DNA from: an uncultured bacterium
GTDB lineage: Bacteria > Oederibacteriota > JAAXVQ01 > JAUVAV01
Length of the DNA stretch: 64,000 bases
Assembly: GCA_963710755.1 (NCBI GenBank)
Contig: CAVQBK010000013.1
Coordinates: 369,872 to 433,871 of the forward strand
Direction: 5' to 3'
A program made the translations under genes and the position numbers. Shown here piece after piece: positions 1-64,000 of the stretch. Position 1 is the stretch's first letter, and the number at the start of each line of letters is the position of its first letter. The notes beneath the pieces are model-generated. The model worked only from the letters and a program-made list of their open reading frames with translations. It searched no databases and was not told the DNA's origin.

Positions 1-3000
1 ACGGCATAAGGCTGAACCTGGTTCAGCTCCACTGACCCCAGTCCATGATACTTGCCGTCATCACCATAAGCTGGTGAGGTACCCCAAGCCTGATAGCCAT
101 GGGCTTTGGCATAGGCTTGAAACACGCCGCCCATTTCCTCCAGCATTTGCAAAGCCTTGCCGTCGCGGATGAATATATTGGGCAAGCTGTAGAAAAAGGC
201 CGCCATATTTTCCGTGCCGCCGCCGCCATAACGGGGGATGGTGAAGCCCATGATGGTTTCCTGCGGCACATGGGCATACCTGACCTGATTGTAAGCAGAA
301 GGCTGCAGGGCACCGGCCATAATGGCCGCCAGATAAGCCGAGCTGTTGTCCGTAGGGCCTTCCAGGATCCAGCTTCTGTTCCAGGGATCGAGGTGACCTT
401 TTCTGATGGCCTGCCAATCGTCAGTAGTCAGGCCTTCTTTAGTGCCGCCCAGCAGGCGCCCATTTTCAGTGACCACTTTATCCCATTGGTACCGTCCGGC
501 AATGGTAGCGGCCAGTTCGGTGACCTCTTGGTTGATACCCGCATGCTTGAGCCATTGCAGCGCCAAGGCCAGATTGCCTTCATCAATAATGCTGTTCTTG
601 ATTTTAACTTTACCGTTTGCTTGTTCCGCCGATGGAATGCCTTGCCTATCCCTCACATTCAGCCAAGCCCAGGTAAAGGGGAACCCGTAAAGATTATATT
701 TCTGCTGATAGCCATCGAGCATCTTCAAGGCCTTCATCAATTGGGCCAGCGATTCTTTACTTTTATTATGCTGATAATCCAAAGCCAGCACCATGAGGCC
801 AATGCCGATGTTGCTGGTGCTGGTGTGGCCTGCCAGCGCGCCATTGCGGTTGTTACGATTATCTACCGGCCAGCCGGTGTTGGGATCGATGAGAGACTTG
901 AAATCCCTGATCGCCTTGGCTTGCAATTGTTGGACAACCTTTTTTCCCTGAGCAGTTAATCTTTGGTAGGTATACGTTTGGGTCGTGGAAGTCCCTTTGG
1001 CAAAACTTTGATTGACCCCTCCGGTCCAGGGGCTGACCGTCAAGCTGAGGCTGAGGAGCAATACTCCAAAAAGTCCGAGCATGCGATGCCACCAGTGCTT
1101 TTTCGACTGGTCTTTACCCGGTGACAGCGCTGTGCCATTAGCCAAGGGAAGTTGATTTAAAATGGCGTTCCCCTCTTCCAAACGTTTAATGGTCAGCGAT
1201 TGGGGTAAGCCCAATTGGTCGCTGAGCTTGTCTATTTGTTTGAGCATGGCCAGATAACGATATCCTCCGATTTCGCCCTGCATGGTATGGCCACCCACCC
1301 AAAAAACAGTTTGTCCTGTTAAATAATGAAGCAGCATCATCCATTGCACATCGCGAGAGGCAATAGCATCCAAAATCTTCTTTATCCGGCGTTGGGTGTA
1401 CCGATCCTTGAAGTCCAATGGCTTTTCAGTATTTTTGGGATCCTTATTCTCCAGGATATTTTCCAAGTCATTAAGTGAGAGTTGATGGAGTTCTATTCCT
1501 AACCGCTTCTTTAAAAGATCATCCAAATGCAATTCCCTGGCCATGGCCATGATGCCCTCCACGGTGCCCGTGAAAGAAGCGCTTTGGCCTGGAAACGCTT
1601 GTTTGGACGTGGCTAGTCTATGGAGCCCTGAGCTGTTGAGGGTAAAGCCGCCGCTGTGGGCAAGGCTTGCTTGGAATTGGCCTTGTCGAAACAAACCGGC
1701 CCTCAAACGTTCCCCAAAGTTCACCACCATGCCCGACACCTCCTCTTTTTTGGAGGTGGCAACAGATTCAACTTCAGGTGTTGGGGGGCGGTTGGTCCAA
1801 CCAGACGTTACTGCCACCGGCCGGCCTTTTCCATTGTCACGCCGGAGTGCTTGTGCATGAGTTTTAAAATCAGCAGTGATCATGCGCGCCAGCAGCTTTT
1901 CCTGACGGCGGGTTTGTTTTGGTCCCAGTCCCAAAATGTCCACATTCAGGTTCCGTGTCCCATAGCCCATGGCCACGGAACGGGCAAAGAAAGGAATCAG
2001 ATAATAGGAATACAGCGCTTTTTGGAGGTCCCGGTCCGCTACCACGTCAGGATGAGGCAATTCCGCCTCCGCTGATTTGCCCTCAGCTGTGGTGAGCCGC
2101 ACGGTCATGCTTTTACCTGTAGCTTGTACTACCTCCCGTACCGCCTGGGCAGCATCAGCAAAAAAGACGTCATTGTCTTTGCCTTGGCTGAAAATGGACA
2201 AGGCCTGCCCAATGGTTTTCCCAAAAATCGGCGACAGATTATTAAGGTCGGCACCCCTGGCATAAGCATGCCATATGGCTTGCTGATCCATCGCCTGCCA
2301 CTCACCCTTTTCATTGGCGTATTCCATTTCAACGCTATAGGCCCCCGGACGGGAAGGTTTCCAGCTTATCTCCCAGACCGACAAGTCCTGAGGCAACCCA
2401 TGCGCAAGCGAAGCCTCCGTGGCCTTGATTGGTTTGGCCTTCAAGATGCCGGCGACTTGCTGACCCTGTTCCTCTTTAACCACATAGCGAACACCTTTAC
2501 AGTCTTTGGGAAGAAAAACAGCGAGATGAAATTTTTGCCCTATTTGGGCCATCTGGCGCTGTCCCTGGTCCAAAGGCGGATCAAAGGCTGGTAAAAATAA
2601 TCGGTGTTGCAACAGTTGCGCCAGACGCTTTTCCTGGTCACTTAAATCTTCGAGTTTTTCACCTCTGGCAATAGCCAAAGCACTCTTCTCTGCCACACCT
2701 TCAGCCGCAGCCCATAAGTCCAGAATGTCCTTGGTATACGTCTGAATATCCCCGCGTCCTGTTTGCTTTAACAAGCCCTGGATAAAGGTCAACTTTTGAA
2801 GTAATTCAATTTCTTCTCGTGTCCTGCTATTTTCACCTCCCAGGAGCGCATTGAGCCGTTCCACGGTGATATGGTGAGGCAGACGAATGTCAAATTTTCC
2901 GGCATGGGCATTGGGGTCATTGATACGGAATTGAGGCGGCAGGTTAAAAAGTCGGAAGCTGAAAGCAAAGCCAAGCCCGCCCGGCTGCTCAGCAGACGCC

Positions 3001-3053
3001 AGAGGTAAGCCCCATGCACCTGTTCCGCTACTTCCGGACTATCCAGATCATGG
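1..3053 (-). CDS. 3' portion of a giant multidomain gene, read in a different frame from ORF 2789..13159. It holds the C-terminal end of the GH77 domain, about 580 aa of unassigned sequence, an internal hydrophobic segment and a six-hairpin glycosidase-like (DUF3131/GH144-like) domain. It runs off the window start with no stop.
   Basis: Hand translation of the reverse strand (codon high coordinate = 2 mod 3) is open from 3053 to 1 and protein-like throughout. Segments read: '...FRINDPNAHAGKFDIRLPHHITVERLNALLGG...' (GH77 C-terminal R-x-N-x-P-x9-R-L motif); '...DVQWMMLLHYLTGQTVFWVGGHTMQGEIGGYRYLAMLKQ...'; 'MLGLFGVLLLSLSLTVSPWTGG' (about 1082..1020); and '...LIDPNTGWPVDNRNNRNGALAGHTSTSNIGIGLMVLALDYQ...YNLYGFPFTWAWLNVRD...'. 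It is missing from the ORF track because it has no in-window stop and no ATG near its 5' end. Confidence 0.6.
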
Positions 3054-6000
3054 AGCTCCCCGTCCAGTCCTTCGAAACCATCGGTCTTGAAATCATCGAT
3101 AACCTTTTGCTTGCTTTCCCCGTTCATGGCAGCCCACATGGCGCTGAAGGTCACTGAATCATGGAGTGCGCCCGTAGCCAGCATACGGCTGGGCATGTGG
3201 TCAGGATAATAAGGATTTAGGCGGTCACCCCAGGGCTCGCCCGTAAGCGCGAAGATATAAGGCGCAAAGCCATAAGCCCCGCTGGTCTCCATTTCCGTTT
3301 GTGCTTGGTGGGGCACCACACCCAGGGTTTCATAAACCAGCGTCACACCGAGGGCCTTGGCATAGCGTTCCAGCTCAGCCAATAAGGTCGCCGAGTGGGG
3401 TGTGGGCTTAAAATAACCAAATTGTAACCGGTCCGATTCCTTGGGATCCATGTCAAAAAAATAAGTTTTCCAAAATCCTTGTGCTGATTGTTCATGCCCT
3501 TTTTTCCCTTTGATAGCATCAGCCGGAGTGGTTCGCAGGTAATCCTGCACCCGGGCATCATGTTTGATTTTCTGCTCCACGCTTTGGTATTCCCGGCGCC
3601 AGGGTGAATCTTCAGGTAAGGCTTTGTCGTAATCCTGGCGCGGTACGGTTCGGGCAATGTAAATGGCATTATCAGGACCGATGCGGCCATGTTCATTCAT
3701 CAGCCAGTGCAAGGCATCAGCCGGTAATTGATTTTCCAAGTTGGCTGGCAATTGACGGCGCCACTGTTTTAATTTGTCCATATAGAGCGCTTGGGCTTTG
3801 TCGGCCGCGGCCTGGCGCAAGCGCTCCTGCTCTTCGTTGTCCGCTGCAGCCGATATGGCTGCCATGGCTTCTTGGCGTATGGCCATCATCTCCTTAAAAA
3901 TCCCCAGGTCTTTCCAGGTCACATCACCTTCCGTGAAATAATAGCTGCGGAACAAGGCGAGTGCATGATCAATACGAATATACCGGCCGTATTTAGCCAT
4001 GGCCTTGATCTGGGCTTTGAGGGCGTCCATGGACTCGGATAAATACATCTGCCAGTATTGGGCATTGGGGTAAGCTTCTTCCGCAGGCACGCCGCGGCTG
4101 ACGAGACGCAGAAAACCGAGCTTCTTTTTCAGCCCATACCAGGCCGGATGTTTCCAGGGATCGGCTTCACTGGGAGCAATACCCTTGTCCACCGCCAATT
4201 CAATGCCTTTGCTGCGGGCATAAGTTTTCAACTCATCATATTGCGCATCCGCGATAAATTGAACAAAGGCCTGAAAAAGAATCTGATCAGCCAGTCTTTT
4301 TTTGGCGTGACGCAAAGATGCCGGTTCCCTGGCCCATAAGCCTTCCTCGCCTGCTTCACATATATCACCTTTCCAGCGCTGCCAGGCCCAGTCGCGCAAG
4401 TCATCCAGTTCATATACTGTTTTCCCTTCCTGCTCCGCTTTTTCCTTAAGCTCATGGCGGCGCTGATTGTATAGGGCCTGAAAATCCGAATTTTCTTGAC
4501 GGCGTTTTTCAGCCAGGACCAGTTGTCTTTCCCTGGTGGCAGGCATGGCCTTCCTATTATTCTTAGACCATGTTTGGAGGACCTCCAGTTGAAGAGTCTC
4601 ACCATCCAGATATTGACCATCTTTTTCCCAGCGGGCCACTTCCTTGGCCATAAATTCTTGTTTGAGCAAATGGTAAAGAAGATCGTCTTCTTTATTCTTC
4701 TTTTCCTTTTTCCAATAAGTCTCAAAGGCTTGGCGCAGGTGCTGATTTTTTTCATTGTCCGGGTAAGCGGCCAAGGCTTGCCAGACCGATTGCAGCACCT
4801 CCAAGGTCAAGGCCCGTTTCTGATCATATTGGGCCCGTTCAGCCTGACGCCACTTTTTGACGGCATCATAATTAAAAACTAATTTCCCTACTGCTCGCGG
4901 AGCATAGACGTGATTAAATACCCAGGGCAGATTGATAAATTTGGGATCCTTCATTTCCTCGCTTTCATAGGCATAGGGCGAGTTGCCGATAGGCGGCCAA
5001 AATAAACTTTCCATCATCATGGCTTTAAAGCCCATTAGTTTATGAAAATCCACCACCTTTTTCATGAGGATCAAATCCATGATCCCCATGTCCTCTTGTG
5101 AGCGCCAATGGAAGAGATAATCAATAGTGGCCACCACATTACGTAAGCCGGCCCGCGCCGGGGAAATAAATTTTTGGTAGGGGAAGAGTTTTCGATACAA
5201 CGCATGGTGGGTGATGGCGCCGGCCAGATAAACCGCGCTACCAGTCAGGCTGGTGGCAAGGATATGGTGCGGGGCCAACATCAGCACGGTTAGGCCGACC
5301 ACAGCGGACAGCCCAAGGCTTACGGTAATTTTAATGAAATTTAAACGGATTTGTTCTGTTTGATCCGAAGAGGCTGGAACTTCTTTATGCTCTGTTTCAT
5401 CCCAAATGGTGGTATGCAGGAATGCAAACAAGGGCTTGATGGCCAAATCATACACCCCGTAAGCCAATGCCAGCGATGCCGCCAACGCCGCCAGGAACCA
5501 GCCCGTCCCCACGCCGAGTACCACCGCTATAATAGCCGGCGCCATGGTTGCTCCCAGCAGGGTAAAGAGCATCATATTCTCAATCTGCTCAGCTATGTCC
5601 AGCTCCACTTTATCCGACAAACGCCCAAAGGTAAATTTGTGCACCCAGGCTTTGATTTTGGGACTGGTCAGGCGGGGCGATTCTTTTTCCGGCTCAACAG
5701 CACCTGAGCTGAAAGCAGCCGCCAAGTCAGGATCTTGGCGCAAGGCCAACAAAACCTGTTCCGGTTCCAAGCGGGCATTAATCATTTCCAATATGAGTTG
5801 CCGCTGGATTTCATTAAAACGTTCATTGTGGGTTTCTTCGCCATGACCTTCGCGCAAATGGGCATTTTCATGCACCAACGTTTCCATAATATCGTACAGC
5901 TTGGCATAATCTTCCTGCGTGGTTGATTGGTGGTTCATAAACCGGTTCATCCAAGCGAGCCAATCGCCAATGCTATTTTGGTTAAAATTAATCCAGTCAG

Positions 6001-9000
6001 GACCATAGAAGGCTATGCGTTTCGTGGAAACCGTCATGAACCCTACTTTATAAGGACCATAGCCATGGGTCTGCATCAAAGGCTGCATAAGATCCTGACA
6101 AAGTTTGGCCAAAGCATGATGCGCTGCGGTGAGCTCGCTTTCACGCAGAGGCGTGGGCCGGTCATCCTCAATCGTCACTTGTCCAAATCCTTGGTGTTGT
6201 GGCTTTTGTGCTTCTTTCAGCAACAGGGCAAAGGGTTCACTTAATTCTTTCAGGTCCACTGGGCTGTCACGGCGGTCGGCCTCAACCGCCATACAATGGA
6301 GATCGTAGAGGGAAAGTTTTTTACCCTCACCAGGTTGTTGGACTTTTATTCTGGTGAGCAGTGTGGTGAGTTGATCCGAATTCTGAATAAACTGAACTTC
6401 CCGGTCAGTCAAATCTTCCCACCGTCCCTGATTAAGCTTACCGGCCAGAGTCTCAGTAGAAATGTAATGACGGACCAAATGATCATATTTGTACACCAAA
6501 TCCAATGGCCGGTCATAATTCAACGTTGCTGCCGCGGTCTCCAGCACCGCGGCCAGGATTGCTTTTTGCAGTCGTGGCAAATATTTTTCCGTCTCCGCCA
6601 GCCCGCCCCGTTCCCGGTCGGTTACAATGGAATAAACATGTTGTTTGAGGCTGACCGGCAGGCTGAGGCTCAATCCTTGTGTTTTGAGCATGTCTTTTAG
6701 CGCTGCCGGCACCAAGGCCCACAATTCAGGGTATTGATTCAAGTCCATGACAAAATAGCCGGCCTGCAACACGCCTGTTTTCCCGGAAGCCCGTTTAACC
6801 ACTTTGATCTTTTCCTGGTCCTGCCAGTCCACCTCAGCCAAGAGGGCCGCCTGTTCCGAAATATTACGGCCGTTGAAAGTAATGGTCAGCCTTCTTTTTT
6901 CATCAACCGACCCCAAGGTGCCCGCGTAGAGTTGCAAACTGTCGCCAATAATAGCTGTTTCCAAATCAATGCCGTCTTGATTCTGTTCATAATCCCCGGG
7001 GTACTCCTTGATCCAAGTATCGACGCGGGTACCTTCAAACTGGCCTTCAAACTCTGCGAAGCGCTCAACCTCCCAGGTAAAACCGCCTTGGCCATTGGGT
7101 ATTTTTCGGACCTCCAAAATTTGAAAGCGGCCACTGCCTGATTTTCCGGAGATCACACGAACCCGGTCCGCGACCGTAAGATTTTTGTACCATCCCCGGC
7201 CGTAATATCCTTTGGAGGGATCAGCGCCTTCTTTCGCACCGGTCCTATCCAAGGGAAGCAGGAAGTTCAACATATCTTCCGTATCCATGCCAATGCCATA
7301 ATCGCGGGTGCTTAGCACCAGTTGGGTTTTGCCTTTGGTTTGAACCGGCACGGCTGTGACTTCGATGCGTTGGGCTCCGCCCTTTTCCAAGCTGGCTTTA
7401 TCCGCATTTTGAATGTTCTCTCTTATCCATTCATAACCTTTTCCCATGCCGCCGCGCGCGATGTCTTCTTCCGTTTGAGCGTAAGCCTCATTGCCTTTAA
7501 GCGTTTGCTTTAAAGCCGCCACACTTTGAAAGATCCCCAAATTGCGGCGCACCCCGGCCAGCACTGAAAGTCTAATTTTTTTAATAACGTCCAAGCTACG
7601 GCCCCGCGGCAGGTTCAATTGGCGTGGGCTCAAATCTTCCATATCAACATCGCCGCGCAAATAGCGGATCAAAAAGGCGCCTTCAGCAATTTCATCCGGC
7701 CCGGTCTCTGGGGACAACCATTCCCAATGAGATTGCAAGCCTGTAATCATTTCAAAGCCTCTGTCCTCTCCTGCCTCCCCTGCAGCTATTACATGCAACC
7801 AACGATCCAAAACTTGATTAAAATACAGGTTATCGCTTACCACTTGCCCCAACCCATCAAGCAACTGGCCCACGGCCCTATGATGCTGCCGGAATAACCT
7901 ACCGCAGATTTTGCTCAATGTTTCCTGGTTTTGTGGATTAAGACGTTTGATCTCTTGGCCGTCGGCAAAGGGCAGGAGCCAATCCAGTTTTTCCATATCC
8001 GCCGCACTCCAATTGTAGTGGAGCAGATTATTTATAAACCGCGATTTCGCCTCCGGTGACAAGTGGTTATAAAATTCGTCACTCGGCTCAATAAAAGGAC
8101 CGTCGGCAATATTCTTAAACCAATCCAACGGTTGAATGGTGATGGTTTGGTTCTGCTTAAATATCACCAAGTCCGATTTGAGAAGATCAATAAACTCTCC
8201 CTCCAGTCCCGTAAAAATGGCGGTTGATCCCTCCAAACGGAACAACCTTTTTACCCCCCACTCCCCGATAATGGCATAATTGACGCCGCCAATGGAAAAA
8301 GGATTCCATGCATCGGGGATATTGCTCATGTTCTCAACGTGGGTAAAATACCCATCACTTAAATGAAACAAACTCCAATGCCGTCTATGCTTGAGCCACA
8401 TATAGATTTCACTGCCCACCTGCACGGGGTTGGTGGCTTTCTCCATCTCGCCCAATTCCTTAACCGGCTCAAACCGGTCATGAATTAACCGGTATAGCCT
8501 TGTTTCCCCATTTGTTAATGCGCCTAAAATATAAATTTCTTGGCCCACGGCCACAGGTTTATCGTGATATGTAAAAGCAACCTCCGCCAGTTCTTGCACT
8601 TGAACAAAACGCCCCTGAACCAGCCGATATAACCGGGCATCATTTGCTGGGCCGGCAATCTCATAGGTTTCCCCGCCCACTTCCACCGGCGTCCCATACC
8701 CATCCTTATCTTTCAATTCCACAATTTCCACAAACCGTCCGTCAGTTAATCGATAAAAATGCTGCGAATCATCACTTAAACTGGTTAAGTTTACATAAAT
8801 TTGCCCTCCGGCACTTACAGGGATACCAATCTCACGTGCATCCGCCAATCCTTGGGTTAATTCGAACCGTCCATTAGCCAGCCTGAATAAGTAACTGTGA
8901 TGGTCTGAAGAGCCAATGAAAAAAACTTCTTCCCCAATTTGAATAGGGCCCTCTTTAAGGTTTAATCTTCTTAATTCTTGTACCACTTCAAATCTACCGT

Positions 9001-12000
9001 GAGATCGTCTATAAATGATGTCTTCAGCACCTTGCCTAACCGCTACATAAGTTTTTCCGCCTGCCTGACCAATCGGGTATATTATCTGCGCTGGTTTGAG
9101 ATCAGGGACCACTTCGAAGCGACGGCCTGACCATTGATATAAGCTCATGCTGCCCGGCTCGCCGGCGCCTACCAAGATATCTTCGCCCACTTTTTCAGGC
9201 ATTTGGATAACATCCAAGCCGTGAAATTCAGTCAGTTCCGAAAATGCGGAACCAGTCCAGCGATAGAGATCATAAACAATGCCGCGCTGCATCCGTAAAA
9301 ACAAATCACCATCAATTTCCGCCACGTCGTAGCTTTCACCGGCCAATTCGGTTTTGAAAGCATCGGCTATGGAAAAACCATGCACTGCGCAAAAGTCATC
9401 TATCTTCGACAAACGTTCCGCGGCCTTTGGAGCCAGTCCGGTCCGGCCCGACCGGAAATAATTGAACTGCAACAATTGCCGAATATTAACCGGATAATCA
9501 TCAAACTTAAACGTCATGCCCGCCGGTGATGCATCGGCTACGCCCCGGGGGACTGAGCCTCCGGCATGCAGAGTAGCTTCCGTTCCTGGTTTGGTGCCAT
9601 AGCCGGTCCAAACCCCGAAGAGTAAATTCAAGAGCAGCGGGCCTTGCCCCGCTAAGGCTTTATCAACATAGGCATAATAAATAGCCTGGTTTAAAAGCAA
9701 CAGCTTGCCTACCCGGGCAAAGGGGCGTGTCAAGTTGGCGATCCATACCGATTTGCCGCTGGACAACACAGGCTGGGCATCGATGCCTCTTGGATCGAAT
9801 GGGAGCAGTCCCTCCTCAACCGTGAGGGGCTTTTTACCTGCATAGGCCTCGGGTGCGATGGCTTGCTGCTCCATGGCGGGTAAAAAAACATAGTCCATTT
9901 CTTTCAATCGGCTGGCAGCCTGATAAAATCTTTGCCGCAGGTGACGCGCGATATTAAGTTCTTCACCCTTGGTCTTGGTCCGCTGTGATTGCTGTAAGCG
10001 TTCGGCGGCCAGATAAACAGCATTGACCACGGGCATCATGCTTTCCGGATTATTGGAAAAATTTCGGAGCAGATTGTCGGCTACGGTCTGAAAAGCTCTG
10101 GCTGTCACCTCGTCCAGCAGGATTTGCTGGCGTCCCTCCCTTTGATCGCAGGCCGTGGGAAGATCAATCACCACTTCTTGAGCCAAGGCGGCACCTTCTA
10201 TTTCCAAGGTCTCTACTTCCGTGCCACCGACCAGTAAATAAACTTTGCTGGTCTTACCCACGTGCCTGGACCAGTAGTATTCTTCCCCATTGGCGGTCCA
10301 ATCCTCCTGGAGTAATGCCGACTTCAATTGATCACCAGTTCGGTTGGTGGAAACTTCAGGCACCGGTAAGGCTTCCATGAGAGTTGACAATCCTCGGCCC
10401 TCATCAAAAGGGGCCACCCCCTTTCCTGAGTCACGCACATGTAATTCCCGTCCATCCTCGCTCAGCCAATAGCGCACGGCTTTCTCGCCCAACCGATAGG
10501 TTACCGGTTGGCCTGCCTGGTCAAAGGGTGACAAATCATTAACCAGGACTTGGCCGCTTTTCCCCTGGAAGATGAGACCGCGCCGCGAGGTACCCAGCTT
10601 TTTTCTGATGTAGTTTTCCAGACGCTTGCCATCCAAGGGCTGCTGGCGGTGCAGCACCACCTCGGTGCCCGGGCCCTGGGTGGCTAACAGGGATTCGTGA
10701 TAAAAATTAACCCGGATGGTACCTCTTGTTTTTACGAATACTGCTTTGTAGCGCGTACGTCGTTCCTTATCAGGTATAGTGATAAACTCCAGGCGGTCGC
10801 CTTCGTTCTGCAAGAGCCCGATGGCTTGATAGACACCGCGGCCAAAGCGGCCAATAGCGTCACCCATGGCGTCAAAGCCATTGTTGATCAATTCCACCAA
10901 AGCTTGATCAGCCGTGGTGGATTGGCGTTTCATGAGCGTATCCAAGCGTTCCGGCTCAAGAGGAAATCCTTCGGCCATGCATTCCCGGGCAAGGTCTACA
11001 AAAACAGGCCCAATGCCTTCCTTGGGCTGCGAAGTCTCAAGGGCTTTGATAAACCGTTCCCGATAGGCTCGCTGTTTTTCTGCTGGCAAATCACGCAAAT
11101 GCTTGATGAGACTGACATATAGAGCAAGATCATAGCCGTCTTTGGTGTAGAATTGTGATGGGGATTGCTTCTCGGAAAGTTTAGCTTTGGGCCGTCGCGG
11201 TAAAACCCATTTAACTAAAATTATCAGTGCCAATAAGATCGCCGCGGTCCAAGTTGCCTGGCTGGTCAGACCGCCTGCCAAAGGTGATTCCCAAAGCGGG
11301 ATGTGAGGTAAAAAACCCGTGGTTCCGGCCATCAGCAATGAAGCCGGTGACAACGCCGGCAGAGGCCCTTGTAATTTTATTTTCATGGTTACCCAGGCTT
11401 GCTGCAAAACCCTGCTTAGGGATTCCAGAAATGCACTCGGTGCATGCAAGTTGATTTTTTCATAAGCCGATTGATCGGCAAACACCGCCGCATAATGCTG
11501 ACCGGGCAGCGCTTTCAAAACGACTTCAGCACCGGGCTCAAGTCCATACGCTTGCAGCGGCCGGTTGGCCACCACGACTATTTTTTCTGCTTCACCAACC
11601 TTGGCTAGAAAAGCACGGACGCCTTTAACCGGCGCCTTTAATTCCTGCCATTGCGTAATGTCAAAGCTCAGTGCCTGTTGAGCGCTGACTTTCATGGCCT
11701 CTGCACTGGCCGTGGAAAAAAGCAAGGTTCCCCAAGCCATGCGTTTAAGTTTATTGACGGCCAGGGCTTGCAATTGATCGGCCACAGCCAGAATGGTCTG
11801 GTTTTTAGCCAGCAATTGTTCCAGCGGGGTACGTCGATTCTGCAACAACTCAAAATAAGGATTAACCACGTCCAGACGGGAAACCTGGGGGCGCACCAAC
11901 AAATAAGTAATATTTCGTTTTCGCAATTCCTCACTTACTTGCTCAGTATGAAACCCGCCATTAATCATCACGGCCAGCGATTGCTGCTGCGTCTGCATGG

Positions 12001-13159
12001 CGCTGAGTAGATTATCCACAAATTGCACGCTGCGCTCGTCCGCCAGGTGATAAAATTTCCAAACCTCATCCAGAGCTTGGTCAAGTGACAGAAGGTTTAA
12101 TTCCAAGGGCAGCGGTGACATATTTTTTGGGCTCGTAGCATTAATAAAGTCAAGAAAAGACTGGGTGCGATAGTCGCCGCGATGGCCACGGAAATCAGCC
12201 AGTTCCTGCTGGGTGGCGGAAATATTGAGAAGCTTTTCCATGTTATCGAGGCGGCGGAGGTGCTCATCGAGCTGCTTCTCAAGGTCCGTCGTGTAAAGCC
12301 TGATGCGCAAGGCTTGATCAAGATGATCCAATTCCTGATAGAGTTTTTCCGGATTGGTCTGTGGTCCAAAATAGGTTTGATTCCATTTCAGAAACTGTCG
12401 CACTTGGGGATAGTTGTTGAGGTCCAACCGTTGGCGCCTGGCCTGCCCGTCAAGCTTGGCCGCATAGCCCAGAATATCCAGGTGGCCGTCCCGGTATTTT
12501 TCGCGAATCTGATCCAAGCGTTTAAGTTCCGGTGAATAGAGGGAAGCTTTCAAAGTGCCCAAAGCTTCCCGAAGGTCATAAATCAGACCTTGGGTTTCAC
12601 TATTTAAAAATTGGCGAACCGTCTTTAAGCTTTCCTCATATAAGGCCTGGCTTTCAATGCCTTCCAACTTGACGGGAGCCTGACTGGTTACGGCCACATA
12701 ATCAGCACCACTTAGCCGGCCTTCCTTAACCAAATAATCGCTCACCACATTTCTAATTCTTTTCAAAGGAAAGTTGCGGAGCAAACTAGGATTGACAGGT
12801 CCGCTGGCGCCTTCGATGGCCACCAAATGCAACCCTTGGGTTTTGATCAGGTGTTTCAAGGTGGCGGCAATATTCTTTTGCACTTCATAATTGCAGTGCA
12901 GATCCTGGATGCAAATAACGGTTTTATTCCCGCCTTGAAAGGCGCTCTCAATATGAGCCCATTTCTCCGGCACTGTAACCGCCCGGCCCAGGTGATGAAT
13001 CATCAGCGGCTGTTGGCCGGCGGTGTAGAGCCCTGGCTCAAAGGCCCAACTCATGATAGGAAATAAAAAACTGATGGTTATAATTAAGGTACAGGTTTTA
13101 ATGGCCAACTGTCGGCCACCCTGGCGCCAAGCTAAGATGGACCATAGGAAATTTTTCAT
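2789..13159 (-). CDS. Giant multidomain protein of 3456 aa in this frame. In order it has an N-terminal signal/TM, a TM near residue 640, about nine internal ~43-aa repeats (residues ~1290-1660), a GHKL/Bergerat ATPase domain (residues ~1905-2020, motif IRENIQNADKA...DYGIGMDTEDM), an HExxH site (HENAH, residues 2429-2433), a TM cluster (residues 2528-2660) and a C-terminal GH77 4-alpha-glucanotransferase domain (YGRYIRIDHAL, LVYETLGVV, GALHDSVT).
   Basis: Long ORF with an AGGAG RBS 8 nt upstream of the ATG at 13159. Motifs recognised by eye: GHKL motif I (E-x-x-x-N-A-D-x-A) and a G-rich G1/G2 region; amylomaltase signature RIDH (nucleophile Asp), AEDLG-like YETLG (acid/base) and THD-like LHDS. 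The last ~90 codons of this frame (after ...HGAYLW) look non-native, while the GH77 domain continues in the other frame; see the frameshift finding. Confidence 0.8.
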   Translation of the reverse strand: MKNFLWSILAWRQGGRQLAIKTCTLIITISFLFPIMSWAFEPGLYTAGQQPLMIHHLGRAVTVPEKWAHIESAFQGGNKTVICIQDLHCNYEVQKNIAATLKHLIKTQGLHLVAIEGASGPVNPSLLRNFPLKRIRNVVSDYLVKEGRLSGADYVAVTSQAPVKLEGIESQALYEESLKTVRQFLNSETQGLIYDLREALGTLKASLYSPELKRLDQIREKYRDGHLDILGYAAKLDGQARRQRLDLNNYPQVRQFLKWNQTYFGPQTNPEKLYQELDHLDQALRIRLYTTDLEKQLDEHLRRLDNMEKLLNISATQQELADFRGHRGDYRTQSFLDFINATSPKNMSPLPLELNLLSLDQALDEVWKFYHLADERSVQFVDNLLSAMQTQQQSLAVMINGGFHTEQVSEELRKRNITYLLVRPQVSRLDVVNPYFELLQNRRTPLEQLLAKNQTILAVADQLQALAVNKLKRMAWGTLLFSTASAEAMKVSAQQALSFDITQWQELKAPVKGVRAFLAKVGEAEKIVVVANRPLQAYGLEPGAEVVLKALPGQHYAAVFADQSAYEKINLHAPSAFLESLSRVLQQAWVTMKIKLQGPLPALSPASLLMAGTTGFLPHIPLWESPLAGGLTSQATWTAAILLALIILVKWVLPRRPKAKLSEKQSPSQFYTKDGYDLALYVSLIKHLRDLPAEKQRAYRERFIKALETSQPKEGIGPVFVDLARECMAEGFPLEPERLDTLMKRQSTTADQALVELINNGFDAMGDAIGRFGRGVYQAIGLLQNEGDRLEFITIPDKERRTRYKAVFVKTRGTIRVNFYHESLLATQGPGTEVVLHRQQPLDGKRLENYIRKKLGTSRRGLIFQGKSGQVLVNDLSPFDQAGQPVTYRLGEKAVRYWLSEDGRELHVRDSGKGVAPFDEGRGLSTLMEALPVPEVSTNRTGDQLKSALLQEDWTANGEEYYWSRHVGKTSKVYLLVGGTEVETLEIEGAALAQEVVIDLPTACDQREGRQQILLDEVTARAFQTVADNLLRNFSNNPESMMPVVNAVYLAAERLQQSQRTKTKGEELNIARHLRQRFYQAASRLKEMDYVFLPAMEQQAIAPEAYAGKKPLTVEEGLLPFDPRGIDAQPVLSSGKSVWIANLTRPFARVGKLLLLNQAIYYAYVDKALAGQGPLLLNLLFGVWTGYGTKPGTEATLHAGGSVPRGVADASPAGMTFKFDDYPVNIRQLLQFNYFRSGRTGLAPKAAERLSKIDDFCAVHGFSIADAFKTELAGESYDVAEIDGDLFLRMQRGIVYDLYRWTGSAFSELTEFHGLDVIQMPEKVGEDILVGAGEPGSMSLYQWSGRRFEVVPDLKPAQIIYPIGQAGGKTYVAVRQGAEDIIYRRSHGRFEVVQELRRLNLKEGPIQIGEEVFFIGSSDHHSYLFRLANGRFELTQGLADAREIGIPVSAGGQIYVNLTSLSDDSQHFYRLTDGRFVEIVELKDKDGYGTPVEVGGETYEIAGPANDARLYRLVQGRFVQVQELAEVAFTYHDKPVAVGQEIYILGALTNGETRLYRLIHDRFEPVKELGEMEKATNPVQVGSEIYMWLKHRRHWSLFHLSDGYFTHVENMSNIPDAWNPFSIGGVNYAIIGEWGVKRLFRLEGSTAIFTGLEGEFIDLLKSDLVIFKQNQTITIQPLDWFKNIADGPFIEPSDEFYNHLSPEAKSRFINNLLHYNWSAADMEKLDWLLPFADGQEIKRLNPQNQETLSKICGRLFRQHHRAVGQLLDGLGQVVSDNLYFNQVLDRWLHVIAAGEAGEDRGFEMITGLQSHWEWLSPETGPDEIAEGAFLIRYLRGDVDMEDLSPRQLNLPRGRSLDVIKKIRLSVLAGVRRNLGIFQSVAALKQTLKGNEAYAQTEEDIARGGMGKGYEWIRENIQNADKASLEKGGAQRIEVTAVPVQTKGKTQLVLSTRDYGIGMDTEDMLNFLLPLDRTGAKEGADPSKGYYGRGWYKNLTVADRVRVISGKSGSGRFQILEVRKIPNGQGGFTWEVERFAEFEGQFEGTRVDTWIKEYPGDYEQNQDGIDLETAIIGDSLQLYAGTLGSVDEKRRLTITFNGRNISEQAALLAEVDWQDQEKIKVVKRASGKTGVLQAGYFVMDLNQYPELWALVPAALKDMLKTQGLSLSLPVSLKQHVYSIVTDRERGGLAETEKYLPRLQKAILAAVLETAAATLNYDRPLDLVYKYDHLVRHYISTETLAGKLNQGRWEDLTDREVQFIQNSDQLTTLLTRIKVQQPGEGKKLSLYDLHCMAVEADRRDSPVDLKELSEPFALLLKEAQKPQHQGFGQVTIEDDRPTPLRESELTAAHHALAKLCQDLMQPLMQTHGYGPYKVGFMTVSTKRIAFYGPDWINFNQNSIGDWLAWMNRFMNHQSTTQEDYAKLYDIMETLVHENAHLREGHGEETHNERFNEIQRQLILEMINARLEPEQVLLALRQDPDLAAAFSSGAVEPEKESPRLTSPKIKAWVHKFTFGRLSDKVELDIAEQIENMMLFTLLGATMAPAIIAVVLGVGTGWFLAALAASLALAYGVYDLAIKPLFAFLHTTIWDETEHKEVPASSDQTEQIRLNFIKITVSLGLSAVVGLTVLMLAPHHILATSLTGSAVYLAGAITHHALYRKLFPYQKFISPARAGLRNVVATIDYLFHWRSQEDMGIMDLILMKKVVDFHKLMGFKAMMMESLFWPPIGNSPYAYESEEMKDPKFINLPWVFNHVYAPRAVGKLVFNYDAVKKWRQAERAQYDQKRALTLEVLQSVWQALAAYPDNEKNQHLRQAFETYWKKEKKNKEDDLLYHLLKQEFMAKEVARWEKDGQYLDGETLQLEVLQTWSKNNRKAMPATRERQLVLAEKRRQENSDFQALYNQRRHELKEKAEQEGKTVYELDDLRDWAWQRWKGDICEAGEEGLWAREPASLRHAKKRLADQILFQAFVQFIADAQYDELKTYARSKGIELAVDKGIAPSEADPWKHPAWYGLKKKLGFLRLVSRGVPAEEAYPNAQYWQMYLSESMDALKAQIKAMAKYGRYIRIDHALALFRSYYFTEGDVTWKDLGIFKEMMAIRQEAMAAISAAADNEEQERLRQAAADKAQALYMDKLKQWRRQLPANLENQLPADALHWLMNEHGRIGPDNAIYIARTVPRQDYDKALPEDSPWRREYQSVEQKIKHDARVQDYLRTTPADAIKGKKGHEQSAQGFWKTYFFDMDPKESDRLQFGYFKPTPHSATLLAELERYAKALGVTLVYETLGVVPHQAQTEMETSGAYGFAPYIFALTGEPWGDRLNPYYPDHMPSRMLATGALHDSVTFSAMWAAMNGESKQKVIDDFKTDGFEGLDGELHDLDSPEVAEQVHGAYLWRLLSSRAGLALLSASDFLTCRLNSVSMTPMPMPENLTFVCLTISPWNGSMRSWEVKIAGHEKKLNYFKS

Positions 13160-13589
13160 GAAAGAGTCTCCTGATTAGGGTTAGTGGAAAATCCGGGTCA
13201 TATATATGATTATATTAAGTATAGATTTTGGGGCGAAGGCCTGCAATAGAGGGTTCGATTTTATTTGATTTTAATAAATATTATGCTTGCGATGTTTCGA
13301 GTTGAAACAGAAGAAGGGTAATATTCAACTGTGCTTTTTGTAGGGGCCAAAGGTCTAAACCCCTACAACTAAAGAAGACCACAAAAAACAAACCATTTTA
13401 TATCCTTAACTTTCGGTCCTTTGCAGCTGCTTGGGCCCGATACGGGTATGTGTAGGAAAAAGGATTTAAAACAGGTTTAACCCCAAGACACCAAGGCACA
13501 AAGGGAAACAACATAAACCGAAGCTATTCCATGAAGTTAACCTTAGTCTCTCCCCTCCGGCACAGAAAGCTAAACGCTAAACACCGATA

Positions 13590-13994
13590 TTATTTTTTAA
13601 TAGGCTTTAACACCAATCTTCCATAGGCAATAAACGCGCTTAGGGCAGCTACGACCAACCAATAAATCATAGGACCCACCTGGGCCGCGTAACCGGATAA
13701 AAGATGCAACCCGCAATAGAACAGCATTTCGGCGGCAATGAAGGAGGCTGCAATGGGAGCCAGAATAGCCAGACGCTTATTAAAGGCTGGAAGAATCAGG
13801 CCCAGACTGCAAAGCAGCTCAACAACACCCATGGCCAGCCAAAGGCCATGGGGAATGGCTTGCAAGGAAGGTACAGTTTGCGCGGGATTGGAAAACTTCC
13901 ACGCTGCGCCCATAAGGGTATGCAGGGCGAGAAGGATTTGAAGAATCCATAGCAGAATGTTCATGATGTGCCTCCTGGAAAGTGTTGATGCCAC
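13590..13994 (-). CDS. DoxX-family small membrane protein (four predicted TM helices). The start may be the internal Met at 13964.
   Basis: Hydrophobic 134-aa ORF with a DoxX-like pattern (…ILLALHTLMGAAWKF…LWLAMGVVELLCSLGLILP…). Confidence 0.6.
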   Translation of the reverse strand: MASTLSRRHIMNILLWILQILLALHTLMGAAWKFSNPAQTVPSLQAIPHGLWLAMGVVELLCSLGLILPAFNKRLAILAPIAASFIAAEMLFYCGLHLLSGYAAQVGPMIYWLVVAALSAFIAYGRLVLKPIKK

Positions 13995-14128
13995 GTACGG
14001 GTTTTCTCAAAAACCTCGTGATCCCGTTTAGAATCATAATGAGATGACAACCAAGATAGTCACCTTCTTGGCAAACACAACCCTATGTACTTTTTTTTAC
14101 ATGTTTTCATCAGGCGTTAGCAAACTAT

Positions 14129-15061
14129 TCAAAACCAGGCGGACAAGGAAAATAGATTCTTCAGGGAAAGGTTGTCCTGCCCCCAAAATTCAGGACTGAA
14201 GGTAAAATCAAGGGCCATATTGATCCGGAATAATTTGAATTTCAAGCCCAGGCCGGCAGCACCATAAGCAGCCATGGTTTCCGTGGCCAGCTTCATGCCC
14301 AGACGGAGTACGATTTTCTTATCCATGGTCAGTTCAGTGCCTAAATGCACTGATCCGATCTGGTCGGGCGTCAGATAACGGGTCTCCAAAGCTGCTTGCC
14401 AATCCATCTTGTCTTGCTGGTAAAGCAATATATGCACCCCTGCAGCCAAGGTCAAGGGCAGCGGATCAGCGGCTTGGTTCCATTCAATCGGCGGACCGAT
14501 ATTTAAAATAGCCAAAGCCAGGCGCCAATGGTCGTCCAGCTGGTACTGCGCCCCCAAGTCAAAGGCCAAATCAGAGGCATTAACCGGCCCCAGCGTAAAT
14601 AAAAGACTTTTACCTTGAACACCAATGGACAATTGTGGAGTCACCGGGATGCCCACCGCCAAACCCATCACGATATCATTAATATTCACGGGAGCATCGC
14701 TGGCCCCTTCATTATTAATAGCCGGGGCGCTGCGGTAAAGCAACTGTAGCCCGACCGTACCCAACTCCGGCACGGGCACCGCCGCCACCAAAATTTCCGT
14801 AGCCATGGATTCAATGCCCGCCACATGGGTGGCAATAATCTCATTATGCTCTTGCCAGGATAAGCCGGCTGGGTTGGCCATCAGCACATCAGCGCTCTTC
14901 TGCCAGGCGATGCCAGTACCGCCCAAGGCCGTAAAACGGCTGCTTAAATCCTGGAGCAAAATGCCCGCACCACTGGTGCCGGTCTGAGCCATCACGGGCA
15001 GGCAGCTTCCCAGGAGGCCCAAGCCCAGAATGATTAGGAAATTAATTTTTCGATTGTTCAC
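14129..15061 (-). CDS. Outer-membrane beta-barrel protein of the FadL/TodX/PorV-like family.
   Basis: Signal peptide (MNNRKINFLIILGLGLLGSCLPVMAQ); N-terminal 'FTALGGTGIAWQKSADVLMANPAGLS' (NPAGL motif of FadL-like OMPs); alternating amphipathic strands; C-terminal aromatic ...SAWF. Confidence 0.6.
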   Translation of the reverse strand: MNNRKINFLIILGLGLLGSCLPVMAQTGTSGAGILLQDLSSRFTALGGTGIAWQKSADVLMANPAGLSWQEHNEIIATHVAGIESMATEILVAAVPVPELGTVGLQLLYRSAPAINNEGASDAPVNINDIVMGLAVGIPVTPQLSIGVQGKSLLFTLGPVNASDLAFDLGAQYQLDDHWRLALAILNIGPPIEWNQAADPLPLTLAAGVHILLYQQDKMDWQAALETRYLTPDQIGSVHLGTELTMDKKIVLRLGMKLATETMAAYGAAGLGLKFKLFRINMALDFTFSPEFWGQDNLSLKNLFSLSAWF

Positions 15062-15279
15062 TATGTCACCTCAGGAAGACCTGTTGATACGAGTTGTATT
15101 TTACCAAATAACAGCAATTTTTCATCAATTGTTTTCACACGACGTTAACGGCCGATAGGGATTGGACTGGAAAATTTTCATTACTAATGGACACCTATGG
15201 GAAGATCAGCTTTTTGCTAATAAATAGCCCGTTTTTTTTAAAAAAATGGTTGCCTTTCAAATCTTAATGACTATAATAA

Positions 15280-16269
<990 letters not shown>

Positions 16270-16588
16270 GGCAAGGTTCCGATTGCCACAGCGTAAGTAA
16301 TCCCACCGGGCGCAGGTGCACAAGATCTTTTCTGCGCCCGGTGGTGACTTGAAAGGTAAAAAAATAGATTGGCCCCGCCCTGGCCGCGGTCATATTGCAG
16401 CCGCGGGGTAATGAGATAACAAGACAGCAATTTTTCATTTCCAACGTTTTCCCAACGTCCAAATCGACTTACCCCCGCAAAGTCGGCCGGGCTTGGTGCC
16501 GTTCCCGGTGCAGGCTTGGCAATAACGATTGCCGTCTCTTTTGGCTGGTCTCGATTTTTCAATTTTAATAAAACACAGGTGAACACTC

Positions 16589-18766
16589 ATGGGACAATTA
16601 CTGGATAAATTCAAAACCCTCAAACAAGAACTGCTCAAGACCCATCATGTAGGTGAAGAAAATAAAATCATCATTCAGGTGGGTTCGGCCACTTGTGAAA
16701 ATGCAGCTGGTGCGCAGGAGGTTCGACAGGAATTTGAAAAACTGATCTCCGCTTCCGGCCGCGAGGATATTCTGATCAAGCAAACCGGATGTACGGGCCG
16801 GTGCTCACGGGAACCCATTGTAGGTGTCTATTTCCCCAATCAATTTCCCCTGAAATATGAAAAGGTCTCTCTGCCCAAAGTCAATGACATCTTTCAACAG
16901 CACGTGCTGGGCGGCCAGCCGGTGGTCTCGCTGATCCTGGACAAAAAAACCAGTCAAATGTATTCCCGAGTGGTGACCTTTGCCTCGCTCTCTACGGTCA
17001 GCACAGCTTCGGCTGAAAAATGGTCCAAACTTTTTCAGGAACGACTTCAAGCTAAAAACTTGCCTCAAGGCTCGGTGCGCAGTTTTACCGGTGGCTGTCT
17101 GGGACTTTATCCCGCCGGCGAGGAAGGCAACAAAGTGGGCATGCTGGTCTTCCCCGAAAAAGTGGTCTATGAGGTGGAAAACGTCGAGGAACTGGACCAG
17201 ATCATCGACTCCCAGTTCGTCAATAGCAAAGTTTATGAACCCCACTTGGCCACTATCGACCCCATGATCAAACGCTTCTTTACCCTCTACGGCGATGTGG
17301 CTTTTTTCAATAAACAAACCCGACTGACCTTGCGCAACAGCGGCATCATTGATCCCGAGTCGCTTAAAGATTACCTGGCCAACGACGGCTTTGAAGCCTT
17401 GGCTCGCGTGCTCGATGAAAAGCAGCCGCAAAAAATCATCGATGCTGTCAAGGCGGCCGGCTTGCGCGGCCGTGGCGGCGGCGGCTTTCCCACCGGTACC
17501 AAATGGCAGATGATGGTGGACAACCCGGACCCTATTAAATATGTTGTCTGCAATGCCGACGAAGGCGATCCGGGAGCTTACATGGACCGCAGCACTTTGG
17601 AAGGCGATCCCTTCAGCGTGATCCACGGCATGGCTATTGGTGCTTATGGTATGGGCGCACACAAAGGTTATATTTATGTGCGGGCCGAATACCCCTTGGC
17701 CATTAAACGGCTGGAAATCGCCATTGACCAATGCCGGGAAGCAGGCCTCCTGGGCGATAACATCTTGGGCTCGGATTTCAGTTTCGACTTGGAAATCCGC
17801 CTGGGTGCGGGCGCCTTTGTATGCGGTGAAGAAACAGCACTCATGCTTTCCATCACCGGCCGGCGCGGCCAACCTCAAATCCGGCCGCCCTACCCAACGG
17901 AAAAAGGGCTGTGGGGTCATCCTACCGTCATTAACAACGTGGAAACCTGGGCCAATATCCCGGTGATCATCCGCCACGGCGCCGATTGGTTTGCCCGTAT
18001 CGGAACGGAAAAAAGCAAAGGCACCAAGGTGTTCGCCCTGGCCGGCAAGATTAAAAACTCCGGTCTGGTGGAAGTACCCATGGGCACTACCTTGCGTGAG
18101 ATCATCTACGATATCGGCGGCGGGGTGGAAGACGGCCGTACACTCAAAGCCATCCAGACGGGCGGACCTTCGGGCGGCTGTATTCCTGCTTCTCTGGTGG
18201 ACACGCCGGTTGATTATGATTCCCTCTCGCAAGCCGGATCCATCATGGGTTCCGGCGGCATGATCGTGCTTGACGACGAAGATTGCATGGTGGCCACTTC
18301 CAAATTCTTCCTCGAATTCACCCAGGAAGAATCATGCGGCAAATGCGTGCCCTGCCGGGAAGGAACCCTGCGCATGTTGGAAATCCTGGAACGCATTACC
18401 GAAGGTAACGGCACCCTGGAAGATTTGGATAAATTGGAACGTTTGGGCAACATGATCAAAAAGACCTCGCTGTGCGGCCTGGGTCAGACCGCGCCCAATC
18501 CCGTGCTGAGCGCCCTTAATAATTTCCGTGATGAATTCGTGCAGCACGTGACGGAAAAGCGTTGTCCCACCCGCAAATGCGCCCAACTGATCCGCTATGA
18601 AATTGATCCGGAAAAATGCACCGGCTGTACACTCTGCGCCCGTCGCTGTCCGGTTAATTGCATTGAAGGTCAGCCTCGGCAGGCCCATAGGATTATTCAG
18701 GAAAAATGTATTAAATGCGGCAACTGCTTTACGGTGTGCAAATTTGATGCGGTGCTGAAAAAGTAG
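16589..18766 (+). CDS. hydB: HydB, the NuoF-like flavoprotein subunit of an electron-bifurcating-type [FeFe] hydrogenase (NADH/Fd-linked), with an N-terminal thioredoxin-like [2Fe-2S] domain and C-terminal 2x[4Fe-4S] ferredoxin.
   Basis: [13 protein letters not shown] (NuoF NADH/FMN site); [11 protein letters not shown] (N3 cluster); N-terminal C-x4-C...C-x3-C; C-terminal [12 protein letters not shown] / [11 protein letters not shown]; sits immediately upstream of hydA. Confidence 0.9.
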
Positions 18767-18884
18767 GGGGTTGACATGTTGAACCCCTATTTGAATATAC
18801 ATTATACAAAAAGGACGCCGTCGGCAGCTTTGGCGAGTTGAATTATTGCTGACGCAGATTTTTTAAAAAGGACGTGAAGCCATC

Positions 18885-20642
18885 ATGAAACAAGTGACTT
18901 TAACTATTGATGATTCGATCATAACGGTGCCGGAGAAAACCACTATCATGCAGGCGGCTCAAACCATTGGTATTCATATTCCCCGTTTGTGTTATCATCC
19001 TGATTTGTCCATGGAAGGCGCCTGCCGTATTTGTATCGTCGATGTGGAAGGATCGAGAACCTTTCAGACGTCTTGCTCCACCGAGGTGCGTGAAGGCATG
19101 AAGATCAAAACCAATTCTCCTGAGATCCGGCAAGCACGCCGTGATTTGGTGGAGCTGATTCTGGACAACCATCCCAAAGAATGCCAGACCTGCGAACGTG
19201 ATGGGCAATGCGAATTGCAGGATCTGGCCTATGCTATGGGTGTGCGGGAACGGCTGTTCGAAGGCAAACGCAAGCGTTTCGAAAAGGATGACTCCAGCCT
19301 GTCCGTGGTGCGTGATTCGGAGAAATGCATCCTCTGCCGTCGTTGCGTACGGGTCTGCAGTGAAATCCAGAGCGTCCACAATCTCCAACAGATGCATCGC
19401 GGCGTTAAAACCCTGGTAACCCCTGCTTATGAAGCGGACATGAAGGATTCGGTCTGTATCAATTGCGGCCAATGTATTAATGTCTGTCCCACGGCCGCGT
19501 TTTTAGAAAAACGGGAGACGGACAACGTGTGGGCAGCCCTGGCTGATCCCAGCAAACATGTGGTGGTGCACATCGCGCCCTCCATTCGTGCGGCCATTGG
19601 TGAAGGGTTCGGCCTAGCGCCGGGAACACCGGCCACCAAACAAACCGTGACCGCCCTGAGGCGTCTTGGGTTTGACCAGGTCTTTGATACTAATTTTGGA
19701 GCAGACCTGACTATTTTAGAAGAAGCGCACGAATTTGCCCTGCGGCTTAAGGCTAATACCAAGCTGCCCCTGCTAACCTCCTGCTCGCCGGGATGGATTA
19801 AATTTCTGGAACATTTTTATCCTGAACTCATTCCCAACGCCTCTTCCTGCAAGTCCCCCATGAGCATGCTTTCGGTCCTGCTCAAGACCTTTTACGCGGA
19901 AAAAAACAACCTCAAACCGGAAGATATTTATGTGGTGGCCATCATGCCTTGCACGGCCAAAAAATACGAAGCCCAACGGCCGGAGCATCAAATGACCGAA
20001 AGCCTGCCCTATACAGATGCAGTGCTGACCACCCGTGAGCTGGTGTGGATGATCAAGGCCTATGGCATTGACTTTACCCAACTGCCGGAAGAGGACTTTG
20101 ACAATCCCCTGGGCTTTTCCTCCGGCGCGGCTGACATCTTCGGCACCACCGGCGGGGTTATGGAAGCTGCCTTGCGTACCGCCGCAGAGAAACTGACCGG
20201 CAAGCCGCTGACCCACCTCGATTTCAAAGAAGTGCGGGCTGTGGAAGGCCTGAAGGAAGCTTCCTTGGAAGTGGGCGGCACCACCCTGAACGTGGCCGTA
20301 GCCAACGGTCTGGGCAACGCCAAGAAAATCCTGGACAAGGTCAAGAGTGGAGAAAAGCAATACCATCTTATCGAGATCATGGCCTGTCCCGGCGGCTGCA
20401 TCGGCGGCGGCGGCCAGCCCTATCCGCCGGAAGGTCACTATGTATTGGATAAAGAGATTATTAAATTGCGCGCCCAGGCCCTGTACACCATTGACGAGAA
20501 GAAGCAGGTGCGTAAGTCTCATGAAAATCCCTATATCAAAGAACTGTACACCAACTTTTTAGGAGAACCGGGAGGAGAAAAGGCCCATCGTCTGCTTCAT
20601 ACCACCTATGCCCCCCGAGAACCGAGAGGTATCAACCAATGA
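18885..20642 (+). CDS. hydA: [FeFe]-hydrogenase catalytic subunit HydA. It has the CpI-like M3 architecture: a 2Fe-2S ferredoxin-like domain, a His-ligated 4Fe-4S cluster, 2x[4Fe-4S] and the H-cluster domain. Its L1 motif is the variant TSCSPGW.
   Basis: CYHPDLSMEGACRIC; HPKECQTCERDGQC; CILCRRCVRVC; CINCGQCINVCP; L1 'TSCSPGW' (19776..19796, Ser codon tcg at 19785..19787); L2 'MPCTAKKYE'; L3 'EIMACPGGCIGGGGQP'. Confidence 0.92.
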   Translation: MKQVTLTIDDSIITVPEKTTIMQAAQTIGIHIPRLCYHPDLSMEGACRICIVDVEGSRTFQTSCSTEVREGMKIKTNSPEIRQARRDLVELILDNHPKECQTCERDGQCELQDLAYAMGVRERLFEGKRKRFEKDDSSLSVVRDSEKCILCRRCVRVCSEIQSVHNLQQMHRGVKTLVTPAYEADMKDSVCINCGQCINVCPTAAFLEKRETDNVWAALADPSKHVVVHIAPSIRAAIGEGFGLAPGTPATKQTVTALRRLGFDQVFDTNFGADLTILEEAHEFALRLKANTKLPLLTSCSPGWIKFLEHFYPELIPNASSCKSPMSMLSVLLKTFYAEKNNLKPEDIYVVAIMPCTAKKYEAQRPEHQMTESLPYTDAVLTTRELVWMIKAYGIDFTQLPEEDFDNPLGFSSGAADIFGTTGGVMEAALRTAAEKLTGKPLTHLDFKEVRAVEGLKEASLEVGGTTLNVAVANGLGNAKKILDKVKSGEKQYHLIEIMACPGGCIGGGGQPYPPEGHYVLDKEIIKLRAQALYTIDEKKQVRKSHENPYIKELYTNFLGEPGGEKAHRLLHTTYAPREPRGINQ

Positions 20643-21136
20643 GCAACCAATTGAAGAGCACCCTGGATCAATCTATTCTGGATTTTATTGACGAATGTTT
20701 GCAGCGGGAACATCCCCGCAGCTACTTGATCTCCATTTTAAGCAAAATTCAGGAAAAGTACGGTTATCTTTCGCAGGAGCATATGAACGAGGTGGCTTAT
20801 ACCATGAACATCGCCACTTCCCGGGTTTACGGGGTGGCCACCTTTTATCATTTTTTCAGGCTCACGCCGCAGGGCAAACACAAGATCTCCGTCTGCATGG
20901 GCACGGCTTGCTTTGTCAAAGGTTCGGACCGCATTCTGGAGGCGTTCCGAAGTGAGCTGGGTATTGATTTTGGCGAGACCACTAAGGATGGCTTGTTCTC
21001 CCTGGATAACACGCGTTGTTTAGGCGTCTGTGGATTGGCTCCCGTGGTGACCATCAATGACAAGGTCTATGGTCATGTCACTCCGCAACAAGTACCCGAT
21101 CTTATCAATAAAACCCTGGTGGAAGAATCTAAATAA
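20639..21136 (+). CDS. hydC: HydC, the NuoE-like thioredoxin-fold [2Fe-2S] subunit of the hydrogenase.
   Basis: 165 aa with CMGTACFVKG...CLGVCGLAPV (NuoE/HndA 2Fe-2S motif); a 4-bp ATGA overlap with the hydA stop. Confidence 0.85.
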   Translation: MSNQLKSTLDQSILDFIDECLQREHPRSYLISILSKIQEKYGYLSQEHMNEVAYTMNIATSRVYGVATFYHFFRLTPQGKHKISVCMGTACFVKGSDRILEAFRSELGIDFGETTKDGLFSLDNTRCLGVCGLAPVVTINDKVYGHVTPQQVPDLINKTLVEESK

Positions 21137-21189
21137 CCCCAAACGACACCCGTCATTGATTTCAAAGGCAATAGCGTGATAAAAATGGT

Positions 21190-21219
21190 TGTAGGGAACG
21201 GTCGCGACCGTTCCCTACA
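21190..21219. repeat. Perfect 30-nt palindrome TGTAGGGAACGGTCGCGACCGTTCCCTACA in the convergent hydC/rfbC intergenic region. It is a likely bidirectional terminator hairpin and copy 1 of a palindromic element family.
   Basis: Read directly from the sequence; it is its own reverse complement. Related copies lie at 37365..37392 and 52966..52993. Confidence 0.7.
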
Positions 21220-21292
21220 AAAGCAGATCATAGGAATCTGTTAGCCAAGCAGTTAGGGCACGATAGTTTATTGCCAACCCTCTGGTTGGAAG

Positions 21293-21835
21293 TTACAAAT
21301 CCCGCAGCCTGGGCCACTGTTGATCCTTAGGTGAAACCTGATACGGCCCCTCCAACTTGGGCCAGGTAATAGCAAGATCCGGATCATTCCAGCACAGACC
21401 AGCCTCAGCTTGCGGCGCATAGAACGCACTCACCTTGTAGAGTACACCCGTCATATCGCTTAGAGCGCAAAACCCATGGGCAAAACCCTCGGGAACAAAT
21501 AACTGAAGATGATTGTGCTCCGACAATTCCACCCCCAGCCATTGCCCGTAAGCGGGCGACTCTTTACGGATGTCCACCACGACATCATAAATGGCACCCC
21601 TGGCAACCCGCACCAGTTTAGCCTGGCCATACGGCGGTGTTTGAAAATGCAGACCTCTGATGGTACCCCGCTGGGATTGACTGTAATTGTCCTGAACAAA
21701 GGGGATCGTCACACCGGCCTGACTGAATTTCTCTTGATGATAGCTCTCCATAAAAAAGCCGCGCTCATCTTGAAAAACATCAGGACTGATCAGTAGTACG
21801 CCTGCCAGGCTCTGAGGGGTTACGATCATGGTCAC
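21293..21835 (-). CDS. rfbC: dTDP-4-dehydrorhamnose 3,5-epimerase.
   Basis: 180 aa, '...FFMESYHQEKF...RGLHFQ...QAKLVRV..G.IYDVVVDIR..SP.YG.W.GVELS' is the cupin RmlC signature. Confidence 0.9.
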   Translation of the reverse strand: MTMIVTPQSLAGVLLISPDVFQDERGFFMESYHQEKFSQAGVTIPFVQDNYSQSQRGTIRGLHFQTPPYGQAKLVRVARGAIYDVVVDIRKESPAYGQWLGVELSEHNHLQLFVPEGFAHGFCALSDMTGVLYKVSAFYAPQAEAGLCWNDPDLAITWPKLEGPYQVSPKDQQWPRLRDL

Positions 21836-22155
21836 GCCTCCTCACTGGCGGTTATCGCTTCATGCCAGTTTTCTTCCAAAGCTTCCAGAAACTCCAACCC
21901 GAAAAAATAGCTGTCCCCTTCCGTTTCCACCCATACTACCCGGCCCTTACCTTCCCAGATCTGTTGCCGGCCGGGCTGGTAAAAGGCCAAGGATACCAGT
22001 TGTCCCTGGACCGGCCGGTGATCGCTTTGAATCATAGCCCCACCGGCGGACATGTTTTGCACTACGCCAAAAAAATCCACTTCCTCTTGCTGGCCCCGTT
22101 TTTTATCAGCAATCAAATAACATTCGTATCGGGGATGTTGCCTGCGTTCTTCCAT
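21832..22155 (-). CDS. PilZ-domain protein, a c-di-GMP receptor.
   Basis: 107 aa with 'RRQHPR' (RxxxR) and 'NMSAGG' (D/NxSxGG) PilZ motifs; a 4-bp overlap with rfbC. Confidence 0.75.
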   Translation of the reverse strand: MEERRQHPRYECYLIADKKRGQQEEVDFFGVVQNMSAGGAMIQSDHRPVQGQLVSLAFYQPGRQQIWEGKGRVVWVETEGDSYFFGLEFLEALEENWHEAITASEEA

Positions 22156-22477
22156 GATCCCTCCACGGTGCTAAGGTTATACGTGGCTGCGCTCCAGAAC
22201 ATTTGCACGCAGATAACCATCGCAAATAAAAACAACCATCAACAGCAGTCTTTTTTAACCATTGTTGCTACAAGTTTCGATAAAAGGTTATCTTGACTTT
22301 ATGCACTCCTCAAACAGCCATTCAGCCTGGCTATTGGTCATTTTAGCATAACCCCAAACAACATCTTGATTTTTTTTGAGGCCCGAGGGCGCCTATGTTA
22401 TACTGGCCCAATCCATCCCCGCGTATAGGCGCCAGGCCGGTCGATGAGGTTGTTGGGACCAATGCTCAAGGAGGCTG

Positions 22478-23092
22478 ATGTTGAATTTTGTTTGGCTCTT
22501 ACTCATTGTGCTTGCTGTGATTACCGGAGGACTTACCCATCATATGGCCGATGTTTCCACTGCGGCTTTCACCAGTGCCAAGAGCGCTGTGGAACTTGCC
22601 ATTGGCCTGATCGGTGTTATGGCCTTGTTTTTAGGATTAATGAAAATTGCCGAAGCCGCCGGCTTGGTGCAAGCTTTAGCCAGAGCCATGCGTCCGCTTT
22701 TTAAATGGCTCTTTCCCGGTGTGCCGGATGATCACCCAGCCCTGGGCGCCATCGCCATGAATATGGGCGCCAACATGCTGGGCTTGGGAGATGCGGCCAC
22801 GCCCATGGGCCTTAAAGCCATGCAGGAACTGCAGGAGGTCAATCAGGACAAGGCTTCCGCCAGTGACGCCATGGTCACTTTCCTGGCGCTCAACTCCAGT
22901 TCGATTCAGCTCATCCCCGCCATGATGATCGGATTGCGGGCCAGTGCCGGCTCTACCCATCCTTCGGAAATTATTCTGGCCACCTTGGTGGCCACCACCT
23001 GCTCCACCGTGGTGGCCGTGGCTGCAGCCAAAACTTTCTCCAAACTACCTTATTTCAAACGGCAACGCCAGGAGGTGGCGGCCAATGATTAA
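22478..23092 (+). CDS. spmA: Nucleoside-recognition-domain membrane protein, spore maturation protein A-like.
   Basis: Polytopic 204-aa protein; AGGAGG RBS; paired with the downstream SpmB-like gene in a start/stop overlap. Confidence 0.65.
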   Translation: MLNFVWLLLIVLAVITGGLTHHMADVSTAAFTSAKSAVELAIGLIGVMALFLGLMKIAEAAGLVQALARAMRPLFKWLFPGVPDDHPALGAIAMNMGANMLGLGDAATPMGLKAMQELQEVNQDKASASDAMVTFLALNSSSIQLIPAMMIGLRASAGSTHPSEIILATLVATTCSTVVAVAAAKTFSKLPYFKRQRQEVAAND

Positions 23093-23624
23093 AACCCTTT
23101 TTATTGAAGCCGGCCATTGGATCGTGCCTTTGTTAATCCTGGTTATTCCGGGGTATGCCTATTTTTTTAAAAAGGTCAATATCTATGCGGTTTTCGTGGA
23201 AGGGGCCAAGGAAGGTTTTTGGATTGGTGTAAAAATCATTCCGTACCTGGTAGCCATTTTGGTGGCTATTGGCATGTTTCGCGCCAGCGGCGCCATGCAT
23301 CTGCTGGCTGCTCTGCTGGCACCGGTCACTTCCTGGACAGGTTTTCCTGCTGAAGCCCTGCCGGTGGCCTTGCTGCGGCCGCTCTCAGGTTCAGGGACGT
23401 TGGGCCTGATTTCCAATATTTTTCAAGTTCATGGGCCTGATTCCTTCATCGGCCGTTTGGTCAGTGTTATGGAAGGCAGTACGGAAACCACCTTCTATGT
23501 GCTGGCCATTTATTTTGGATCCATTAGCATTCGTCAAACCCGCCATGCTCTGCCTGCAGCTTTGCTGGGCGATGCTGCCGGTCTGACCGCGGCCTTTATC
23601 ATTTGCCGCTTTTTATTCGGCTGA
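23085..23624 (+). CDS. spmB: Spore maturation protein B-like membrane protein. The true start is the ATG at 23085, overlapping the spmA stop; the track ORF starts earlier at 22944 in a Pro/Trp-rich artefactual extension.
   Basis: 'MIKTLFIEAGHWIVPLLILVIPGYAYFF...' is a SpmB/YjiG-like pattern; ATGATTAA overlap. Confidence 0.65.
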   Translation: MIKTLFIEAGHWIVPLLILVIPGYAYFFKKVNIYAVFVEGAKEGFWIGVKIIPYLVAILVAIGMFRASGAMHLLAALLAPVTSWTGFPAEALPVALLRPLSGSGTLGLISNIFQVHGPDSFIGRLVSVMEGSTETTFYVLAIYFGSISIRQTRHALPAALLGDAAGLTAAFIICRFLFG

Positions 23625-24544
23625 TGCGCTGGCTTACGCCTCCCCCGCTGGCCGTTGGCGATCAAGTAGCCCTCATTTCCCCTGCCTCCCCGGTTAAGGA
23701 TGATAAGGCCCTGGAACGGGCCGCGCGCCATTTGAAAAGTCTTGGCCTTAAAGTGCAGCTGGGCCGGCATGCCCGCAGCCGGCATTTTTATTTGGCCGGC
23801 AATGATGAGCAGCGTCGGACCGATTTTATGGAAGCTCTGCAAAACCCAGCCATTCGGGGCCTAATTTGCAGCCGCGGCGGCTACGGTACCAGCCGCCTTT
23901 TAGCAGGATTCGATACTTCCCTGCTGCGCCGCTATCCGAAATTGCTGATGGGCTATTCCGATATCACGCAACTGCACCTGGCCTATGAACAACAAAAAGT
24001 CCATTCTTACTGGGGTCCCATGCCTGCCAGCCAGACCGGATTTTCCACTTATTCCAAAACCTGGTTTAAAACCTTGTGCATGGACGCATCGGCAGCTGTA
24101 CCCATGCCCTTGTTTATTGCAGGGGATCGCATTGAAGTGCTGCTGCCAGGCCAGGCTCAGGGACGGTTAAGCGGTGGCACCCTGACATTGCTGGCCGCCA
24201 GCCTGGGAACGGCTGCTGAGTTCCATAGTCGCGGTAAACTGGTCTTTCTGGAGGACATCGATGAGCCCCCGTATAAATTGGACCGCATGCTGACCCAATT
24301 GCTTCTGGCCGGAAAACTCAAAGATGCCAAAGGCTTTGTACTCGGTCAGTTTCATTATAGTTCGGACACCCCTGACCGAGACCGGTCCGGCGCCCGAAGA
24401 GTACTCTTGGAACGGTTGGGGCCGTTAGGCCTGCCCATCGTGGCTCACTGTCCCCTGGGCCATGGCCAACGTCAGTTGGTGCTTCCTTACGGCCGTCAGG
24501 CCCGCCTGGATACGAAAATCAAGCAATTGTTTCTTTTGCCATGA
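23624..24544 (+). CDS. ldcA: LD-carboxypeptidase, peptidase S66 (murein tetrapeptide carboxypeptidase).
   Basis: 'MRWLTPPPLAVGDQVALISPASP...GLICSRGGYGTSRLL...GYSDITQLHLA...' is the S66 signature; the start is 1 nt past the spmB stop. The alternative ATG at 23603 is less likely. Confidence 0.8.
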   Translation: MRWLTPPPLAVGDQVALISPASPVKDDKALERAARHLKSLGLKVQLGRHARSRHFYLAGNDEQRRTDFMEALQNPAIRGLICSRGGYGTSRLLAGFDTSLLRRYPKLLMGYSDITQLHLAYEQQKVHSYWGPMPASQTGFSTYSKTWFKTLCMDASAAVPMPLFIAGDRIEVLLPGQAQGRLSGGTLTLLAASLGTAAEFHSRGKLVFLEDIDEPPYKLDRMLTQLLLAGKLKDAKGFVLGQFHYSSDTPDRDRSGARRVLLERLGPLGLPIVAHCPLGHGQRQLVLPYGRQARLDTKIKQLFLLP

Positions 24545-24552
24545 ACGGCCGG

Positions 24553-26682
24553 TCACGGCGCGCTCAGCGGAATGCGAAATTTAAAGCAACTGCCCTTTCC
24601 AGAACGACCTTCCACCCAAATCCTGCCTCCATGAAGTTCAATTATTTTTTTAGAGATGGCCAGGCCCAGCCCGGTCCCGGTCTTTTTACTCTGCACATCC
24701 CGAATTTGACTGAACCGTTCAAATATTTTTTGCCGTTGCCCCATCGGGATACCGTCACCCTCGTCGCTAACACTGCATTCCAGCCAGGGGTCAACCCGCT
24801 TCACCGTTACTGTAATCCGACTGCCCGCCGGTGAAAATTTAATGGCATTTCCCACAAGGTTGGTCACCACTTGGGTTAATCGGGAACGATCTCCCAGTGT
24901 ACGCACCGGTTGCGGCAAGGTCACCTGCGTCAGGGTCATATTTTTTTCTTTCATCAGCGGTGTCAGCGTGTCCTGAACTGCACTGACAATTTCCTGAAGA
25001 TCGACCAGTTCCATTTTCAGACTGGCTTGGGCGGCTTCCAGTTTGGAAAGGTCCAAAATATCGTTAATCAGTAAAATCAAGCGGTCAATGTTGCGGTTAC
25101 TCATTTCCAACAAATGCCTGACCACCATGCCCACGTCTCCCTGCAATTGATATTCCAGGACCAGGGCGATGCCACCTTTAACGGCCGTCAGGGGCGTGCG
25201 CAATTCATGAGAGGCAATGGAGATAAATTCGGATTTCAATTTATCCAGATGTTTAAGCTGGCTTAACGCTTCCTGCAAATCCGCTGTTCGGACAGTCACC
25301 CGCTCCTCCAGGGTTTCATTGAGCCGTGTGACCTCGATCACCAGATTATTAACGTCCTGATACAATTGCGAATTCTTGATGGCCACGCCGATATCATGAC
25401 GCACAATGGAGAGAAATTGCAGCTCTTCCAATCCGTAACCGTTGTCACCGGTTTTTTTACCCAGGTTGAGTACCCCCAGTAGGTTTTGATCAAAAACCAG
25501 GGGCACGGCCAATTCCGAACCCAGATAGTCAAAAAAGCACAAGGCTGATTCCCTAATTAGTTGATACTGGGGATCAAGGGTGATCTGCTCTTTAATCATG
25601 ATCTGATTTTCGCGTTCTATAAAAGCGATAAACCCCCGGCAGGATTTCAAGCCTTCGATGGGGCGCTGGTCCGGTGTTAACATGCACCCATCCGGATGAG
25701 GATCGCAGAGGATTAAACTGACCGCCTCAGCGTCCAAGCTTTGCCGCATAAAACGTTCAATATCAGCGGTCAGCTCCAACATGGGTTTCAGTTGGTTTAA
25801 CGAACGGCTGAAAGCTTCGAGAAGACGGTTCATATTGAGTGCTTTGCGCCGTAGCAGGTGATCCAGCAAAGGTTTGACACTTTTAGAATACCCCCAGCAG
25901 ACCAACAGGGCGACCACGGCCAGCACGGTAAGGGCGGCCGGATCATAGACAGGTATTAAGGATTGGCCCAGCGCCATGATGGTAAAGATCAGTCCCAACA
26001 GAAGCAGCCCATGCAAGGTCCATAAAAGCACCCGACTGGCAAAAGCGGAGATATCTAAAGCATGATAGCGGATAATGGCATAGGCGGTAAAGCAGACCGT
26101 GATAATTGGGGTAATTTGCCCGAGAAAAAATAATTGCCTCAGGCCCAAGCTGGGCAAAATAAACATAAAGAGCATGACAAAAATCAAGGTCACACTAATC
26201 CCCACCACCACATATTTAACTTTTTGCTTCTCCAGATGCAATTTTAACCGGCGATATTTTGTGGCCAGATTATAAATGACGTGAATGGCGCCGCCAAAAA
26301 CATACACCACGAAAAGTAAATAGAGAGGTCCCAGCTCCGGCACGTACTGCATACCGTCAAAGTGGCCTGAGACCACGCACCAGGGGCTGAAGGCAGCCAG
26401 CACGATGATCAGGGCAATGGCGTAATTGATTACAGTGAAACGGGTATTAAGACTTTTGGAAGGCACCGGGAAGTAAGCGGTAAAACTCATTAAATTGGTG
26501 ATGACCAGGGTGGAACTGGCTACTCCCATGCGATGAGTTAAGATGGGCAGGATATGGTGAGCAATCTGAAGGCGCCAAATGAACCCAATGCATACCCATA
26601 GGGCGATAAACAAACAAAACAGGGCAAAACTGATATTAATGGGATTTGTCTTGTTGCGGGAATAGACCAGTAACCCGATCAC
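24553..26682 (-). CDS. Sensor histidine kinase with an N-terminal multi-pass membrane sensor region, a GAF-like domain, HisKA and HATPase_c domains.
   Basis: About 8 hydrophobic helices at the N-terminus; H-box 'ASHELRTPLTAV'; G-boxes 'GTGLGLAISKKIIELHGG'. Confidence 0.85.
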   Translation of the reverse strand: MIGLLVYSRNKTNPINISFALFCLFIALWVCIGFIWRLQIAHHILPILTHRMGVASSTLVITNLMSFTAYFPVPSKSLNTRFTVINYAIALIIVLAAFSPWCVVSGHFDGMQYVPELGPLYLLFVVYVFGGAIHVIYNLATKYRRLKLHLEKQKVKYVVVGISVTLIFVMLFMFILPSLGLRQLFFLGQITPIITVCFTAYAIIRYHALDISAFASRVLLWTLHGLLLLGLIFTIMALGQSLIPVYDPAALTVLAVVALLVCWGYSKSVKPLLDHLLRRKALNMNRLLEAFSRSLNQLKPMLELTADIERFMRQSLDAEAVSLILCDPHPDGCMLTPDQRPIEGLKSCRGFIAFIERENQIMIKEQITLDPQYQLIRESALCFFDYLGSELAVPLVFDQNLLGVLNLGKKTGDNGYGLEELQFLSIVRHDIGVAIKNSQLYQDVNNLVIEVTRLNETLEERVTVRTADLQEALSQLKHLDKLKSEFISIASHELRTPLTAVKGGIALVLEYQLQGDVGMVVRHLLEMSNRNIDRLILLINDILDLSKLEAAQASLKMELVDLQEIVSAVQDTLTPLMKEKNMTLTQVTLPQPVRTLGDRSRLTQVVTNLVGNAIKFSPAGSRITVTVKRVDPWLECSVSDEGDGIPMGQRQKIFERFSQIRDVQSKKTGTGLGLAISKKIIELHGGRIWVEGRSGKGSCFKFRIPLSAP

Positions 26683-26773
26683 GACAAAGAAAAATACATT
26701 GATGGCTTGAATAATGGAGATAATAATGACCGTGCTCCCCTCCGACCTGGATGATCACCTATGGTGTGACCGG

Positions 26774-26998
26774 TCAGGGATTCCCGCGGTGCTGATGGTC
26801 GTCGTGGGTGCTGAAGTTAAACAAATCATAAATGAAACAATGGCCGGCCAAAGCGGTCAGCAGCAGATAGGCCAACAAAAGTAAACCAGCCCACGTAAGC
26901 CCATCACGGCTGGTGCGTGAAAAAACCGGCACCGCAGCCACGGCCACCACAAATAACCGTAACCCTTTATCCCAGTCCCCCAAATTGCGTTTACTCAT
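26774..26998 (-). CDS. Small inner-membrane protein, DUF2892/YgaP-like.
   Basis: 74 aa with two TM helices (...LFVVAVAAVPVF...WAGLLLLAYLLLTALAG...). Confidence 0.5.
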   Translation of the reverse strand: MSKRNLGDWDKGLRLFVVAVAAVPVFSRTSRDGLTWAGLLLLAYLLLTALAGHCFIYDLFNFSTHDDHQHRGNP

Positions 26999-27011
26999 TG
27001 AACCCGCCCGG

Positions 27012-27431
27012 TCATTTGATCACCGCTACTCTCAATCTTTTTTTAAGCCTTTTACCGTCTATTACCAGCACATATACGCCACTGGCCACCACTTGGCCGC
27101 TGTCGTTTTTGCCATCCCAGAGCGCTTCTTCCTGGGGCAAGGGCACATGCCGTTCCCACAGTCTTCTCACCCGGTAGCCGTCCTGACTATAAACGGTAAT
27201 GGTGGTTTGCTCATATTTGGGTTGCAAGCCCACCACGACGACCTTTCCCTGCATCAGGGGGTTGAAGCGATTACGGTTAAGGGTTACCCGCACAGGAACC
27301 GTTTCCGTGGTGGTGAGAAGGGTAGGGGTGACCGTCACGGTGGCCGTGGGGGTGGGCGTGGCGTTCGCCAAGCCAGCCCAGAGAATGATCAGTATCAGGG
27401 CACCACTCTTTCGCCGCATGAGAACATTCAT
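27012..27431 (-). CDS. Secreted Thr/Pro-repeat protein with a C-terminal FlgD-Ig-like (T9SS-CTD-like) domain.
   Basis: An AAGGAG RBS sits 7 nt upstream of the second ATG at 27431; signal peptide 'MNVLMRRKSGALILIILWAGLANA'; TPTPTATVTVTPT low-complexity run; C-terminal 'YSQDGYRVRRLW...LWDGKNDSGQVVASGVYVLVIDG' matches the FlgD_ig pattern (G..V..L....WDG.d..G...p.G.Y). It is paralogous to the C-terminal domain of 55025..56032. Confidence 0.65.
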   Translation of the reverse strand: MNVLMRRKSGALILIILWAGLANATPTPTATVTVTPTLLTTTETVPVRVTLNRNRFNPLMQGKVVVVGLQPKYEQTTITVYSQDGYRVRRLWERHVPLPQEEALWDGKNDSGQVVASGVYVLVIDGKRLKKRLRVAVIK

Positions 27432-27463
27432 GGTGATCTCCTTTGCCGGCACAGCGCCGGCGT

Positions 27464-28510
27464 TTATTCAATGGTCAGGTTTACCTGATATGTCTCTTGT
27501 TCCGAGCTTTCCCATTTTTCCTGATCCACATAGAAGCTATAGGCTTTGTCGGTGTGCAGGGACCCTTGCATGGGCAACCCTTTGGCCAGATCGAACTGCA
27601 CCCGCCCTTGTATTTTATAATTCCCTTTTTGAAATGTCATTTTATTTAACGACTCCATGTCCAGAGTTTTCTGGAGCTCAGTTAATTCGTCGCCGGTAAA
27701 CATTATGGCGCTGGTACAGTCGATAGAAGCCAGGTTCTGCTGCTGCTGGCGGAAGTAAAACCTGTTGGTTTGCCCCTCTTCCTCTCCCAGAACCATGGTG
27801 GGATCTTCGCTGGAGCTGGTCCAGCGGTCGCCCGGGCCGACGGCCTGGGGTGGAAAGACCGCCATCAGCAGCGGCGGCACCTTAAAGGCTTTAATGATTT
27901 TTTTCCCAATGACCCGGTTACGGCTGAGCAATTCCAGCAGGTCCAGATGGAGTCCCGTGCGTACGGTCTTTTCCTGGTTTTGAGTCAGCTGGTGTCCCTG
28001 CCGGTCGATGACGATCACGGCCAACGGCTGCGTCATTATTTTTTGATATTTTGCGTAAAGCTCCGGACCCAAATAGTCAGCCAGCGTCCATTCGTCATCA
28101 TACCAGGTAAGCCTGCCTCCATCGGGACCCATCTCCAGCCGGCACTTCCCTTTTCCATCATGATTCAGCCGCAAACGTAACAATTTAAATTCAATTTGAC
28201 ATTCTTGTGGGTTGAGCGCCAGAGCCTGCACCTGATAGGTAGCCTTGACGGCCAGATGGGCTTCTTCTTTGGCAAATTGTCTGTGGCCATGGAATTTTTC
28301 CAACCCGGAAAAGGTTTGGTAGGAAGTGGTAACGCGGTAAGTCTGACCGGGTACAAATTGATAACGCAGAATAGTCTTGGTGTTCGACGAGGCCGGCGCA
28401 CAGGCAAGCAGATTGAAGCTTGCCAAAATCAAAGCGCCCAGGCTGGTGCTGCACACCATTTTATGGATGAGGCGTCGTGTCAATATGTTTTTGAAAAAGG
28501 CAATGGGCAC
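27464..28510 (-). CDS. Secreted hypothetical protein, possible lipoprotein; the start may be the Met at 28459.
   Basis: The N-terminal hydrophobic segment ends in 'LLACAP' (lipobox-like); no recognisable domain. Confidence 0.5.
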   Translation of the reverse strand: MPIAFFKNILTRRLIHKMVCSTSLGALILASFNLLACAPASSNTKTILRYQFVPGQTYRVTTSYQTFSGLEKFHGHRQFAKEEAHLAVKATYQVQALALNPQECQIEFKLLRLRLNHDGKGKCRLEMGPDGGRLTWYDDEWTLADYLGPELYAKYQKIMTQPLAVIVIDRQGHQLTQNQEKTVRTGLHLDLLELLSRNRVIGKKIIKAFKVPPLLMAVFPPQAVGPGDRWTSSSEDPTMVLGEEEGQTNRFYFRQQQQNLASIDCTSAIMFTGDELTELQKTLDMESLNKMTFQKGNYKIQGRVQFDLAKGLPMQGSLHTDKAYSFYVDQEKWESSEQETYQVNLTIE

Positions 28511-28729
28511 AATTTACTTCCTTAGCCAAATAGGTTGAACATGCCGGTCCTTTGGATTTTTTCTCCCTGCGGGCATGGCTTAATACGTCCTCGCGAAGTC
28601 CCCGCAATTCATGGCCGAGTATTTTATTTTTCCATCAAAAGGACGGACCAACGCAGCCTTATTTTACCGGGAATCACAAAATCGTCAAGCGCTTTGGGTG
28701 GGATCCTGAAAAGCGTCTCCGAGGACGAC

Positions 28730-29116
28730 CTACGAATGGTCTTCGGTCTTGGAATTCAGGATGGTTTCGATTTCTTGGCCTAAATCATCAGGATCAAAAG
28801 GCTTGGTCAGATAGGCCGAAGCGCCCATGGCCATGCCTTTGGAGGCGTCTTGGGGACCGCTAAGCACGGTTAACATCACCACCGGGATGGATGAGGTTTC
28901 CGGATTGCGTTTAAGCATGTGACAAATGTCATATCCATTGATGCCGGGCATCATCACATCCAGCAGGATCAGGTCGGGTTTATTGTCCTTAAGAAAATCA
29001 AACATATCCTGTCCATCTTTGGCCTGAAAGATTTCATAGGTACCTTCACCCAATATTTTTTCGATCAAGCTGCGTATGTCCTTCTCATCATCAACGATCA
29101 GAATTTTCTTTTTCAT
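28730..29116 (-). CDS. Single-domain response regulator (CheY-like receiver).
   Basis: 'MKKKILIVDDEKDIRSLIEKIL...LILLDVMMPGINGYDIC...LT.K' with the conserved receiver Asp and Lys positions. Confidence 0.85.
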   Translation of the reverse strand: MKKKILIVDDEKDIRSLIEKILGEGTYEIFQAKDGQDMFDFLKDNKPDLILLDVMMPGINGYDICHMLKRNPETSSIPVVMLTVLSGPQDASKGMAMGASAYLTKPFDPDDLGQEIETILNSKTEDHS

Positions 29117-29181
29117 AGGAATCTCCCAGGTACAAGGGTATTTTAAAAAGCATCGGCTTTTCCCGGGCCGGCTTTAGGGTT

Positions 29182-30048
29182 TTAACACAAAATAATGCCC
29201 CATCCATCTGGTCCCAGATGAGCCCCCACCACCGCTCCTATCCGGGCGCTTTGGAGGCGGTCAGCCAACCCGGTTTCCTTGAGCAACGGCAGAATGGCTG
29301 TTTCCAATTTATCATGATAGGATTTGACCCCAGCATAAATCAGCGCAATACCCTGTTGAATACCATGCTCGGCGATATGAGTTTTGGTCGTGCTTATCAT
29401 GGCTTTGAGGGCGGCCTCGGTGGACAACACTTTGCCTAATACCTCAATTTCCCCGGTGGCTCCGGCCATGGTCAGCAGAGGTTTAATACCCAGTAGTTTC
29501 CCCATCAGGGCCTGCGCCTTGCCGATTCGGCCTCCCTGGTGAAGGGCATCCAGGCTATCCACGGAAAATAGAATTTTGACCAGCGGTCGCCGGGCCCGTA
29601 CTTGTTCCACCACGGTGGTAAAGGAAGCGCCACCATCCACCAGATCCTGCGCATAGGCCACCAGTAAGCCCAGCCCCAGACTGACGTAACAGGAATCTAT
29701 TACCTCCACAGTCATACCGGAAACCATGGCCGATGCCTGACGGGCAGCCTGCAGCGTGCCCGACATTTTTTGGGAGATGTGGAGACTGAGTACGTGCGTG
29801 TACCCTTGAGTTTTGAGCATCTGATAATGTTTCAGAAAACGTCCCACCGGAGGCTGGGAGGTGGTGGGGTGATTAAGGGAGGTACTCAGTTTTTCATAAA
29901 ACTGAGAGGTGCTTAAATCAATGCCATCCAGGTATTCTTCGTCGCCGAAGAAAACGCTTAGAGGAACCATTTCAATATGGCGTTGACGCAAATAGTCGAG
30001 ACTTAAGTCACAAGTGCTGTCAGTAAGCACCGCAATTTTTTCGGCCAT
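29182..30048 (-). CDS. DegV-family fatty-acid-binding protein.
   Basis: 'MAEKIAVLTDSTCDLSLDYL...' is the DegV signature; the gene lies 20 nt downstream of the DAK2 gene, the typical yloV-degV pair. Confidence 0.85.
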   Translation of the reverse strand: MAEKIAVLTDSTCDLSLDYLRQRHIEMVPLSVFFGDEEYLDGIDLSTSQFYEKLSTSLNHPTTSQPPVGRFLKHYQMLKTQGYTHVLSLHISQKMSGTLQAARQASAMVSGMTVEVIDSCYVSLGLGLLVAYAQDLVDGGASFTTVVEQVRARRPLVKILFSVDSLDALHQGGRIGKAQALMGKLLGIKPLLTMAGATGEIEVLGKVLSTEAALKAMISTTKTHIAEHGIQQGIALIYAGVKSYHDKLETAILPLLKETGLADRLQSARIGAVVGAHLGPDGWGIILC

Positions 30049-30068
30049 GCCTGCTCCTTAGTGCTCGT

Positions 30069-31058
30069 TTATTCCGGTTTAAACTGGTGGTGATGTTGTT
30101 TCTCCATGTCATCCACCTTTTTCCAGGTAATCATGCCCAACTGGGCGGCAGCTTGCAAAATCAGGGTGGCATCTTGGGCATGAATGTGGATTTTAAAAAC
30201 GCCTTCCTCCCCTTGGGCCACCATCAGTTCTTCGCCCAGTGGCGCCAAATGGGATTTAATCTCGCGCAAGCCCCGGCCTGGTGCATGCAGTACCAATTCC
30301 GTGCAGTATTTAAAAGAGCTGAGGTGAAAGGCCTGGCGCGTTTGTTTGGCAGGACGTGGTTCCGGTGCCTCTGCGGCAGGTGGTTTTTCCAAGGATTGAC
30401 CTTGACTGAAACGCACCATACCTTCCAGGAATACGGCCAGTCCCATCCCCCCGGCATCCACCACTTCATGCAGTTTCAAGAGTCGCATTTGCTCAGGCGT
30501 CCGTTTCAGTGCCTGTTGCGCGCCTTCCCAGGCCGCCTGCAGCACCTCTTGGTGTCCCCGTTTTTTTTGAGCTGCGGTCAACGCTGCCAAGGCGGCAGCT
30601 TCACCAACACTTAAAATCGTGCCCTCTTGCGGATCTTCCACCCGTTCCCGGGCCCGCAATGTTCCGACCTGAAACGCCCGCGCCAAATCCAAAGGACTTA
30701 AAAAGGAGCGGTCGCCCACGCCTTCAGCAAAGCCTCTGAAAAAACCAGAGAGAATCATACCGGAACAGCCTCGCCCACCCATTAAGGCGCCCCGGGCCGC
30801 AGCCCAGGCGATATCAGAAGCTTGGTTGCTATTGATACTTTCCAATTCATGAACCGCAGCTTTCAGGGTATGGATCATATTTTTTCCTGTATCCCCATCG
30901 GGTACTGGAAAAACATTCATGCTGTCAATAGTGGCTTTAAAGTGCGAGAACCAGGTCATACCTGCCAGCAGGGCTTGTTTGACCCGCCGCCCAGTCAGTC
31001 TCAGCTGAGGGGTCGGCGGGTGCCCAGGCTTGCTTGGCTTGTGTTGCGATATGGTCAT
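30069..31058 (-). CDS. DAK2-domain protein (YloV-like). The start is probably Met63 of the track ORF, whose N-terminal extension is Pro-rich and unlikely to be real.
   Basis: 'NVFPVPDGDTGKNM' is the DAK2 hallmark; alternative upstream ATGs lie at 31103 and 31244. Confidence 0.75.
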   Translation of the reverse strand: MTISQHKPSKPGHPPTPQLRLTGRRVKQALLAGMTWFSHFKATIDSMNVFPVPDGDTGKNMIHTLKAAVHELESINSNQASDIAWAAARGALMGGRGCSGMILSGFFRGFAEGVGDRSFLSPLDLARAFQVGTLRARERVEDPQEGTILSVGEAAALAALTAAQKKRGHQEVLQAAWEGAQQALKRTPEQMRLLKLHEVVDAGGMGLAVFLEGMVRFSQGQSLEKPPAAEAPEPRPAKQTRQAFHLSSFKYCTELVLHAPGRGLREIKSHLAPLGEELMVAQGEEGVFKIHIHAQDATLILQAAAQLGMITWKKVDDMEKQHHHQFKPE

Positions 31059-31331
31059 TGCTTTTTGTTTTCTCCCCTTGTCATGGCACACCGCTACCGG
31101 CATGGCCCAACCACCGGCAGATCCTGCCCTTGCCGGAGCTGGAGACGAGTGCACAGGTATTGCCACAGCCTGCCAAGCCGTACTGTCCTGGATTGTACAA
31201 TTCACAACGCTTGTTATTACTATGCTCTCGCTTCCTCCCCGCATTAAAATGCAGAGATGAAGCGAGGTTAAATAAAATAATAGTCTTGCTTTTGCATAAA
31301 ATACTCCGCAATTCCTGGCGGTAAATTTTAT

Positions 31332-31490
31332 TTATTGCTTTTCAAAACTATCTTTGGTGGCCCCGCATTCTGGGCAGACATAGTCGGCGGGTAAACTTTC
31401 AAAGGAAGTACCCGGCTCGATTCCGTTATCCGGTTCCCCGGCTTCCGGATCATATACATACCCACATACAGTGCAAACATATTTGTCCAT
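31332..31490 (-). CDS. rub: Rubredoxin, 52 aa; too small to appear in the ORF track.
   Basis: Hand translation gives [52 protein letters not shown] with two CxxCG knuckles; a GGAG RBS precedes the ATG. Confidence 0.9.
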
Positions 31491-31588
31491 AGTGATTTTT
31501 TCTCCTTTTCTTAATTTTAAAAAGCTTCAGCCTCTGAGACTGTGCTAGCCCATAATTAATCTTTGCCAGTTCGCCTTACGCTGACCGC

Positions 31589-32413
31589 TTATTTCCCCTT
31601 CAAGTTAATCAGCGGCACGCTGTCACCGCCGCCCAGCATGGTCTGCGGTAATTTGCCGTCCCATTTTTTAATCCATTCCACCGCCACAATGTCCTTGGTC
31701 AGTTGCAGACGGATCAACCGTTGCTTTTCGGCTTCAGCCTGCGCTTCCAAAATCACTTGTTGTTTGTGTTGCTCAGCCTGGCGTTTTTTATATTCGGCCG
31801 TCTTGATTTTTTGTTCTTCGATCTGCTTTTGCTCTACCACCCGGTTGAACTCTGGAGAGAAGGTAATATCCGTTAAATTGACATCCTCCACGTCAATGCC
31901 GTAAGGCTTTAGTTTTTCCGCCAGGCTGTCGGTGATGATTTTTTTCAGTTTGGGCCGTTCTACAATAATGCTTTCTACCGGGAACAGTGCTGTGCCTGCC
32001 TTTACGGCTTCCTGGATGGCCGGGTCGATGATCTTGCGTTCATAATCCACGCCCACTTGCTGATACAACCGGGATACTTGCTTGCCGTCCAGGTGATAGT
32101 TTACCACGGTCCTGAGGTTCACTTCCTGCAGATCTTTGGAAGCACCTTGGCTTACACGTTCCAATTTTTTGGTTTTAATGTCAAATTTAACCACGTTTTC
32201 AATGGCAGGCAGCTTAAAATTCATACCTTCCATCAAGACCTGATGACGTACCCCGCTGATGCGGGAAAAAATCACACCCCGTTCGCCCGCTCCAATGATA
32301 ACAATAGGATTGAGAACAAAAAAGAGGATAATAATAAGCCCCGCCACGACCAAGCCGCCCAGTCCCTTCAAAGAGTCTTTGTTAAAAGATTTCTTCAATT
32401 CGTATTCTTCCAT
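31589..32413 (-). CDS. SPFH/band-7 (prohibitin/HflC-like) membrane protein.
   Basis: N-terminal TM followed by '...GERGVIFSRISGV...' SPFH domain and a coiled-coil tail. Confidence 0.8.
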   Translation of the reverse strand: MEEYELKKSFNKDSLKGLGGLVVAGLIIILFFVLNPIVIIGAGERGVIFSRISGVRHQVLMEGMNFKLPAIENVVKFDIKTKKLERVSQGASKDLQEVNLRTVVNYHLDGKQVSRLYQQVGVDYERKIIDPAIQEAVKAGTALFPVESIIVERPKLKKIITDSLAEKLKPYGIDVEDVNLTDITFSPEFNRVVEQKQIEEQKIKTAEYKKRQAEQHKQQVILEAQAEAEKQRLIRLQLTKDIVAVEWIKKWDGKLPQTMLGGGDSVPLINLKGK

Positions 32414-32671
32414 ACCGCCTCCAATTCAGGTTCTATTGAATGGTCATCTTACCATATCAGGCCGTTTAGTCAATTTGTTCGGGGGCTTTTTTTATTTGTT
32501 TTTTAAGGACTGTTGAAATCAAGCAGCATATGAATTCATTGAGGAGACGGTAAATGCCCTATCCCAGACATAGCCTAGCGCGTGGGCGATCATTTCACTT
32601 CTATCTTGGTGCCACCTCTCCGCTTTAGCACTGGCTATTTGCATACCCGAAAATATTTTGTGAACTACTGG

Positions 32672-32715
32672 AAACAAAAAAGCCGGGCTTTCCATCAAAT
32701 CGGAAAGCCCGGCTT
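32672..32715 (-). terminator. Rho-independent terminator downstream of the CBM6 gene.
   Basis: Stem 32680..32693 (AAGCCGGGCTTTCC) pairs with 32702..32715 across an 8-nt loop. The minus-strand RNA reads stem-loop followed by UUUUUUGUUUC (A-run 32676..32681 on the plus strand). Confidence 0.75.
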
Positions 32716-32830
32716 GGCTTCTTGCCCGCCCCACTATTGAATTGCATGTTTCAGTCCATGTTTACATTTCTTAAAATGCGGCCTAAGCGGCAACCCGAAA
32801 CGTGGCAAGCCAGAAAAACCGGCTGCCGTC

Positions 32831-34261
32831 TTAAGGGGTCTTGACAAAACGGATGTCATCTATATAAACCGTGCTGTGAACCGGCATAAGCCTGTCAAAC
32901 CAGGGTGCCGGATAAGAATCAAGGCCGGCACGAAACAACACTTTAAATTCTTTCACTGAACTTTTATCTTGGGGCAGCGGCAGGTAGTACTCCGTCCAGA
33001 CATGGGGCATACTCCCGTACCATTTGGCCACAGGCACCGCAGTGTAATCCCAATGCCCATAGCGATAGAAGTAGCCATGATCACCGTGGCTATCCCGTAT
33101 TTCAAACTCAATCCAGGGTAGATCGCCCGCGGAATAGGCTCTGAATTTGATGCCCTGATAAGCGCTGGCATCAAAGTCTTGCCCGCCATTAACCTGAACC
33201 CAGACCCCACACCATCCATCCCTCCCGTAAGCCTGAAAGCTTGTCACCAACCCCCGGTTATACCTGGAAAAAGTAATGGAAGAAGATCCGCCGTTCATCA
33301 CGCCCGCCGCGGCCTTGGAATTAAAAATATCATAGCTGTCGGGAACGGAAAATTGAAACCAATTGATATTAAAAAGTCCGCCGCCGCCACCCCTAAAAAT
33401 CAAGTAGACGGGATGGAGCCCCTGCATGTTAACCACACTCGTTTCCATGGTAGCCCAGTTTTGCCAGCCACCGGTGGACGAAACCGTCAAGGTTCCGATT
33501 ACCGGCCCGCTCTGGCTGTCCAGATGGATTTCAATAGTCCCTCCTCCGCCATCGCTGGCCACACGTGCCTGAAACGCCAGCACACCGCTGCCAAAATCAA
33601 CCTGGTCAAAAACAAGGTAGTTCCCATTGTTGATCCAGCCAATGTCCTGGCCACCTTCACGGCATACTTCGGTTTCCGTGCCGGATTTAAAGCTGAAGCC
33701 TTCGGCTTCAATACGGGAAAACGCGCTGATAACGGTGGGAGAAAGGGAGTAAAACTTAAACCAATTGATATTGAACAACCCGCCCGTGCCGCCTTTGAAA
33801 ACCAGATAAACATGTTGAAACCCATAGGTTTTTTGAATGTTGGTCTCCACTGTGGTCCAAAGCTGCCAGCCTCCGGTGTTGACAATAGCCACGGAACCGA
33901 TGAGGGTTCCGCTGGTTGGGTTGCCCAGCCGAATTTCGATCGTGCCGCCGGCCGTGTCGCTGGCCACGCGCGCGCGAAAAACATCGGCCCCGTTCCCAAA
34001 GTTGATCTCGTACCCGAGCCAATCGCCGTTATCTATCCAACCAACGTCCTGTCCGCCTTCAGCGCAGGCTTCGGTTTGCGTACCCGAGTTATGACCAAAA
34101 TTCTCGGCCTCAATAACCGCATTCACCGAGCTCGATTGGACACTCCTGATTGAAGAATTATGAGATTGATAGCCTGGTCTGGGAGCGGTCGGATTTTGGC
34201 CGCATGAGACCAGCAACATGGCACCTAGAGCAATGACGAGTATTTTGCTTTTTAAGATCAC
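32831..34261 (-). CDS. Secreted lipoprotein with two tandem CBM6/CBM35-like carbohydrate-binding modules and a C-terminal domain of unknown function.
   Basis: Lipobox 'LLVSCG'; duplicated modules 'IEAENFGHNSGTQTEACAEGGQDVGWIDNGDWLGYEINFG...GGTIEIRLG' and 'IEAEGFSFKSGTETEVCREGGQDIGWINNGNYLVFDQVDFG...GGTIEIHLD'. Confidence 0.75.
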   Translation of the reverse strand: MILKSKILVIALGAMLLVSCGQNPTAPRPGYQSHNSSIRSVQSSSVNAVIEAENFGHNSGTQTEACAEGGQDVGWIDNGDWLGYEINFGNGADVFRARVASDTAGGTIEIRLGNPTSGTLIGSVAIVNTGGWQLWTTVETNIQKTYGFQHVYLVFKGGTGGLFNINWFKFYSLSPTVISAFSRIEAEGFSFKSGTETEVCREGGQDIGWINNGNYLVFDQVDFGSGVLAFQARVASDGGGGTIEIHLDSQSGPVIGTLTVSSTGGWQNWATMETSVVNMQGLHPVYLIFRGGGGGLFNINWFQFSVPDSYDIFNSKAAAGVMNGGSSSITFSRYNRGLVTSFQAYGRDGWCGVWVQVNGGQDFDASAYQGIKFRAYSAGDLPWIEFEIRDSHGDHGYFYRYGHWDYTAVPVAKWYGSMPHVWTEYYLPLPQDKSSVKEFKVLFRAGLDSYPAPWFDRLMPVHSTVYIDDIRFVKTP

Positions 34262-34503
34262 AAGTTTCTCCTTTGGCCCTTTGGGGCTACGGTGGCTGTG
34301 GGTTGCGCCAATTGATTTTACCTCTCGCCTTTTTCACCAGCGAAACACCCTTGACGTCCTAACAATTAGACTGGTTAGACTGATTCGAATTTACATGGTG
34401 AAGACATTTTAATTCACCCGGCAGCAAGGTTTCATTTTTAAGTTTTTCTTAAAATGGGACTCTGCACTTATCTCGCCTATATTGGAATGCCGTCGCCGGA
34501 CTT

Positions 34504-37230
34504 TCACTTCCCGCTATCCCCGGGCAAGGCCGGGCCGGCCACAGAAATCAGCCACTCCTGAGGATGAAGATAGCGTTGCGCAGCCTGCACCATATCCTTA
34601 TAAGTCACAGCTTCAACGCTCTTGGGATAGGTGGTGAGGTAATCCCAGCCCAAATGATAATAGGCAATCTCGCGGTTGAGAAAAGCCAAGCCGTTGTTGG
34701 TTTCCAGGTGGATCACAAGCTGACCGGCCAGTTGGCTTTGGCTGTCTTGCAATTGCTGTTTGGATAATTTCGCCTCCTGCAGCTGCTTCACTTCTTCCTT
34801 GGTTAGGGCAATGGCCTGATCCACGCTTTTGGGGTCGGATTGGAACACCACCACCCAGGGCCGCTGGCCTTTGGATATTTTTAAGTAGGAATAGATGCCA
34901 TAGCTAAGACCATGCTGATCACGCACGACCCGCATAAGCTGGCTGGACAAGCCTGCCCCGCCCAGCACCTGGTTGGCCACCAAAAGGTTATAATAGTCCG
35001 GATCAAGCCGGCTGAGGCCTTCCTGCCCCAGTACGGCCATGCTTTCATGCTTGCCCTCCATGATTGTCAAATGACGTTCGGTTTTAGTCACTTTGGCCAT
35101 ATTAATCTCAGCCGTGGGCTGCGCCGAACCCCGCTTCCAAGTTGAAAACAACTTTCTGGTCAAAGTCTTAACCACTTCCGGATCAAAGGCCCCGCTGATA
35201 GAAATAATGGTCCGTTCCGGTGTGATCATACGCCGGTGATAGGCCAGGAGGTCGTTTCGCGTAATCCCGGGAAGACCGGCGGCCGCGGTCAGGATGGAGC
35301 GCCGCATGGGATGACCCGCTGGATAAGCCAGATCATAAAACCCCTGCCATGCCTGCAGATTGGCGTTGTCCTCGGCCAACCGGCATTGGGCCAATAACTT
35401 TTCCCGAGCTTTGCTTAGTTCCTGCTTGGGAAAGACGGGAGCCATCAGACAATCAGCCAACGAGGTCATGAGCAACTTCAAATCGTCCGACAAGGCTTCG
35501 CCGTCAATATTCAAATATTCCAGTTGCGCCTGAAAGGTAAGGTCTGCGCCTTTGAATTCCAGCGCCTCGGCTAATTGATCGGCGCTCTGGCGGCTGGTAC
35601 CCTTGGTAAGCATACGGCTGTGCAACAGGGCCAGCCCAGGTTTGTCGGCCGGCTCGTTGATCATGCCGGCATCCACCAGGCCCGAGATGACCAGCATGGG
35701 ATTGCTGGGATTAACCTGCATGATGATGGTCAGGCCATTGGGCAGCACTAACTGTTTGCGCAGCGCGGTTTCGATAAACGCCGGATGACTTTGGGGTTGG
35801 CCACCCTGGCTCGCTCCGGGTATCCCTGTATCGCGAAGGCTGTTTTGAAGAGGGCGCTGATAATGTTCCACCACACCGGCGTCGGGCAACACCGTACCTG
35901 CCCCGGCCGTAGGGGTGAGGGGAATAAACTTGCCCATGGTCATAGTCGCCTGGGTCAGATAGGTTTGGGCTGCAGATTGAATTTGGGCCCGGGTCACTGC
36001 GGCCACTTTTTCGGGATAGGTATCAGCCCGCTCATAGTCACCAGCCACGGTTTCATAAAAGCCCAGCATCATGGCCTGGTCGGTCAGGCTGTCTTTGGCA
36101 TACACGAATTGGGCCTTGGTCTTGTTGACCACCCGCTGAAATTCTTCTTTTGTCAGCAGGCTTGTTTTGATTTTTTCAAATTCACTGAACAAGACTTTCT
36201 CAATGGCCTCCAGTGATGTTGGCGGCGTGGCCACCACGGAAAAAGACCAAACACCTTTGTCCACCATCTCCAGAGGATTGGCGGATACATTGCTGGCCAT
36301 GCCTGTCTCCACCAAGGCCTTGTACAGCCGCGAGGTATGACCTGTGACCAGCGCCTCGTTGAGCAAGGTCAGGGCATAATGGGCATCACTGGTGGCAGGA
36401 GGAATTTTAAAATTAAAGCGCAACATCTTGGCCGGGCCGTTGTCATGCATCTCCAGCCGGACGTTCTGTGCATCCAGTTCTTCGAGAAACGTCATGGCCG
36501 GCGGTTGAGGTCCCCGGGGAATGGGCCCGAAATATTGTTTGATTTGTTTGAGCACGCTGTTCTTGGTCACATCCCCCACAATAACCAAGGTGGCGTTGTT
36601 GGGTTGATAAAAGTGATCATAAAAAGCTTTTAATTGGGCGGCGGTCAACTTGGCCACTTCATTTTTCCAACCGATTACCGGCCGCCGGTAAGGGTGGTTT
36701 TCCCAGGTATGGGCATTGACCAATTCGCGCAGCCGCACCTGAGGATGGTTGCGATTGCCGTCCAACTCGGAAAGAATAACGGTTTTTTCCGAGGCCACTT
36801 CTTTAACCTCAAGCAAGGCATGTCGCATGCGGTCTGATTCAATGTCCAGTGCCAAATTCAGCGCTGATTTGGGAACGGTTTCATAATAAGCGGTGTAGTC
36901 ATAACTGGTGAAGGCGTTTTGCTGGCCACCGGTACGGCCCACCAGACGGGCGATCTCGCCTTTGCCGAATTTCTTGCTACCCTTGAACATCATGTGCTCC
37001 AGAAAGTGAGCCAGTCCCGACTGTCCGGCCGGTTCATTACGGGCGCCAACTTTGTACCACACAAAAACCGAGACCACCGGTGCGGTGGGTACCGGTTTGA
37101 TGATTACTTTCAATCCGTTTTTCAGGGTCAATGATTCAATAGTATTTTGCATGGCCGCCTCGCTTTTAGTTGAACTTATGATCAGGGCCAGCACAAAGGC
37201 CATGATCAAGGTTATGATTTTTTTCATCAA
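34504..37230 (-). CDS. Secreted M16-family (pitrilysin/insulinase-like) zinc peptidase, tandem two-unit form.
   Basis: Signal peptide; inverted zinc motif 'HFLEHMMFKG' (HxxEH); 908 aa, consistent with a duplicated M16/M16C arrangement. Confidence 0.85.
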   Translation of the reverse strand: MMKKIITLIMAFVLALIISSTKSEAAMQNTIESLTLKNGLKVIIKPVPTAPVVSVFVWYKVGARNEPAGQSGLAHFLEHMMFKGSKKFGKGEIARLVGRTGGQQNAFTSYDYTAYYETVPKSALNLALDIESDRMRHALLEVKEVASEKTVILSELDGNRNHPQVRLRELVNAHTWENHPYRRPVIGWKNEVAKLTAAQLKAFYDHFYQPNNATLVIVGDVTKNSVLKQIKQYFGPIPRGPQPPAMTFLEELDAQNVRLEMHDNGPAKMLRFNFKIPPATSDAHYALTLLNEALVTGHTSRLYKALVETGMASNVSANPLEMVDKGVWSFSVVATPPTSLEAIEKVLFSEFEKIKTSLLTKEEFQRVVNKTKAQFVYAKDSLTDQAMMLGFYETVAGDYERADTYPEKVAAVTRAQIQSAAQTYLTQATMTMGKFIPLTPTAGAGTVLPDAGVVEHYQRPLQNSLRDTGIPGASQGGQPQSHPAFIETALRKQLVLPNGLTIIMQVNPSNPMLVISGLVDAGMINEPADKPGLALLHSRMLTKGTSRQSADQLAEALEFKGADLTFQAQLEYLNIDGEALSDDLKLLMTSLADCLMAPVFPKQELSKAREKLLAQCRLAEDNANLQAWQGFYDLAYPAGHPMRRSILTAAAGLPGITRNDLLAYHRRMITPERTIISISGAFDPEVVKTLTRKLFSTWKRGSAQPTAEINMAKVTKTERHLTIMEGKHESMAVLGQEGLSRLDPDYYNLLVANQVLGGAGLSSQLMRVVRDQHGLSYGIYSYLKISKGQRPWVVVFQSDPKSVDQAIALTKEEVKQLQEAKLSKQQLQDSQSQLAGQLVIHLETNNGLAFLNREIAYYHLGWDYLTTYPKSVEAVTYKDMVQAAQRYLHPQEWLISVAGPALPGDSGK

Positions 37231-37364
37231 TTTTCTCCTAATTGTAGTGATATCTCAGCTTTCCAGGAAAGAACAGAAACAGCCTCGTTGTCCCTATTTA
37301 GCTTCTTTATCCCCGGTATCTACGTTTTTCGGGTAGATACGGGGCTTTCCCTCCAACCCTGGTT

Positions 37365-37392
37365 GCAGAGAACGGTCGCGACTGTTCCCTGC
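37365..37392. repeat. Diverged copy of the palindromic element (GCAGAGAACGGTCGCGACTGTTCCCTGC) downstream of the PHP gene; a likely terminator hairpin.
   Basis: It shares the AACGGTCGCGAC core and GTTCCCT arm with 21190..21219; one A-C mismatch and one G-U pair in the stem. Confidence 0.6.
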
Positions 37393-37488
37393 AAACGAAA
37401 AGAAGGATACAAAAAGCCGCAGAGCTACGCGGCCATGCTTTATTTCCGGCTTTGCATAAGCCATAGCCTTTATTTCAGGCTCTCCGGC

Positions 37489-38811
37489 TCAGGAAATGAG
37501 GTTAAGCTGAGGCGCTGAAAGCGTTCTCTTTTGAGCGCCGTTTTTTTCCTGGTCGGTAAATAAGCCTATCTTCCCGTAAACCCCATCATACCCGGGTTGA
37601 GCTTGCACCTGGCCCTGGCGCACCCGCTGCACGGCCTCGCGAATGCGGCTGCTGCTCAAAGCTTCAATGTCATTTAAAGGCGTGCGAATCAGCAATTCCA
37701 ATTCACCGAGGTCATGGTCCAGCATGCGGTCCAATTGCAATTGGACTGCTTTGGACGCCGGCCGTTTGCCCATGGCTTCTGCGATTACTTCATCCAAAGG
37801 CACAAGATGCACACTGGGTAATGCAGCCTTAGGCCGATAACCTTCCGGACGATCGGCCAGCATTTCCAGGCGTGAGGCCACACCATTGGTCAGCGGGCGG
37901 TGGCAAACGGGACAGAGTCCTTCCAATTTCAAAAAATCAGCCGGTGAAACGGGCATCTTGCAGTTACTATGGCCGGGCCAATGGTACTTGCCTTCCTCCG
38001 GAAAAAATTCCACGGTGAACCGAAGCGTTGACTTGGCTTTTTCCCGCAAACTCATGCGCAATTTTTCCCAGGTCAAGGGATGGCTGAAAGCATTGCATTC
38101 CCTGCCCACCTTGGCCGGCGAATGAGCATCGGAATTGGAGATAATGGTATAAGGATCAAGCTGGGATAAACGCCAATTCATTTCCGGATCTGACGACAAC
38201 CCGGTTTCAATGGCGCTGATCATGTCCAGCTCCTCTTCAAAACATTCCTCCAAACTGTCAAAGCCCGATTTTTCGCCCAGCACGGAAAACCAAGGGGTCC
38301 AGATGTGGGCTGGAACCATAAGGGTGTGATCATCAATATCGCGCACTAAGCGTACCAAGCCTTTTGCCGGCAAGCCCAGAATAGGACGACCGTCGGAAGC
38401 AATATTACCGCGCCGCGCCAGGGCGCGGTTGATTTCCTGGGCGCTTTCCAGAGAGCGTGCAATGGTGAGCATGTGTACCCGTCTGGTCTTGCCGCTTTGT
38501 TTATAAATATGTGAGGTCTCCACGGTAGGCACAAACAAGACACTGTCATCATAGCCGCGCACCTGGTAAAACCCGCTGGCATGAGGCTCCAGGTGGTCTT
38601 TTAATTCCTGAAAGTATTGGGGATGAGTAAAGTCACCGGTTCCCATGAGGCCTATGCCTTTGCGTTTGGCCCAATAATGCAGCGAGACGACGTCCATTTG
38701 CGGTGAGGTGGCCCGGGAATATTTGGAGTGAATGTGAAGATCCGCGAAGACCAGTTTTTCCCGGCCCAGCGCCAAGTCTTTAACGCAACCATAACGGTTC
38801 ATTATTGTCAT
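37489..38811 (-). CDS. PHP-domain metal-dependent phosphoesterase (TIGR00375-like).
   Basis: 'FADLHIHSKYSRATS' is the PHP N-terminal His motif; 440 aa. Confidence 0.7.
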   Translation of the reverse strand: MTIMNRYGCVKDLALGREKLVFADLHIHSKYSRATSPQMDVVSLHYWAKRKGIGLMGTGDFTHPQYFQELKDHLEPHASGFYQVRGYDDSVLFVPTVETSHIYKQSGKTRRVHMLTIARSLESAQEINRALARRGNIASDGRPILGLPAKGLVRLVRDIDDHTLMVPAHIWTPWFSVLGEKSGFDSLEECFEEELDMISAIETGLSSDPEMNWRLSQLDPYTIISNSDAHSPAKVGRECNAFSHPLTWEKLRMSLREKAKSTLRFTVEFFPEEGKYHWPGHSNCKMPVSPADFLKLEGLCPVCHRPLTNGVASRLEMLADRPEGYRPKAALPSVHLVPLDEVIAEAMGKRPASKAVQLQLDRMLDHDLGELELLIRTPLNDIEALSSSRIREAVQRVRQGQVQAQPGYDGVYGKIGLFTDQEKNGAQKRTLSAPQLNLIS

Positions 38812-38846
38812 AAGAGCAAACCAAAACTTTCCTCTTCACCAATAGC

Positions 38847-39281
38847 TTAATTGACTGACGATTGCTGAAGATAGGGTTGATAGATTTTTTTATACCACAG
38901 GATGATGGCCTTGGCGATGGCGAAAAAACCGGCTGCCCCGTAGGCGATGACTACGATCAAGGTGGAAATTTGAGCTATTTTAAAACTCATTTCGTTGCTG
39001 ATAAATTTAAAGAAATATTTCTTTAACAGGGGCATGAGCCACCACGACCATAGCAGGATCCAGGTCCAACCGCCCCACAGATACCCAAAGAAGCGTTTGA
39101 GCAAGGACGTGGGCGCATCGGGCAGCTTACCTACGCCCAACAGGTAGTACATGCCTTTGGCGCTGCCTTTCAGCCAGTCCACAAACGCGGTCCGCCATAC
39201 CAGCACGACCATCACGGCCAGATACAACCAGATCAATATGGAAATCCCGTAATAGAATCCATCCCAAAAGGACATGATCAA
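38847..39281 (-). CDS. Polytopic membrane protein, function unknown.
   Basis: 144 aa, Trp-rich hydrophobic helices. Confidence 0.5.
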   Translation of the reverse strand: MIMSFWDGFYYGISILIWLYLAVMVVLVWRTAFVDWLKGSAKGMYYLLGVGKLPDAPTSLLKRFFGYLWGGWTWILLWSWWLMPLLKKYFFKFISNEMSFKIAQISTLIVVIAYGAAGFFAIAKAIILWYKKIYQPYLQQSSVN

Positions 39282-39339
39282 ACTCCTTATTTAAAATCAC
39301 CGCAACTGTTTTGTGAAGAGACGCCCACTATGGACCACG

Positions 39340-40317
39340 CTATAGAATCCCGTAAAAATCCGCCTGACATTTCGGACAATGATTGCCCTTAACATGAATA
39401 TTCAAAATCCGGTAGCCGTGCCGTTCAATCAGCAACTGGCCGCATTGGGCACAAAAGGTATTACCCTCGTCCCCGGGAATATTGCCCAGGTAAACCCACT
39501 TCAAATATTTTTTCGCAACCTCATAAGCCTGATGCATGAAGTCCACGTCCGTGGCCGCTTGGTCGTAATGGTATTGGGGATAATAGCGGGTTAAATGCAG
39601 TGGAATCGACGGCGAACAGGAGGCCAGCCACTGCGCCAATTCCCGTACCTCATCAAGGGAGTGACGGGGGTCGGTCACCATCAAATGGGTGACTTCCACA
39701 TGGCTGCTTTGGCTGACCCGCTTAATAGTGGCCTTCACCGGCTCCACTTGGCCGTGGCAGACCTCACGGTAAAAGCTGTCCTCCATGGATTTAAGGTCAA
39801 TGTTCCAGGCATCGATCAAGGGAATAAGGTCCTCCAACGGACCTGGATTTATGTAGCCATTGCTGACCATGACATTGATCAGGCCTTTGGCCTTTATTTT
39901 CCTGGCGCAATCCAGGATATATTCAATATTAATGATTGGTTCATTGTAGGTATAAGCCACCCCGCAGCTGTCAATAGCCGCGGCCTTTTGCGCCACCTCT
40001 TCGGGCAGCACTTCCATGGTGTCCGGGATGACCTGGGAGATGTCCCAGTTTTGGCAAAAATCGCATTTAAAATTACAGCCACCCGATCCCAACGACAAGA
40101 TAGCCCGGCCAGGTTTGACATGATAAAGAGGTTTTTTCTCGATAGGATCAAGATGACAAGCCGTCACCCGGCCGTACATGCTGGCCAGCAGCCGACCCTG
40201 GCGGTTTAAGCGGGCCTGGCATACCCCGGCTTTGCCCTCCTGGATAAGGCAATTCCAAGGGCAAAGGTCGCATCTAAGGCCGTGCGCTTCGGCATGCCAA
40301 TACCGGGCTTCCTGCAT
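39340..40317 (-). CDS. Radical SAM enzyme of the AmmeMemoRadiSam-system type (PFL-activase-like).
   Basis: 'GVCQARLNRQGRL...GSGGCNFKCDFCQNWDISQ' gives the CxxxCxxC cluster plus the upstream Cys pattern typical of this subfamily. Confidence 0.75.
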   Translation of the reverse strand: MQEARYWHAEAHGLRCDLCPWNCLIQEGKAGVCQARLNRQGRLLASMYGRVTACHLDPIEKKPLYHVKPGRAILSLGSGGCNFKCDFCQNWDISQVIPDTMEVLPEEVAQKAAAIDSCGVAYTYNEPIINIEYILDCARKIKAKGLINVMVSNGYINPGPLEDLIPLIDAWNIDLKSMEDSFYREVCHGQVEPVKATIKRVSQSSHVEVTHLMVTDPRHSLDEVRELAQWLASCSPSIPLHLTRYYPQYHYDQAATDVDFMHQAYEVAKKYLKWVYLGNIPGDEGNTFCAQCGQLLIERHGYRILNIHVKGNHCPKCQADFYGIL

Positions 40318-40321
40318 GGGC

Positions 40322-40792
40322 TTATCCTTTGTTCATGGTTTGTTCCGCTAATATAATCTTCAATTCATCCATAAAGGCATTGATATCCTTAAACTGGCGG
40401 TACACGGAGGCAAATCGCACATAGGCCACTTCGTCCATCTCGGCCAGTCTGCGCATGACCAGTTCCCCGATTTCATTGGCCTGGATTTCTTTTTCCATGC
40501 GGTTTTGGATAACTTTTTCAATTTCATCCACCGCGGCTTCCAACTGTTCCGTGGAAATTGGTCTTTTTTCACAGGCTTTACGCATACCGGACACAATTTT
40601 AAAGCGGTCGAAAGGTTCACGGCGGTTGTCTTTCTTAACCACCATGGGCAGCACTTCCTCTACCTGTTCATAGGTGGTAAAGCGTTTGGTGCACTGCAGG
40701 CATTCCCGGCGGCGGCGGATGGCCAAGCCGTTTTTACTGGTGCGCGAATCCACCACTTTATCTTCCTGGTAACCGCAAAATGGGCATTTCAT
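40322..40792 (-). CDS. nrdR: Transcriptional repressor NrdR.
   Basis: '[34 protein letters not shown]' zinc ribbon plus the ATP-cone. Confidence 0.92.
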
Positions 40793-40793
40793 A

Positions 40794-43055
40794 CTAGGGC
40801 TTTCCTCCTTGTAGGCGTGCGATACGTTGTTCCAATTCAGCCACCCGCCTAGAATGCGGCGCCTGGCTGATGATGGTTTGATACTCGCGAACCGCCAGTT
40901 CCGCCCGGCCCAGACGTTCCAGTATCAAGCCTTTATTATAGCGGGCTTCAAGATTTCCTGGTTGCAAGGACAGGGATTCATCAAAAGCCTGCAGCGCCCC
41001 TTCCAGCTCATTAAAGCGCACCCGCACGATACCCAAATTACTGAGCGTTGAGGCCCGGGTTAAAATATCGCCGCGCCAATTTTTTTCAGAAGCCAAAGTC
41101 AGGTTGCGTTTGGCTTTTTGCATATTGTTTTCCATCAACCCCACATACCCCAGATAGGCATAGGGCATGGCAAAATCAGGAAACAATTCAATCAGGTGCC
41201 GGGCTGTTTTTTCCACTTTGTCCCATTGGTGCAATGATATCAGAACCGAGGCCAGATCCAAATTAAAATACGCATTATAAGGATCAAGGGTTACGGCTTC
41301 TTGACAGGCCTTTTCTGCATCCTGCAGTTTTTGCTTATCCAACAGCTCTCCCCAATACTTGTACACCCTTCCCAGATTGTTATAGTTGTAGCCGTTGAGC
41401 GGATTCATGGCCAAGGTGTGGAGATGGATGGCTTCGGCTTTGCGCAGGTAGGATAGTTTGTCGGAGGCCTGTTTGGCCATCCCTTCCAGGGCAATGCCTT
41501 CTTTCACCCAATAAATTTCCCGCCAGGGATTGATAGCCACAGCCCGGTGCAGATCAGGCAGGGACCGCTCCACCTGTCCCTGAGTCATAAGGATAATACC
41601 CCGCTTGAAAAACACATCGGCAGACCACAACCGCAGCGACCAGAACATTAATCCAACTGCTGCCACTACCGCCGAGCCCACCAGAACCCACTGCCGGGCA
41701 GACCATTGGCCGGGCAGCAGGGGCTTATCCGGCGTCAGGCGCACCGGATCCTCTTGACGGCTTAACGCCGGCCCTAAAGCGAGAAAGAACCAGAACAGAG
41801 CTCCGTAAGCCACCACGGTAAAGTTGAATTGGTTCTGCACCAAAAAGCCTATTTGGGCCAAGGCAATGGCTGCGGCCAGATGGCGACGGTTCCCTTCCAA
41901 GTGGCGCAATTGCTTATAGACAATGGCAAAATAGGTAATCAGCAGCCACAGCCAGGCGCCGAGTCCCAGCAGGCCGGTGGTGGCGCCGATTTGCAGAAAG
42001 AAGTTGTGCGCTTTTTCCGGAGTGCCGTTCCATTCCAATTCCCAATATAAGGGTAGCCGGTACTTGGGAAAGGTGATTTGGAACGTATCCAACCCGCTGC
42101 CCCATAGAGGCTTATCCTTAATCATTTTCAAGGCACTTTTCCAGATGTAAAGGCGGGGCGTCATTTTAATTTCCGATACCTTGAGGGTGGCCAGGGTACG
42201 GTGGACAGTGGTTTTTACGGTCTGCCTGACCTGAGGCGCCAGCAGAGTTAAGCAGGCCATGACGGCAAAAACTATCAGCCAGCGTTTGTTTTCGCGCGCC
42301 AGACGTCCTGAACGCAGGTGGTCATAAATCAAATAAGCGCCAAAGGCCAGCATTTCCACGGCCAGGCCATAAACAGCGCCTCGGCTTTTGGTAAAAAAAA
42401 TGGCCACGGCCATGGTCACGGTCATCAACAAAAAAAGTAACTTAGAGGAGACGCGCTGATTGATAATGAAAAACATCCAGGCAATAGGCAGAGTCATCAG
42501 GCCGTAAGCTGCCAAAAAATTGGGATTGCCCAGGGACCCGAACATGCGGCTGGCCGAATAGGTGGTGGGATTCCATCGAATAAAATCGATGCCATAATTT
42601 TGCGCAATGCCATAAGCCGTGGCCAAGGTTCCGGCAATGACCACCATGTACAGATATTTTTTAACGTCCTGAAACGTGGTGGTGGTTTGGTGCACCAATA
42701 CCCAAAGCATAAGGTAAGCGGCAATGATGATAATGCCTTCGTAATCTTCATAAACCCCAAACACACTGGTGAGTATATTGTTGCTCAGGAGCGTGGACAA
42801 CAGCGCGCTCAGACCCACCGCCGCCATCGGCGCCCAAAGCGGTGAGGGCCGCCACCTCCAGCCATGATTGACCGTTTTGTAAACAAGCAAGGCCGCAAAG
42901 GCCGGCAGCAGCAGCAATTGAAACGACGTAACTTTGTTCATCTCAAACACATCATGGGTGCGGATGTAAAATATCAGCGGCACGATAAAGATCATGGCCA
43001 AGAGCGAGAGCCTAATGGTTTTTTCCAAGGTGAGGTTTAATTGATTGACGGTCAT
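40794..43055 (-). CDS. O-antigen ligase-like (Wzy/WaaL family) polytopic membrane protein fused to C-terminal TPR repeats.
   Basis: About 12 TM helices at the N-terminus with a large loop; the C-terminal ~280 aa are TPR-like (…[33 protein letters not shown]…). Confidence 0.7.
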
Positions 43056-43109
43056 TTAAAACTCCTATGCAGGGTAACCCCCGGCGGACTTAATCATGTA
43101 AAAACGACA

Positions 43110-44246
43110 TCAGCTTCGGAAAGGCCGCGGTCGCCGGGGTTGATGCCCGCTGATCCACAAAAGCGCCGCCTCGATACGCGCGGCCGCCCGGCCATCTCCA
43201 AAAGGACAGACTTTCCGGCCTGGTCGGCCCGTAGGCTTGAGCAGCGCCAGAGCCTGGCGCTTGATGGCTTCCCGCGCCGGCGGCACGAGCACCGCTCCAG
43301 CACTAATGGCCTCAGGCCGTTCGGTAACATGACGGCATATTATGGTGCGGATGCCCAGGGCCGTGGCTTCTTCCTGAATGCCGCCGGAATCGGTTATGAC
43401 CAAGCGGGCATGGGCCAGCAAATTGACGAAAACATTATAAGCCATGGGCGCCTGCAGACCTAGATTTTTCAAAGGTTTTTTAAAAACCATTTGTACGGCC
43501 TGTCGCACACTGGGATTGGGATGGACGGGGAAAATAAACCCCAGCTCCGGGTTGAGCCGGGCCAGATCCAGAATAGCTTGAAGCATGGCTTTGAGCTCAG
43601 GTCCAAAACTTTCCCGGCGGTGCAGGGTGATGATTACATAGTCCTCAAATTGGTTAGTCCAGGGCCGATGGTCAAATCCGGTCTTAACCGTGGCCTGCAG
43701 TGCATCCACCACTGTATTGCCGGTTACAAAAATGTTCTGTTTGGCCACACCCTCCTCAAGCAGGTGCTGAGCTGCGCCGGAGGTAGGTGCAAAATGCCAG
43801 GACGCCAGCAGACTGATCGTGCGGCGATGCATTTCTTCGGGAAACGGGTTCATGGGTTGATAGGTGCGCAGCCCTGCCTCCAGATGGCCCACAGGAATTT
43901 TCTCATAAAAGCCGGCCCAGGCGCCGGCCAAGGCTGTGCTGGTATCCCCTTGCACCATGACCAAATGAGGCCTGCGCGCCTTAATCAGGGGGGCTAATTT
44001 TTCCAAAGCTGCTGCCGTAAACGCTGCCGGCGTAGACTTGGAAGCCATTAAATGTAAATGGTCATCAGGTGTCATCGCCCAGTGGGCGAGCATGGGCTCC
44101 AACAAATCCCGGTGCTGACCGGTTGTCACCACGGTGGTTTTGAAATGGGAAGACCGGGCTTTAAGGGCTTGGATCACGGGCGCGCACTTAATCACTTCCG
44201 GTCTGGTACCCATAATCACCAGAACATGGTATCGGTTCACAACCAT
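43110..44246 (-). CDS. wecB: UDP-N-acetylglucosamine 2-epimerase (non-hydrolysing).
   Basis: 'HVLVIMGTRPEVIKCAPVIQAL...HLEAGLRT...' is the WecB/MnaA signature. Confidence 0.9.
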   Translation of the reverse strand: MVVNRYHVLVIMGTRPEVIKCAPVIQALKARSSHFKTTVVTTGQHRDLLEPMLAHWAMTPDDHLHLMASKSTPAAFTAAALEKLAPLIKARRPHLVMVQGDTSTALAGAWAGFYEKIPVGHLEAGLRTYQPMNPFPEEMHRRTISLLASWHFAPTSGAAQHLLEEGVAKQNIFVTGNTVVDALQATVKTGFDHRPWTNQFEDYVIITLHRRESFGPELKAMLQAILDLARLNPELGFIFPVHPNPSVRQAVQMVFKKPLKNLGLQAPMAYNVFVNLLAHARLVITDSGGIQEEATALGIRTIICRHVTERPEAISAGAVLVPPAREAIKRQALALLKPTGRPGRKVCPFGDGRAAARIEAALLWISGHQPRRPRPFRS

Positions 44247-45280
44247 AATAACCCCAATCCCAGCGCCGACAAGAAAATGGAAATCATATTGATGAAGGCT
44301 ACAGTCGCGGTCTTGGTGAATCCCCGCTTTTGCAGCTCATGGTGCCAGTGCCGGTTGTCAGCCTTGGAAATTGGTTCTCCCCGCCGCCAGCGTCTGAAAA
44401 TAACCTGCACTGTATCCAACATGGGCCAGGCTAATATTAAAATCACCGTCCACGGTGCCGCGGCGGTGGGCGCCTGCCCCATAATTAAGATGCCTGCCAA
44501 ACACAAGGTAAACCCGAACAGGCTGGACCCGGCATCACCTAAAAACAAACCGGCAGGCCAACGGTTGAAACGGTAAAACCCCAGGGCAGCGCCGGCACTG
44601 GCTGAAGCGATCAATGCCCCCAAGCGGCTTTGATAAGCGGCCAATAAGTTATCACTCTGCGCAGCGGCCACTACCCCGCCAATGCTCAAGGCCAAGCCGG
44701 CGATAAAGGTTTGACTGGCGGCCAGACCGTCTACCCCATCGATAAAATTAAAGGCATTAACCATGAAAAGCATCCACAGACAACTTAACATGAGACCAGC
44801 CAGAGGCCAGAGCCAAATAACCCCCTCCGAACCGGGGGCTCGGAACCCATGGAAATAAAAACCGGCAAAGACGACCAGCAAAACCGCTACAATTTGGGTG
44901 AGAAGCTTAACTTTGGGCGGTAAGACCATCTTATCATCCACCAGGCCGGCCACGGTAATGATGAGAAACGCCAGGCCCACGATCCACAGCCTCTGACCCA
45001 GAAAGTCGCCGTGATAGCTCAACCAGAGCTGGACCTGTGGCAAACGAACTGCCATTAGCCAGGCGGTCGTCAAGCCCAAGGCCACGGCCAGGCCGCCCCA
45101 TAAGGGCACCAACCGACGGTGGCGTTTGCGCTTGCGGTCCGGCTTATCGATTACATCATAATGGCGGGCCAGACGTTTAACCCAGGGGGTGGTCAAAAAG
45201 GTGATCACCCCGGCCGTGGCCATGATGATCAGGTTGGTCAGCATAAGGATCCCCTGACTGGGAAGATCACTTCCCTTCAA
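44237..45280 (-). CDS. wecA: Glycosyltransferase family 4 (MraY/WecA-like) undecaprenyl-phosphate sugar-1-phosphate transferase.
   Basis: Polytopic membrane protein; '[13 protein letters not shown]' motif. Confidence 0.8.
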
Positions 45281-45758
45281 GCTGTTCGAAATGCACCAGG
45301 GCCACGCCGGCCTCTTCCAGCATTTCCAGGGATAATTGATCGGGGTAATGGCCTTCGTAAATTATTTTCTTGATACCGGCATTGATGATCATCTTGGTGC
45401 AGATCACACAGGGTTGGGTGGTGCAATAGAGCGTGGCACCGGCAATGGAACTGCCGTGGACGGCAGCTTGAATAATGGCATTTTGTTCACCATGCAGGCC
45501 GCGGCAGATTTCATGCCGTTCCCCTGAGGGAATATTGAGCTTGCTTCTCAAGCATCCCACCTCAGCACAGTGTCTGAGGCCCTTGGGTGGTCCATTATAG
45601 CCGGTGGCGATGATATGTTTATCTTTAACCAATATAGCGCCCACCGACCGCCGGGTACAGGTGGAGCGCTTGGCTACGACCTTGGTAATCTCCATAAAAT
45701 AGTGATCCCAACTGGGACGTTGGTTCCCGGGTTGAGGTTGGTTTGCTGCTGTTGTCAT
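45267..45758 (-). CDS. dCMP deaminase (CMP/dCMP-type zinc deaminase).
   Basis: 'HAEVGCL...' plus 'PCVICTKMI' (HAE / PCxxC zinc site). Confidence 0.85.
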
Positions 45759-45971
45759 TAGATTCTATGTCTCCAAGATCTAGGTTTTTTGCGCAGCCGG
45801 CGGCGTCCCTACATAATAATATCTTAACCGGTCGGGCTAGATAATTTTTTCCGGCTGTGCCCTTACGTCAAAGAAGATCGCAAAGAAGGACAAACCCTAG
45901 GCAACAAAACTTTAACTTTGCGTCCTTTGCGGCTTGCCATGAAAAATAATATTTTTTCCCGCTTTGCCAGT

Positions 45972-47213
45972 TCAGTCCTCTTTGAAATCCGGAAATTGCC
46001 GGCACAGGGCATTGACCTCTTGACGAATACTGGCCAAAGCCTCGGTAGTACCGGAACTATGCACCACTCGGTGAACAAAACCGGCAATGGTCTTCATTTC
46101 TTCTTCTTTCATCCCCCGGGTGGTGACGGCTGATACGCCCAAACGCACACCGGAGGTAACCCTCGGACCGAGTGGATCATTGGGGATACCGTTTTTATTG
46201 GCCACGATACCGGCTTGTTCCAGACGCTCGGCAATGTCGGCGCCGGTCTTGTTCAGCCGTCTCAAGTCCAACAGAATCAGATGATTGTCCGTACCGCCGG
46301 TGACCAAATCAAAGTCAAAGCGCAACAGTTCTTCGGCCAGCGTCTTGGCATTGGCAATAATCTGTTCTGCGTAGCGCTTAAAACTATCACCGGCAGCTTC
46401 CTTGAACGCCACGGCTTTGGCGGCGATAACATGCATCAAGGGACCGCCTTGCAGTCCTGGAAAAACAGCGCTGTCAATTTTTTTGGCGTACTCGCTCCGT
46501 GAGAGCACAAACCCGCTGCGCGGTCCGCGCAGGGTTTTATGAGTGGTGGAGGTCACCACATCCGCGAAGGGCACAGGCGAAGGGTGTACTCCGCCGGCAA
46601 TCAACCCGGCGATGTGAGCGATATCCACCATCAAATAAGCCCCCACGCTGTCGCAAATTTCACGGAATTTGGGAAAGTCAATGACACGGGGATAGGCTGA
46701 AGCCCCGGCAATGATTAAGGCCGGCCGAAAAGCTTTGGCCTGGTCGGCCAAGGCATCATAATCAATAAGATGGGTTTTTTCGTTCACTTTATAACTGTCC
46801 GACTGATATAGTTTCCCGGAAAAATTAAACTTGGCGCCATGGGTCAGATGGCCGCCATCAGCCAAATCCATACCCAGGATTTTATCCCCCGGTTTGAGCA
46901 GCGCCATATAGGCTGCCATATTGGCGGTGCTGCCGGAATGGGGCTGCACATTGGCATGTTCCGCGCCGAACAGGGTTTTAAGTCTGTCGATGGCCAGCTG
47001 TTCGATGTCATCGGCCGGTCCGCATCCCTGATAATAACGGGCGCGGGGATAACCTTCGGCGTATTTGTTGGTAAAGAGGCTGCCCTGGGCTTCCAGAACC
47101 GCCGCGGAGGTATAATTTTCGGAAGCAATCATCTGCAGGCGCGTATGCTCGCGCTCTACCTCCGCTTCAATGATTTGATAAACTTCCTGATCGCTTTGAC
47201 TTAAGGGTTTCAA
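45972..47213 (-). CDS. glyA: Serine hydroxymethyltransferase.
   Basis: '...[15 protein letters not shown]...[12 protein letters not shown]...' is the PLP-lysine motif. Confidence 0.95.
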
Positions 47214-47227
47214 TGTCTGGCCTCTCT

Positions 47228-47686
47228 TTATTTGGATATGAAATATTTATTTTCAATTTCCTTGATTTTATCCAGCCGCCGCTGATGGCGATCACCGGAA
47301 AAGCGGGCATGCAGCCAGGCTTTGATCATGGCCATGGCCATGTCCTTGCCGATCACCCGGCCCGGCAACACCAGGATATTGGCATTATTGTGTTCCCGTG
47401 CATATTGGGCCACATAGGTGTTGTAGGCCAAGGCCGCCCGCACACCGGGCACTTTGTTGGCTGCGATGGACATGCCCACGCCGGTACCGCAGATTAAAAT
47501 CCCCAGATGGTCTTCCCCTTCCTGCGCCACCGCCTCGGCCACCTTCAAGCCGATATCAGGATAATCACAAGACTCTTCCGTGGAGGTGCCGAAATCCTTA
47601 AAGGCCAATCCTTCCTTGGTCAAGGCGTTGATAATGTTTTCTTTTAATTCATAACCTGCATGATCACTGCCAATATAAAGTTGCAT
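47228..47686 (-). CDS. rpiB: Ribose-5-phosphate isomerase B.
   Basis: '[19 protein letters not shown]...[13 protein letters not shown]' is the RpiB/LacAB signature. Confidence 0.92.
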
Positions 47687-47824
47687 ACTTCCCCCTTGAA
47701 CGTACCAGACGCGCTTCGGCCTGTCATGGCTAAAGACGGCATCATTCGGTGATTAAAAAAGTTTAACCCGGATTATACCACAGGTGTCATGGCTGAAGGG
47801 ACAAAATGTTTTATACCAATGGAT

Positions 47825-49387
47825 TTATACGGAAACGGCTTTCATCCCGGTCACCCGGTAGACGGAGACTTGATCCCGCTTGCCCTTGACCGTAATGGGT
47901 GATAATTTTTCGCAGAGCACATGGTTTTTAACAGCCTGGTAGGTGGTTTCCGAAATCAACACGCTGCCGCCTTCGGCAATCGCTTCCAAGCGGGCCGCCA
48001 AATTAACGGCATCGCCGATCACGGTATAGTCCATTTTTTGGGCCGAGCCCATATTGCCTGAAACCACATCGCCTGTATTGACCCCAATGCCGATGGTGAC
48101 GGTCTTAAGACCTTCATTTTTACGGCGATGGTTCAATGCTTTAATGGCTTCCTGGATTTCCACGCCTGTTCTTACGGCCCGTACCACGTCGTCCTCCATG
48201 GGCAGGGGCACGCCGTAGACTGCCATAACGCAGTCACCGACAAACTTGTCCAGCATGCCGCCATTACGCAGCACAATTTCGGTCTGGACGGAAAGGTATT
48301 CATTGATCACCGAGACCACGGCCTCAGGCTCCAGGGTTTCCGACATGGACGTAAAGCCCCGGATGTCGGTGAACAGCATTGTGGCCCGTTTACGGGCACC
48401 GCCAAGCGCCAATTTGCCGGGATCTTTCAGAACTTCTTCCATCACTTGGCTGGACACGTAGGTACAAAAAGCACCTTTAATTTGTTCCTTCTCCCGTAAC
48501 GAGGCCGCCATCTGGTTGAAGGCCGCCGTCAGCTCACCCAACTCATCATTCCTGCTGATTTTAATCTCCTGGTTGAGGTCACCGCCGGCAATGGCCAATA
48601 CACCGGCCACCAGATTTTTAAGAGGTTGGGTCATGAAGTGCGCCAGAAAAATGGCCGCAATCGTTCCCAACAGCAGCATAATGCCGGTGACCACCAGCAA
48701 CTTGACGGCTGCCTGTTTAACGGTGATATCCACCAGTTTTTGGGACATGCCCAAATGAACCACGCCGATTTGTTTGCCCCCCAACTTACCCAGCCGGTTA
48801 ACTAAGATGGGAATGGCGATATCGAACCGGCGCTCTCCGTTGGCGGTCGTATAAGGCTGAACCAATAGCGATTCCCCCGCATAAGGCTTGACGCCTTGAG
48901 GCGGTACGTAAGGCTGGGAGACTTTGCGGATGTCATTATGGGCCACGATGGTGCCGCTTGAATCGGTCATTAGGATTTCCACTACACCGGCATTACGTTT
49001 GATATTCTGAGTATATGCTTTTTGCTGGCCAAAAATATCTCCTCGCAAGGAAAGAAAAATGCTTTTAAAGGTAACCTCGGGCATGGCCGCAGCACGGGCA
49101 TCGGGCATGGTTTCATGAATTAAAGCAGCGCACACTAAATCATTAAGTACAGCTTCGGCTGCCGAGGAAGCCAGGCTGCGGGCAATAGTAGCGCCCCGTT
49201 TCACAACTTCCTCACGCAGCGATTTTTGCTGCTGCCGATAAGTCAGGATAGTCGTCAGCACCATAATGGTTCCTACGGTGAGCACCACGAAGAAAGTGAA
49301 TTGCAACCTGATAGGAATACGCAATCCTTTTTTTTTAATCTTTTGCGCTTGCGGTTTCTGCGCCAATGCTGCCGTTGGCTTACTCAC
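47825..49387 (-). CDS. Membrane-bound class III adenylate/guanylate cyclase with a periplasmic sensor domain and HAMP.
   Basis: N-terminal TM, sensor region ending 'GVVHLGMSQK', second TM, HAMP, then 'FTDIRGFTSM...KFVGDCVMAVYG...NLAARLE' (metal Asp x2 and N/R transition-state residues present). Confidence 0.85.
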   Translation of the reverse strand: MSKPTAALAQKPQAQKIKKKGLRIPIRLQFTFFVVLTVGTIMVLTTILTYRQQQKSLREEVVKRGATIARSLASSAAEAVLNDLVCAALIHETMPDARAAAMPEVTFKSIFLSLRGDIFGQQKAYTQNIKRNAGVVEILMTDSSGTIVAHNDIRKVSQPYVPPQGVKPYAGESLLVQPYTTANGERRFDIAIPILVNRLGKLGGKQIGVVHLGMSQKLVDITVKQAAVKLLVVTGIMLLLGTIAAIFLAHFMTQPLKNLVAGVLAIAGGDLNQEIKISRNDELGELTAAFNQMAASLREKEQIKGAFCTYVSSQVMEEVLKDPGKLALGGARKRATMLFTDIRGFTSMSETLEPEAVVSVINEYLSVQTEIVLRNGGMLDKFVGDCVMAVYGVPLPMEDDVVRAVRTGVEIQEAIKALNHRRKNEGLKTVTIGIGVNTGDVVSGNMGSAQKMDYTVIGDAVNLAARLEAIAEGGSVLISETTYQAVKNHVLCEKLSPITVKGKRDQVSVYRVTGMKAVSV

Positions 49388-50742
49388 GATCCGCTTTCCT
49401 CCTGTTGCTTTTCCAGCATGACCACAAAGGCACCCACCAATTCAGGATCCAACTGGGTCCCGGCATTCCTTTTAAGTTCTTCCATGGCATCACGCCGGCT
49501 GATGGGAGCGCGGTGTTTTTGTTCCGAGGTCATGGCGTCAAAAGCATCGGCTACAGCCAGAATACGTGCGCCCAGGGGAATAGTCTTGCCTGACAGCCCC
49601 TGGGGATAACCCTTGCCGTCATAGCGTTCATGATGATGCATCACCAAGGGCACGACCCCACGCAAGGCTTCGATTTGTTTCAAGATGTCGGCGCCCACCA
49701 ACGTATGCTGCTTCATTGTTTCGTATTCTTCCGCCGTCAATTTCCCGGTCTTTTCTAAAATCACGTCGGGTACGGCAATATGACCGATGTTCTGGACCTG
49801 ACCGGCCAGATGAATGTTAGCGATCTCTTCCTGATCCAGACCGATATGTACCGCCAAATTAGCCGCATATTCCGATACGCGCTGGTCATGGCCGCCTACA
49901 AATTTGTCGCGGTGCTCCAGTGCTTTGGCCATGGCGCGCAGCACGCCGATGTAAAGTTCTTTTAAATTATCGGCCATTTCATTGAATGCATTAGCCAAAA
50001 TGGCCAGCTCGCTTTTACCCTTGATATTAATTTTAAAATTAAGATTGCCGGCGCCGATTTCATGCACCCCGCGCATCAATTCGCTCACAGGCTTCATCAT
50101 AATATTGGTGACAAAAACCGCGATGATAATGCCAATCAATAATAAGGCCGCGGCAATGGACAATGATTCCCGAAAGGCTTGACCGACATGCTCGGTAACC
50201 GATTTCTGAGACATGCCCACATGCACACTGCCTATTTGAACGCCGTTACGAAGATTGATGGGAATAGCAATATCGGTTAGGGCATGGTCATCCTGGTTCT
50301 TGAAAGATTGAATGAGAATCTCTTCATTGGTGAGCGGTCTTAAGCCAACCGGTTCCACGTACTCCTTACCTATATTGGCGATCTTGCTATGGGCCAAAAT
50401 TTTTCCCTTATCATCGAGAATCATGGCATAAGCCACGCCCTCGTTTTTCATAACACTGGTGACGAAAGTGGCCAAAGATAACCGATCGCCGTTGATTAAG
50501 GCATCGGTGCTGATGGTGGCCAAATTCCGGGTAATGGTGGATCCTCTTCTGGTCATTTCCCGCAGCAGGACTTCCCTTTCCTGCTGGGTGAAAAAATAAG
50601 TGGAGCCAAAAACTGTAACCGCTACCAGGGTAACGGTCATCAGGATGAATTGAAATTTCAGACCAGCACGCATAGGAACCTCCGAGACTCCCACCAAAAA
50701 TGGACCACCGCAAGGCTGGCAGCAGTCCACCTTAGGGAGCAT
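49384..50742 (-). CDS. Sensor-HAMP-HD-GYP protein with a degenerate HD dyad (QN-GYP). The start may be the Met at about 50673.
   Basis: The periplasmic sensor, paralogous to the cyclase sensor, ends 'GSVHVGMSQK'; HAMP; 'HHERYDGKGYPQGL' is present, but the LHDIGK position reads 'VQNIGH'. Confidence 0.8.
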   Translation of the reverse strand: MLPKVDCCQPCGGPFLVGVSEVPMRAGLKFQFILMTVTLVAVTVFGSTYFFTQQEREVLLREMTRRGSTITRNLATISTDALINGDRLSLATFVTSVMKNEGVAYAMILDDKGKILAHSKIANIGKEYVEPVGLRPLTNEEILIQSFKNQDDHALTDIAIPINLRNGVQIGSVHVGMSQKSVTEHVGQAFRESLSIAAALLLIGIIIAVFVTNIMMKPVSELMRGVHEIGAGNLNFKINIKGKSELAILANAFNEMADNLKELYIGVLRAMAKALEHRDKFVGGHDQRVSEYAANLAVHIGLDQEEIANIHLAGQVQNIGHIAVPDVILEKTGKLTAEEYETMKQHTLVGADILKQIEALRGVVPLVMHHHERYDGKGYPQGLSGKTIPLGARILAVADAFDAMTSEQKHRAPISRRDAMEELKRNAGTQLDPELVGAFVVMLEKQQEESGS

Positions 50743-50871
50743 ATGGTTATTTATTTATTCATTCTATATCAGCTAAACGTTGCCCTGCCTGCTGGGCGAC
50801 AGGCGTCATGGGATTGATTAATTATCGGCAGGTTTACAATTGGTCGACAGTTTAGCAAGTGAAAATCTTGG

Positions 50872-50907
50872 TTGTCAAGGATAAAGCCCGGGCTTTATCC
50901 TTGACAA
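50872..50907. promoter_or_regulatory. Perfect 36-bp palindrome TTGTCAAGGATAAAGCCCGGGCTTTATCCTTGACAA in the divergent promoter region. Its distal half overlaps a TTGACA -35-like hexamer (50901..50906).
   Basis: Read directly from the sequence. It lies between the HD-GYP start (50742, minus strand) and the TolB-like start (51039, plus strand). Confidence 0.6.
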
Positions 50908-51038
50908 ATTCCCGAAATATCCTTTAAAATTCTATAAAAATTCACAAGGAGGCAAGAAGCGTCGCGCCCTGGGCATAATCGGCAAAAGCACAGACCAACG
51001 CTTCCCTAACTTCCCTTGGCCTACACCTGGTTAACCCT

Positions 51039-52934
51039 ATGACAAATACATCTCGATTCAACCTCCCACGCCTCGGACTGGTATTGGGCCTGGTTTGCTT
51101 GGCCGCTCTTTCGATCATTGGTTGCCGAAAAAATACCCCCCCGGCACCTGCGCCCACGGTTATCGCCACGCCCATCACGCATAATGAACAACTGGTCTAT
51201 ACATCGTCCGGTCAATTATTCACTACCGACTTGTCCGGTGAAAAAATAGGCAAATTGGAAAATACGGGGAAAAACAATTGGTTCCCTTCCATGGCGCCGG
51301 ACCAACAGACTCTGGCTTACTGGTCTGATCAAAGCGGCAGCCATGAACTCTGGCTCTATAATTTTAAGACTGCAAGCGCCACCCGTTTGACCTTCTTCAA
51401 TTCCTCGGAAAATGATCCTGCTGCTCAAAATTTCAATATACACGATGCACCCACTTGGTCGCCCAACAGCCAGGAAATCGCCTTTTCCCGCATGGGACAA
51501 ATTTGGCTGATTGACCGTGAGGGCTATAATTTGGAAACCGTGGTAAGAGAGGGTAATAATTATAGTCCCAGCTGGTCACCCGATGGCAAGCTGCTGGCCT
51601 ACATCAGCCTGCAACATCAATCCCAAAACCTTTATTTGCGCCGTATCAAAACCGGAGAAGAATGGGCCATCACCACTTTTCCTGCTACCCACCATGCAGG
51701 TGGTCCATCCTGGTCACCGGATGGCAAAAAAATTGCGTTTTCCCTTTCCATATATGAAACCGTAGATATCTGGATTATCAACAATGACGGCACCGACCTT
51801 AAGCGTCTCACCAAGGACGGGGCCAGCAACGCTCCGGTTTGGTCCTGGGACGGGAAAAAAATAGCTTTTTCCTCCGGACGTCAGGATCCATATCATTGGG
51901 AAATCTGGGTCATGAACAGTGATGGCAGCGGCCAGTTTGCAGTAAGCCGCAATGGTGGTTTTTCGCCAACGTGGAGAAATTTGGAAACGGCCGTCCCGAA
52001 CCCGGCCTTACCTGCAATGGCCACAGCTCAACCGAACGCTGTAGCCAAGGCCACCATCAGCCCTGTACCGACATCCAAACCTACTACCAAACCAACACCT
52101 ATTCCTACCGTTCCGCCAGCCAAAATAAAAACCATACCTACGGCTGTACCCAAAGCAACACCTGTTCCGCCTTCATCAGATAACGCGGAATTGCTGGAAG
52201 ATTTGGAGGCTTTGGAGGAAGAAGCCCCTGCGGAAAAACCCACGCCCAAGCCCATGCCTACCAAAAAGCCCACGCTGGTGCCGACGATGGAACCTACACC
52301 CAACCCCACACCAATGCCAACCAAGGCTGCGACCAACCCACAATCTTCCGTCAAATCCCCGTCCGCGCCTGTGCAGAAAGAGGAGTATTTTGATGAAATG
52401 GGCGACCTTACCGACGAGCCTCTTCCGGAAGAACCGCCGGCCGTCAAAACAACACCTGCACCTTCCCGGCAGCCTTTGGCGAAAGCCACAGCCGAACAAA
52501 AAAACAACGAAGAAGAATCTTATGCTGAGTTCGAGGAATACGCTGATGAAGATGCTGTGGTTCTGAAAAATGAAAATAAAAACGGCGGCCAGACCTTGCC
52601 TGGCAATGTGATTACCTTTGAACCGGAAATACAATTTTATTTTGCCAAGGATTTAATTAAAGCTTCTTCACTGACAGAATTGGATAAACTGGCCAAGCAG
52701 ATCGAAGCCTATCCCGATTCTCCTTTGATCATAAAAGCCATGATCAAAGGGCCCAAATGGCTCCCCTTGCTCAGAACCCTGGCCCGGGCCAGAGCCAACA
52801 GCGTGTTGCGACACTTGATTGTCAATGAGAATATCCGTCAAATCAATGTCACCGCAATTGCAGAAGGTGATCCTTATCCCGACCTGAGCGATCAGGTTGA
52901 AGACCTGCCGATTTTATTGGTGGTGATTAAATAA
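51039..52934 (+). CDS. TolB-like periplasmic beta-propeller protein (PD40 repeats) with a long Pro/Thr/Lys/Glu-rich linker and a degenerate OmpA-like C-terminal domain.
   Basis: Signal/lipobox-like N-terminus (…SIIGCRK); repeated 'SWSPDGK/SPSWSPDGK' PD40 units; linker 'PTTKPTPIPTVPPAK…'; C-terminal '…LARARANSVLRHLIV…AIAEGDPYP'. Confidence 0.7.
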   Translation: MTNTSRFNLPRLGLVLGLVCLAALSIIGCRKNTPPAPAPTVIATPITHNEQLVYTSSGQLFTTDLSGEKIGKLENTGKNNWFPSMAPDQQTLAYWSDQSGSHELWLYNFKTASATRLTFFNSSENDPAAQNFNIHDAPTWSPNSQEIAFSRMGQIWLIDREGYNLETVVREGNNYSPSWSPDGKLLAYISLQHQSQNLYLRRIKTGEEWAITTFPATHHAGGPSWSPDGKKIAFSLSIYETVDIWIINNDGTDLKRLTKDGASNAPVWSWDGKKIAFSSGRQDPYHWEIWVMNSDGSGQFAVSRNGGFSPTWRNLETAVPNPALPAMATAQPNAVAKATISPVPTSKPTTKPTPIPTVPPAKIKTIPTAVPKATPVPPSSDNAELLEDLEALEEEAPAEKPTPKPMPTKKPTLVPTMEPTPNPTPMPTKAATNPQSSVKSPSAPVQKEEYFDEMGDLTDEPLPEEPPAVKTTPAPSRQPLAKATAEQKNNEEESYAEFEEYADEDAVVLKNENKNGGQTLPGNVITFEPEIQFYFAKDLIKASSLTELDKLAKQIEAYPDSPLIIKAMIKGPKWLPLLRTLARARANSVLRHLIVNENIRQINVTAIAEGDPYPDLSDQVEDLPILLVVIK

Positions 52935-52965
52935 GTGTTGGTGCGCAAAGGCAGAAGCACCCGTA

Positions 52966-52993
52966 GGTCGTGTCCGTAGGGAACAGGCATGCC
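52966..52993. repeat. Third palindromic element (GTAGGGAACAGGCATGCCTGTTCCCTGC) in the convergent TolB-like/FadL-like intergenic region.
   Basis: Perfect 22-nt palindrome core GGGAACAGGCATGCCTGTTCCC; it shares the TAGGGAAC / GTTCCCT arms with the other two copies but has a different centre. Confidence 0.65.
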
Positions 52994-53093
52994 TGTTCCC
53001 TGCCAATGCGTTTTTTCTCTCCGCGCTCTGTTCGGTAAAGCGCCATCCGCCAAGGACAAGATCGCGCCCATTTCCATGATAAGCGGGTGATGA

Positions 53094-55028
53094 TCACCAG
53101 CCAGTAGGTAAGGCCTTTCGGGCCGCTTCCTTTTGTTCACACTCTTTCTTTAATTTTTCCAGATTTGGAAACAGGGCTTCCGCCATGGCAATGGTATTAA
53201 CATAATCGCCTTGCTGTAATTTGGTTTTCACCACCACCAGATGGTTTTTCATTTTTTGATAGCGTTCCGGAAAATAAGTGTCGCCTTTCTTTTGATCGAT
53301 CTCGATCATCAATTTAACCGCCCGTCCGTAAGCCCCCCGGGCCCGTCGTCTTTCCTTTTTTTGCTCATCAACTTTTTTGAGCACATGCTGCCGTTGTTGG
53401 GCTGGTTTAACGGCAGGGGCTGCCTGCGGAGGAATCTTCTCTGAAATGGGTTTGGTACTAAGTGTGGGTCTGTTCTCCATTTTTCTGGCCATCGCTTTGG
53501 CTTTGATCGCAGCCCGTTCCCCCAGGCGTTTGATATCATTGATAATGGAAACTGATTGGTCATTGGCAGCCTCATAATCCCGCTGACGGTAGGCGGCTTT
53601 AGCCGCTTGCAAGTCATCGCTCAGCTTCCTCCAGGCCTCTTTAAAGTAGCGCTGTATATCGTCGCGCCGTTGGCTTTGGGTGACCAGGCGGTTGGCCTCC
53701 GTAAGATTGGTAACAGCGGTTGCTTTAATTTCCCTATTAACTTTGCGGGCCCGAGCCTTTTTCTTCTTTCGCTCTTCTTTGTCCATGGTCTGCTGTTCTT
53801 TCTTGACCCGGTTCCAGGCGCGATTCACCTCATCATCTTCCGGAATAATGTCCAGAGCCTTCCGGTAGGCTTTGGCAGCATTGGTCCAGTCCTGCTTGGT
53901 TTCGTAATTTTCTGCCTGTGTTTTATAAATTTCGAATTTAGAATGTTTGTCTACTTCGTCTTGTAGAGATAACAAGGCTTCCGCCAACTGTTCATCATCG
54001 GGCAGGTATTCCACTGCTTCTTCCCAGGCATCCAATGCTCGCTGGTTATCCCCTTTATCTAAAGCGGCTTGGCCTATGATTTTCAGGCGCATGCCTTCCT
54101 GTTCCAGGGGGGTCAGACGATTGCGGCCAAAATGCCATGCCAGACCGAGGTAATGGCTGGACCCTAAATTTAATTGTTCTCCCATGGGCAACACAAAGCC
54201 ATAATCCAGTTGCAGGGCCCATTGCGACTGCATGATATTAAAGCCCAGACCTGCCGTTAATTCCTGCAGTCCATCATTGTCAAGCGCCATACCGGCCCGG
54301 GTAGCCAACAAACGGTGGAACCACCAGTACTCCCCGCCCAGGGATAAACGATAGGTGTTTCCGAACTGCCACCAATCCAGACTGCCGTCAAGTGTATCAT
54401 TCTGATAGGCTAATCCGGCTCGCAATTGCATAGGCAACAAAACCGGTTCATCAAAAAGAGCGACATTGGGACGGTTGACATTGGCTGCAGACAAGCCGAT
54501 GGTCCAATGCGGCAGCGGGGTGTAAAGGACGCCGGCATCGACAGCCGCAGTCAGCAAGGAGGAATGGGTTCTGAGAAAGTCATCCTGGGCAAGAGCTTGG
54601 TCATCGGTGTATTGAAGCATTAAGAGATTTACCACAGCTCCGACTTCCCAGCTTTTATTCTGGTCCAAAGCCTGTCCATAACCCAGACTAATTCTACTTT
54701 CCTGATATAGACCAAAAAGATTGCGCTGGTGCCACAAGAGGCCGAGAGCCGCAGGAATGGTCAATGGATAGGTAAAGGCCAATTGACTTTCCGTCAATTG
54801 GCCGTCATCCAACCCAGCATACAATTTGGCCCAACCGGTAGACAGACAGGCTTCCTGCAGGCCGGCAAGGCCGGCGGGATTATAAAGCAGGGCATCATTG
54901 TCATCAGCCAAGGCCGTAAAGGCACCGGCCATGCCGACCGCCCGGGCACCGGGCCGTTCCAATTCAAAGGCGGTGTGGCCAGCCTTGGCCAAAGTCAACA
55001 ACAGCATCAAACTCAATATCTTTTTCAT
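53094..55028 (-). CDS. FadL/PorV-like outer-membrane beta-barrel (N-terminal ~300 aa) fused to a TPR region and a long charged coiled-coil tail.
   Basis: Signal peptide; 'MAGAFTALADDNDALLYNPAGLAG' FadL-type N-terminal motif, paralogous to 14129..15061; then TPR-like '…AWEEAVEYLPDDEQLAEAL…AKAYRKALDIIPEDDE…'; K/E/R-rich C-terminus. Confidence 0.65.
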   Translation of the reverse strand: MKKILSLMLLLTLAKAGHTAFELERPGARAVGMAGAFTALADDNDALLYNPAGLAGLQEACLSTGWAKLYAGLDDGQLTESQLAFTYPLTIPAALGLLWHQRNLFGLYQESRISLGYGQALDQNKSWEVGAVVNLLMLQYTDDQALAQDDFLRTHSSLLTAAVDAGVLYTPLPHWTIGLSAANVNRPNVALFDEPVLLPMQLRAGLAYQNDTLDGSLDWWQFGNTYRLSLGGEYWWFHRLLATRAGMALDNDGLQELTAGLGFNIMQSQWALQLDYGFVLPMGEQLNLGSSHYLGLAWHFGRNRLTPLEQEGMRLKIIGQAALDKGDNQRALDAWEEAVEYLPDDEQLAEALLSLQDEVDKHSKFEIYKTQAENYETKQDWTNAAKAYRKALDIIPEDDEVNRAWNRVKKEQQTMDKEERKKKKARARKVNREIKATAVTNLTEANRLVTQSQRRDDIQRYFKEAWRKLSDDLQAAKAAYRQRDYEAANDQSVSIINDIKRLGERAAIKAKAMARKMENRPTLSTKPISEKIPPQAAPAVKPAQQRQHVLKKVDEQKKERRRARGAYGRAVKLMIEIDQKKGDTYFPERYQKMKNHLVVVKTKLQQGDYVNTIAMAEALFPNLEKLKKECEQKEAARKALPTGW

Positions 55029-56032
55029 CGTACCACGACCAGGGCGCCACGATAATGTACCTGCCCAGCAGTGATTAGATATAGGTAGGCCCCCGGTGCC
55101 ACCAAACGGTCCTGCTCATCTCGACCGTTCCATCGGGCACTGTAAAAAGGACTGCTGCCCTGAAGGGACAAGGTTTTGATCAGCCGTCCATTGAGATTAT
55201 AAGTAGCAACCTTGATCTCATCCGGTTTGAGATCGGATTCAAAAGTAACTTGCCACTGTTGCTGATAAGAGGCTCCTGGCGCAAAGGTCCGGCGATTGGT
55301 CTGTACGTTAACCAGCGGCCCCTGAACCGGATTCGAGGTCTCTGTGCTCGTGGGCGTAGAGGTCATGGTGACTATGGGTGTGGGGCTAAAGGTAGGCGTG
55401 ATCGTCAACGTGGGCGTCACCGTCGCGCTGGGGGAACCGGTTGGCGTTACGGTATAGGTAGCACTGATGGTGGCCGTGGCCGAAATTGTGGGTGTGGACG
55501 TCATGGTGACAAAAGGTGTAGGGCTAAAGGTAGACGTGATGGTCAAGGTAGGTGTCACCGTCGCGCTGGGCGTGTACGTTACTGACTCCGTGGGGGTAGT
55601 GGTTGGTGTAGCTGTTGGTGTTATGGTAGCACTAGGTGTAAAGGTCACGGATTCCGTAGGTGTTTCAGTGAGGGTGTCGGTAAGGGTAACGGATGGCGTT
55701 GGTGTATAGGTGACGGATTCCGTGGGCGTTTCGGTAGGCGTAACCGTATAAGTAATCGTAGCTGTAGGCGTGAACGTAGCTGATTCCGTTGGCGTTTCGG
55801 TAGGAGTCTCCGTTAAAGTGATGGTACTGGTTGGCGTAAAAGTAGCAGATTCCGTTAGGGTTTGCGTGAGCGTGGCCGTAAGCGTAATGGTTGGAGTAGG
55901 TGTAAAGGTTGCTGATTCTGTTGGCGTTTCAGTGAAGGTAGGGGTGGGGGATTCACTCCAGACAAGATTACCCTGCACCAGACCCAGGGTCAATGCCATC
56001 ATTCCGATTGCCAGCCCTTGTTTATACGTCAC
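55025..56032 (-). CDS. Secreted Thr-Pro-repeat (TPT/ETPT) protein with a C-terminal FlgD-Ig-like (T9SS-CTD-like) domain.
   Basis: Signal peptide; about 230 aa of (T-P-T-x-T/ES-x-T-F-T-P-T) repeats; C-terminal 'ATYNLNGRLIKTLSLQGSSPFYSARWNGRDEQDRLVAPGAYLYLITAG'; its stop overlaps the start of the FadL-like gene by 4 bp; TTGACG-N17-TATAAT promoter at about 56047..56075 on the minus strand. Confidence 0.7.
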   Translation of the reverse strand: MTYKQGLAIGMMALTLGLVQGNLVWSESPTPTFTETPTESATFTPTPTITLTATLTQTLTESATFTPTSTITLTETPTETPTESATFTPTATITYTVTPTETPTESVTYTPTPSVTLTDTLTETPTESVTFTPSATITPTATPTTTPTESVTYTPSATVTPTLTITSTFSPTPFVTMTSTPTISATATISATYTVTPTGSPSATVTPTLTITPTFSPTPIVTMTSTPTSTETSNPVQGPLVNVQTNRRTFAPGASYQQQWQVTFESDLKPDEIKVATYNLNGRLIKTLSLQGSSPFYSARWNGRDEQDRLVAPGAYLYLITAGQVHYRGALVVVR

Positions 56033-56171
56033 TTAGCCCCCTTAAAAACCGAATAATTCAATTATATAGAGAGGCTGGGTATTCGTCAATATGGAGCTTT
56101 GAGAAGTGGATCAAAGGAACTGCGCGCAGCCGGTCACTTTCAGGATCAGAGGATGACTTGAATGCTGCTGT

Positions 56172-56540
56172 TTAGGCCGCAGGTTTTGAGGCCAAGGTAA
56201 TTTTTTTCCAATACCAGTAATAGGCTAGAACCACCAGAACACCTGCCCCCAGCACGGATGCCATAGAGATAGTTTTAAAAACATACATGGTAATTAACAA
56301 CTGGTGGGATTGATTGAGCATATACAGGGGTGAGAGAAAACGGTAGACCACGAAATGGTTGATGGCACACAGGCACAAAAGTATACCCGCTGCCAGAGGA
56401 CCGATCCACAACGGCGGGTGCTGCATAGCCTGATTAATTTTGCGATAGGCCAAACTACCATAGATCAAAGCCAAGCCGAATACAATAAAGCTGATCTCAT
56501 ATAAATAAAAGCTGGCTCGGTACATAATGTTTTGCATCAC
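56172..56540 (-). CDS. Small membrane protein (4 TM), unknown function.
   Basis: 122-aa hydrophobic ORF with a 4-bp overlap with the upstream membrane gene. Confidence 0.5.
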   Translation of the reverse strand: MMQNIMYRASFYLYEISFIVFGLALIYGSLAYRKINQAMQHPPLWIGPLAAGILLCLCAINHFVVYRFLSPLYMLNQSHQLLITMYVFKTISMASVLGAGVLVVLAYYWYWKKITLASKPAA

Positions 56541-56890
56541 TGAAAATCCTGTTCCATTTTAATGATGTGCCGGTAAAAGTGTATTCCTGCCCACAGGCAA
56601 AGGCCGGCGGACCAAGTCAGAAAAGTATAACCGATCCATAGTTCCAACACACCCATATTTTGATGGCGCAAGGTGGCAACGGTTTGCATGATAAGGTAAA
56701 CCACCAATCCCAGAGGAGCAATCATTTGCATCAACCAGTAAGTCGCTACCCCAAAGGTTTGTTCATAACGGCGTGCGATCAGACCCATGAGCACAAAACC
56801 CGCCCACAAGGTAAGTCCTCCGAAAACAGCCATAAAGCTGGTTAAATTGACGAATAAGAGGTATTGCCCGGCGGTCAGCACTTTTTCCAT
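56537..56890 (-). CDS. Small membrane protein (3-4 TM), unknown function.
   Basis: 117-aa hydrophobic ORF; its start codon directly abuts the stop of 56891..59185. Confidence 0.5.
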   Translation of the reverse strand: MEKVLTAGQYLLFVNLTSFMAVFGGLTLWAGFVLMGLIARRYEQTFGVATYWLMQMIAPLGLVVYLIMQTVATLRHQNMGVLELWIGYTFLTWSAGLCLWAGIHFYRHIIKMEQDFQ

Positions 56891-59185
56891 TTAGACCTCG
56901 TCCTCCATATCGTCTCTAAGATCATTCTCGATTTGGGCAATGATTTTGACATCTGCAATGGCTGTTGCATTTTTTAAAATACGTTTAACCATGGCCCGCG
57001 ATTGTGCCCTGCTTATCGGCCGGCCGGTCGCCTGGGTTTGTTCTTGTTCCATGCGAAATAAAGCTTGGCCTAGAAATCCCATCTCTGCTTTAAAAATGGC
57101 CATGGCCCGTATAAGAAAATGATCGGGTGAATTTCCGGCAGAACCCACTTGCCCAGGCGGTACGGTCTCCGGGACGGTTGTGCTGGCCTCATCTTCCTCA
57201 ATGCCCTCTCCAATGGAGACAGCTTCAGACAGCGAAGATGGCTGTAGCGTCCCAGCCTTTCCAACATCAGTTCCGCTGGGGGCTGCGGAGGCCATCGATG
57301 ATGGACGCAGCGTCCCTTTCCTTCCAATATCTTCTCCAGTCGGGGCTGCAGAGGGCATCGAAGATGGCCGCAGCGTCCCAGCCTTTCCAACATCTTCTCC
57401 AGTCGGGGCTGCCGAAGGCGGTCTTGGCGCCTGAGGCGTCCCTTTCCCATCTATATCCTTACCGGTCGGGGCTGCGGAGGCCATCGAAGTTGGACGAGGC
57501 GTCCCAGCCTTTCCAACATCAGTTCCACTGGGGGCTGCGGAGGCCATCGATGATGGACGCAGCGTCCCTTTCCTTCCAATATCTTCTCCAGTCGGGGCTG
57601 CGGAGGCCATCGAAGTTGGACGAGGCGTCCCAGCCTTTCCAACATCTTCTCCAGTCGGGGCTGCCGAAGGCGGTCTTGGCGCCTGAGGCGTCCCTTTCCC
57701 ATCTATATCCTTACCGGTCGGGGCTGCGGAGGCCATCGATGATGGACGCAGCGTCCCTTTCCTTCCAATATCTTCTCCAGTTGGGGCTGCCGAAGGCGGT
57801 CTTGGCGCCTGAGGCGTCCCTTTCCCATCTATATCCTTACCGGTCGGGGCTGCGGAGGCCATCGAAGATGGACGCAGCGTCCCTTTCCTTCCAATATCTT
57901 CTCCAGTCGGGGCTGCCGAAGGCGGTCTTGGCGCCTGAGGCGTCCCTTTCCCATCTATATCCTTACCGGTCGGGGCTGCGGAGGCCATCGAAGTTGGACG
58001 AAGCGTCCCAGCCTTTCCAACATCAGTTCCGCTGGGGGCTGCGGAGGCCATCGAAGTTGGACGAAGCGTCCCAGCCTTTCCAACATCTTCTCCAGTCGGG
58101 GCTGCCGAAGAGGTCACTTTCTTTCCGCTATTTTTATCGGTCGACACCACATCTTGTTGGCTTTGATTAACCTGTTTGAGATCAGATTCAGCCGGTGTGC
58201 TTTCAAGGATCAGGTCATCGGCTTTTAAGCTTAAGGTTTCTTCAGCAATTTCTCTAATTACACTTTGGGCTGGCGAGCGTTTTTCCTGTTGCACCACTGG
58301 TTCACGCTTCAACAACGGCTTGACGGCGATCGGCTTTTTTTTGCCTTCAATAGATTCCTGAGCTTGTAATACACGCTCAATGGTCACTGGCATGGGCAGA
58401 TGGCTGTCAATAATATCCATTAAAATTTCCCAGCCCCCGCTGACCCAGTCCAGCACTTTCTGAAGATTGGTGATCAAAATGCCATTGTCCTGAGAATATC
58501 CGCCAAAGAATCGACCTTGGTAAAAAACCACAATGGCCAATTCGATATCCGACCCTTTGCGGGTATAAGATTGCCGGTCCAGGGCATCTTCCAACTCGGA
58601 CGGTGCGATGGCGCCAATCTCCACCAAAGCATCCCCCAGTCTTTTGGCGCCGGCTTGGGATAGTTGCAGGCGTACAGCCTCTTTAAGTTGTTCCGGAGAG
58701 ATTTTGTTCATGCGCAGCAGAAGGTTACCGAGACGCGTATTATTGCGAATGCGGTAAAAACGGAGAACGCCGGAGAATTTTTTTTGAGCCAGGGTCTCCA
58801 CTAATTTGTGCATATCGAGGAAGGAGCTTTCCAGTTCGCGTTGTACGGCCGGCGGTGTTTCCAGAGCACTAAGGGCTTCAATGATTTCTGAGGGCAAGTT
58901 ATAAATATTGATGACTGTATCGCGTTCTCTGGTTTCGCTCTGGAGAAAATGACGGATGATTTGTTCTTTGGTGAGATTTAATTCATCAGTGCCTTCATAG
59001 TAACAGGACAATACCCGTCCTTGAACAAAAACAATCAGGCCTTTTTCATGCAAGGCCAGGATTTCCACATAACCGCTGAAAGACTCCTCCATCAATCCTC
59101 GGATCAAGGCAGTCATATCAGTGGCACGATAATTTAAGTTTTCAGCTTTTACTTCGCCTTTAGGCAAGTAAAGTAAGGGCCACAA
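56891..59185 (-). CDS. Putative c-di-GMP receptor. It has a DUF4388-like N-terminus, a tandem MshEN (T2SSE_N) motif pair and a ~300-aa tandemly repeated disordered region (21/42-aa periodicity).
   Basis: Residues 151-174 'RLGNLLLRMNKISPEQLKEAVRLQ' and 182-205 'RLGDALVEIGAIAPSELEDALDRQ' fit the 24-aa MshEN motif RLGxx(L/V/I)(L/V/I)xxG(L/V/I)(L/V/I)xxxxLxxxLxxQ, separated by a 7-aa spacer (DNA 58571..58735). Repeats 'SAAPTGEDIGRKGTLRPSSMA/SAAPTGKDIDGKGTPQAPRPP' occur about 14 times. Confidence 0.7.
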   Translation of the reverse strand: MWPLLYLPKGEVKAENLNYRATDMTALIRGLMEESFSGYVEILALHEKGLIVFVQGRVLSCYYEGTDELNLTKEQIIRHFLQSETRERDTVINIYNLPSEIIEALSALETPPAVQRELESSFLDMHKLVETLAQKKFSGVLRFYRIRNNTRLGNLLLRMNKISPEQLKEAVRLQLSQAGAKRLGDALVEIGAIAPSELEDALDRQSYTRKGSDIELAIVVFYQGRFFGGYSQDNGILITNLQKVLDWVSGGWEILMDIIDSHLPMPVTIERVLQAQESIEGKKKPIAVKPLLKREPVVQQEKRSPAQSVIREIAEETLSLKADDLILESTPAESDLKQVNQSQQDVVSTDKNSGKKVTSSAAPTGEDVGKAGTLRPTSMASAAPSGTDVGKAGTLRPTSMASAAPTGKDIDGKGTPQAPRPPSAAPTGEDIGRKGTLRPSSMASAAPTGKDIDGKGTPQAPRPPSAAPTGEDIGRKGTLRPSSMASAAPTGKDIDGKGTPQAPRPPSAAPTGEDVGKAGTPRPTSMASAAPTGEDIGRKGTLRPSSMASAAPSGTDVGKAGTPRPTSMASAAPTGKDIDGKGTPQAPRPPSAAPTGEDVGKAGTLRPSSMPSAAPTGEDIGRKGTLRPSSMASAAPSGTDVGKAGTLQPSSLSEAVSIGEGIEEDEASTTVPETVPPGQVGSAGNSPDHFLIRAMAIFKAEMGFLGQALFRMEQEQTQATGRPISRAQSRAMVKRILKNATAIADVKIIAQIENDLRDDMEDEV
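57223..58114 (-). repeat. Coding tandem repeat, 63-nt unit (126-nt double unit), about 14 copies.
   Basis: The near-identical units GGCTGCGGAGGCCATCGA(A/T)G(A/T)TGGACG...CCAGTCGGG are visible directly; they also generate the spurious plus-strand ORFs 57127..58170 and others. Confidence 0.85.
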
Positions 59186-59413
59186 TGGTTTTGCTCCAAA
59201 AGTTGGAATATAGGCCAGCGGTCAAGACTAAATAAGCGGGTTTAATGATACCACCGGTAAAAAGCGATCGTCAACAGGTAATGGCCTGGAACGTGGGCAG
59301 GCGCGCTGTTTTTTTTTGGTATTTTCATGGTAAACGGTTGATCTTGTGACAGTTGGCCTTTAGACCCAGTAGAGGGTGGCAATAATGGCGTCCACTATTG
59401 GCGCTATTTTTTG

Positions 59414-62400
59414 TTAGGCAGCTGTATTGAGAGAACGCAGCAAACGTTGTTGGCGTTTGTGCATCTTTTCCTCGTCATTGGCAAGCAAATGATGGAGGCG
59501 TCGGCTCAAGCTTGGATTTGCCCATAACCATCGAGGCATGGAGATAAATCCCACCCCTTTAATATAACGATTTTGACGCAGGGCTTTAAGATCACCCAAC
59601 ATCAGCATCAGTAGCTGAACCCCTTGCTGCCGGCTTCGGACGTCCTTAGCCGCCTCCAAAACATCCAGCCAGTCGCTGACAAAGCTGTCAAGCTGCCCCC
59701 ATTCTTCCCATTGTTTCAGATCATTTTTCTGAAGCCAAAAGCTTTGGGCCAGCGTGCGTACTAGCGGCGTGAGCGGCTGACTTCCAAAAAAGAGGTGCAA
59801 CTTTGACTGCCAAGTCCCTGCGCCGTAAATCAGAAGCAATTGCCGGCGCCAGTGGATGAAGCTGCCGCCAAGACGGCTGGTTTGCCAATTCAAGCGTAAC
59901 CGGGTCACCCAGCTTAAGTTGGAGCGGTCGGCGGCAAGTGTGATGTTCAAGTGTTGATAGTCTAAAATAGCTTTAATGACGCCTTTTTTATCAGCTGCCT
60001 TGTCAAGTGATGGATCAAGGCTGACTTTATCAATAGGTGCTTTCCGGCCAGGTTTAAAAGCTTGATCCCAAATCATTAACCCTACTGCGACAATGCCTGT
60101 ACCTATAAGTACCGCGCCTAAAACAGGCGCTGTGACTGCTGTACCAAAAGCCAAGGTTATAATTCCTGCCACCGCCAGAAGCAATGAAGAAAGACCCAAC
60201 AACAATTGTGGTGACGCGATGAATCCGTCTTGTTTTTTTGTTTTCCCATTCAATTGGTTATTATTCATGCTGGGGACAATCCCATTTTGAATCATCTGAT
60301 CAATAAGTATTTCCTTGATTCGCCGGAAAGTTGCCTCTTGTTTGTTTTTCCAAAAAGCTTGCGGAAAGGTAACTGCTTCAAATGTTCTTGGTAAAGACCG
60401 CTCTTGCTCATGGCGAAACAGTACCGTTGTTTCCACATCCCAAAGAGGGGTCAATTCGGTGAGCTCTTGCGGCGTACCCATAATGATAACCCGTTTATCC
60501 TTGAATAGTTTAAAATATTCCTTGACCAAGGATTTGCCTGCCTGCAAATCGGCAATTTTATCGATTATTTCAGTTGGTACCTGCTGACTTAAATTATTTA
60601 ATTCCCCATACAAATCGTGCGGTGTGATTTGCCGGATATCCCTCGATTTAACATCCCCCTTATCGAGGTCCGATGTTTTTTCAATCTTAACCTTAATGGC
60701 CAAGGCAATTAGTTTAAAAACATCTTTAATATTGATGGCGTGAGCACTGTGTAGGGAAGCCTGATTTTTTATAAAGTCTCGCATTGACTGTTCGTCATCG
60801 GAATCAACTTCATTAAAGGCAATCTTCACTGACCAAGGAATGGTATCCAAAACATTTTGTTTCATTATGGTGTAGGCCGGCCTGGTACTGTATTCGCCAA
60901 TCATATCGGGCAAAACCGTAATTTCAACCGTGTACGGCCTGTCATCAATTATACTTGGTGCAATTTTCAAAGTATATTTATAATAATCAGCAAACTGTTC
61001 AGGATTAAGCGGGTCAGTTTGTATCTTCATGCTGATCAATTTGCCGTGCGTATCCCTTTGACCATCGATATGAAAGAACTTCTTTTCAACTTGACATTGA
61101 TCGCCAGAACAAAAAGTTTCTTCCAAAGCTTGAATGGTTTTTTGAAATTCCTCCCAATTTCCCGTTACCAGCCGGAGACCAATAACATCATCAGTAATAG
61201 CATTGATGGCTTTCTCAGTATAAATTTTTGGATCTCCAAGCGGAGGCGGATTTTCCGCCCACGGCTTATATCGAGTCCATTTGGTTCTATTCGCCATATT
61301 CATAAGAATGGAAAAGGCTTCTTTTATCCTGCCTTCTATGGTCACTGAGTTCAAATCGTGGTCGTGCAACATGGTACTTAAGCGATTTTGATTATCGACC
61401 AAATTTCTTTTCCTACTGGGATAATCAACTGCTGTTGTAATAGCACTTAAAACCACATGGGCGTCGATTTCAGGATGGTCTTCAAAAAATTGTTGTTGTA
61501 TGGCTTGGCTATTTTGAGTTCCATACAATTGATTTAAGATTTCCAAAATAGCCGTTGTTTCCTGCTCCAGCTTTGTTCCAGAAGCATGCCTCTCCTGTAA
61601 AGCGATAGTTTTGGCATACCAAAAGGCTGTGGCCAATTGTTCGGGTTCCATATTTTTAAGTGTTTCCATATTGTCCTGCAATAAAAATACCAATTTAGGA
61701 ATTCTCTGACGCCGCTGCGCAGGGTTCATGTTATAAACCTGTTCAATGGTGCTTAAAAACCAATCTTGAAATAATGCTTCATATCTATTCATAAGAATGG
61801 AGGCTCTGGGAATCCCCATGGCCATTTCCTTGTCCCATTGGGTTGTTACATCCTTTTCCGCCGCCTTTTGCATTCCCAATAGGTTTAGGGAGGCACGTTT
61901 CGCTTTTATCACTAAATGGCTGCTTTGGCGGCGAGCTTCTCGAAGTGCTTCCAAAGCAGCAGCCTTAAGGTCTGGTAATTGCTTGGTTTCAAAACCGCCA
62001 GCAATGCCAAAAGAAATCCGTGGTACAGGGATATAATTATTATTGAATCCAGGGATATCCCCGATTTGTCCTTGGACATCCGCGAGGGTTTGATTTTGTT
62101 CAAGAAATCTATTGCTTTTTAAATAACTTTCTATTTTCTTCATTTGTACATAATTTTTAATATCAACCATCACTTGAGCCAAAGGTTTGCCATTAACGCT
62201 CTCACCAATACCAATAACAGCATTTTCCTCGAATATGGTTATCCCGCCAAGGAGTTTCTCCCATTCTTTCCGTTCTTGCGCGCTCAGTTTTTGGGGGATG
62301 GCAAAGGTCATCAACCGGTAACGGTGGTGGATATCAGCATGCAACTGAAATTGGATATCTTGTAAGAGTTCTTGAACCTTCTTAACCGAATTAGAATTTA

Positions 62401-64000
62401 CGGCAAAGCCAATATACCCGTGCTCACTGTTTTCTGCATAAACGGTAACAGTTTTCTGCTGACTCTTGGTCTGCGTGGTCAACTCGTTAATTTTTTTCAA
62501 AACAATCTTATAGTAGTCTTGGGCGATTTCTTCCCCATATAGGTCCTTGATCAAGGGAAAGGAATCGATTTCTATGATGGTATAAATCACCTTCTCCGAT
62601 CTTTTCAACAACTTGCGCAATTTAGCTTCCGCATTTGCTCTAGCCTGCAAAGGAGGTGTTGCTGTTCCAGCAACATTTTTCATGGTTCCCAAGGCGGCAA
62701 AGCTTATAGTGCCAAAAAGAATATTGTTTAACCACGCTGTCATATCTGGTGTTTGGGCAGCCATTTGTTTAAGCGTTTCAGTTGCTGTGGCGGCTGCGGC
62801 CGGGCCTGGTAAAACCATAAGGCTGGCTAGCACACTAATAATTAATATACCCACAATGGCTGGACCAATAGGTTTAAATGGTGCCACCAGGTGACTTACA
62901 ACTCCTGGTAAATTCAGTAATAGCTGCCAAATCCGCTCAAACGGATTTTTCAGATGATGGCCTTGGGCCGTGAGCAGTGGACGGAGGCGGAGTACATTGA
63001 CCGCACTGTGAAGCATGACCGATAAAGCAAACCCAACGATCGCGCTGAAGGGCGTTAGTCCCAGGAGAAGTGCCGGTAAGATCATGACAGCACCTAATAA
63101 TGTACCCACAGCGCTTAATCCCAACTTTCCCCCAAAACTGCGGCCAGGATGAAGCATGGCAAAGACCACAGCATTGATGCTGATGAGCCCCGCCAAAGTG
63201 GGCACAGCTACTCCAAAAAAGAGACCCAACACTATCGGCGTAAAGATGACCGTTTCCCAAACAGGCGCGCGGAGAAATGGTTCCCCAAGCCAGGCTTTGA
63301 GCCGCCCCAAACGGCTGGAAGGCTTTTGGTCAAAACTGTTTAAAAAAGCGGTAAAGAAAATAACTGCTGGTTGAGGTTGTTGGGTCAAAAGGTTGTTTAT
63401 TAAATTCCCAACCATTCTACTGACTTCATGGGCATTTAAGATGCGGTTGCTTTTAATTTCTTTACGCTCATTAAAGGACATACTAGGAAGTTTTTCAAAA
63501 GGAATTTCCAAGTAAGTCGCAAATATTTTCATAAAGGTTTCACCCAGAGAACCATTCCATGTGGAAGGCTGTTGTAAGATATCCAGTGAGGCTTTGAGCA
63601 AGCGGGAATGAATAAGTTCCATAAATGTCCGGCGCTGGGCCAATTCTTTTTGGGCTGTCTTTTTCTTGGATCCCAAAATATTCTGGATCTCTATCGAGGT
63701 CGTCTCACCTGAAATCCGCTCTTTCAACAAGGTCAGCGCTTGCTGGAAATAAACTTCCTGAGCCCTGGCGCCCTCATGAACTTCTTTGGCCAAGGTCTCT
63801 AGCCGGCCAACCACGCTGGCGGCCTGTTCAAAACTTAAAGCAGACTCGATATTCTCCCCTGACAATTTGTAGCGTTCTCCAAAGACTCGCATAAAACGAT
63901 CGGCCAACCATTCGTGGAGCAAACCGGTCATGAAATGCCAATAGCGGTCGACCCCCCTATTTTCCAAAATATTATGTCCGTGTTCATGAGCCAAAAGATA
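59414..64000 (-). CDS. Giant multidomain membrane protein, 5'-truncated at the window edge (at least 1526 aa). It has an HExxH site (HEHGH) at the window edge, a multi-TM block (residues ~230-400), a cyclase/GGDEF-like fold region (~460-560), a RelA/SpoT-like nucleotidyltransferase-like region (~890-1000) and a C-terminal TM pair.
   Basis: The ORF is open to position 64000 with no upstream stop, so the 'M' at 63994 is internal. Motifs read: 'GRIKEAFSILMNM...DDVIGLRLVT...FHIDGQRDTHGKLISMKI' (RelA/SpoT-like: GR.K..SI..K..., DiiG.Ri); 'IEIDSFPLIKDLYGEEIAQDYY...ENSEHGYIGFAV' (degenerate GGDEF/cyclase-like). Confidence 0.7.
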   Translation of the reverse strand, partial: YLLAHEHGHNILENRGVDRYWHFMTGLLHEWLADRFMRVFGERYKLSGENIESALSFEQAASVVGRLETLAKEVHEGARAQEVYFQQALTLLKERISGETTSIEIQNILGSKKKTAQKELAQRRTFMELIHSRLLKASLDILQQPSTWNGSLGETFMKIFATYLEIPFEKLPSMSFNERKEIKSNRILNAHEVSRMVGNLINNLLTQQPQPAVIFFTAFLNSFDQKPSSRLGRLKAWLGEPFLRAPVWETVIFTPIVLGLFFGVAVPTLAGLISINAVVFAMLHPGRSFGGKLGLSAVGTLLGAVMILPALLLGLTPFSAIVGFALSVMLHSAVNVLRLRPLLTAQGHHLKNPFERIWQLLLNLPGVVSHLVAPFKPIGPAIVGILIISVLASLMVLPGPAAAATATETLKQMAAQTPDMTAWLNNILFGTISFAALGTMKNVAGTATPPLQARANAEAKLRKLLKRSEKVIYTIIEIDSFPLIKDLYGEEIAQDYYKIVLKKINELTTQTKSQQKTVTVYAENSEHGYIGFAVNSNSVKKVQELLQDIQFQLHADIHHRYRLMTFAIPQKLSAQERKEWEKLLGGITIFEENAVIGIGESVNGKPLAQVMVDIKNYVQMKKIESYLKSNRFLEQNQTLADVQGQIGDIPGFNNNYIPVPRISFGIAGGFETKQLPDLKAAALEALREARRQSSHLVIKAKRASLNLLGMQKAAEKDVTTQWDKEMAMGIPRASILMNRYEALFQDWFLSTIEQVYNMNPAQRRQRIPKLVFLLQDNMETLKNMEPEQLATAFWYAKTIALQERHASGTKLEQETTAILEILNQLYGTQNSQAIQQQFFEDHPEIDAHVVLSAITTAVDYPSRKRNLVDNQNRLSTMLHDHDLNSVTIEGRIKEAFSILMNMANRTKWTRYKPWAENPPPLGDPKIYTEKAINAITDDVIGLRLVTGNWEEFQKTIQALEETFCSGDQCQVEKKFFHIDGQRDTHGKLISMKIQTDPLNPEQFADYYKYTLKIAPSIIDDRPYTVEITVLPDMIGEYSTRPAYTIMKQNVLDTIPWSVKIAFNEVDSDDEQSMRDFIKNQASLHSAHAINIKDVFKLIALAIKVKIEKTSDLDKGDVKSRDIRQITPHDLYGELNNLSQQVPTEIIDKIADLQAGKSLVKEYFKLFKDKRVIIMGTPQELTELTPLWDVETTVLFRHEQERSLPRTFEAVTFPQAFWKNKQEATFRRIKEILIDQMIQNGIVPSMNNNQLNGKTKKQDGFIASPQLLLGLSSLLLAVAGIITLAFGTAVTAPVLGAVLIGTGIVAVGLMIWDQAFKPGRKAPIDKVSLDPSLDKAADKKGVIKAILDYQHLNITLAADRSNLSWVTRLRLNWQTSRLGGSFIHWRRQLLLIYGAGTWQSKLHLFFGSQPLTPLVRTLAQSFWLQKNDLKQWEEWGQLDSFVSDWLDVLEAAKDVRSRQQGVQLLMLMLGDLKALRQNRYIKGVGFISMPRWLWANPSLSRRLHHLLANDEEKMHKRQQRLLRSLNTAA

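Follow-up and report, generated by a model that had tools for sequence, protein, structure and literature searches.

The analysed window (the whole stretch of DNA, 64,000 nucleotides) carries two long minus-strand reading frames that overlap within a predicted 4-alpha-glucanotransferase (GH77) domain, which raises the question of whether they are separate genes or pieces of one gene and, if the latter, how the reading frame came to be broken.

Two reading frames and one GH77 domain

The upstream frame, ORF1 (2789..13159, minus strand), comprises 3,456 codons and begins at an ATG with GGAG 8 nt upstream; its 3,456-aa product is present in identical form in the public protein library (P0001). 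Other genes in the window commonly carry Shine-Dalgarno (SD) motifs. A sequence-only reading of this DNA had suggested that ORF1 ends in a non-native tail, and this was borne out: residues 1-3405 are native, and the last 51 codons (2944..2792) with the stop (2791..2789) are an out-of-frame read-through ending in ...SASDFLTCRLNSVSMTPMPMPENLTFVCLTISPWNGSMRSWEVKIAGHEKKLNYFKS at residue 3,456. The downstream frame (1..2945, minus strand) lies in the -1 frame relative to ORF1 and, as had been claimed, is open to window position 1, reading ...NLPPQFRINDPNAHAGKFDIRLP... for 981 codons without a stop before it leaves the window at its start. It opens at 3038 rather than at the proposed 3053, since stops occur at 3050..3048 and 3041..3039, and the two frames overlap over 2789..3038. 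An open alternative frame of about 1,012 codons is too long to be a chance occurrence, given a probability of (61/64)^1012, or about 1e-21. The codon-usage log-likelihood favours ORF1 upstream of about 2950-2980 and the second frame beyond it. The earlier estimate of at least 4,480 codons for the joined gene was too high for the window, which accommodates at least 4,386 (13,159/3), and the gene extends past the window start.

The putative GH77 domain contains large insertions and spans 2877..4507 (minus strand) by Pfam profile and PDB alignment, with residues 2885-3405 in the first frame and 3406-3428 in the second. All three motifs that had been assigned to the first frame were found there: RIDH (3982..3959), which, going by what is established for GH77, holds the nucleophile, YETLG (3337..3314) and LHDS (3172..3149). 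RIDH corresponds to R-[IL]-D-H of all homologues, and ETLG and HDS aligned to EDLG and HDN of DPE1, respectively. The C-terminal GH77 motif, also as predicted, was read in the second frame (RINDPNAHAGKFDIRLP, 2927..2877), and neither frame holds a complete GH77 domain that includes the C-terminal R-x-N-x-P. Aligning both frames to the profile, as the sequence-only reading had proposed, revealed that the match ends at position 437/465 in ORF1 and that the second frame has to be added for it to reach 460/465 (+12 bits). A full alignment within ORF1, which that reading had named as a refuting outcome, was therefore not obtained; the single-frame match of a homologue (P0002) ends at the same 460/465. 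With Pfam PF02446, ORF1 scored 110.5 bits and the joined protein 120.7 bits (gathering cut-off 25). The PDB chains 1tz7, 5cpq and 9m80 (DPE1/amylomaltase) aligned across the junction.

Homologues were obtained from an exhaustive HMMER search only, the best at 33% identity. About 19 distant homologues were aligned, at approximately 25-35% identity; most measure 860-5,900 aa, and the longest one retrieved has 7,244 aa. In these, as in the solved DPE1 structures, the alignment stays in a single frame across the junction and needs no gap. In BLASTP, individual HSPs from homologues span the junction and go about 245 aa into the downstream frame. In many homologues the N-terminal domain of ORF1 and the module that follows GH77 lie in one polypeptide. 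This conserved N-terminal domain (11780..13102, minus strand; residues about 20-460) is common to other giant GH77 proteins and shares 42% identity with the N-terminus of NTV51467.1 (Candidatus Firestonebacteria). The downstream frame contains the end of GH77 and a conserved Ig-like module (HGLP..W..W.P..G.Y ... DLNxLSP), as well as a region common to ROK-like proteins, a TM segment and a glucoamylase-like C-terminal region. No close relatives were recovered with a 739-aa junction-spanning query by word-indexed protein search, GTDB genome scan or JGI metagenome scan. The profile extension, the homologues and the PDB chains across the junction support the earlier proposal that the GH77 domain of a single giant gene carries a frameshift; ORF1 and the -1 frame are both parts of that gene.

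The junction and the missing base

Gap-free homologue alignment and comparison with DPE1 placed the junction at GAC TTTTT AAC (2943..2953, minus strand), where the Asp codon GAC (2953..2951) is read in the first frame and the Asn codon AAC (2945..2943) in the second. Between these codons stand five T's (2950..2946) where six bases are needed, a shortfall of exactly one base. On the coding strand the tract reads T5A2 (minus 2950..2944; A5 on the plus strand, 2946..2950), and an intact tract would have six T's (or TTTTTAAA) at 2944..2950. The switch point had been put near 2925..2950, but it is neither at the sequence then quoted, 'aattccgtatcaatgacccc' (about 2932..2913), nor beside C-runs. Joined, the frames read ...D-F-L|N-L..., within the trans-frame sequence ...LLSASDFLNLPPQFR. 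All 19 homologues show a gap-free D-x-x-[GN]-L across the junction, and 'DILGLGSSARMNTP' of DPE1 aligned there with 'DFLNLPPQFRINDP'. The tryptic peptides predicted at the junction differ, namely AGLALLSASDFLNLPPQFR for the trans-frame product vs. AGLALLSASDFLTCR for the zero-frame product. We rejected a compensating second indel, as the alignment is collinear in the first frame up to Asp and in the second frame from Asn.

The junction is the only frame break in the 64 kb and its approximately 50 genes. The ORF pairs 22478/22944 and 26913/27199 and the neighbours 27012..27452 and 27464..28510 were considered as further frameshifts, which would have pointed to an error-prone assembly, but they proved to be distinct genes or non-coding shadows.

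Origin of the frame break

Of the three origins offered by the sequence-only reading, a sequencing or assembly indel and a recent mutation are both still plausible. We lean slightly toward an ordinary, non-programmed one-base deletion in T5A2 that the sampled population itself carries, a reading to which we would give an even chance. Replication slippage would have removed one nucleotide from the GH77 'D-x-L-[GN]-L' segment, between its conserved Asp and Asn codons, producing a very recent or still-segregating loss-of-function variant. Ribosomes starting at the ATG at 13159 would translate the native frame up to residue 3405 and then decode 51 unrelated codons before terminating at 2789; nothing in the sequence restores the frame. 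The predicted 3,456-aa product would lack the last conserved GH77 barrel segment (R-x-N-x-P...R-L-P) and at least 981 C-terminal residues. A 13-kb gene would also present a large mutational target, which counts for a real deletion.

Two observations tip the balance this way. Four contigs of an independent Logan assembly of run ERR11523667 (28.2 kb in total), which were reached through neighbouring genes and all stop short of the giant gene, are 100.000% identical to the window and show no indel, suggesting that the consensus is generally faithful. We found no literature on this run. The window contains 410 homopolymers of at least 5 bases, 138 of at least 6 and 42 of at least 7, and none of the 138 disrupts a gene.

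The same observations bear on the possibility, quite plausible though we put it at somewhat short of even, that in the organism the gene is one uninterrupted ORF of more than 4,386 codons, and that the consensus of the deposited 531-kb contig dropped one base of T5A2 through a homopolymer miscall or a polishing error. A technology-driven error should strike longer homopolymers first, yet this is the only broken gene in the window, and the identity of the Logan contigs also speaks against an error. On the other hand, the lesion falls exactly in a homopolymer, where consensus errors classically arise. It is also the only defect in a gene of at least 13.2 kb, and codon bias and conserved motifs are retained in the downstream frame. 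An artefact directly predicts such an intact downstream frame of at least 981 codons, whereas a real mutation would need to be very recent. All homologues are in frame, and the giant gene is known from one contig and one sample only; the size of this metagenomic contig suggests that long reads may have been used.

A programmed frameshift, which the sequence-only reading had kept among its options, appears very unlikely. According to this explanation, a -1 ribosomal frameshift at C_UUU_UUA, programmed or otherwise functionally used, would let part of the ribosomes make the full-length protein and leave the rest with the 3,456-aa form, the tRNA-Phe/tRNA-Leu pair slipping back by one base. The required shift is indeed -1, both frames are intact, and slipping back by one base on UUU_UUA would yield precisely ...D-F-L|N-L...; the U-rich tract is also one base off the classic heptamer, U_UUU_UUA. 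However, each feature tested spoke against it. The zero frame is GAC_UUU_UUA, so the candidate heptamer C_UUU_UUA is not a canonical X_XXY_YYZ, and with C as its first base the P-site re-pairing would be imperfect. Downstream folding energies (-5.1 kcal/mol for 53 nt and -15.6 kcal/mol for 103 nt) were no better than those of shuffled sequences (z = +0.48 and +1.61, respectively). Upstream of the junction, no GGAGG-like, SD-type stimulator was present in ggctttgctttcagcttcc; a search of the whole window against Rfam returned no family, hence no frameshift element, and the window contains no tRNAs. The two-frame arrangement was seen at the junction in 0 of 19 aligned homologues, and a truncated product without part of the catalytic barrel makes no sensible alternative isoform. 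A variant of this idea, in which the deletion is real and C_UUU_UUA_A allows low-level -1 slippage, would give a small, tunable fraction of the protein of more than 4,386 aa among mostly truncated product, and would make this a recoding site of recent origin within a giant gene from an uncultured lineage; we regard it as a long shot.

We give very little credence to a genuine two-gene arrangement, with the downstream frame re-initiated, for example, at TTG 2792 (TTGA with the ORF1 stop) or GTG 2864. The downstream frame is long and intact, and TTG 2792..2790 overlaps the TGA stop 2791..2789 in a translational-coupling geometry, although a T ahead of TGA is expected by chance about one time in four. 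All start candidates lie after the conserved RINDP motif, the first being GTG 2864, 27 codons past the junction. An independent start with a ribosome-binding site, which the earlier reading had named as an outcome that would refute it, was not found for the downstream frame, as none of the candidates, GTG 2864 and TTG 2792 included, is preceded by an SD motif. Such a split would leave an incomplete GH77 barrel in both products, and no homologue is split at the junction.

Other classes of lesion fit poorly. Phase-variable tracts are typically 7-8 nt or more, and the tract here is only T5 followed by A2. A decayed pseudogene is not what we observed, as there is one lesion, at least 981 codons remain open, codon bias is normal and motifs are conserved. 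Transcriptional slippage, known from runs of about 9 or more, was rejected since a run of 5 is far too short.

The case is mostly one of quality control: the annotation should treat both ORFs as a single frameshifted gene, or correct them, rather than present two separate proteins or a recoding event. If the deletion is real, this population has a giant carbohydrate-active protein encoded by a null or truncated allele, which would suggest that its cells can do without the gene in the conditions sampled.

Comparison with known systems

Like ordinary frameshifted genes, whether flagged 'frameshifted; pseudo' by annotation pipelines for a homopolymer indel or broken by an assembly consensus error, this gene shows a single 1-nt length change within a short homopolymer and a pair of long ORFs that overlap and together match one protein family, and it has no recoding signals; it differs from the typical case in its unusual length (>13 kb). 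With bacterial -1 sites (dnaX, A_AAA_AAG; IS3-family transposases; the phage tail chaperone G/GT) it shares the -1 direction, a slippery-looking U-rich tract at the junction and two open frames. Unlike those sites, it lacks a canonical X_XXY_YYZ, an upstream SD and a downstream structure; its split is not conserved in homologues, and its zero-frame product would be a damaged enzyme rather than a defined shorter isoform.

The protein resembles GH77 enzymes (MalQ and plant DPE1; PF02446; PDB 1tz7, 1cwy, 5cpq) in a Pfam score far above threshold and in its RIDH / ETLG / HDS motifs, and its D-x-L-x-L...R-x-N-x-P...R-L-P C-terminal segment aligns with the solved structures. In contrast to the solved enzymes, the putative domain sits in a protein of more than 4,386 aa, has several long insertions, matches the GH77 profile at positions 105-460 only and is of low sequence identity to them.

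The giant GH77 multi-domain family itself, found in Omnitrophota, Verrucomicrobiota and Firestonebacteria MAGs, is a more interesting object than the frameshift. Giant '4-alpha-glucanotransferase' proteins of uncultured bacteria, such as MBP7216039.1 (Candidatus Omnitrophota, 5,866 aa) and HTL48539.1 (Verrucomicrobiae MAG, 7,244 aa), have in common the N-terminal domain, a GH77 core with the same insertions and an Ig-like module after GH77, and their remaining domains vary. Unlike the gene described here, these relatives, at approximately 25-35% identity (42% in the N-terminal domain), are single ORFs at the junction.

One GH77 gene across a single-base lesion

ORF1, the minus-strand frame of 3,456 codons that runs from an ATG at 13159 to a TGA at 2789, and a second minus-strand frame (frame 2; -1 relative to ORF1), which is stop-free from 3038 to window position 1, are one gene and not two. 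Frame 2 stays open over 1,012 codons, for which the chance expectation would be about (61/64)^1012, roughly 1e-21. The sequence-only reading had proposed one giant gene split within its GH77 (4-alpha-glucanotransferase) domain, with both frames open over 2789..3053 and a length of at least 4,480 codons; given the frame 2 stops at 3050..3048 and 3041..3039, we corrected the overlap to 2789..3038, and within the window the joined gene counts at least 4,386 codons. The codon-usage log-likelihood, trained on the long genes of the window, favoured the first frame down to ~2980 and frame 2 from ~2950 on.

The Pfam GH77 model PF02446 matched ORF1 residues 2885-3406 (110.5 bits) and ended at profile position 437 of 465. 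Upon joining the frames (SASDFL followed by NLPPQFRINDPNAHAGKFDIRLP), the match gained 12 bits and reached position 460, the same position at which it ends in the single-ORF homologue P0002. Aquifex amylomaltase (1tz7) aligned across the joint (SRAKFAIIQMQDLLNLGNEARMNYPG; window: SSRAGLALLSASDFLNLPPQFRINDPN), as did plant DPE1 (5cpq, 9m80; ETLG/EDLG, HDS/HDN, then DILGLGSSARMNTPATEVGNWGWRIP). Similarly, BLASTP HSPs of homologues span the junction and extend ~245 residues into frame 2, where their conserved post-junction module (HGLP..W..W.P..G.Y ... DLNPLSP) is also found, at 2402..2229; in many of these homologues the same chain also includes the N-terminal domain of ORF1. Judged by profile and motifs, the domain belongs to GH77; it becomes complete only once the frame is corrected.

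We aligned the joined sequence and 18 homologues with MAFFT and saw no gap in the segment D-x-x-[GN]-L-x. Its invariant Asp (GAC, 2953..2951) lies in frame 1 only and the Asn of N-L-P (AAC, 2945..2943) in frame 2 only, separated by five T's (2950..2946). Because two codons require six bases, exactly one base is missing in this T5A2 tract (A5 on the plus strand); the original sequence probably read TTTTTT (Phe-Phe) or TTTTTR (Phe-Leu). The switch region suggested earlier, 2925..2950, touches this site at its upper end, but the sequence and C-runs quoted for it lie downstream.

Origin of the missing base

We consider the chances about even that the lesion is a real one-base deletion, recent or segregating. 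It is the sole frame break in 64 kb and ~50 genes, although the window holds 410 homopolymers of at least 5 bases, 138 of at least 6 and 42 of at least 7, and an error caused by the technology would be expected at the longer runs first. Also counted for a real variant were four contigs from run ERR11523667, assembled independently by Logan (13797-20408, 28947-32810, 39578-50901 and 50878-57275; 28.2 kb in total), which match the window at 100.000% identity and without indels, and the size of the gene, which at >13 kb would be a mutational target ~13 times that of an average gene. Besides the source contig, the organism was found in this one public run only, with its short contigs falling within 13797..57275 of the window.

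Consensus error, in which the base was lost in assembly and the gene is intact in the organism, is a tentative but quite possible explanation: the site is a homopolymer, the lesion is single with frame 2 perfect for at least 981 codons downstream, and the sequence is known from one contig only; the sparing of the longer runs argues against it. No read, contig from another assembly or near relative was found that spans 2943..2953.

Functional -1 slippage at the junction is very improbable, since every hallmark of programmed frameshifting that could be tested fails. The zero-frame heptamer C_UUU_UUA differs by one base from the classic U_UUU_UUA, and P-site re-pairing on it would have a first-position mismatch. 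RNA structure over the 53 and 103 nt downstream is no more stable than in dinucleotide-shuffled sequences (z = +0.48 and +1.61), the 20 nt upstream hold no SD-like motif, no Rfam family was found across the window, and no homologue is split at the junction in the BLASTP HSPs or the MAFFT alignment. Transcriptional slippage and classical phase variation both need longer runs than T5. A true two-gene arrangement is equally hard to credit: frame 2 has no start of its own, and its first candidates, GTG 2864 and TTG 2792 (which overlaps the ORF1 stop as TTGA), both follow the conserved RINDP motif and lack an SD, unlike many genes of this genome, which have GGAG/AGGA upstream.

Relatives and neighbouring features

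Searched exhaustively with HMMER, 1.84 billion representatives yielded 59 relatives, of which 37 had E < 1e-10. One, P0001, is a self-hit identical to ORF1, on a 530,999-bp contig from NCBI/ENA; the best of the others has 33% identity. Most are giant (1.6-7.2 thousand residues), and those with names are called 4-alpha-glucanotransferase and come from Candidatus Omnitrophota and Verrucomicrobiae MAGs. The window gene (1..13159, minus strand) and homologues P0002-P0030 form a family of giant multi-domain proteins, the largest of 7,244 aa, found in MAGs of Omnitrophota, Verrucomicrobiae and Firestonebacteria. Its members have in common an N-terminal domain of ~440 aa (motif IQDLHCN...GGFH), a GH77 core interrupted by long insertions and, after it, an Ig-like module; Pfam sees only the GH77 part. 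We know of no study of its function, and the family merits a separate note, outside the frameshift finding.

Elsewhere, a second very long minus-strand ORF (59414..63994; 1,526 codons when counted from TTG 63994, the first start codon) has no Pfam match at all. ORF 56891..59185 (minus; 764 aa, weak DUF4388 match) contains an in-frame tandem array at 57246..58105 (63-nt unit, ~13 copies, 69% match; higher-order periods of 126 and 252 nt, 85% match), at whose start a Logan contig ends exactly (57275). A perfect 24-nt palindrome, AGGATAAAGCCCGGGCTTTATCCT, at 50878..50901, the breakpoint of two Logan contigs, is intergenic between divergent genes for an HD-domain signalling protein (49384..50742, minus) and a PD40/beta-propeller protein (51039..52934, plus). 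In 29182..31244 (minus), a FakA-like protein (391 aa when read from the first ATG, 269 aa in the gene call of the Logan contig) has the Dak2 and FakA middle domains without the usual C-terminal DegV-like domain, and a full-length DegV (FakB-like) gene lies 20 nt downstream in a different frame; this arrangement is probably natural. A HydB/HydA/HydC-type [FeFe]-hydrogenase operon (16589..21136, plus; NuoF-like 725 aa, HydA 585 aa, thioredoxin-like 2Fe-2S 165 aa) adjoins a class-II fructose-bisphosphate aldolase, which points to an anaerobic fermentative lifestyle.

Consequence and comparison with known events

If the deletion is real, translation would yield a 3,456-aa protein ending in 51 nonsense residues. 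This product would miss the final conserved GH77 segment together with all that follows it: the Ig-like module, a region also seen in ROK-like proteins (P0027, P0035), a TM segment and a glucoamylase-like region that resembles P0048 (PF10091). Its GH77 barrel would probably fail to fold correctly. Speculatively, a little full-length protein could still arise through spontaneous -1 slippage on UUU_UUA. The site does not belong to the programmed-frameshift class; the lesion works in the same way as a frameshift null allele or an assembly error, and the locus matches the familiar picture of an ordinary single-base homopolymer indel splitting one gene.

Follow-up and report, generated by a model that had tools for sequence, protein, structure and literature searches.

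A giant membrane-protein gene with a probable single-base frameshift, carrying GHKL, GH77 and SGL-clan-like domains behind a TIKI/TraB-like N-terminal domain

The window (the whole stretch of DNA analysed, 64,000 nucleotides) opens inside a very long gene encoded on the minus strand. As assembled, its open reading frame (2789..13159, minus strand) comprises 3,456 codons and stops at 2789, and the identical 3,456-aa product is present in NCBI/ENA as P0001, on a 530,999-bp contig. An AT-rich intergenic region of ~430 nt lies upstream of the start. All peptide strings quoted in an earlier note on this DNA were found on the minus strand, whereas the length claimed there for the polypeptide (at least 4,480 aa) exceeds the maximum that the window can hold (13159/3 = 4,386 aa). 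The features are listed below, with residues numbered on the polypeptide read through the frameshift.

1..13159, minus strand: the whole gene within the window, coding for 4,386 aa once the frameshift is bridged, with its 3' end beyond window position 1
13157..13172, minus strand: start codon ATG (13159-13157) and a good Shine-Dalgarno sequence, AGGAG (13172-13168), spacer 8 nt, read from the sequence
13040..13108, minus strand: TM1 or signal anchor, aa 18-40 (Kyte-Doolittle 1.96; flanking K/R residues, two N-terminal and none C-terminal)
11810..13009, minus strand: TIKI/TraB/ChaN/erythromycin-esterase-like domain with a large helical insert, predicted periplasmic, aa ~51-450 (BLAST, phmmer, alignment, AlphaFold2)
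11201..11269, minus strand: TM2, aa 631-653 (Kyte-Doolittle 2.16; no K/R before, five after)
9350..11200, minus strand: region without family match, predicted cytoplasmic, aa 654-1270 (Pfam and PDB searches)
8198..9349, minus strand: array of nine protein repeats in tandem, 42-44 aa each, aa 1271-1654 (autocorrelation; units in register)
6980..7447, minus strand: GHKL (Bergerat-fold) ATPase domain of the Hsp90/sacsin type, aa ~1905-2060 (PDB, NCBIfam, P0113)
5765..6010, minus strand: HExxH module, aa 2384-2465, with HENAH at 5858-5872 (alignment to P0113)
5195..5572, minus strand: two hairpins made up of four hydrophobic helices, aa 2530-2655 (the last of the four weaker, Kyte-Doolittle 1.04)
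2811..5092, minus strand: GH77 4-alpha-glucanotransferase domain with long insertions, complete after repair, aa ~2690-3450 (Pfam, PDB, NCBIfam)
2946..2950, minus strand: T5 homopolymer with a 1-nt frame change, inside the GH77 motif D-F-L-N-L (gapless alignments across the junction)
2789..2791, minus strand: stop codon of the as-assembled open reading frame, reached after 51 out-of-frame codons
1083..2810, minus strand: region without family match, ~576 aa, aa 3451-4026 (HMMER, Pfam)
1026..1082, minus strand: TM7, aa 4027-4045 (Kyte-Doolittle 1.75; four K/R before, one after)
3..944, minus strand: C-terminal domain, cut by the window edge, predicted periplasmic (P0122 homology; Cgs profile match)

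The stop at 2789 exists only because of the 1-nt frame change at 2946-2950. Past the shift, no stop interrupts the -1 frame between ~2999 and window position 1, a run of some 985 codons for which the chance in random sequence was estimated at around e^-46. The repaired join (…SASDFL/NLPPQFRINDPN…) aligns gap-free with the canonical GH77 C-terminal motif and is matched in PDB 1tz7 (…QMQDLLNLGNEARMNYPG…) and in the GH77 domains of two other giants, P0057 and P0059. Furthermore, the Pfam GH77 match crosses the junction and extends to profile position 460 of 465, and downstream of the frameshift lies a module shared with P0121, a protein with the same N-terminal domain. The earlier note's single polypeptide is supported by homology that continues across the junction. 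Probably, a single-base frameshift interrupts what is otherwise one very long gene for a membrane protein, the apparent two-gene annotation being due to one base at a homopolymer. As to its cause, we infer that the frameshift is most likely a homopolymer-length assembly error or a very recent mutation. A fusion of two unrelated genomic pieces at the homopolymer during assembly is scarcely credible: giant genes are difficult to assemble and the window starts inside the gene, but the join falls within one conserved GH77 motif, with both halves in the right order and register, and base composition is uniform across the junction.

A less probable reading is that the frameshift is real. The gene would then encode a 3,456-aa protein with a GH77 domain lacking its last ~45 residues and a 51-aa out-of-frame tail, a recently broken (pseudo)gene and not a 4.4-kaa chimera, and the downstream stretch of at least 985 codons would either be a remnant that has only just lost its gene or have a translation start of its own inside it. 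The deposited assembly has T5, and it and the NCBI/ENA annotation show just the 3,456-aa product, the only one carried by public databases; the downstream-frame protein found no match in a collection of 5.8 billion proteins, although this could simply reflect a partial open reading frame at a contig end. No further broken genes were seen in the remaining 50 kb of the window, where the neighbours give full-length domain matches, so that the assembly is not error-ridden and a real frameshift is quite possible on this count. The giant genes of these lineages are, moreover, poorly conserved and turn over rapidly (PMC10066038; 10.64898/2026.06.07.730766). On the other side, the break lies within a conserved catalytic-domain motif that continues without gaps in the other frame, it coincides with a homopolymer, the commonest place for length miscalls, and the ~985 codons beyond it are still stop-free, so that any inactivation would have to be very recent. 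Taken together, a genuinely broken gene was judged a serious but rather unlikely reading.

Programmed -1 ribosomal frameshifting at C-UUU-UUA, giving rise to both the 3,456-aa product and one of >4,386 aa, was considered very improbable. A -1 slip after UUA does yield D-F-L-N-L, which was taken as a match to the GH77 consensus D-L-L-N-L, but the heptamer, with only five U and a C before them, is not a canonical X-XXY-YYZ, and the 100 nt of RNA following the T5 run has no unusual structure, folding no better than shuffled sequences (z-score 0.22; equalled or surpassed by 112 of 200 shuffles). In P0057 and P0059, GH77 is encoded in a single frame, and a short product with a truncated catalytic domain has no evident use. 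The description below follows the single gene read through the frameshift.

The first ~1,270 aa were absent from the earlier description, the other by-eye domain calls of which were mostly right, and they include the one widely conserved domain of the protein. This N-terminal region was recovered in 119 of 119 listed homologs (BLAST and phmmer), and the family, which by that list has no fewer than 119 polytopic members, 2.4-7.7 kaa long, counts 235 proteins at E 0.001 or better. Among the listed homologs, only aa ~20-460 are common, at 22-51% identity, and the matching region stands at the N-terminus in all that are full-length; an N-terminal hydrophobic segment is present in 93 of 120 family members. 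Phylum-level labels among the homologs are mostly Omnitrophota/Omnitrophica, the closest being labelled just 'bacterium'. Behind the common domain, the listed homologs carry kinases, PPDK, PGM, NTP-transferases, GT1/GT5 and methyltransferases, as well as GH77 (P0057 and P0059) and PF10091/DUF3131 (P0077).

Five positions of the N-terminal domain, D86-x-H88, E116, R376 and H404, are invariant in a 27-sequence alignment (A1). The catalytic residues of RRSP are E3900-x-H3902, E3930, R4001 and H4030, and the superfamily to which it belongs is characterised by a 2His/2Glu catalytic motif with a conserved basic residue (PMC6254334). Judged from sequence, the same set appears to be present here, with Asp in place of the first Glu and spacings of 28 + 28 aa as against 28 + 29 aa in RRSP. 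The AlphaFold2 model (pLDDT mostly >90 over model residues 11-400) predicts the TIKI alpha+beta fold with a parallel beta-sheet core. Searches of this protein against PF01963, PF04187 and PF05139 gave no Pfam match, NCBIfam gave none, and the A1 profile gave none in PDB; the distant homolog P0076 alone has a precomputed PF04187 match. PrgY, TraB and Tiki are membrane-tethered proteins with an extracytoplasmic catalytic domain. The TIKI/TraB-like domain is probably periplasmic, and is the sole widely conserved part of the protein.

The region that follows TM2 (aa 654-1270) matched nothing in Pfam or PDB and bears no similarity to the GHKL region. The nine-unit repeat array, noticed earlier at ~43 aa per unit, was recovered as nine units of ~42 aa with the consensus …PVxVGxEIYxxG…LYRLxxGRFxxVxEL, and a BLOSUM autocorrelation gave a sharp peak at period 42 (-0.006 versus a background of ~-1.1); no DNA-level tandem repeat was found beneath it. 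The sole Pfam match, to EPTP, was weak (E 0.0027, 18.2 bits versus a 21-bit cut-off), and the size and pattern of the repeats suggest beta-propeller blades. The array precedes the GHKL motifs, the reverse of the order claimed before. Apart from its length, this order, the missing N-terminal stretch and the truncation of the C-terminal domain, the earlier observation was largely confirmed.

For the sacsin/Hsp90-like GHKL domain, motifs I (ExxxNxxD), II (DxGxG) and III (GxxGxG) are present in order as RENIQNADKA, DYGIGM and GYYGRGWY (aa 1912-1995), and the latter two stretches align with motifs II and III of Hsp82. A PDB search with an E limit of 10 returned 124 distinct Hsp90/TRAP1 N-domain sequences, the best at 1e-4, NCBIfam gave weak HSP90 and HtpG matches (E 0.003-0.007), and P0113 has a homologous GHKL module that carries PF13589. 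The assignment nevertheless stays below the curated Pfam cut-offs, both for HATPase_c (PF02518; E 0.014, 16.3 versus 26.4 bits) and for HATPase_c_3 (PF13589; 14.1 versus 25 bits). The HExxH site pointed out earlier is present at aa 2430, within a module conserved with P0113 through the motif HExAHLxExxGxxTHxExF (single-target E 4e-08); in Pfam, this module gave only a weak WLM match (E 0.014).

The GH77 domain was matched by Pfam PF02446 (E 6.8e-37; 127.9 bits versus a 25-bit cut-off), by amylomaltases in PDB (E 5.6e-9) and by the NCBIfam 4-alpha-glucanotransferase family (E 7.5e-24; 84 bits versus an equivalog cut-off of 556). Enzymes of GH77 and clan GH-H share an Asp nucleophile (RIDH), a Glu acid/base (E-D-L-G region) and an Asp transition-state stabiliser (H-D). 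By motif-level evidence, the candidate catalytic residues here are D3064 (YIRIDH), E3277 (YETLG) and D3334 (LHDS), and P0057 and P0059 show the same conserved columns at these motifs of their GH77 domains. The domain had been called catalytically intact-looking, which holds for its family and its Asp/Glu/Asp motifs; as assembled, however, it is not uninterrupted, the frame change cutting off its last ~45 residues, and it is intact only once repaired.

The stretch after GH77 (aa 3451-4026), put at about 580 aa without assignment in the earlier note, is indeed a region of ~576 aa in which Pfam finds nothing. An exhaustive HMMER search gave only 11 matches in 1.84 billion representatives; a sub-module at aa ~3629-3796 is shared with P0121, which has an N-terminal TIKI-like domain (E 8e-168) and methyltransferase domains, and another at aa ~3837-4004 with six uncharacterised proteins. 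The C-terminal domain (aa 4073-4386) is 32% identical to P0122 (E 4e-16), its one detectable sequence relative in 1.84 billion representatives. P0122 itself matches PF10091 (35.8 bits versus a 27-bit cut-off) and runs ~120 aa past the window end in the alignment. A two-sequence profile of the window domain and P0122 matched Cgs 8rf9 (E 0.001), with TSxSNIG aligned to TSPTNIG, and the structure model of the domain is of low confidence (pLDDT 47.7). The suggestion of a six-hairpin domain like DUF3131/GH144 is supported by this transitive homology through P0122, but the window fragment, which lacks the C-terminal ~120 aa, has no direct Pfam match to PF10091 or PF11329 even at E up to 10.

A Kyte-Doolittle scan revealed seven hydrophobic helices in the window protein. 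The expected block of four to five transmembrane helices corresponds to the four-helix stretch at aa 2530-2655, and the hydrophobic segment formerly taken for an internal signal peptide is better read as the seventh helix, given its flanking charges. With topology drawn from this simple hydropathy scan and the positive-inside rule, the gene would encode a polytopic inner-membrane giant of at least 4,386 aa whose C-terminus lies beyond the window. The TIKI-like domain would be held in the periplasm between two helices, followed by ~1,900 aa in the cytoplasm that comprise the region without family match, the nine blade-like repeats, the GHKL ATPase and the HExxH module. Two helical hairpins would then lead to a cytoplasmic GH77 domain and the ~576 aa without family match, and the final helix would place an SGL-clan (alpha/alpha)6 glycosidase/transglycosylase-like domain in the periplasm. 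By the same rule, GH77 is predicted to be cytoplasmic and not on the surface, a placement that depends on the weak sixth helix (Kyte-Doolittle 1.04); were this helix not real, GH77 and the C-terminal domain would swap sides.

An initial hypothesis had been that the protein is a dedicated surface machine for glucan remodelling or synthesis, with GHKL ATPase, GH77 and six-hairpin domain working jointly on a single polymer. Two glycan-active domains do occur in one membrane protein, and sugar-metabolism cargo is common in the family. However, no glycosyltransferase domain was found with Pfam or NCBIfam, which leaves glucan synthesis without basis; GH77 acts on alpha-1,4-glucans and the SGL clan on beta-1,2-glucans, different polymers, and the predicted topology sets the two domains on opposite sides of the membrane. 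Furthermore, the family joins unrelated enzymes to the same N-terminal domain, so that co-occurrence is not proof of a shared pathway, and a survey of relatives for the same fusion found none that keeps the GH77 and SGL pairing. The glucan machine was accordingly regarded as improbable.

More probably, with the odds somewhat in its favour, the locus holds one frameshifted giant gene with a common chassis and variable cargo, a reading that draws on the observed gene structure, domains, family and homology continuity and on the predicted topology and activities. The protein would belong to a family defined by its N-terminal TIKI/TraB-like hydrolase domain, the rest being a variable string of ordinary enzymes and scaffolds. 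GH77 would carry out membrane-tethered maltodextrin or glycogen chain transfer and the C-terminal module would act on envelope substrates of the beta-1,2-glucan type, as cargo on a common chassis and not as steps of one pathway. More tentatively, and on the whole doubtfully, the periplasmic TIKI/TraB-type domain may be the invariant chassis of an uncharacterised family that swaps cytosolic enzymes, serving as a maturation or processing protease or esterase that governs the fate of the giant or envelope substrates. If true, a single chain would expose an alpha-glucan transferase to the cytoplasm and a beta-1,2-glucan enzyme to the periplasm, which would offer a testable handle on the role of Omnitrophota-type giants. 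The N-terminal regions of multi-enzyme giants were previously described as without identifiable domains; what more than 100 such proteins have in common is a TIKI/TraB-like hydrolase fold in which the catalytic constellation is conserved. Predicted to lie on the periplasmic side, it is a defined target to mutate or express, more tractable than the whole giant.

Compared with known systems, the N-terminal domain shares the acid-x-His … Glu … Arg … His constellation, at the same spacing, with RRSP of the TIKI/TraB/PrgY/ChaN/erythromycin-esterase superfamily, which also includes HopBA1, EreC and Bcr135/136. It differs from that superfamily in having no Pfam or PDB match at the sequence level, in its first acid (Asp, not Glu), in a ~250-aa helical insert that splits the domain, and in its fusion to a multi-kaa polytopic protein. 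The catalytic domain and three catalytic motifs of amylomaltase/MalQ (Aquifex 1tz7, Thermus 1cwy) are also found here, but GH77 measures ~760 aa because of long charged insertions, as against ~500 aa in MalQ, and is embedded in a membrane giant whereas MalQ is soluble. P0057 (3,981 aa) and P0059 (7,244 aa; named '4-alpha-glucanotransferase' by NCBI, from a Verrucomicrobiae MAG) have the same N-terminal domain, and their GH77 domain likewise contains insertions and shares the YIR(I/L)DH, E(T/V)LG and (H/Q)DS motifs. Their GH77 identity to this protein is nevertheless only 25-33%, the partner domains differ (GT5 starch-synthase and receiver domains in P0057, PF00291 in P0059), and neither resembles its GHKL/HExxH region or its C-terminal SGL-like domain. 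The SGL clan of beta-1,2-glucan enzymes comprises GH144, GH162 and the GH189 Cgs cyclization domain, and is defined by residues E239, F286 and Y367 of XcSGL (PMC12102758). The likeness to this clan and to PF10091 ('Glycoamylase') consists of the Cgs profile match with TSxxNIG and the PF10091 match of P0122, in a domain that here is truncated by the window and follows a TM helix at the end of a giant protein.

The combination as a whole, which the earlier note did not recognise, is not a one-off but belongs to a large family of polytopic giants with arbitrary enzyme cargo behind a common N-terminal domain. The earlier interpretation stands in part, the domain calls being mostly right and the one-off machine, glucan synthesis and signal peptide unsupported. 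Giants of this multi-enzyme type are known from Omnitrophota (bioRxiv 10.64898/2026.06.07.730766; 10.1101/2023.11.21.568195), including membrane-anchored ones with a sugar-metabolism Pfam module and a HATPase_c-containing module (bioRxiv 10.64898/2026.06.07.730766). As in the 'multi-enzyme metabolic cluster' class (Nielsen & Lui 2026) and the Archaeovorin type (West-Roberts et al. 2023), unrelated enzyme domains tile a long polytopic chain here; those giants likewise have a TM helix roughly every few hundred residues, recurrent HATPase_c and sugar-metabolism cargo, and largely unique sequences. At 4.4+ kaa in the window, the protein lies under the 10-kaa and 30-kaa survey thresholds (at least 10 kaa in the Nielsen & Lui catalogue, a gene >90 kb in the West-Roberts set). 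A SecA-DEAD-like domain occurs in most giants according to West-Roberts et al. (10.1101/2023.11.21.568195), whereas the 4,386 aa of the window gave no Pfam match to a SecA-DEAD-like domain and contained no recognisable C39 or S8 domain, and neither GH77 nor the TIKI-like N-terminal domain is mentioned in Nielsen & Lui 2026 or West-Roberts et al. 2023. No ortholog with the same architecture was found in protein-collection and genome-representative searches. Several unrelated enzyme domains and TM helices are nonetheless present in one polypeptide, and a chimeric architecture, taken alone, is the hallmark of this class; the unusual mixture of domains is real, yet characteristic of a protein class described only recently. 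The protein is a new, unique GH77, SGL-clan-like and GHKL member of the multi-enzyme giant membrane proteins, a class catalogued in Omnitrophota and related uncultured bacteria.

The ATG of the giant gene was preceded by AGGAG at a spacing of 8 nt. Upstream of it (13160-13589) lies an intergenic region that is AT-rich and, at about 430 nt, unusually long; a simple scan found no sigma-70-like promoter in it. The reading frame is described by two features:

13159-2789, minus strand: as-assembled ORF of 3,456 aa, as read from the sequence
2946-2950, minus strand: T5 run at which the frame changes, …SASDFL running on in the -1 frame as NLPPQFRINDPNAHAGKFDIRL…

As an identical 3,456-aa product (P0001) is present in NCBI/ENA, on a 530,999-bp contig, the stop at 2789 belongs to the deposited assembly. 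The final 51 codons ahead of this stop were out of frame, and past the T5 run the -1 frame met no stop for about 985 codons, as far as window position 1, where it runs off the window. The repaired join aligned without gaps over the canonical GH77 C-terminal motif of PDB 1tz7 (QMQDLLNLGNEARMNYPG) and over that of the GH77 domains in two further giants (NDILGLDDSYRVNIPG and NDLLGLDEFFQLNRPG), and the Pfam GH77 match crossed the junction, reaching profile position 460 of 465. Because this homology is gapless across the junction, both pieces were assigned to one gene and not to two ordinary genes, in agreement with the earlier note, which had read a single gene through the frameshift. The length of at least 4,480 aa given there exceeds the capacity of the window (13,159/3), however, and the read-through product within it is 4,386 aa.

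One added base (T5 to T6) puts the frame right, which is the hallmark of a miscalled homopolymer length, and in its intact state the gene probably, though by no means certainly, encodes a single polypeptide. That the break is real and very recent was considered less likely; in favour of a real break, the rest of the window carries intact genes (class II FBP aldolase, a three-gene [FeFe]-hydrogenase cluster, dTDP-sugar epimerase, LD-carboxypeptidase, and histidine kinase) whose domains matched over their full length, showing that errors are not widespread in the assembly, and no other broken genes, as a sign of homopolymer-prone assembly, were found in the rest of the window. An ORF overlap at 22478-23624 was considered as a broken gene and rejected, as it represents two separate Gate-domain genes. 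Programmed -1 frameshifting would likewise yield D-F-L-N-L, but C-UUU-UUA departs from the canonical slippery heptamers, and shuffled sequences fold at least as well as the 100 nt downstream of it (z-score 0.22); with a poor slippery site and no downstream structure, such a mechanism is very unlikely.

Searches for exact matches to the 3,456-aa product returned nothing that would extend the gene beyond window position 1, and scans of genome contigs and metagenome contigs returned no relative. The sole other contig found of the source organism, L001 (Logan contig ERR11523667_594019, 6,612 bp), comes from a public run assembled independently from short reads and corresponds to window 13797-20408, with the same gene order (310-aa ORF, aldolase, and 725-aa ORF) and an identical aldolase product; it breaks at window 13797, just upstream of the giant gene. 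A literature search found no publication on run accession ERR11523667. The 933 aa downstream of the frameshift had no match, not even to themselves, among 5.8 billion proteins, an exhaustive HMMER scan of 1.84 billion representatives with all 933 aa as the query gave 11 matches only, and a profile of the downstream sequence and P0122, a relative of the C-terminal domain, recovered P0122 alone. The open frame at window 1-2999 (minus strand), at least 985 codons long, is without counterpart in the 5.8-billion collection, whereas the upstream 3,456-aa product is present; possibly, the window start lies at or near a contig end and partial products were discarded.

Read as a single polypeptide encoded on the minus strand, the protein comprises, in order:

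aa 18-40: first membrane helix (TM1), from hydropathy and flanking charge
aa ~51-450: TIKI/TraB-like domain, from structure comparison and invariant residues
aa 631-653: second membrane helix (TM2), followed by a strongly basic stretch
aa 654-1270: stretch without Pfam or PDB assignment
aa 1271-1654: repeat array, nine units of 42-44 aa
aa ~1905-2060: GHKL domain with all three Bergerat motifs
aa 2384-2465: HExxH module, from homology to P0113
aa 2530-2655: four hydrophobic helices, from hydropathy
aa ~2690-3450: complete GH77 domain of ~760 aa with long charged insertions (Pfam E 6.8e-37)
aa 3451-4026: stretch without family assignment
aa 4027-4045: membrane helix TM7, with four K/R before and one after
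aa 4073-4386: C-terminal (alpha/alpha)6-type domain, from its relative P0122

The N-terminal region matched 235 database proteins at E 0.001 or better. For 119 of the 119 non-self proteins among the 120 matches listed, similarity was confined to aa ~20-460 (22-51% identity); these proteins are 2,423-7,673 aa in length, with the matching part at or near their own N-termini, and in most close relatives, too, the domain is followed by a hydrophobic segment. As Pfam, NCBIfam, and PDB sequence searches left the domain unrecognised, its TIKI/TraB-like identity rests on structure comparison. An AlphaFold2 model built from a 27-sequence alignment had pLDDT values mostly above 90 over model residues 11-400, with a helical insert of ~250 aa splitting the fold. 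The alignment contained the invariant columns D86-x-H88, E116, R376, and H404, which reproduce the 2His/2Glu-plus-Arg constellation of the superfamily, and their spacing matches that of E3900-x-H3902, E3930, R4001, and H4030 in RRSP, a member used for comparison (PMC6254334). The TIKI/TraB-like identity of this family-defining domain is the most interesting by-product of the analysis.

In the predicted cytoplasmic middle, a degenerate first GHKL domain at aa ~750-920 (ALVELINNGFDAM…GRFGRG…VRDSGKG) was considered but found unsupported, as this stretch had no PDB or Pfam match and was not similar to the GHKL region. Autocorrelation of the repeat array peaked sharply at period 42; its units are blade-sized, with a weak EPTP match below threshold, and no DNA-level tandem repeat was found beneath them. 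The GHKL domain matched 124 Hsp90/TRAP1 sequences in the PDB at E up to 10 (best E 1e-4), together with a weak NCBIfam Hsp90/HtpG match and a sub-threshold Pfam match. Residues 1924-2465 were homologous to aa 2204-2759 of P0113, a family member of 2,920 aa carrying PF13589, in which GHKL and HExxH occur together in the same order with the motif HExAHLxExxGxxTHxExFxxIxRxLIL kept. This recurrence suggests a joint module, with GHKL and zincin-like domains as its two putative parts. The motifs YIRIDH, YETLG, and LHDS of GH77 were conserved with the giants P0057 and P0059. The sacsin/Hsp90-like GHKL fold, nine-unit array of ~43 aa, HExxH site, block of four to five membrane helices, and intact GH77 domain (complete after frame repair) of the earlier note were all recovered, whereas its internal signal peptide is better read as the membrane helix TM7. 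Between GH77 and TM7, a sub-module of ~165 aa (aa ~3629-3796) was common to P0121 (2,384 aa; its aa 632-796), which also has the N-terminal domain of the window protein (E 8e-168), plus a methyltransferase; this is further evidence that the sequence after the frameshift belongs with the giants. A further module (aa ~3837-4004) was common to six proteins without Pfam assignment. The C-terminal domain has one clear relative, P0122 (E 4e-16), which carries PF10091 ('Glycoamylase') above threshold and extends ~120 aa beyond the window end. The proposed six-hairpin domain is supported by homology through P0122, but on its own the fragment in the window falls short of PF10091.

Seven predicted helices and the positive-inside rule would place the TIKI-like and C-terminal SGL-like domains in the periplasm, and both GH77 and the GHKL ATPase in the cytoplasm, where ATP and maltodextrin/glycogen occur. 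The sixth helix is weak; were it not real, GH77 and the C-terminal domain would exchange sides. With moderate confidence, the protein is proposed to be a membrane-anchored chassis with independent enzyme cargo. The chassis would consist of a periplasmic TIKI-like hydrolase and the membrane helices. On the cytoplasmic side, GH77 would transfer alpha-1,4-glucan chains; in the envelope, the SGL-like domain would act on substrates of the beta-1,2-glucan type; and the GHKL/HExxH module and repeat array would be cytoplasmic. The glucan synthesis or remodelling machine previously suggested is without support, as the protein has no glycosyltransferase, the polymers targeted by the two glycan domains differ, the domains themselves probably lie on opposite sides of the membrane, and no relative conserving the pairing of GH77 with an SGL-like domain was found in protein searches.

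Elsewhere in the window, genes for a NuoF-like flavoprotein (725 aa), a HydA-like large subunit (585 aa), and a NuoE-like 2Fe-2S subunit (165 aa) at 16589-21136 (plus strand) appear to encode an electron-bifurcating [FeFe]-hydrogenase, adjoined by a class II FBP aldolase gene (15340-16269); judged by gene content, this would be consistent with an anaerobic fermenter. A 1,526-aa ORF at 59414-64000 (minus strand), starting at the window edge with LAHEHGHNILENRG, had no Pfam match and matched internal regions of giants (P0047 aa 4486-5126, E 1e-36; P0015, P0042, and P0009). Apparently, a second giant gene runs off the right end, with this ORF as its C-terminal part, and the genome would therefore hold several giants. 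GC over this region is 0.41-0.45, against ~0.51 elsewhere.

Among the matches listed, family cargo comprised protein kinases, PPDK/PEP-utilising domains, phosphoglucomutases, nucleotidyl-transferases, GT1 and GT5 starch-synthase domains, methyltransferases, aldose epimerase, and branching-enzyme-like domains, with GH77 in P0057 and P0059 and PF10091/DUF3131 in the giant P0077; phylum labels were mostly Omnitrophota/Omnitrophica. The earlier observation was real, with corrections, and its domain calls were largely right; the combination it had not recognised is unique as an architecture but typical of a described class of giants. Seymour et al. (PMC10066038) emphasise how obscure the functions still are, and GH77 and a TIKI/TraB-like domain go unmentioned in both preprints on giant proteins (10.64898/2026.06.07.730766; 10.1101/2023.11.21.568195). 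In the former preprint, 94% of Omnitrophota long proteins have TM helices or signal peptides, sequences of the giants are overwhelmingly unique, a 'multi-enzyme metabolic cluster' class is described, and Pfam co-occurrence modules centre on sugar metabolism (starch synthase, GT1, PGM, and receiver domains) and on HATPase_c, methyltransferase, and GNAT domains (10.64898/2026.06.07.730766). The cargo mix of the window protein's TIKI-family relatives matches this published picture of Omnitrophota giants.
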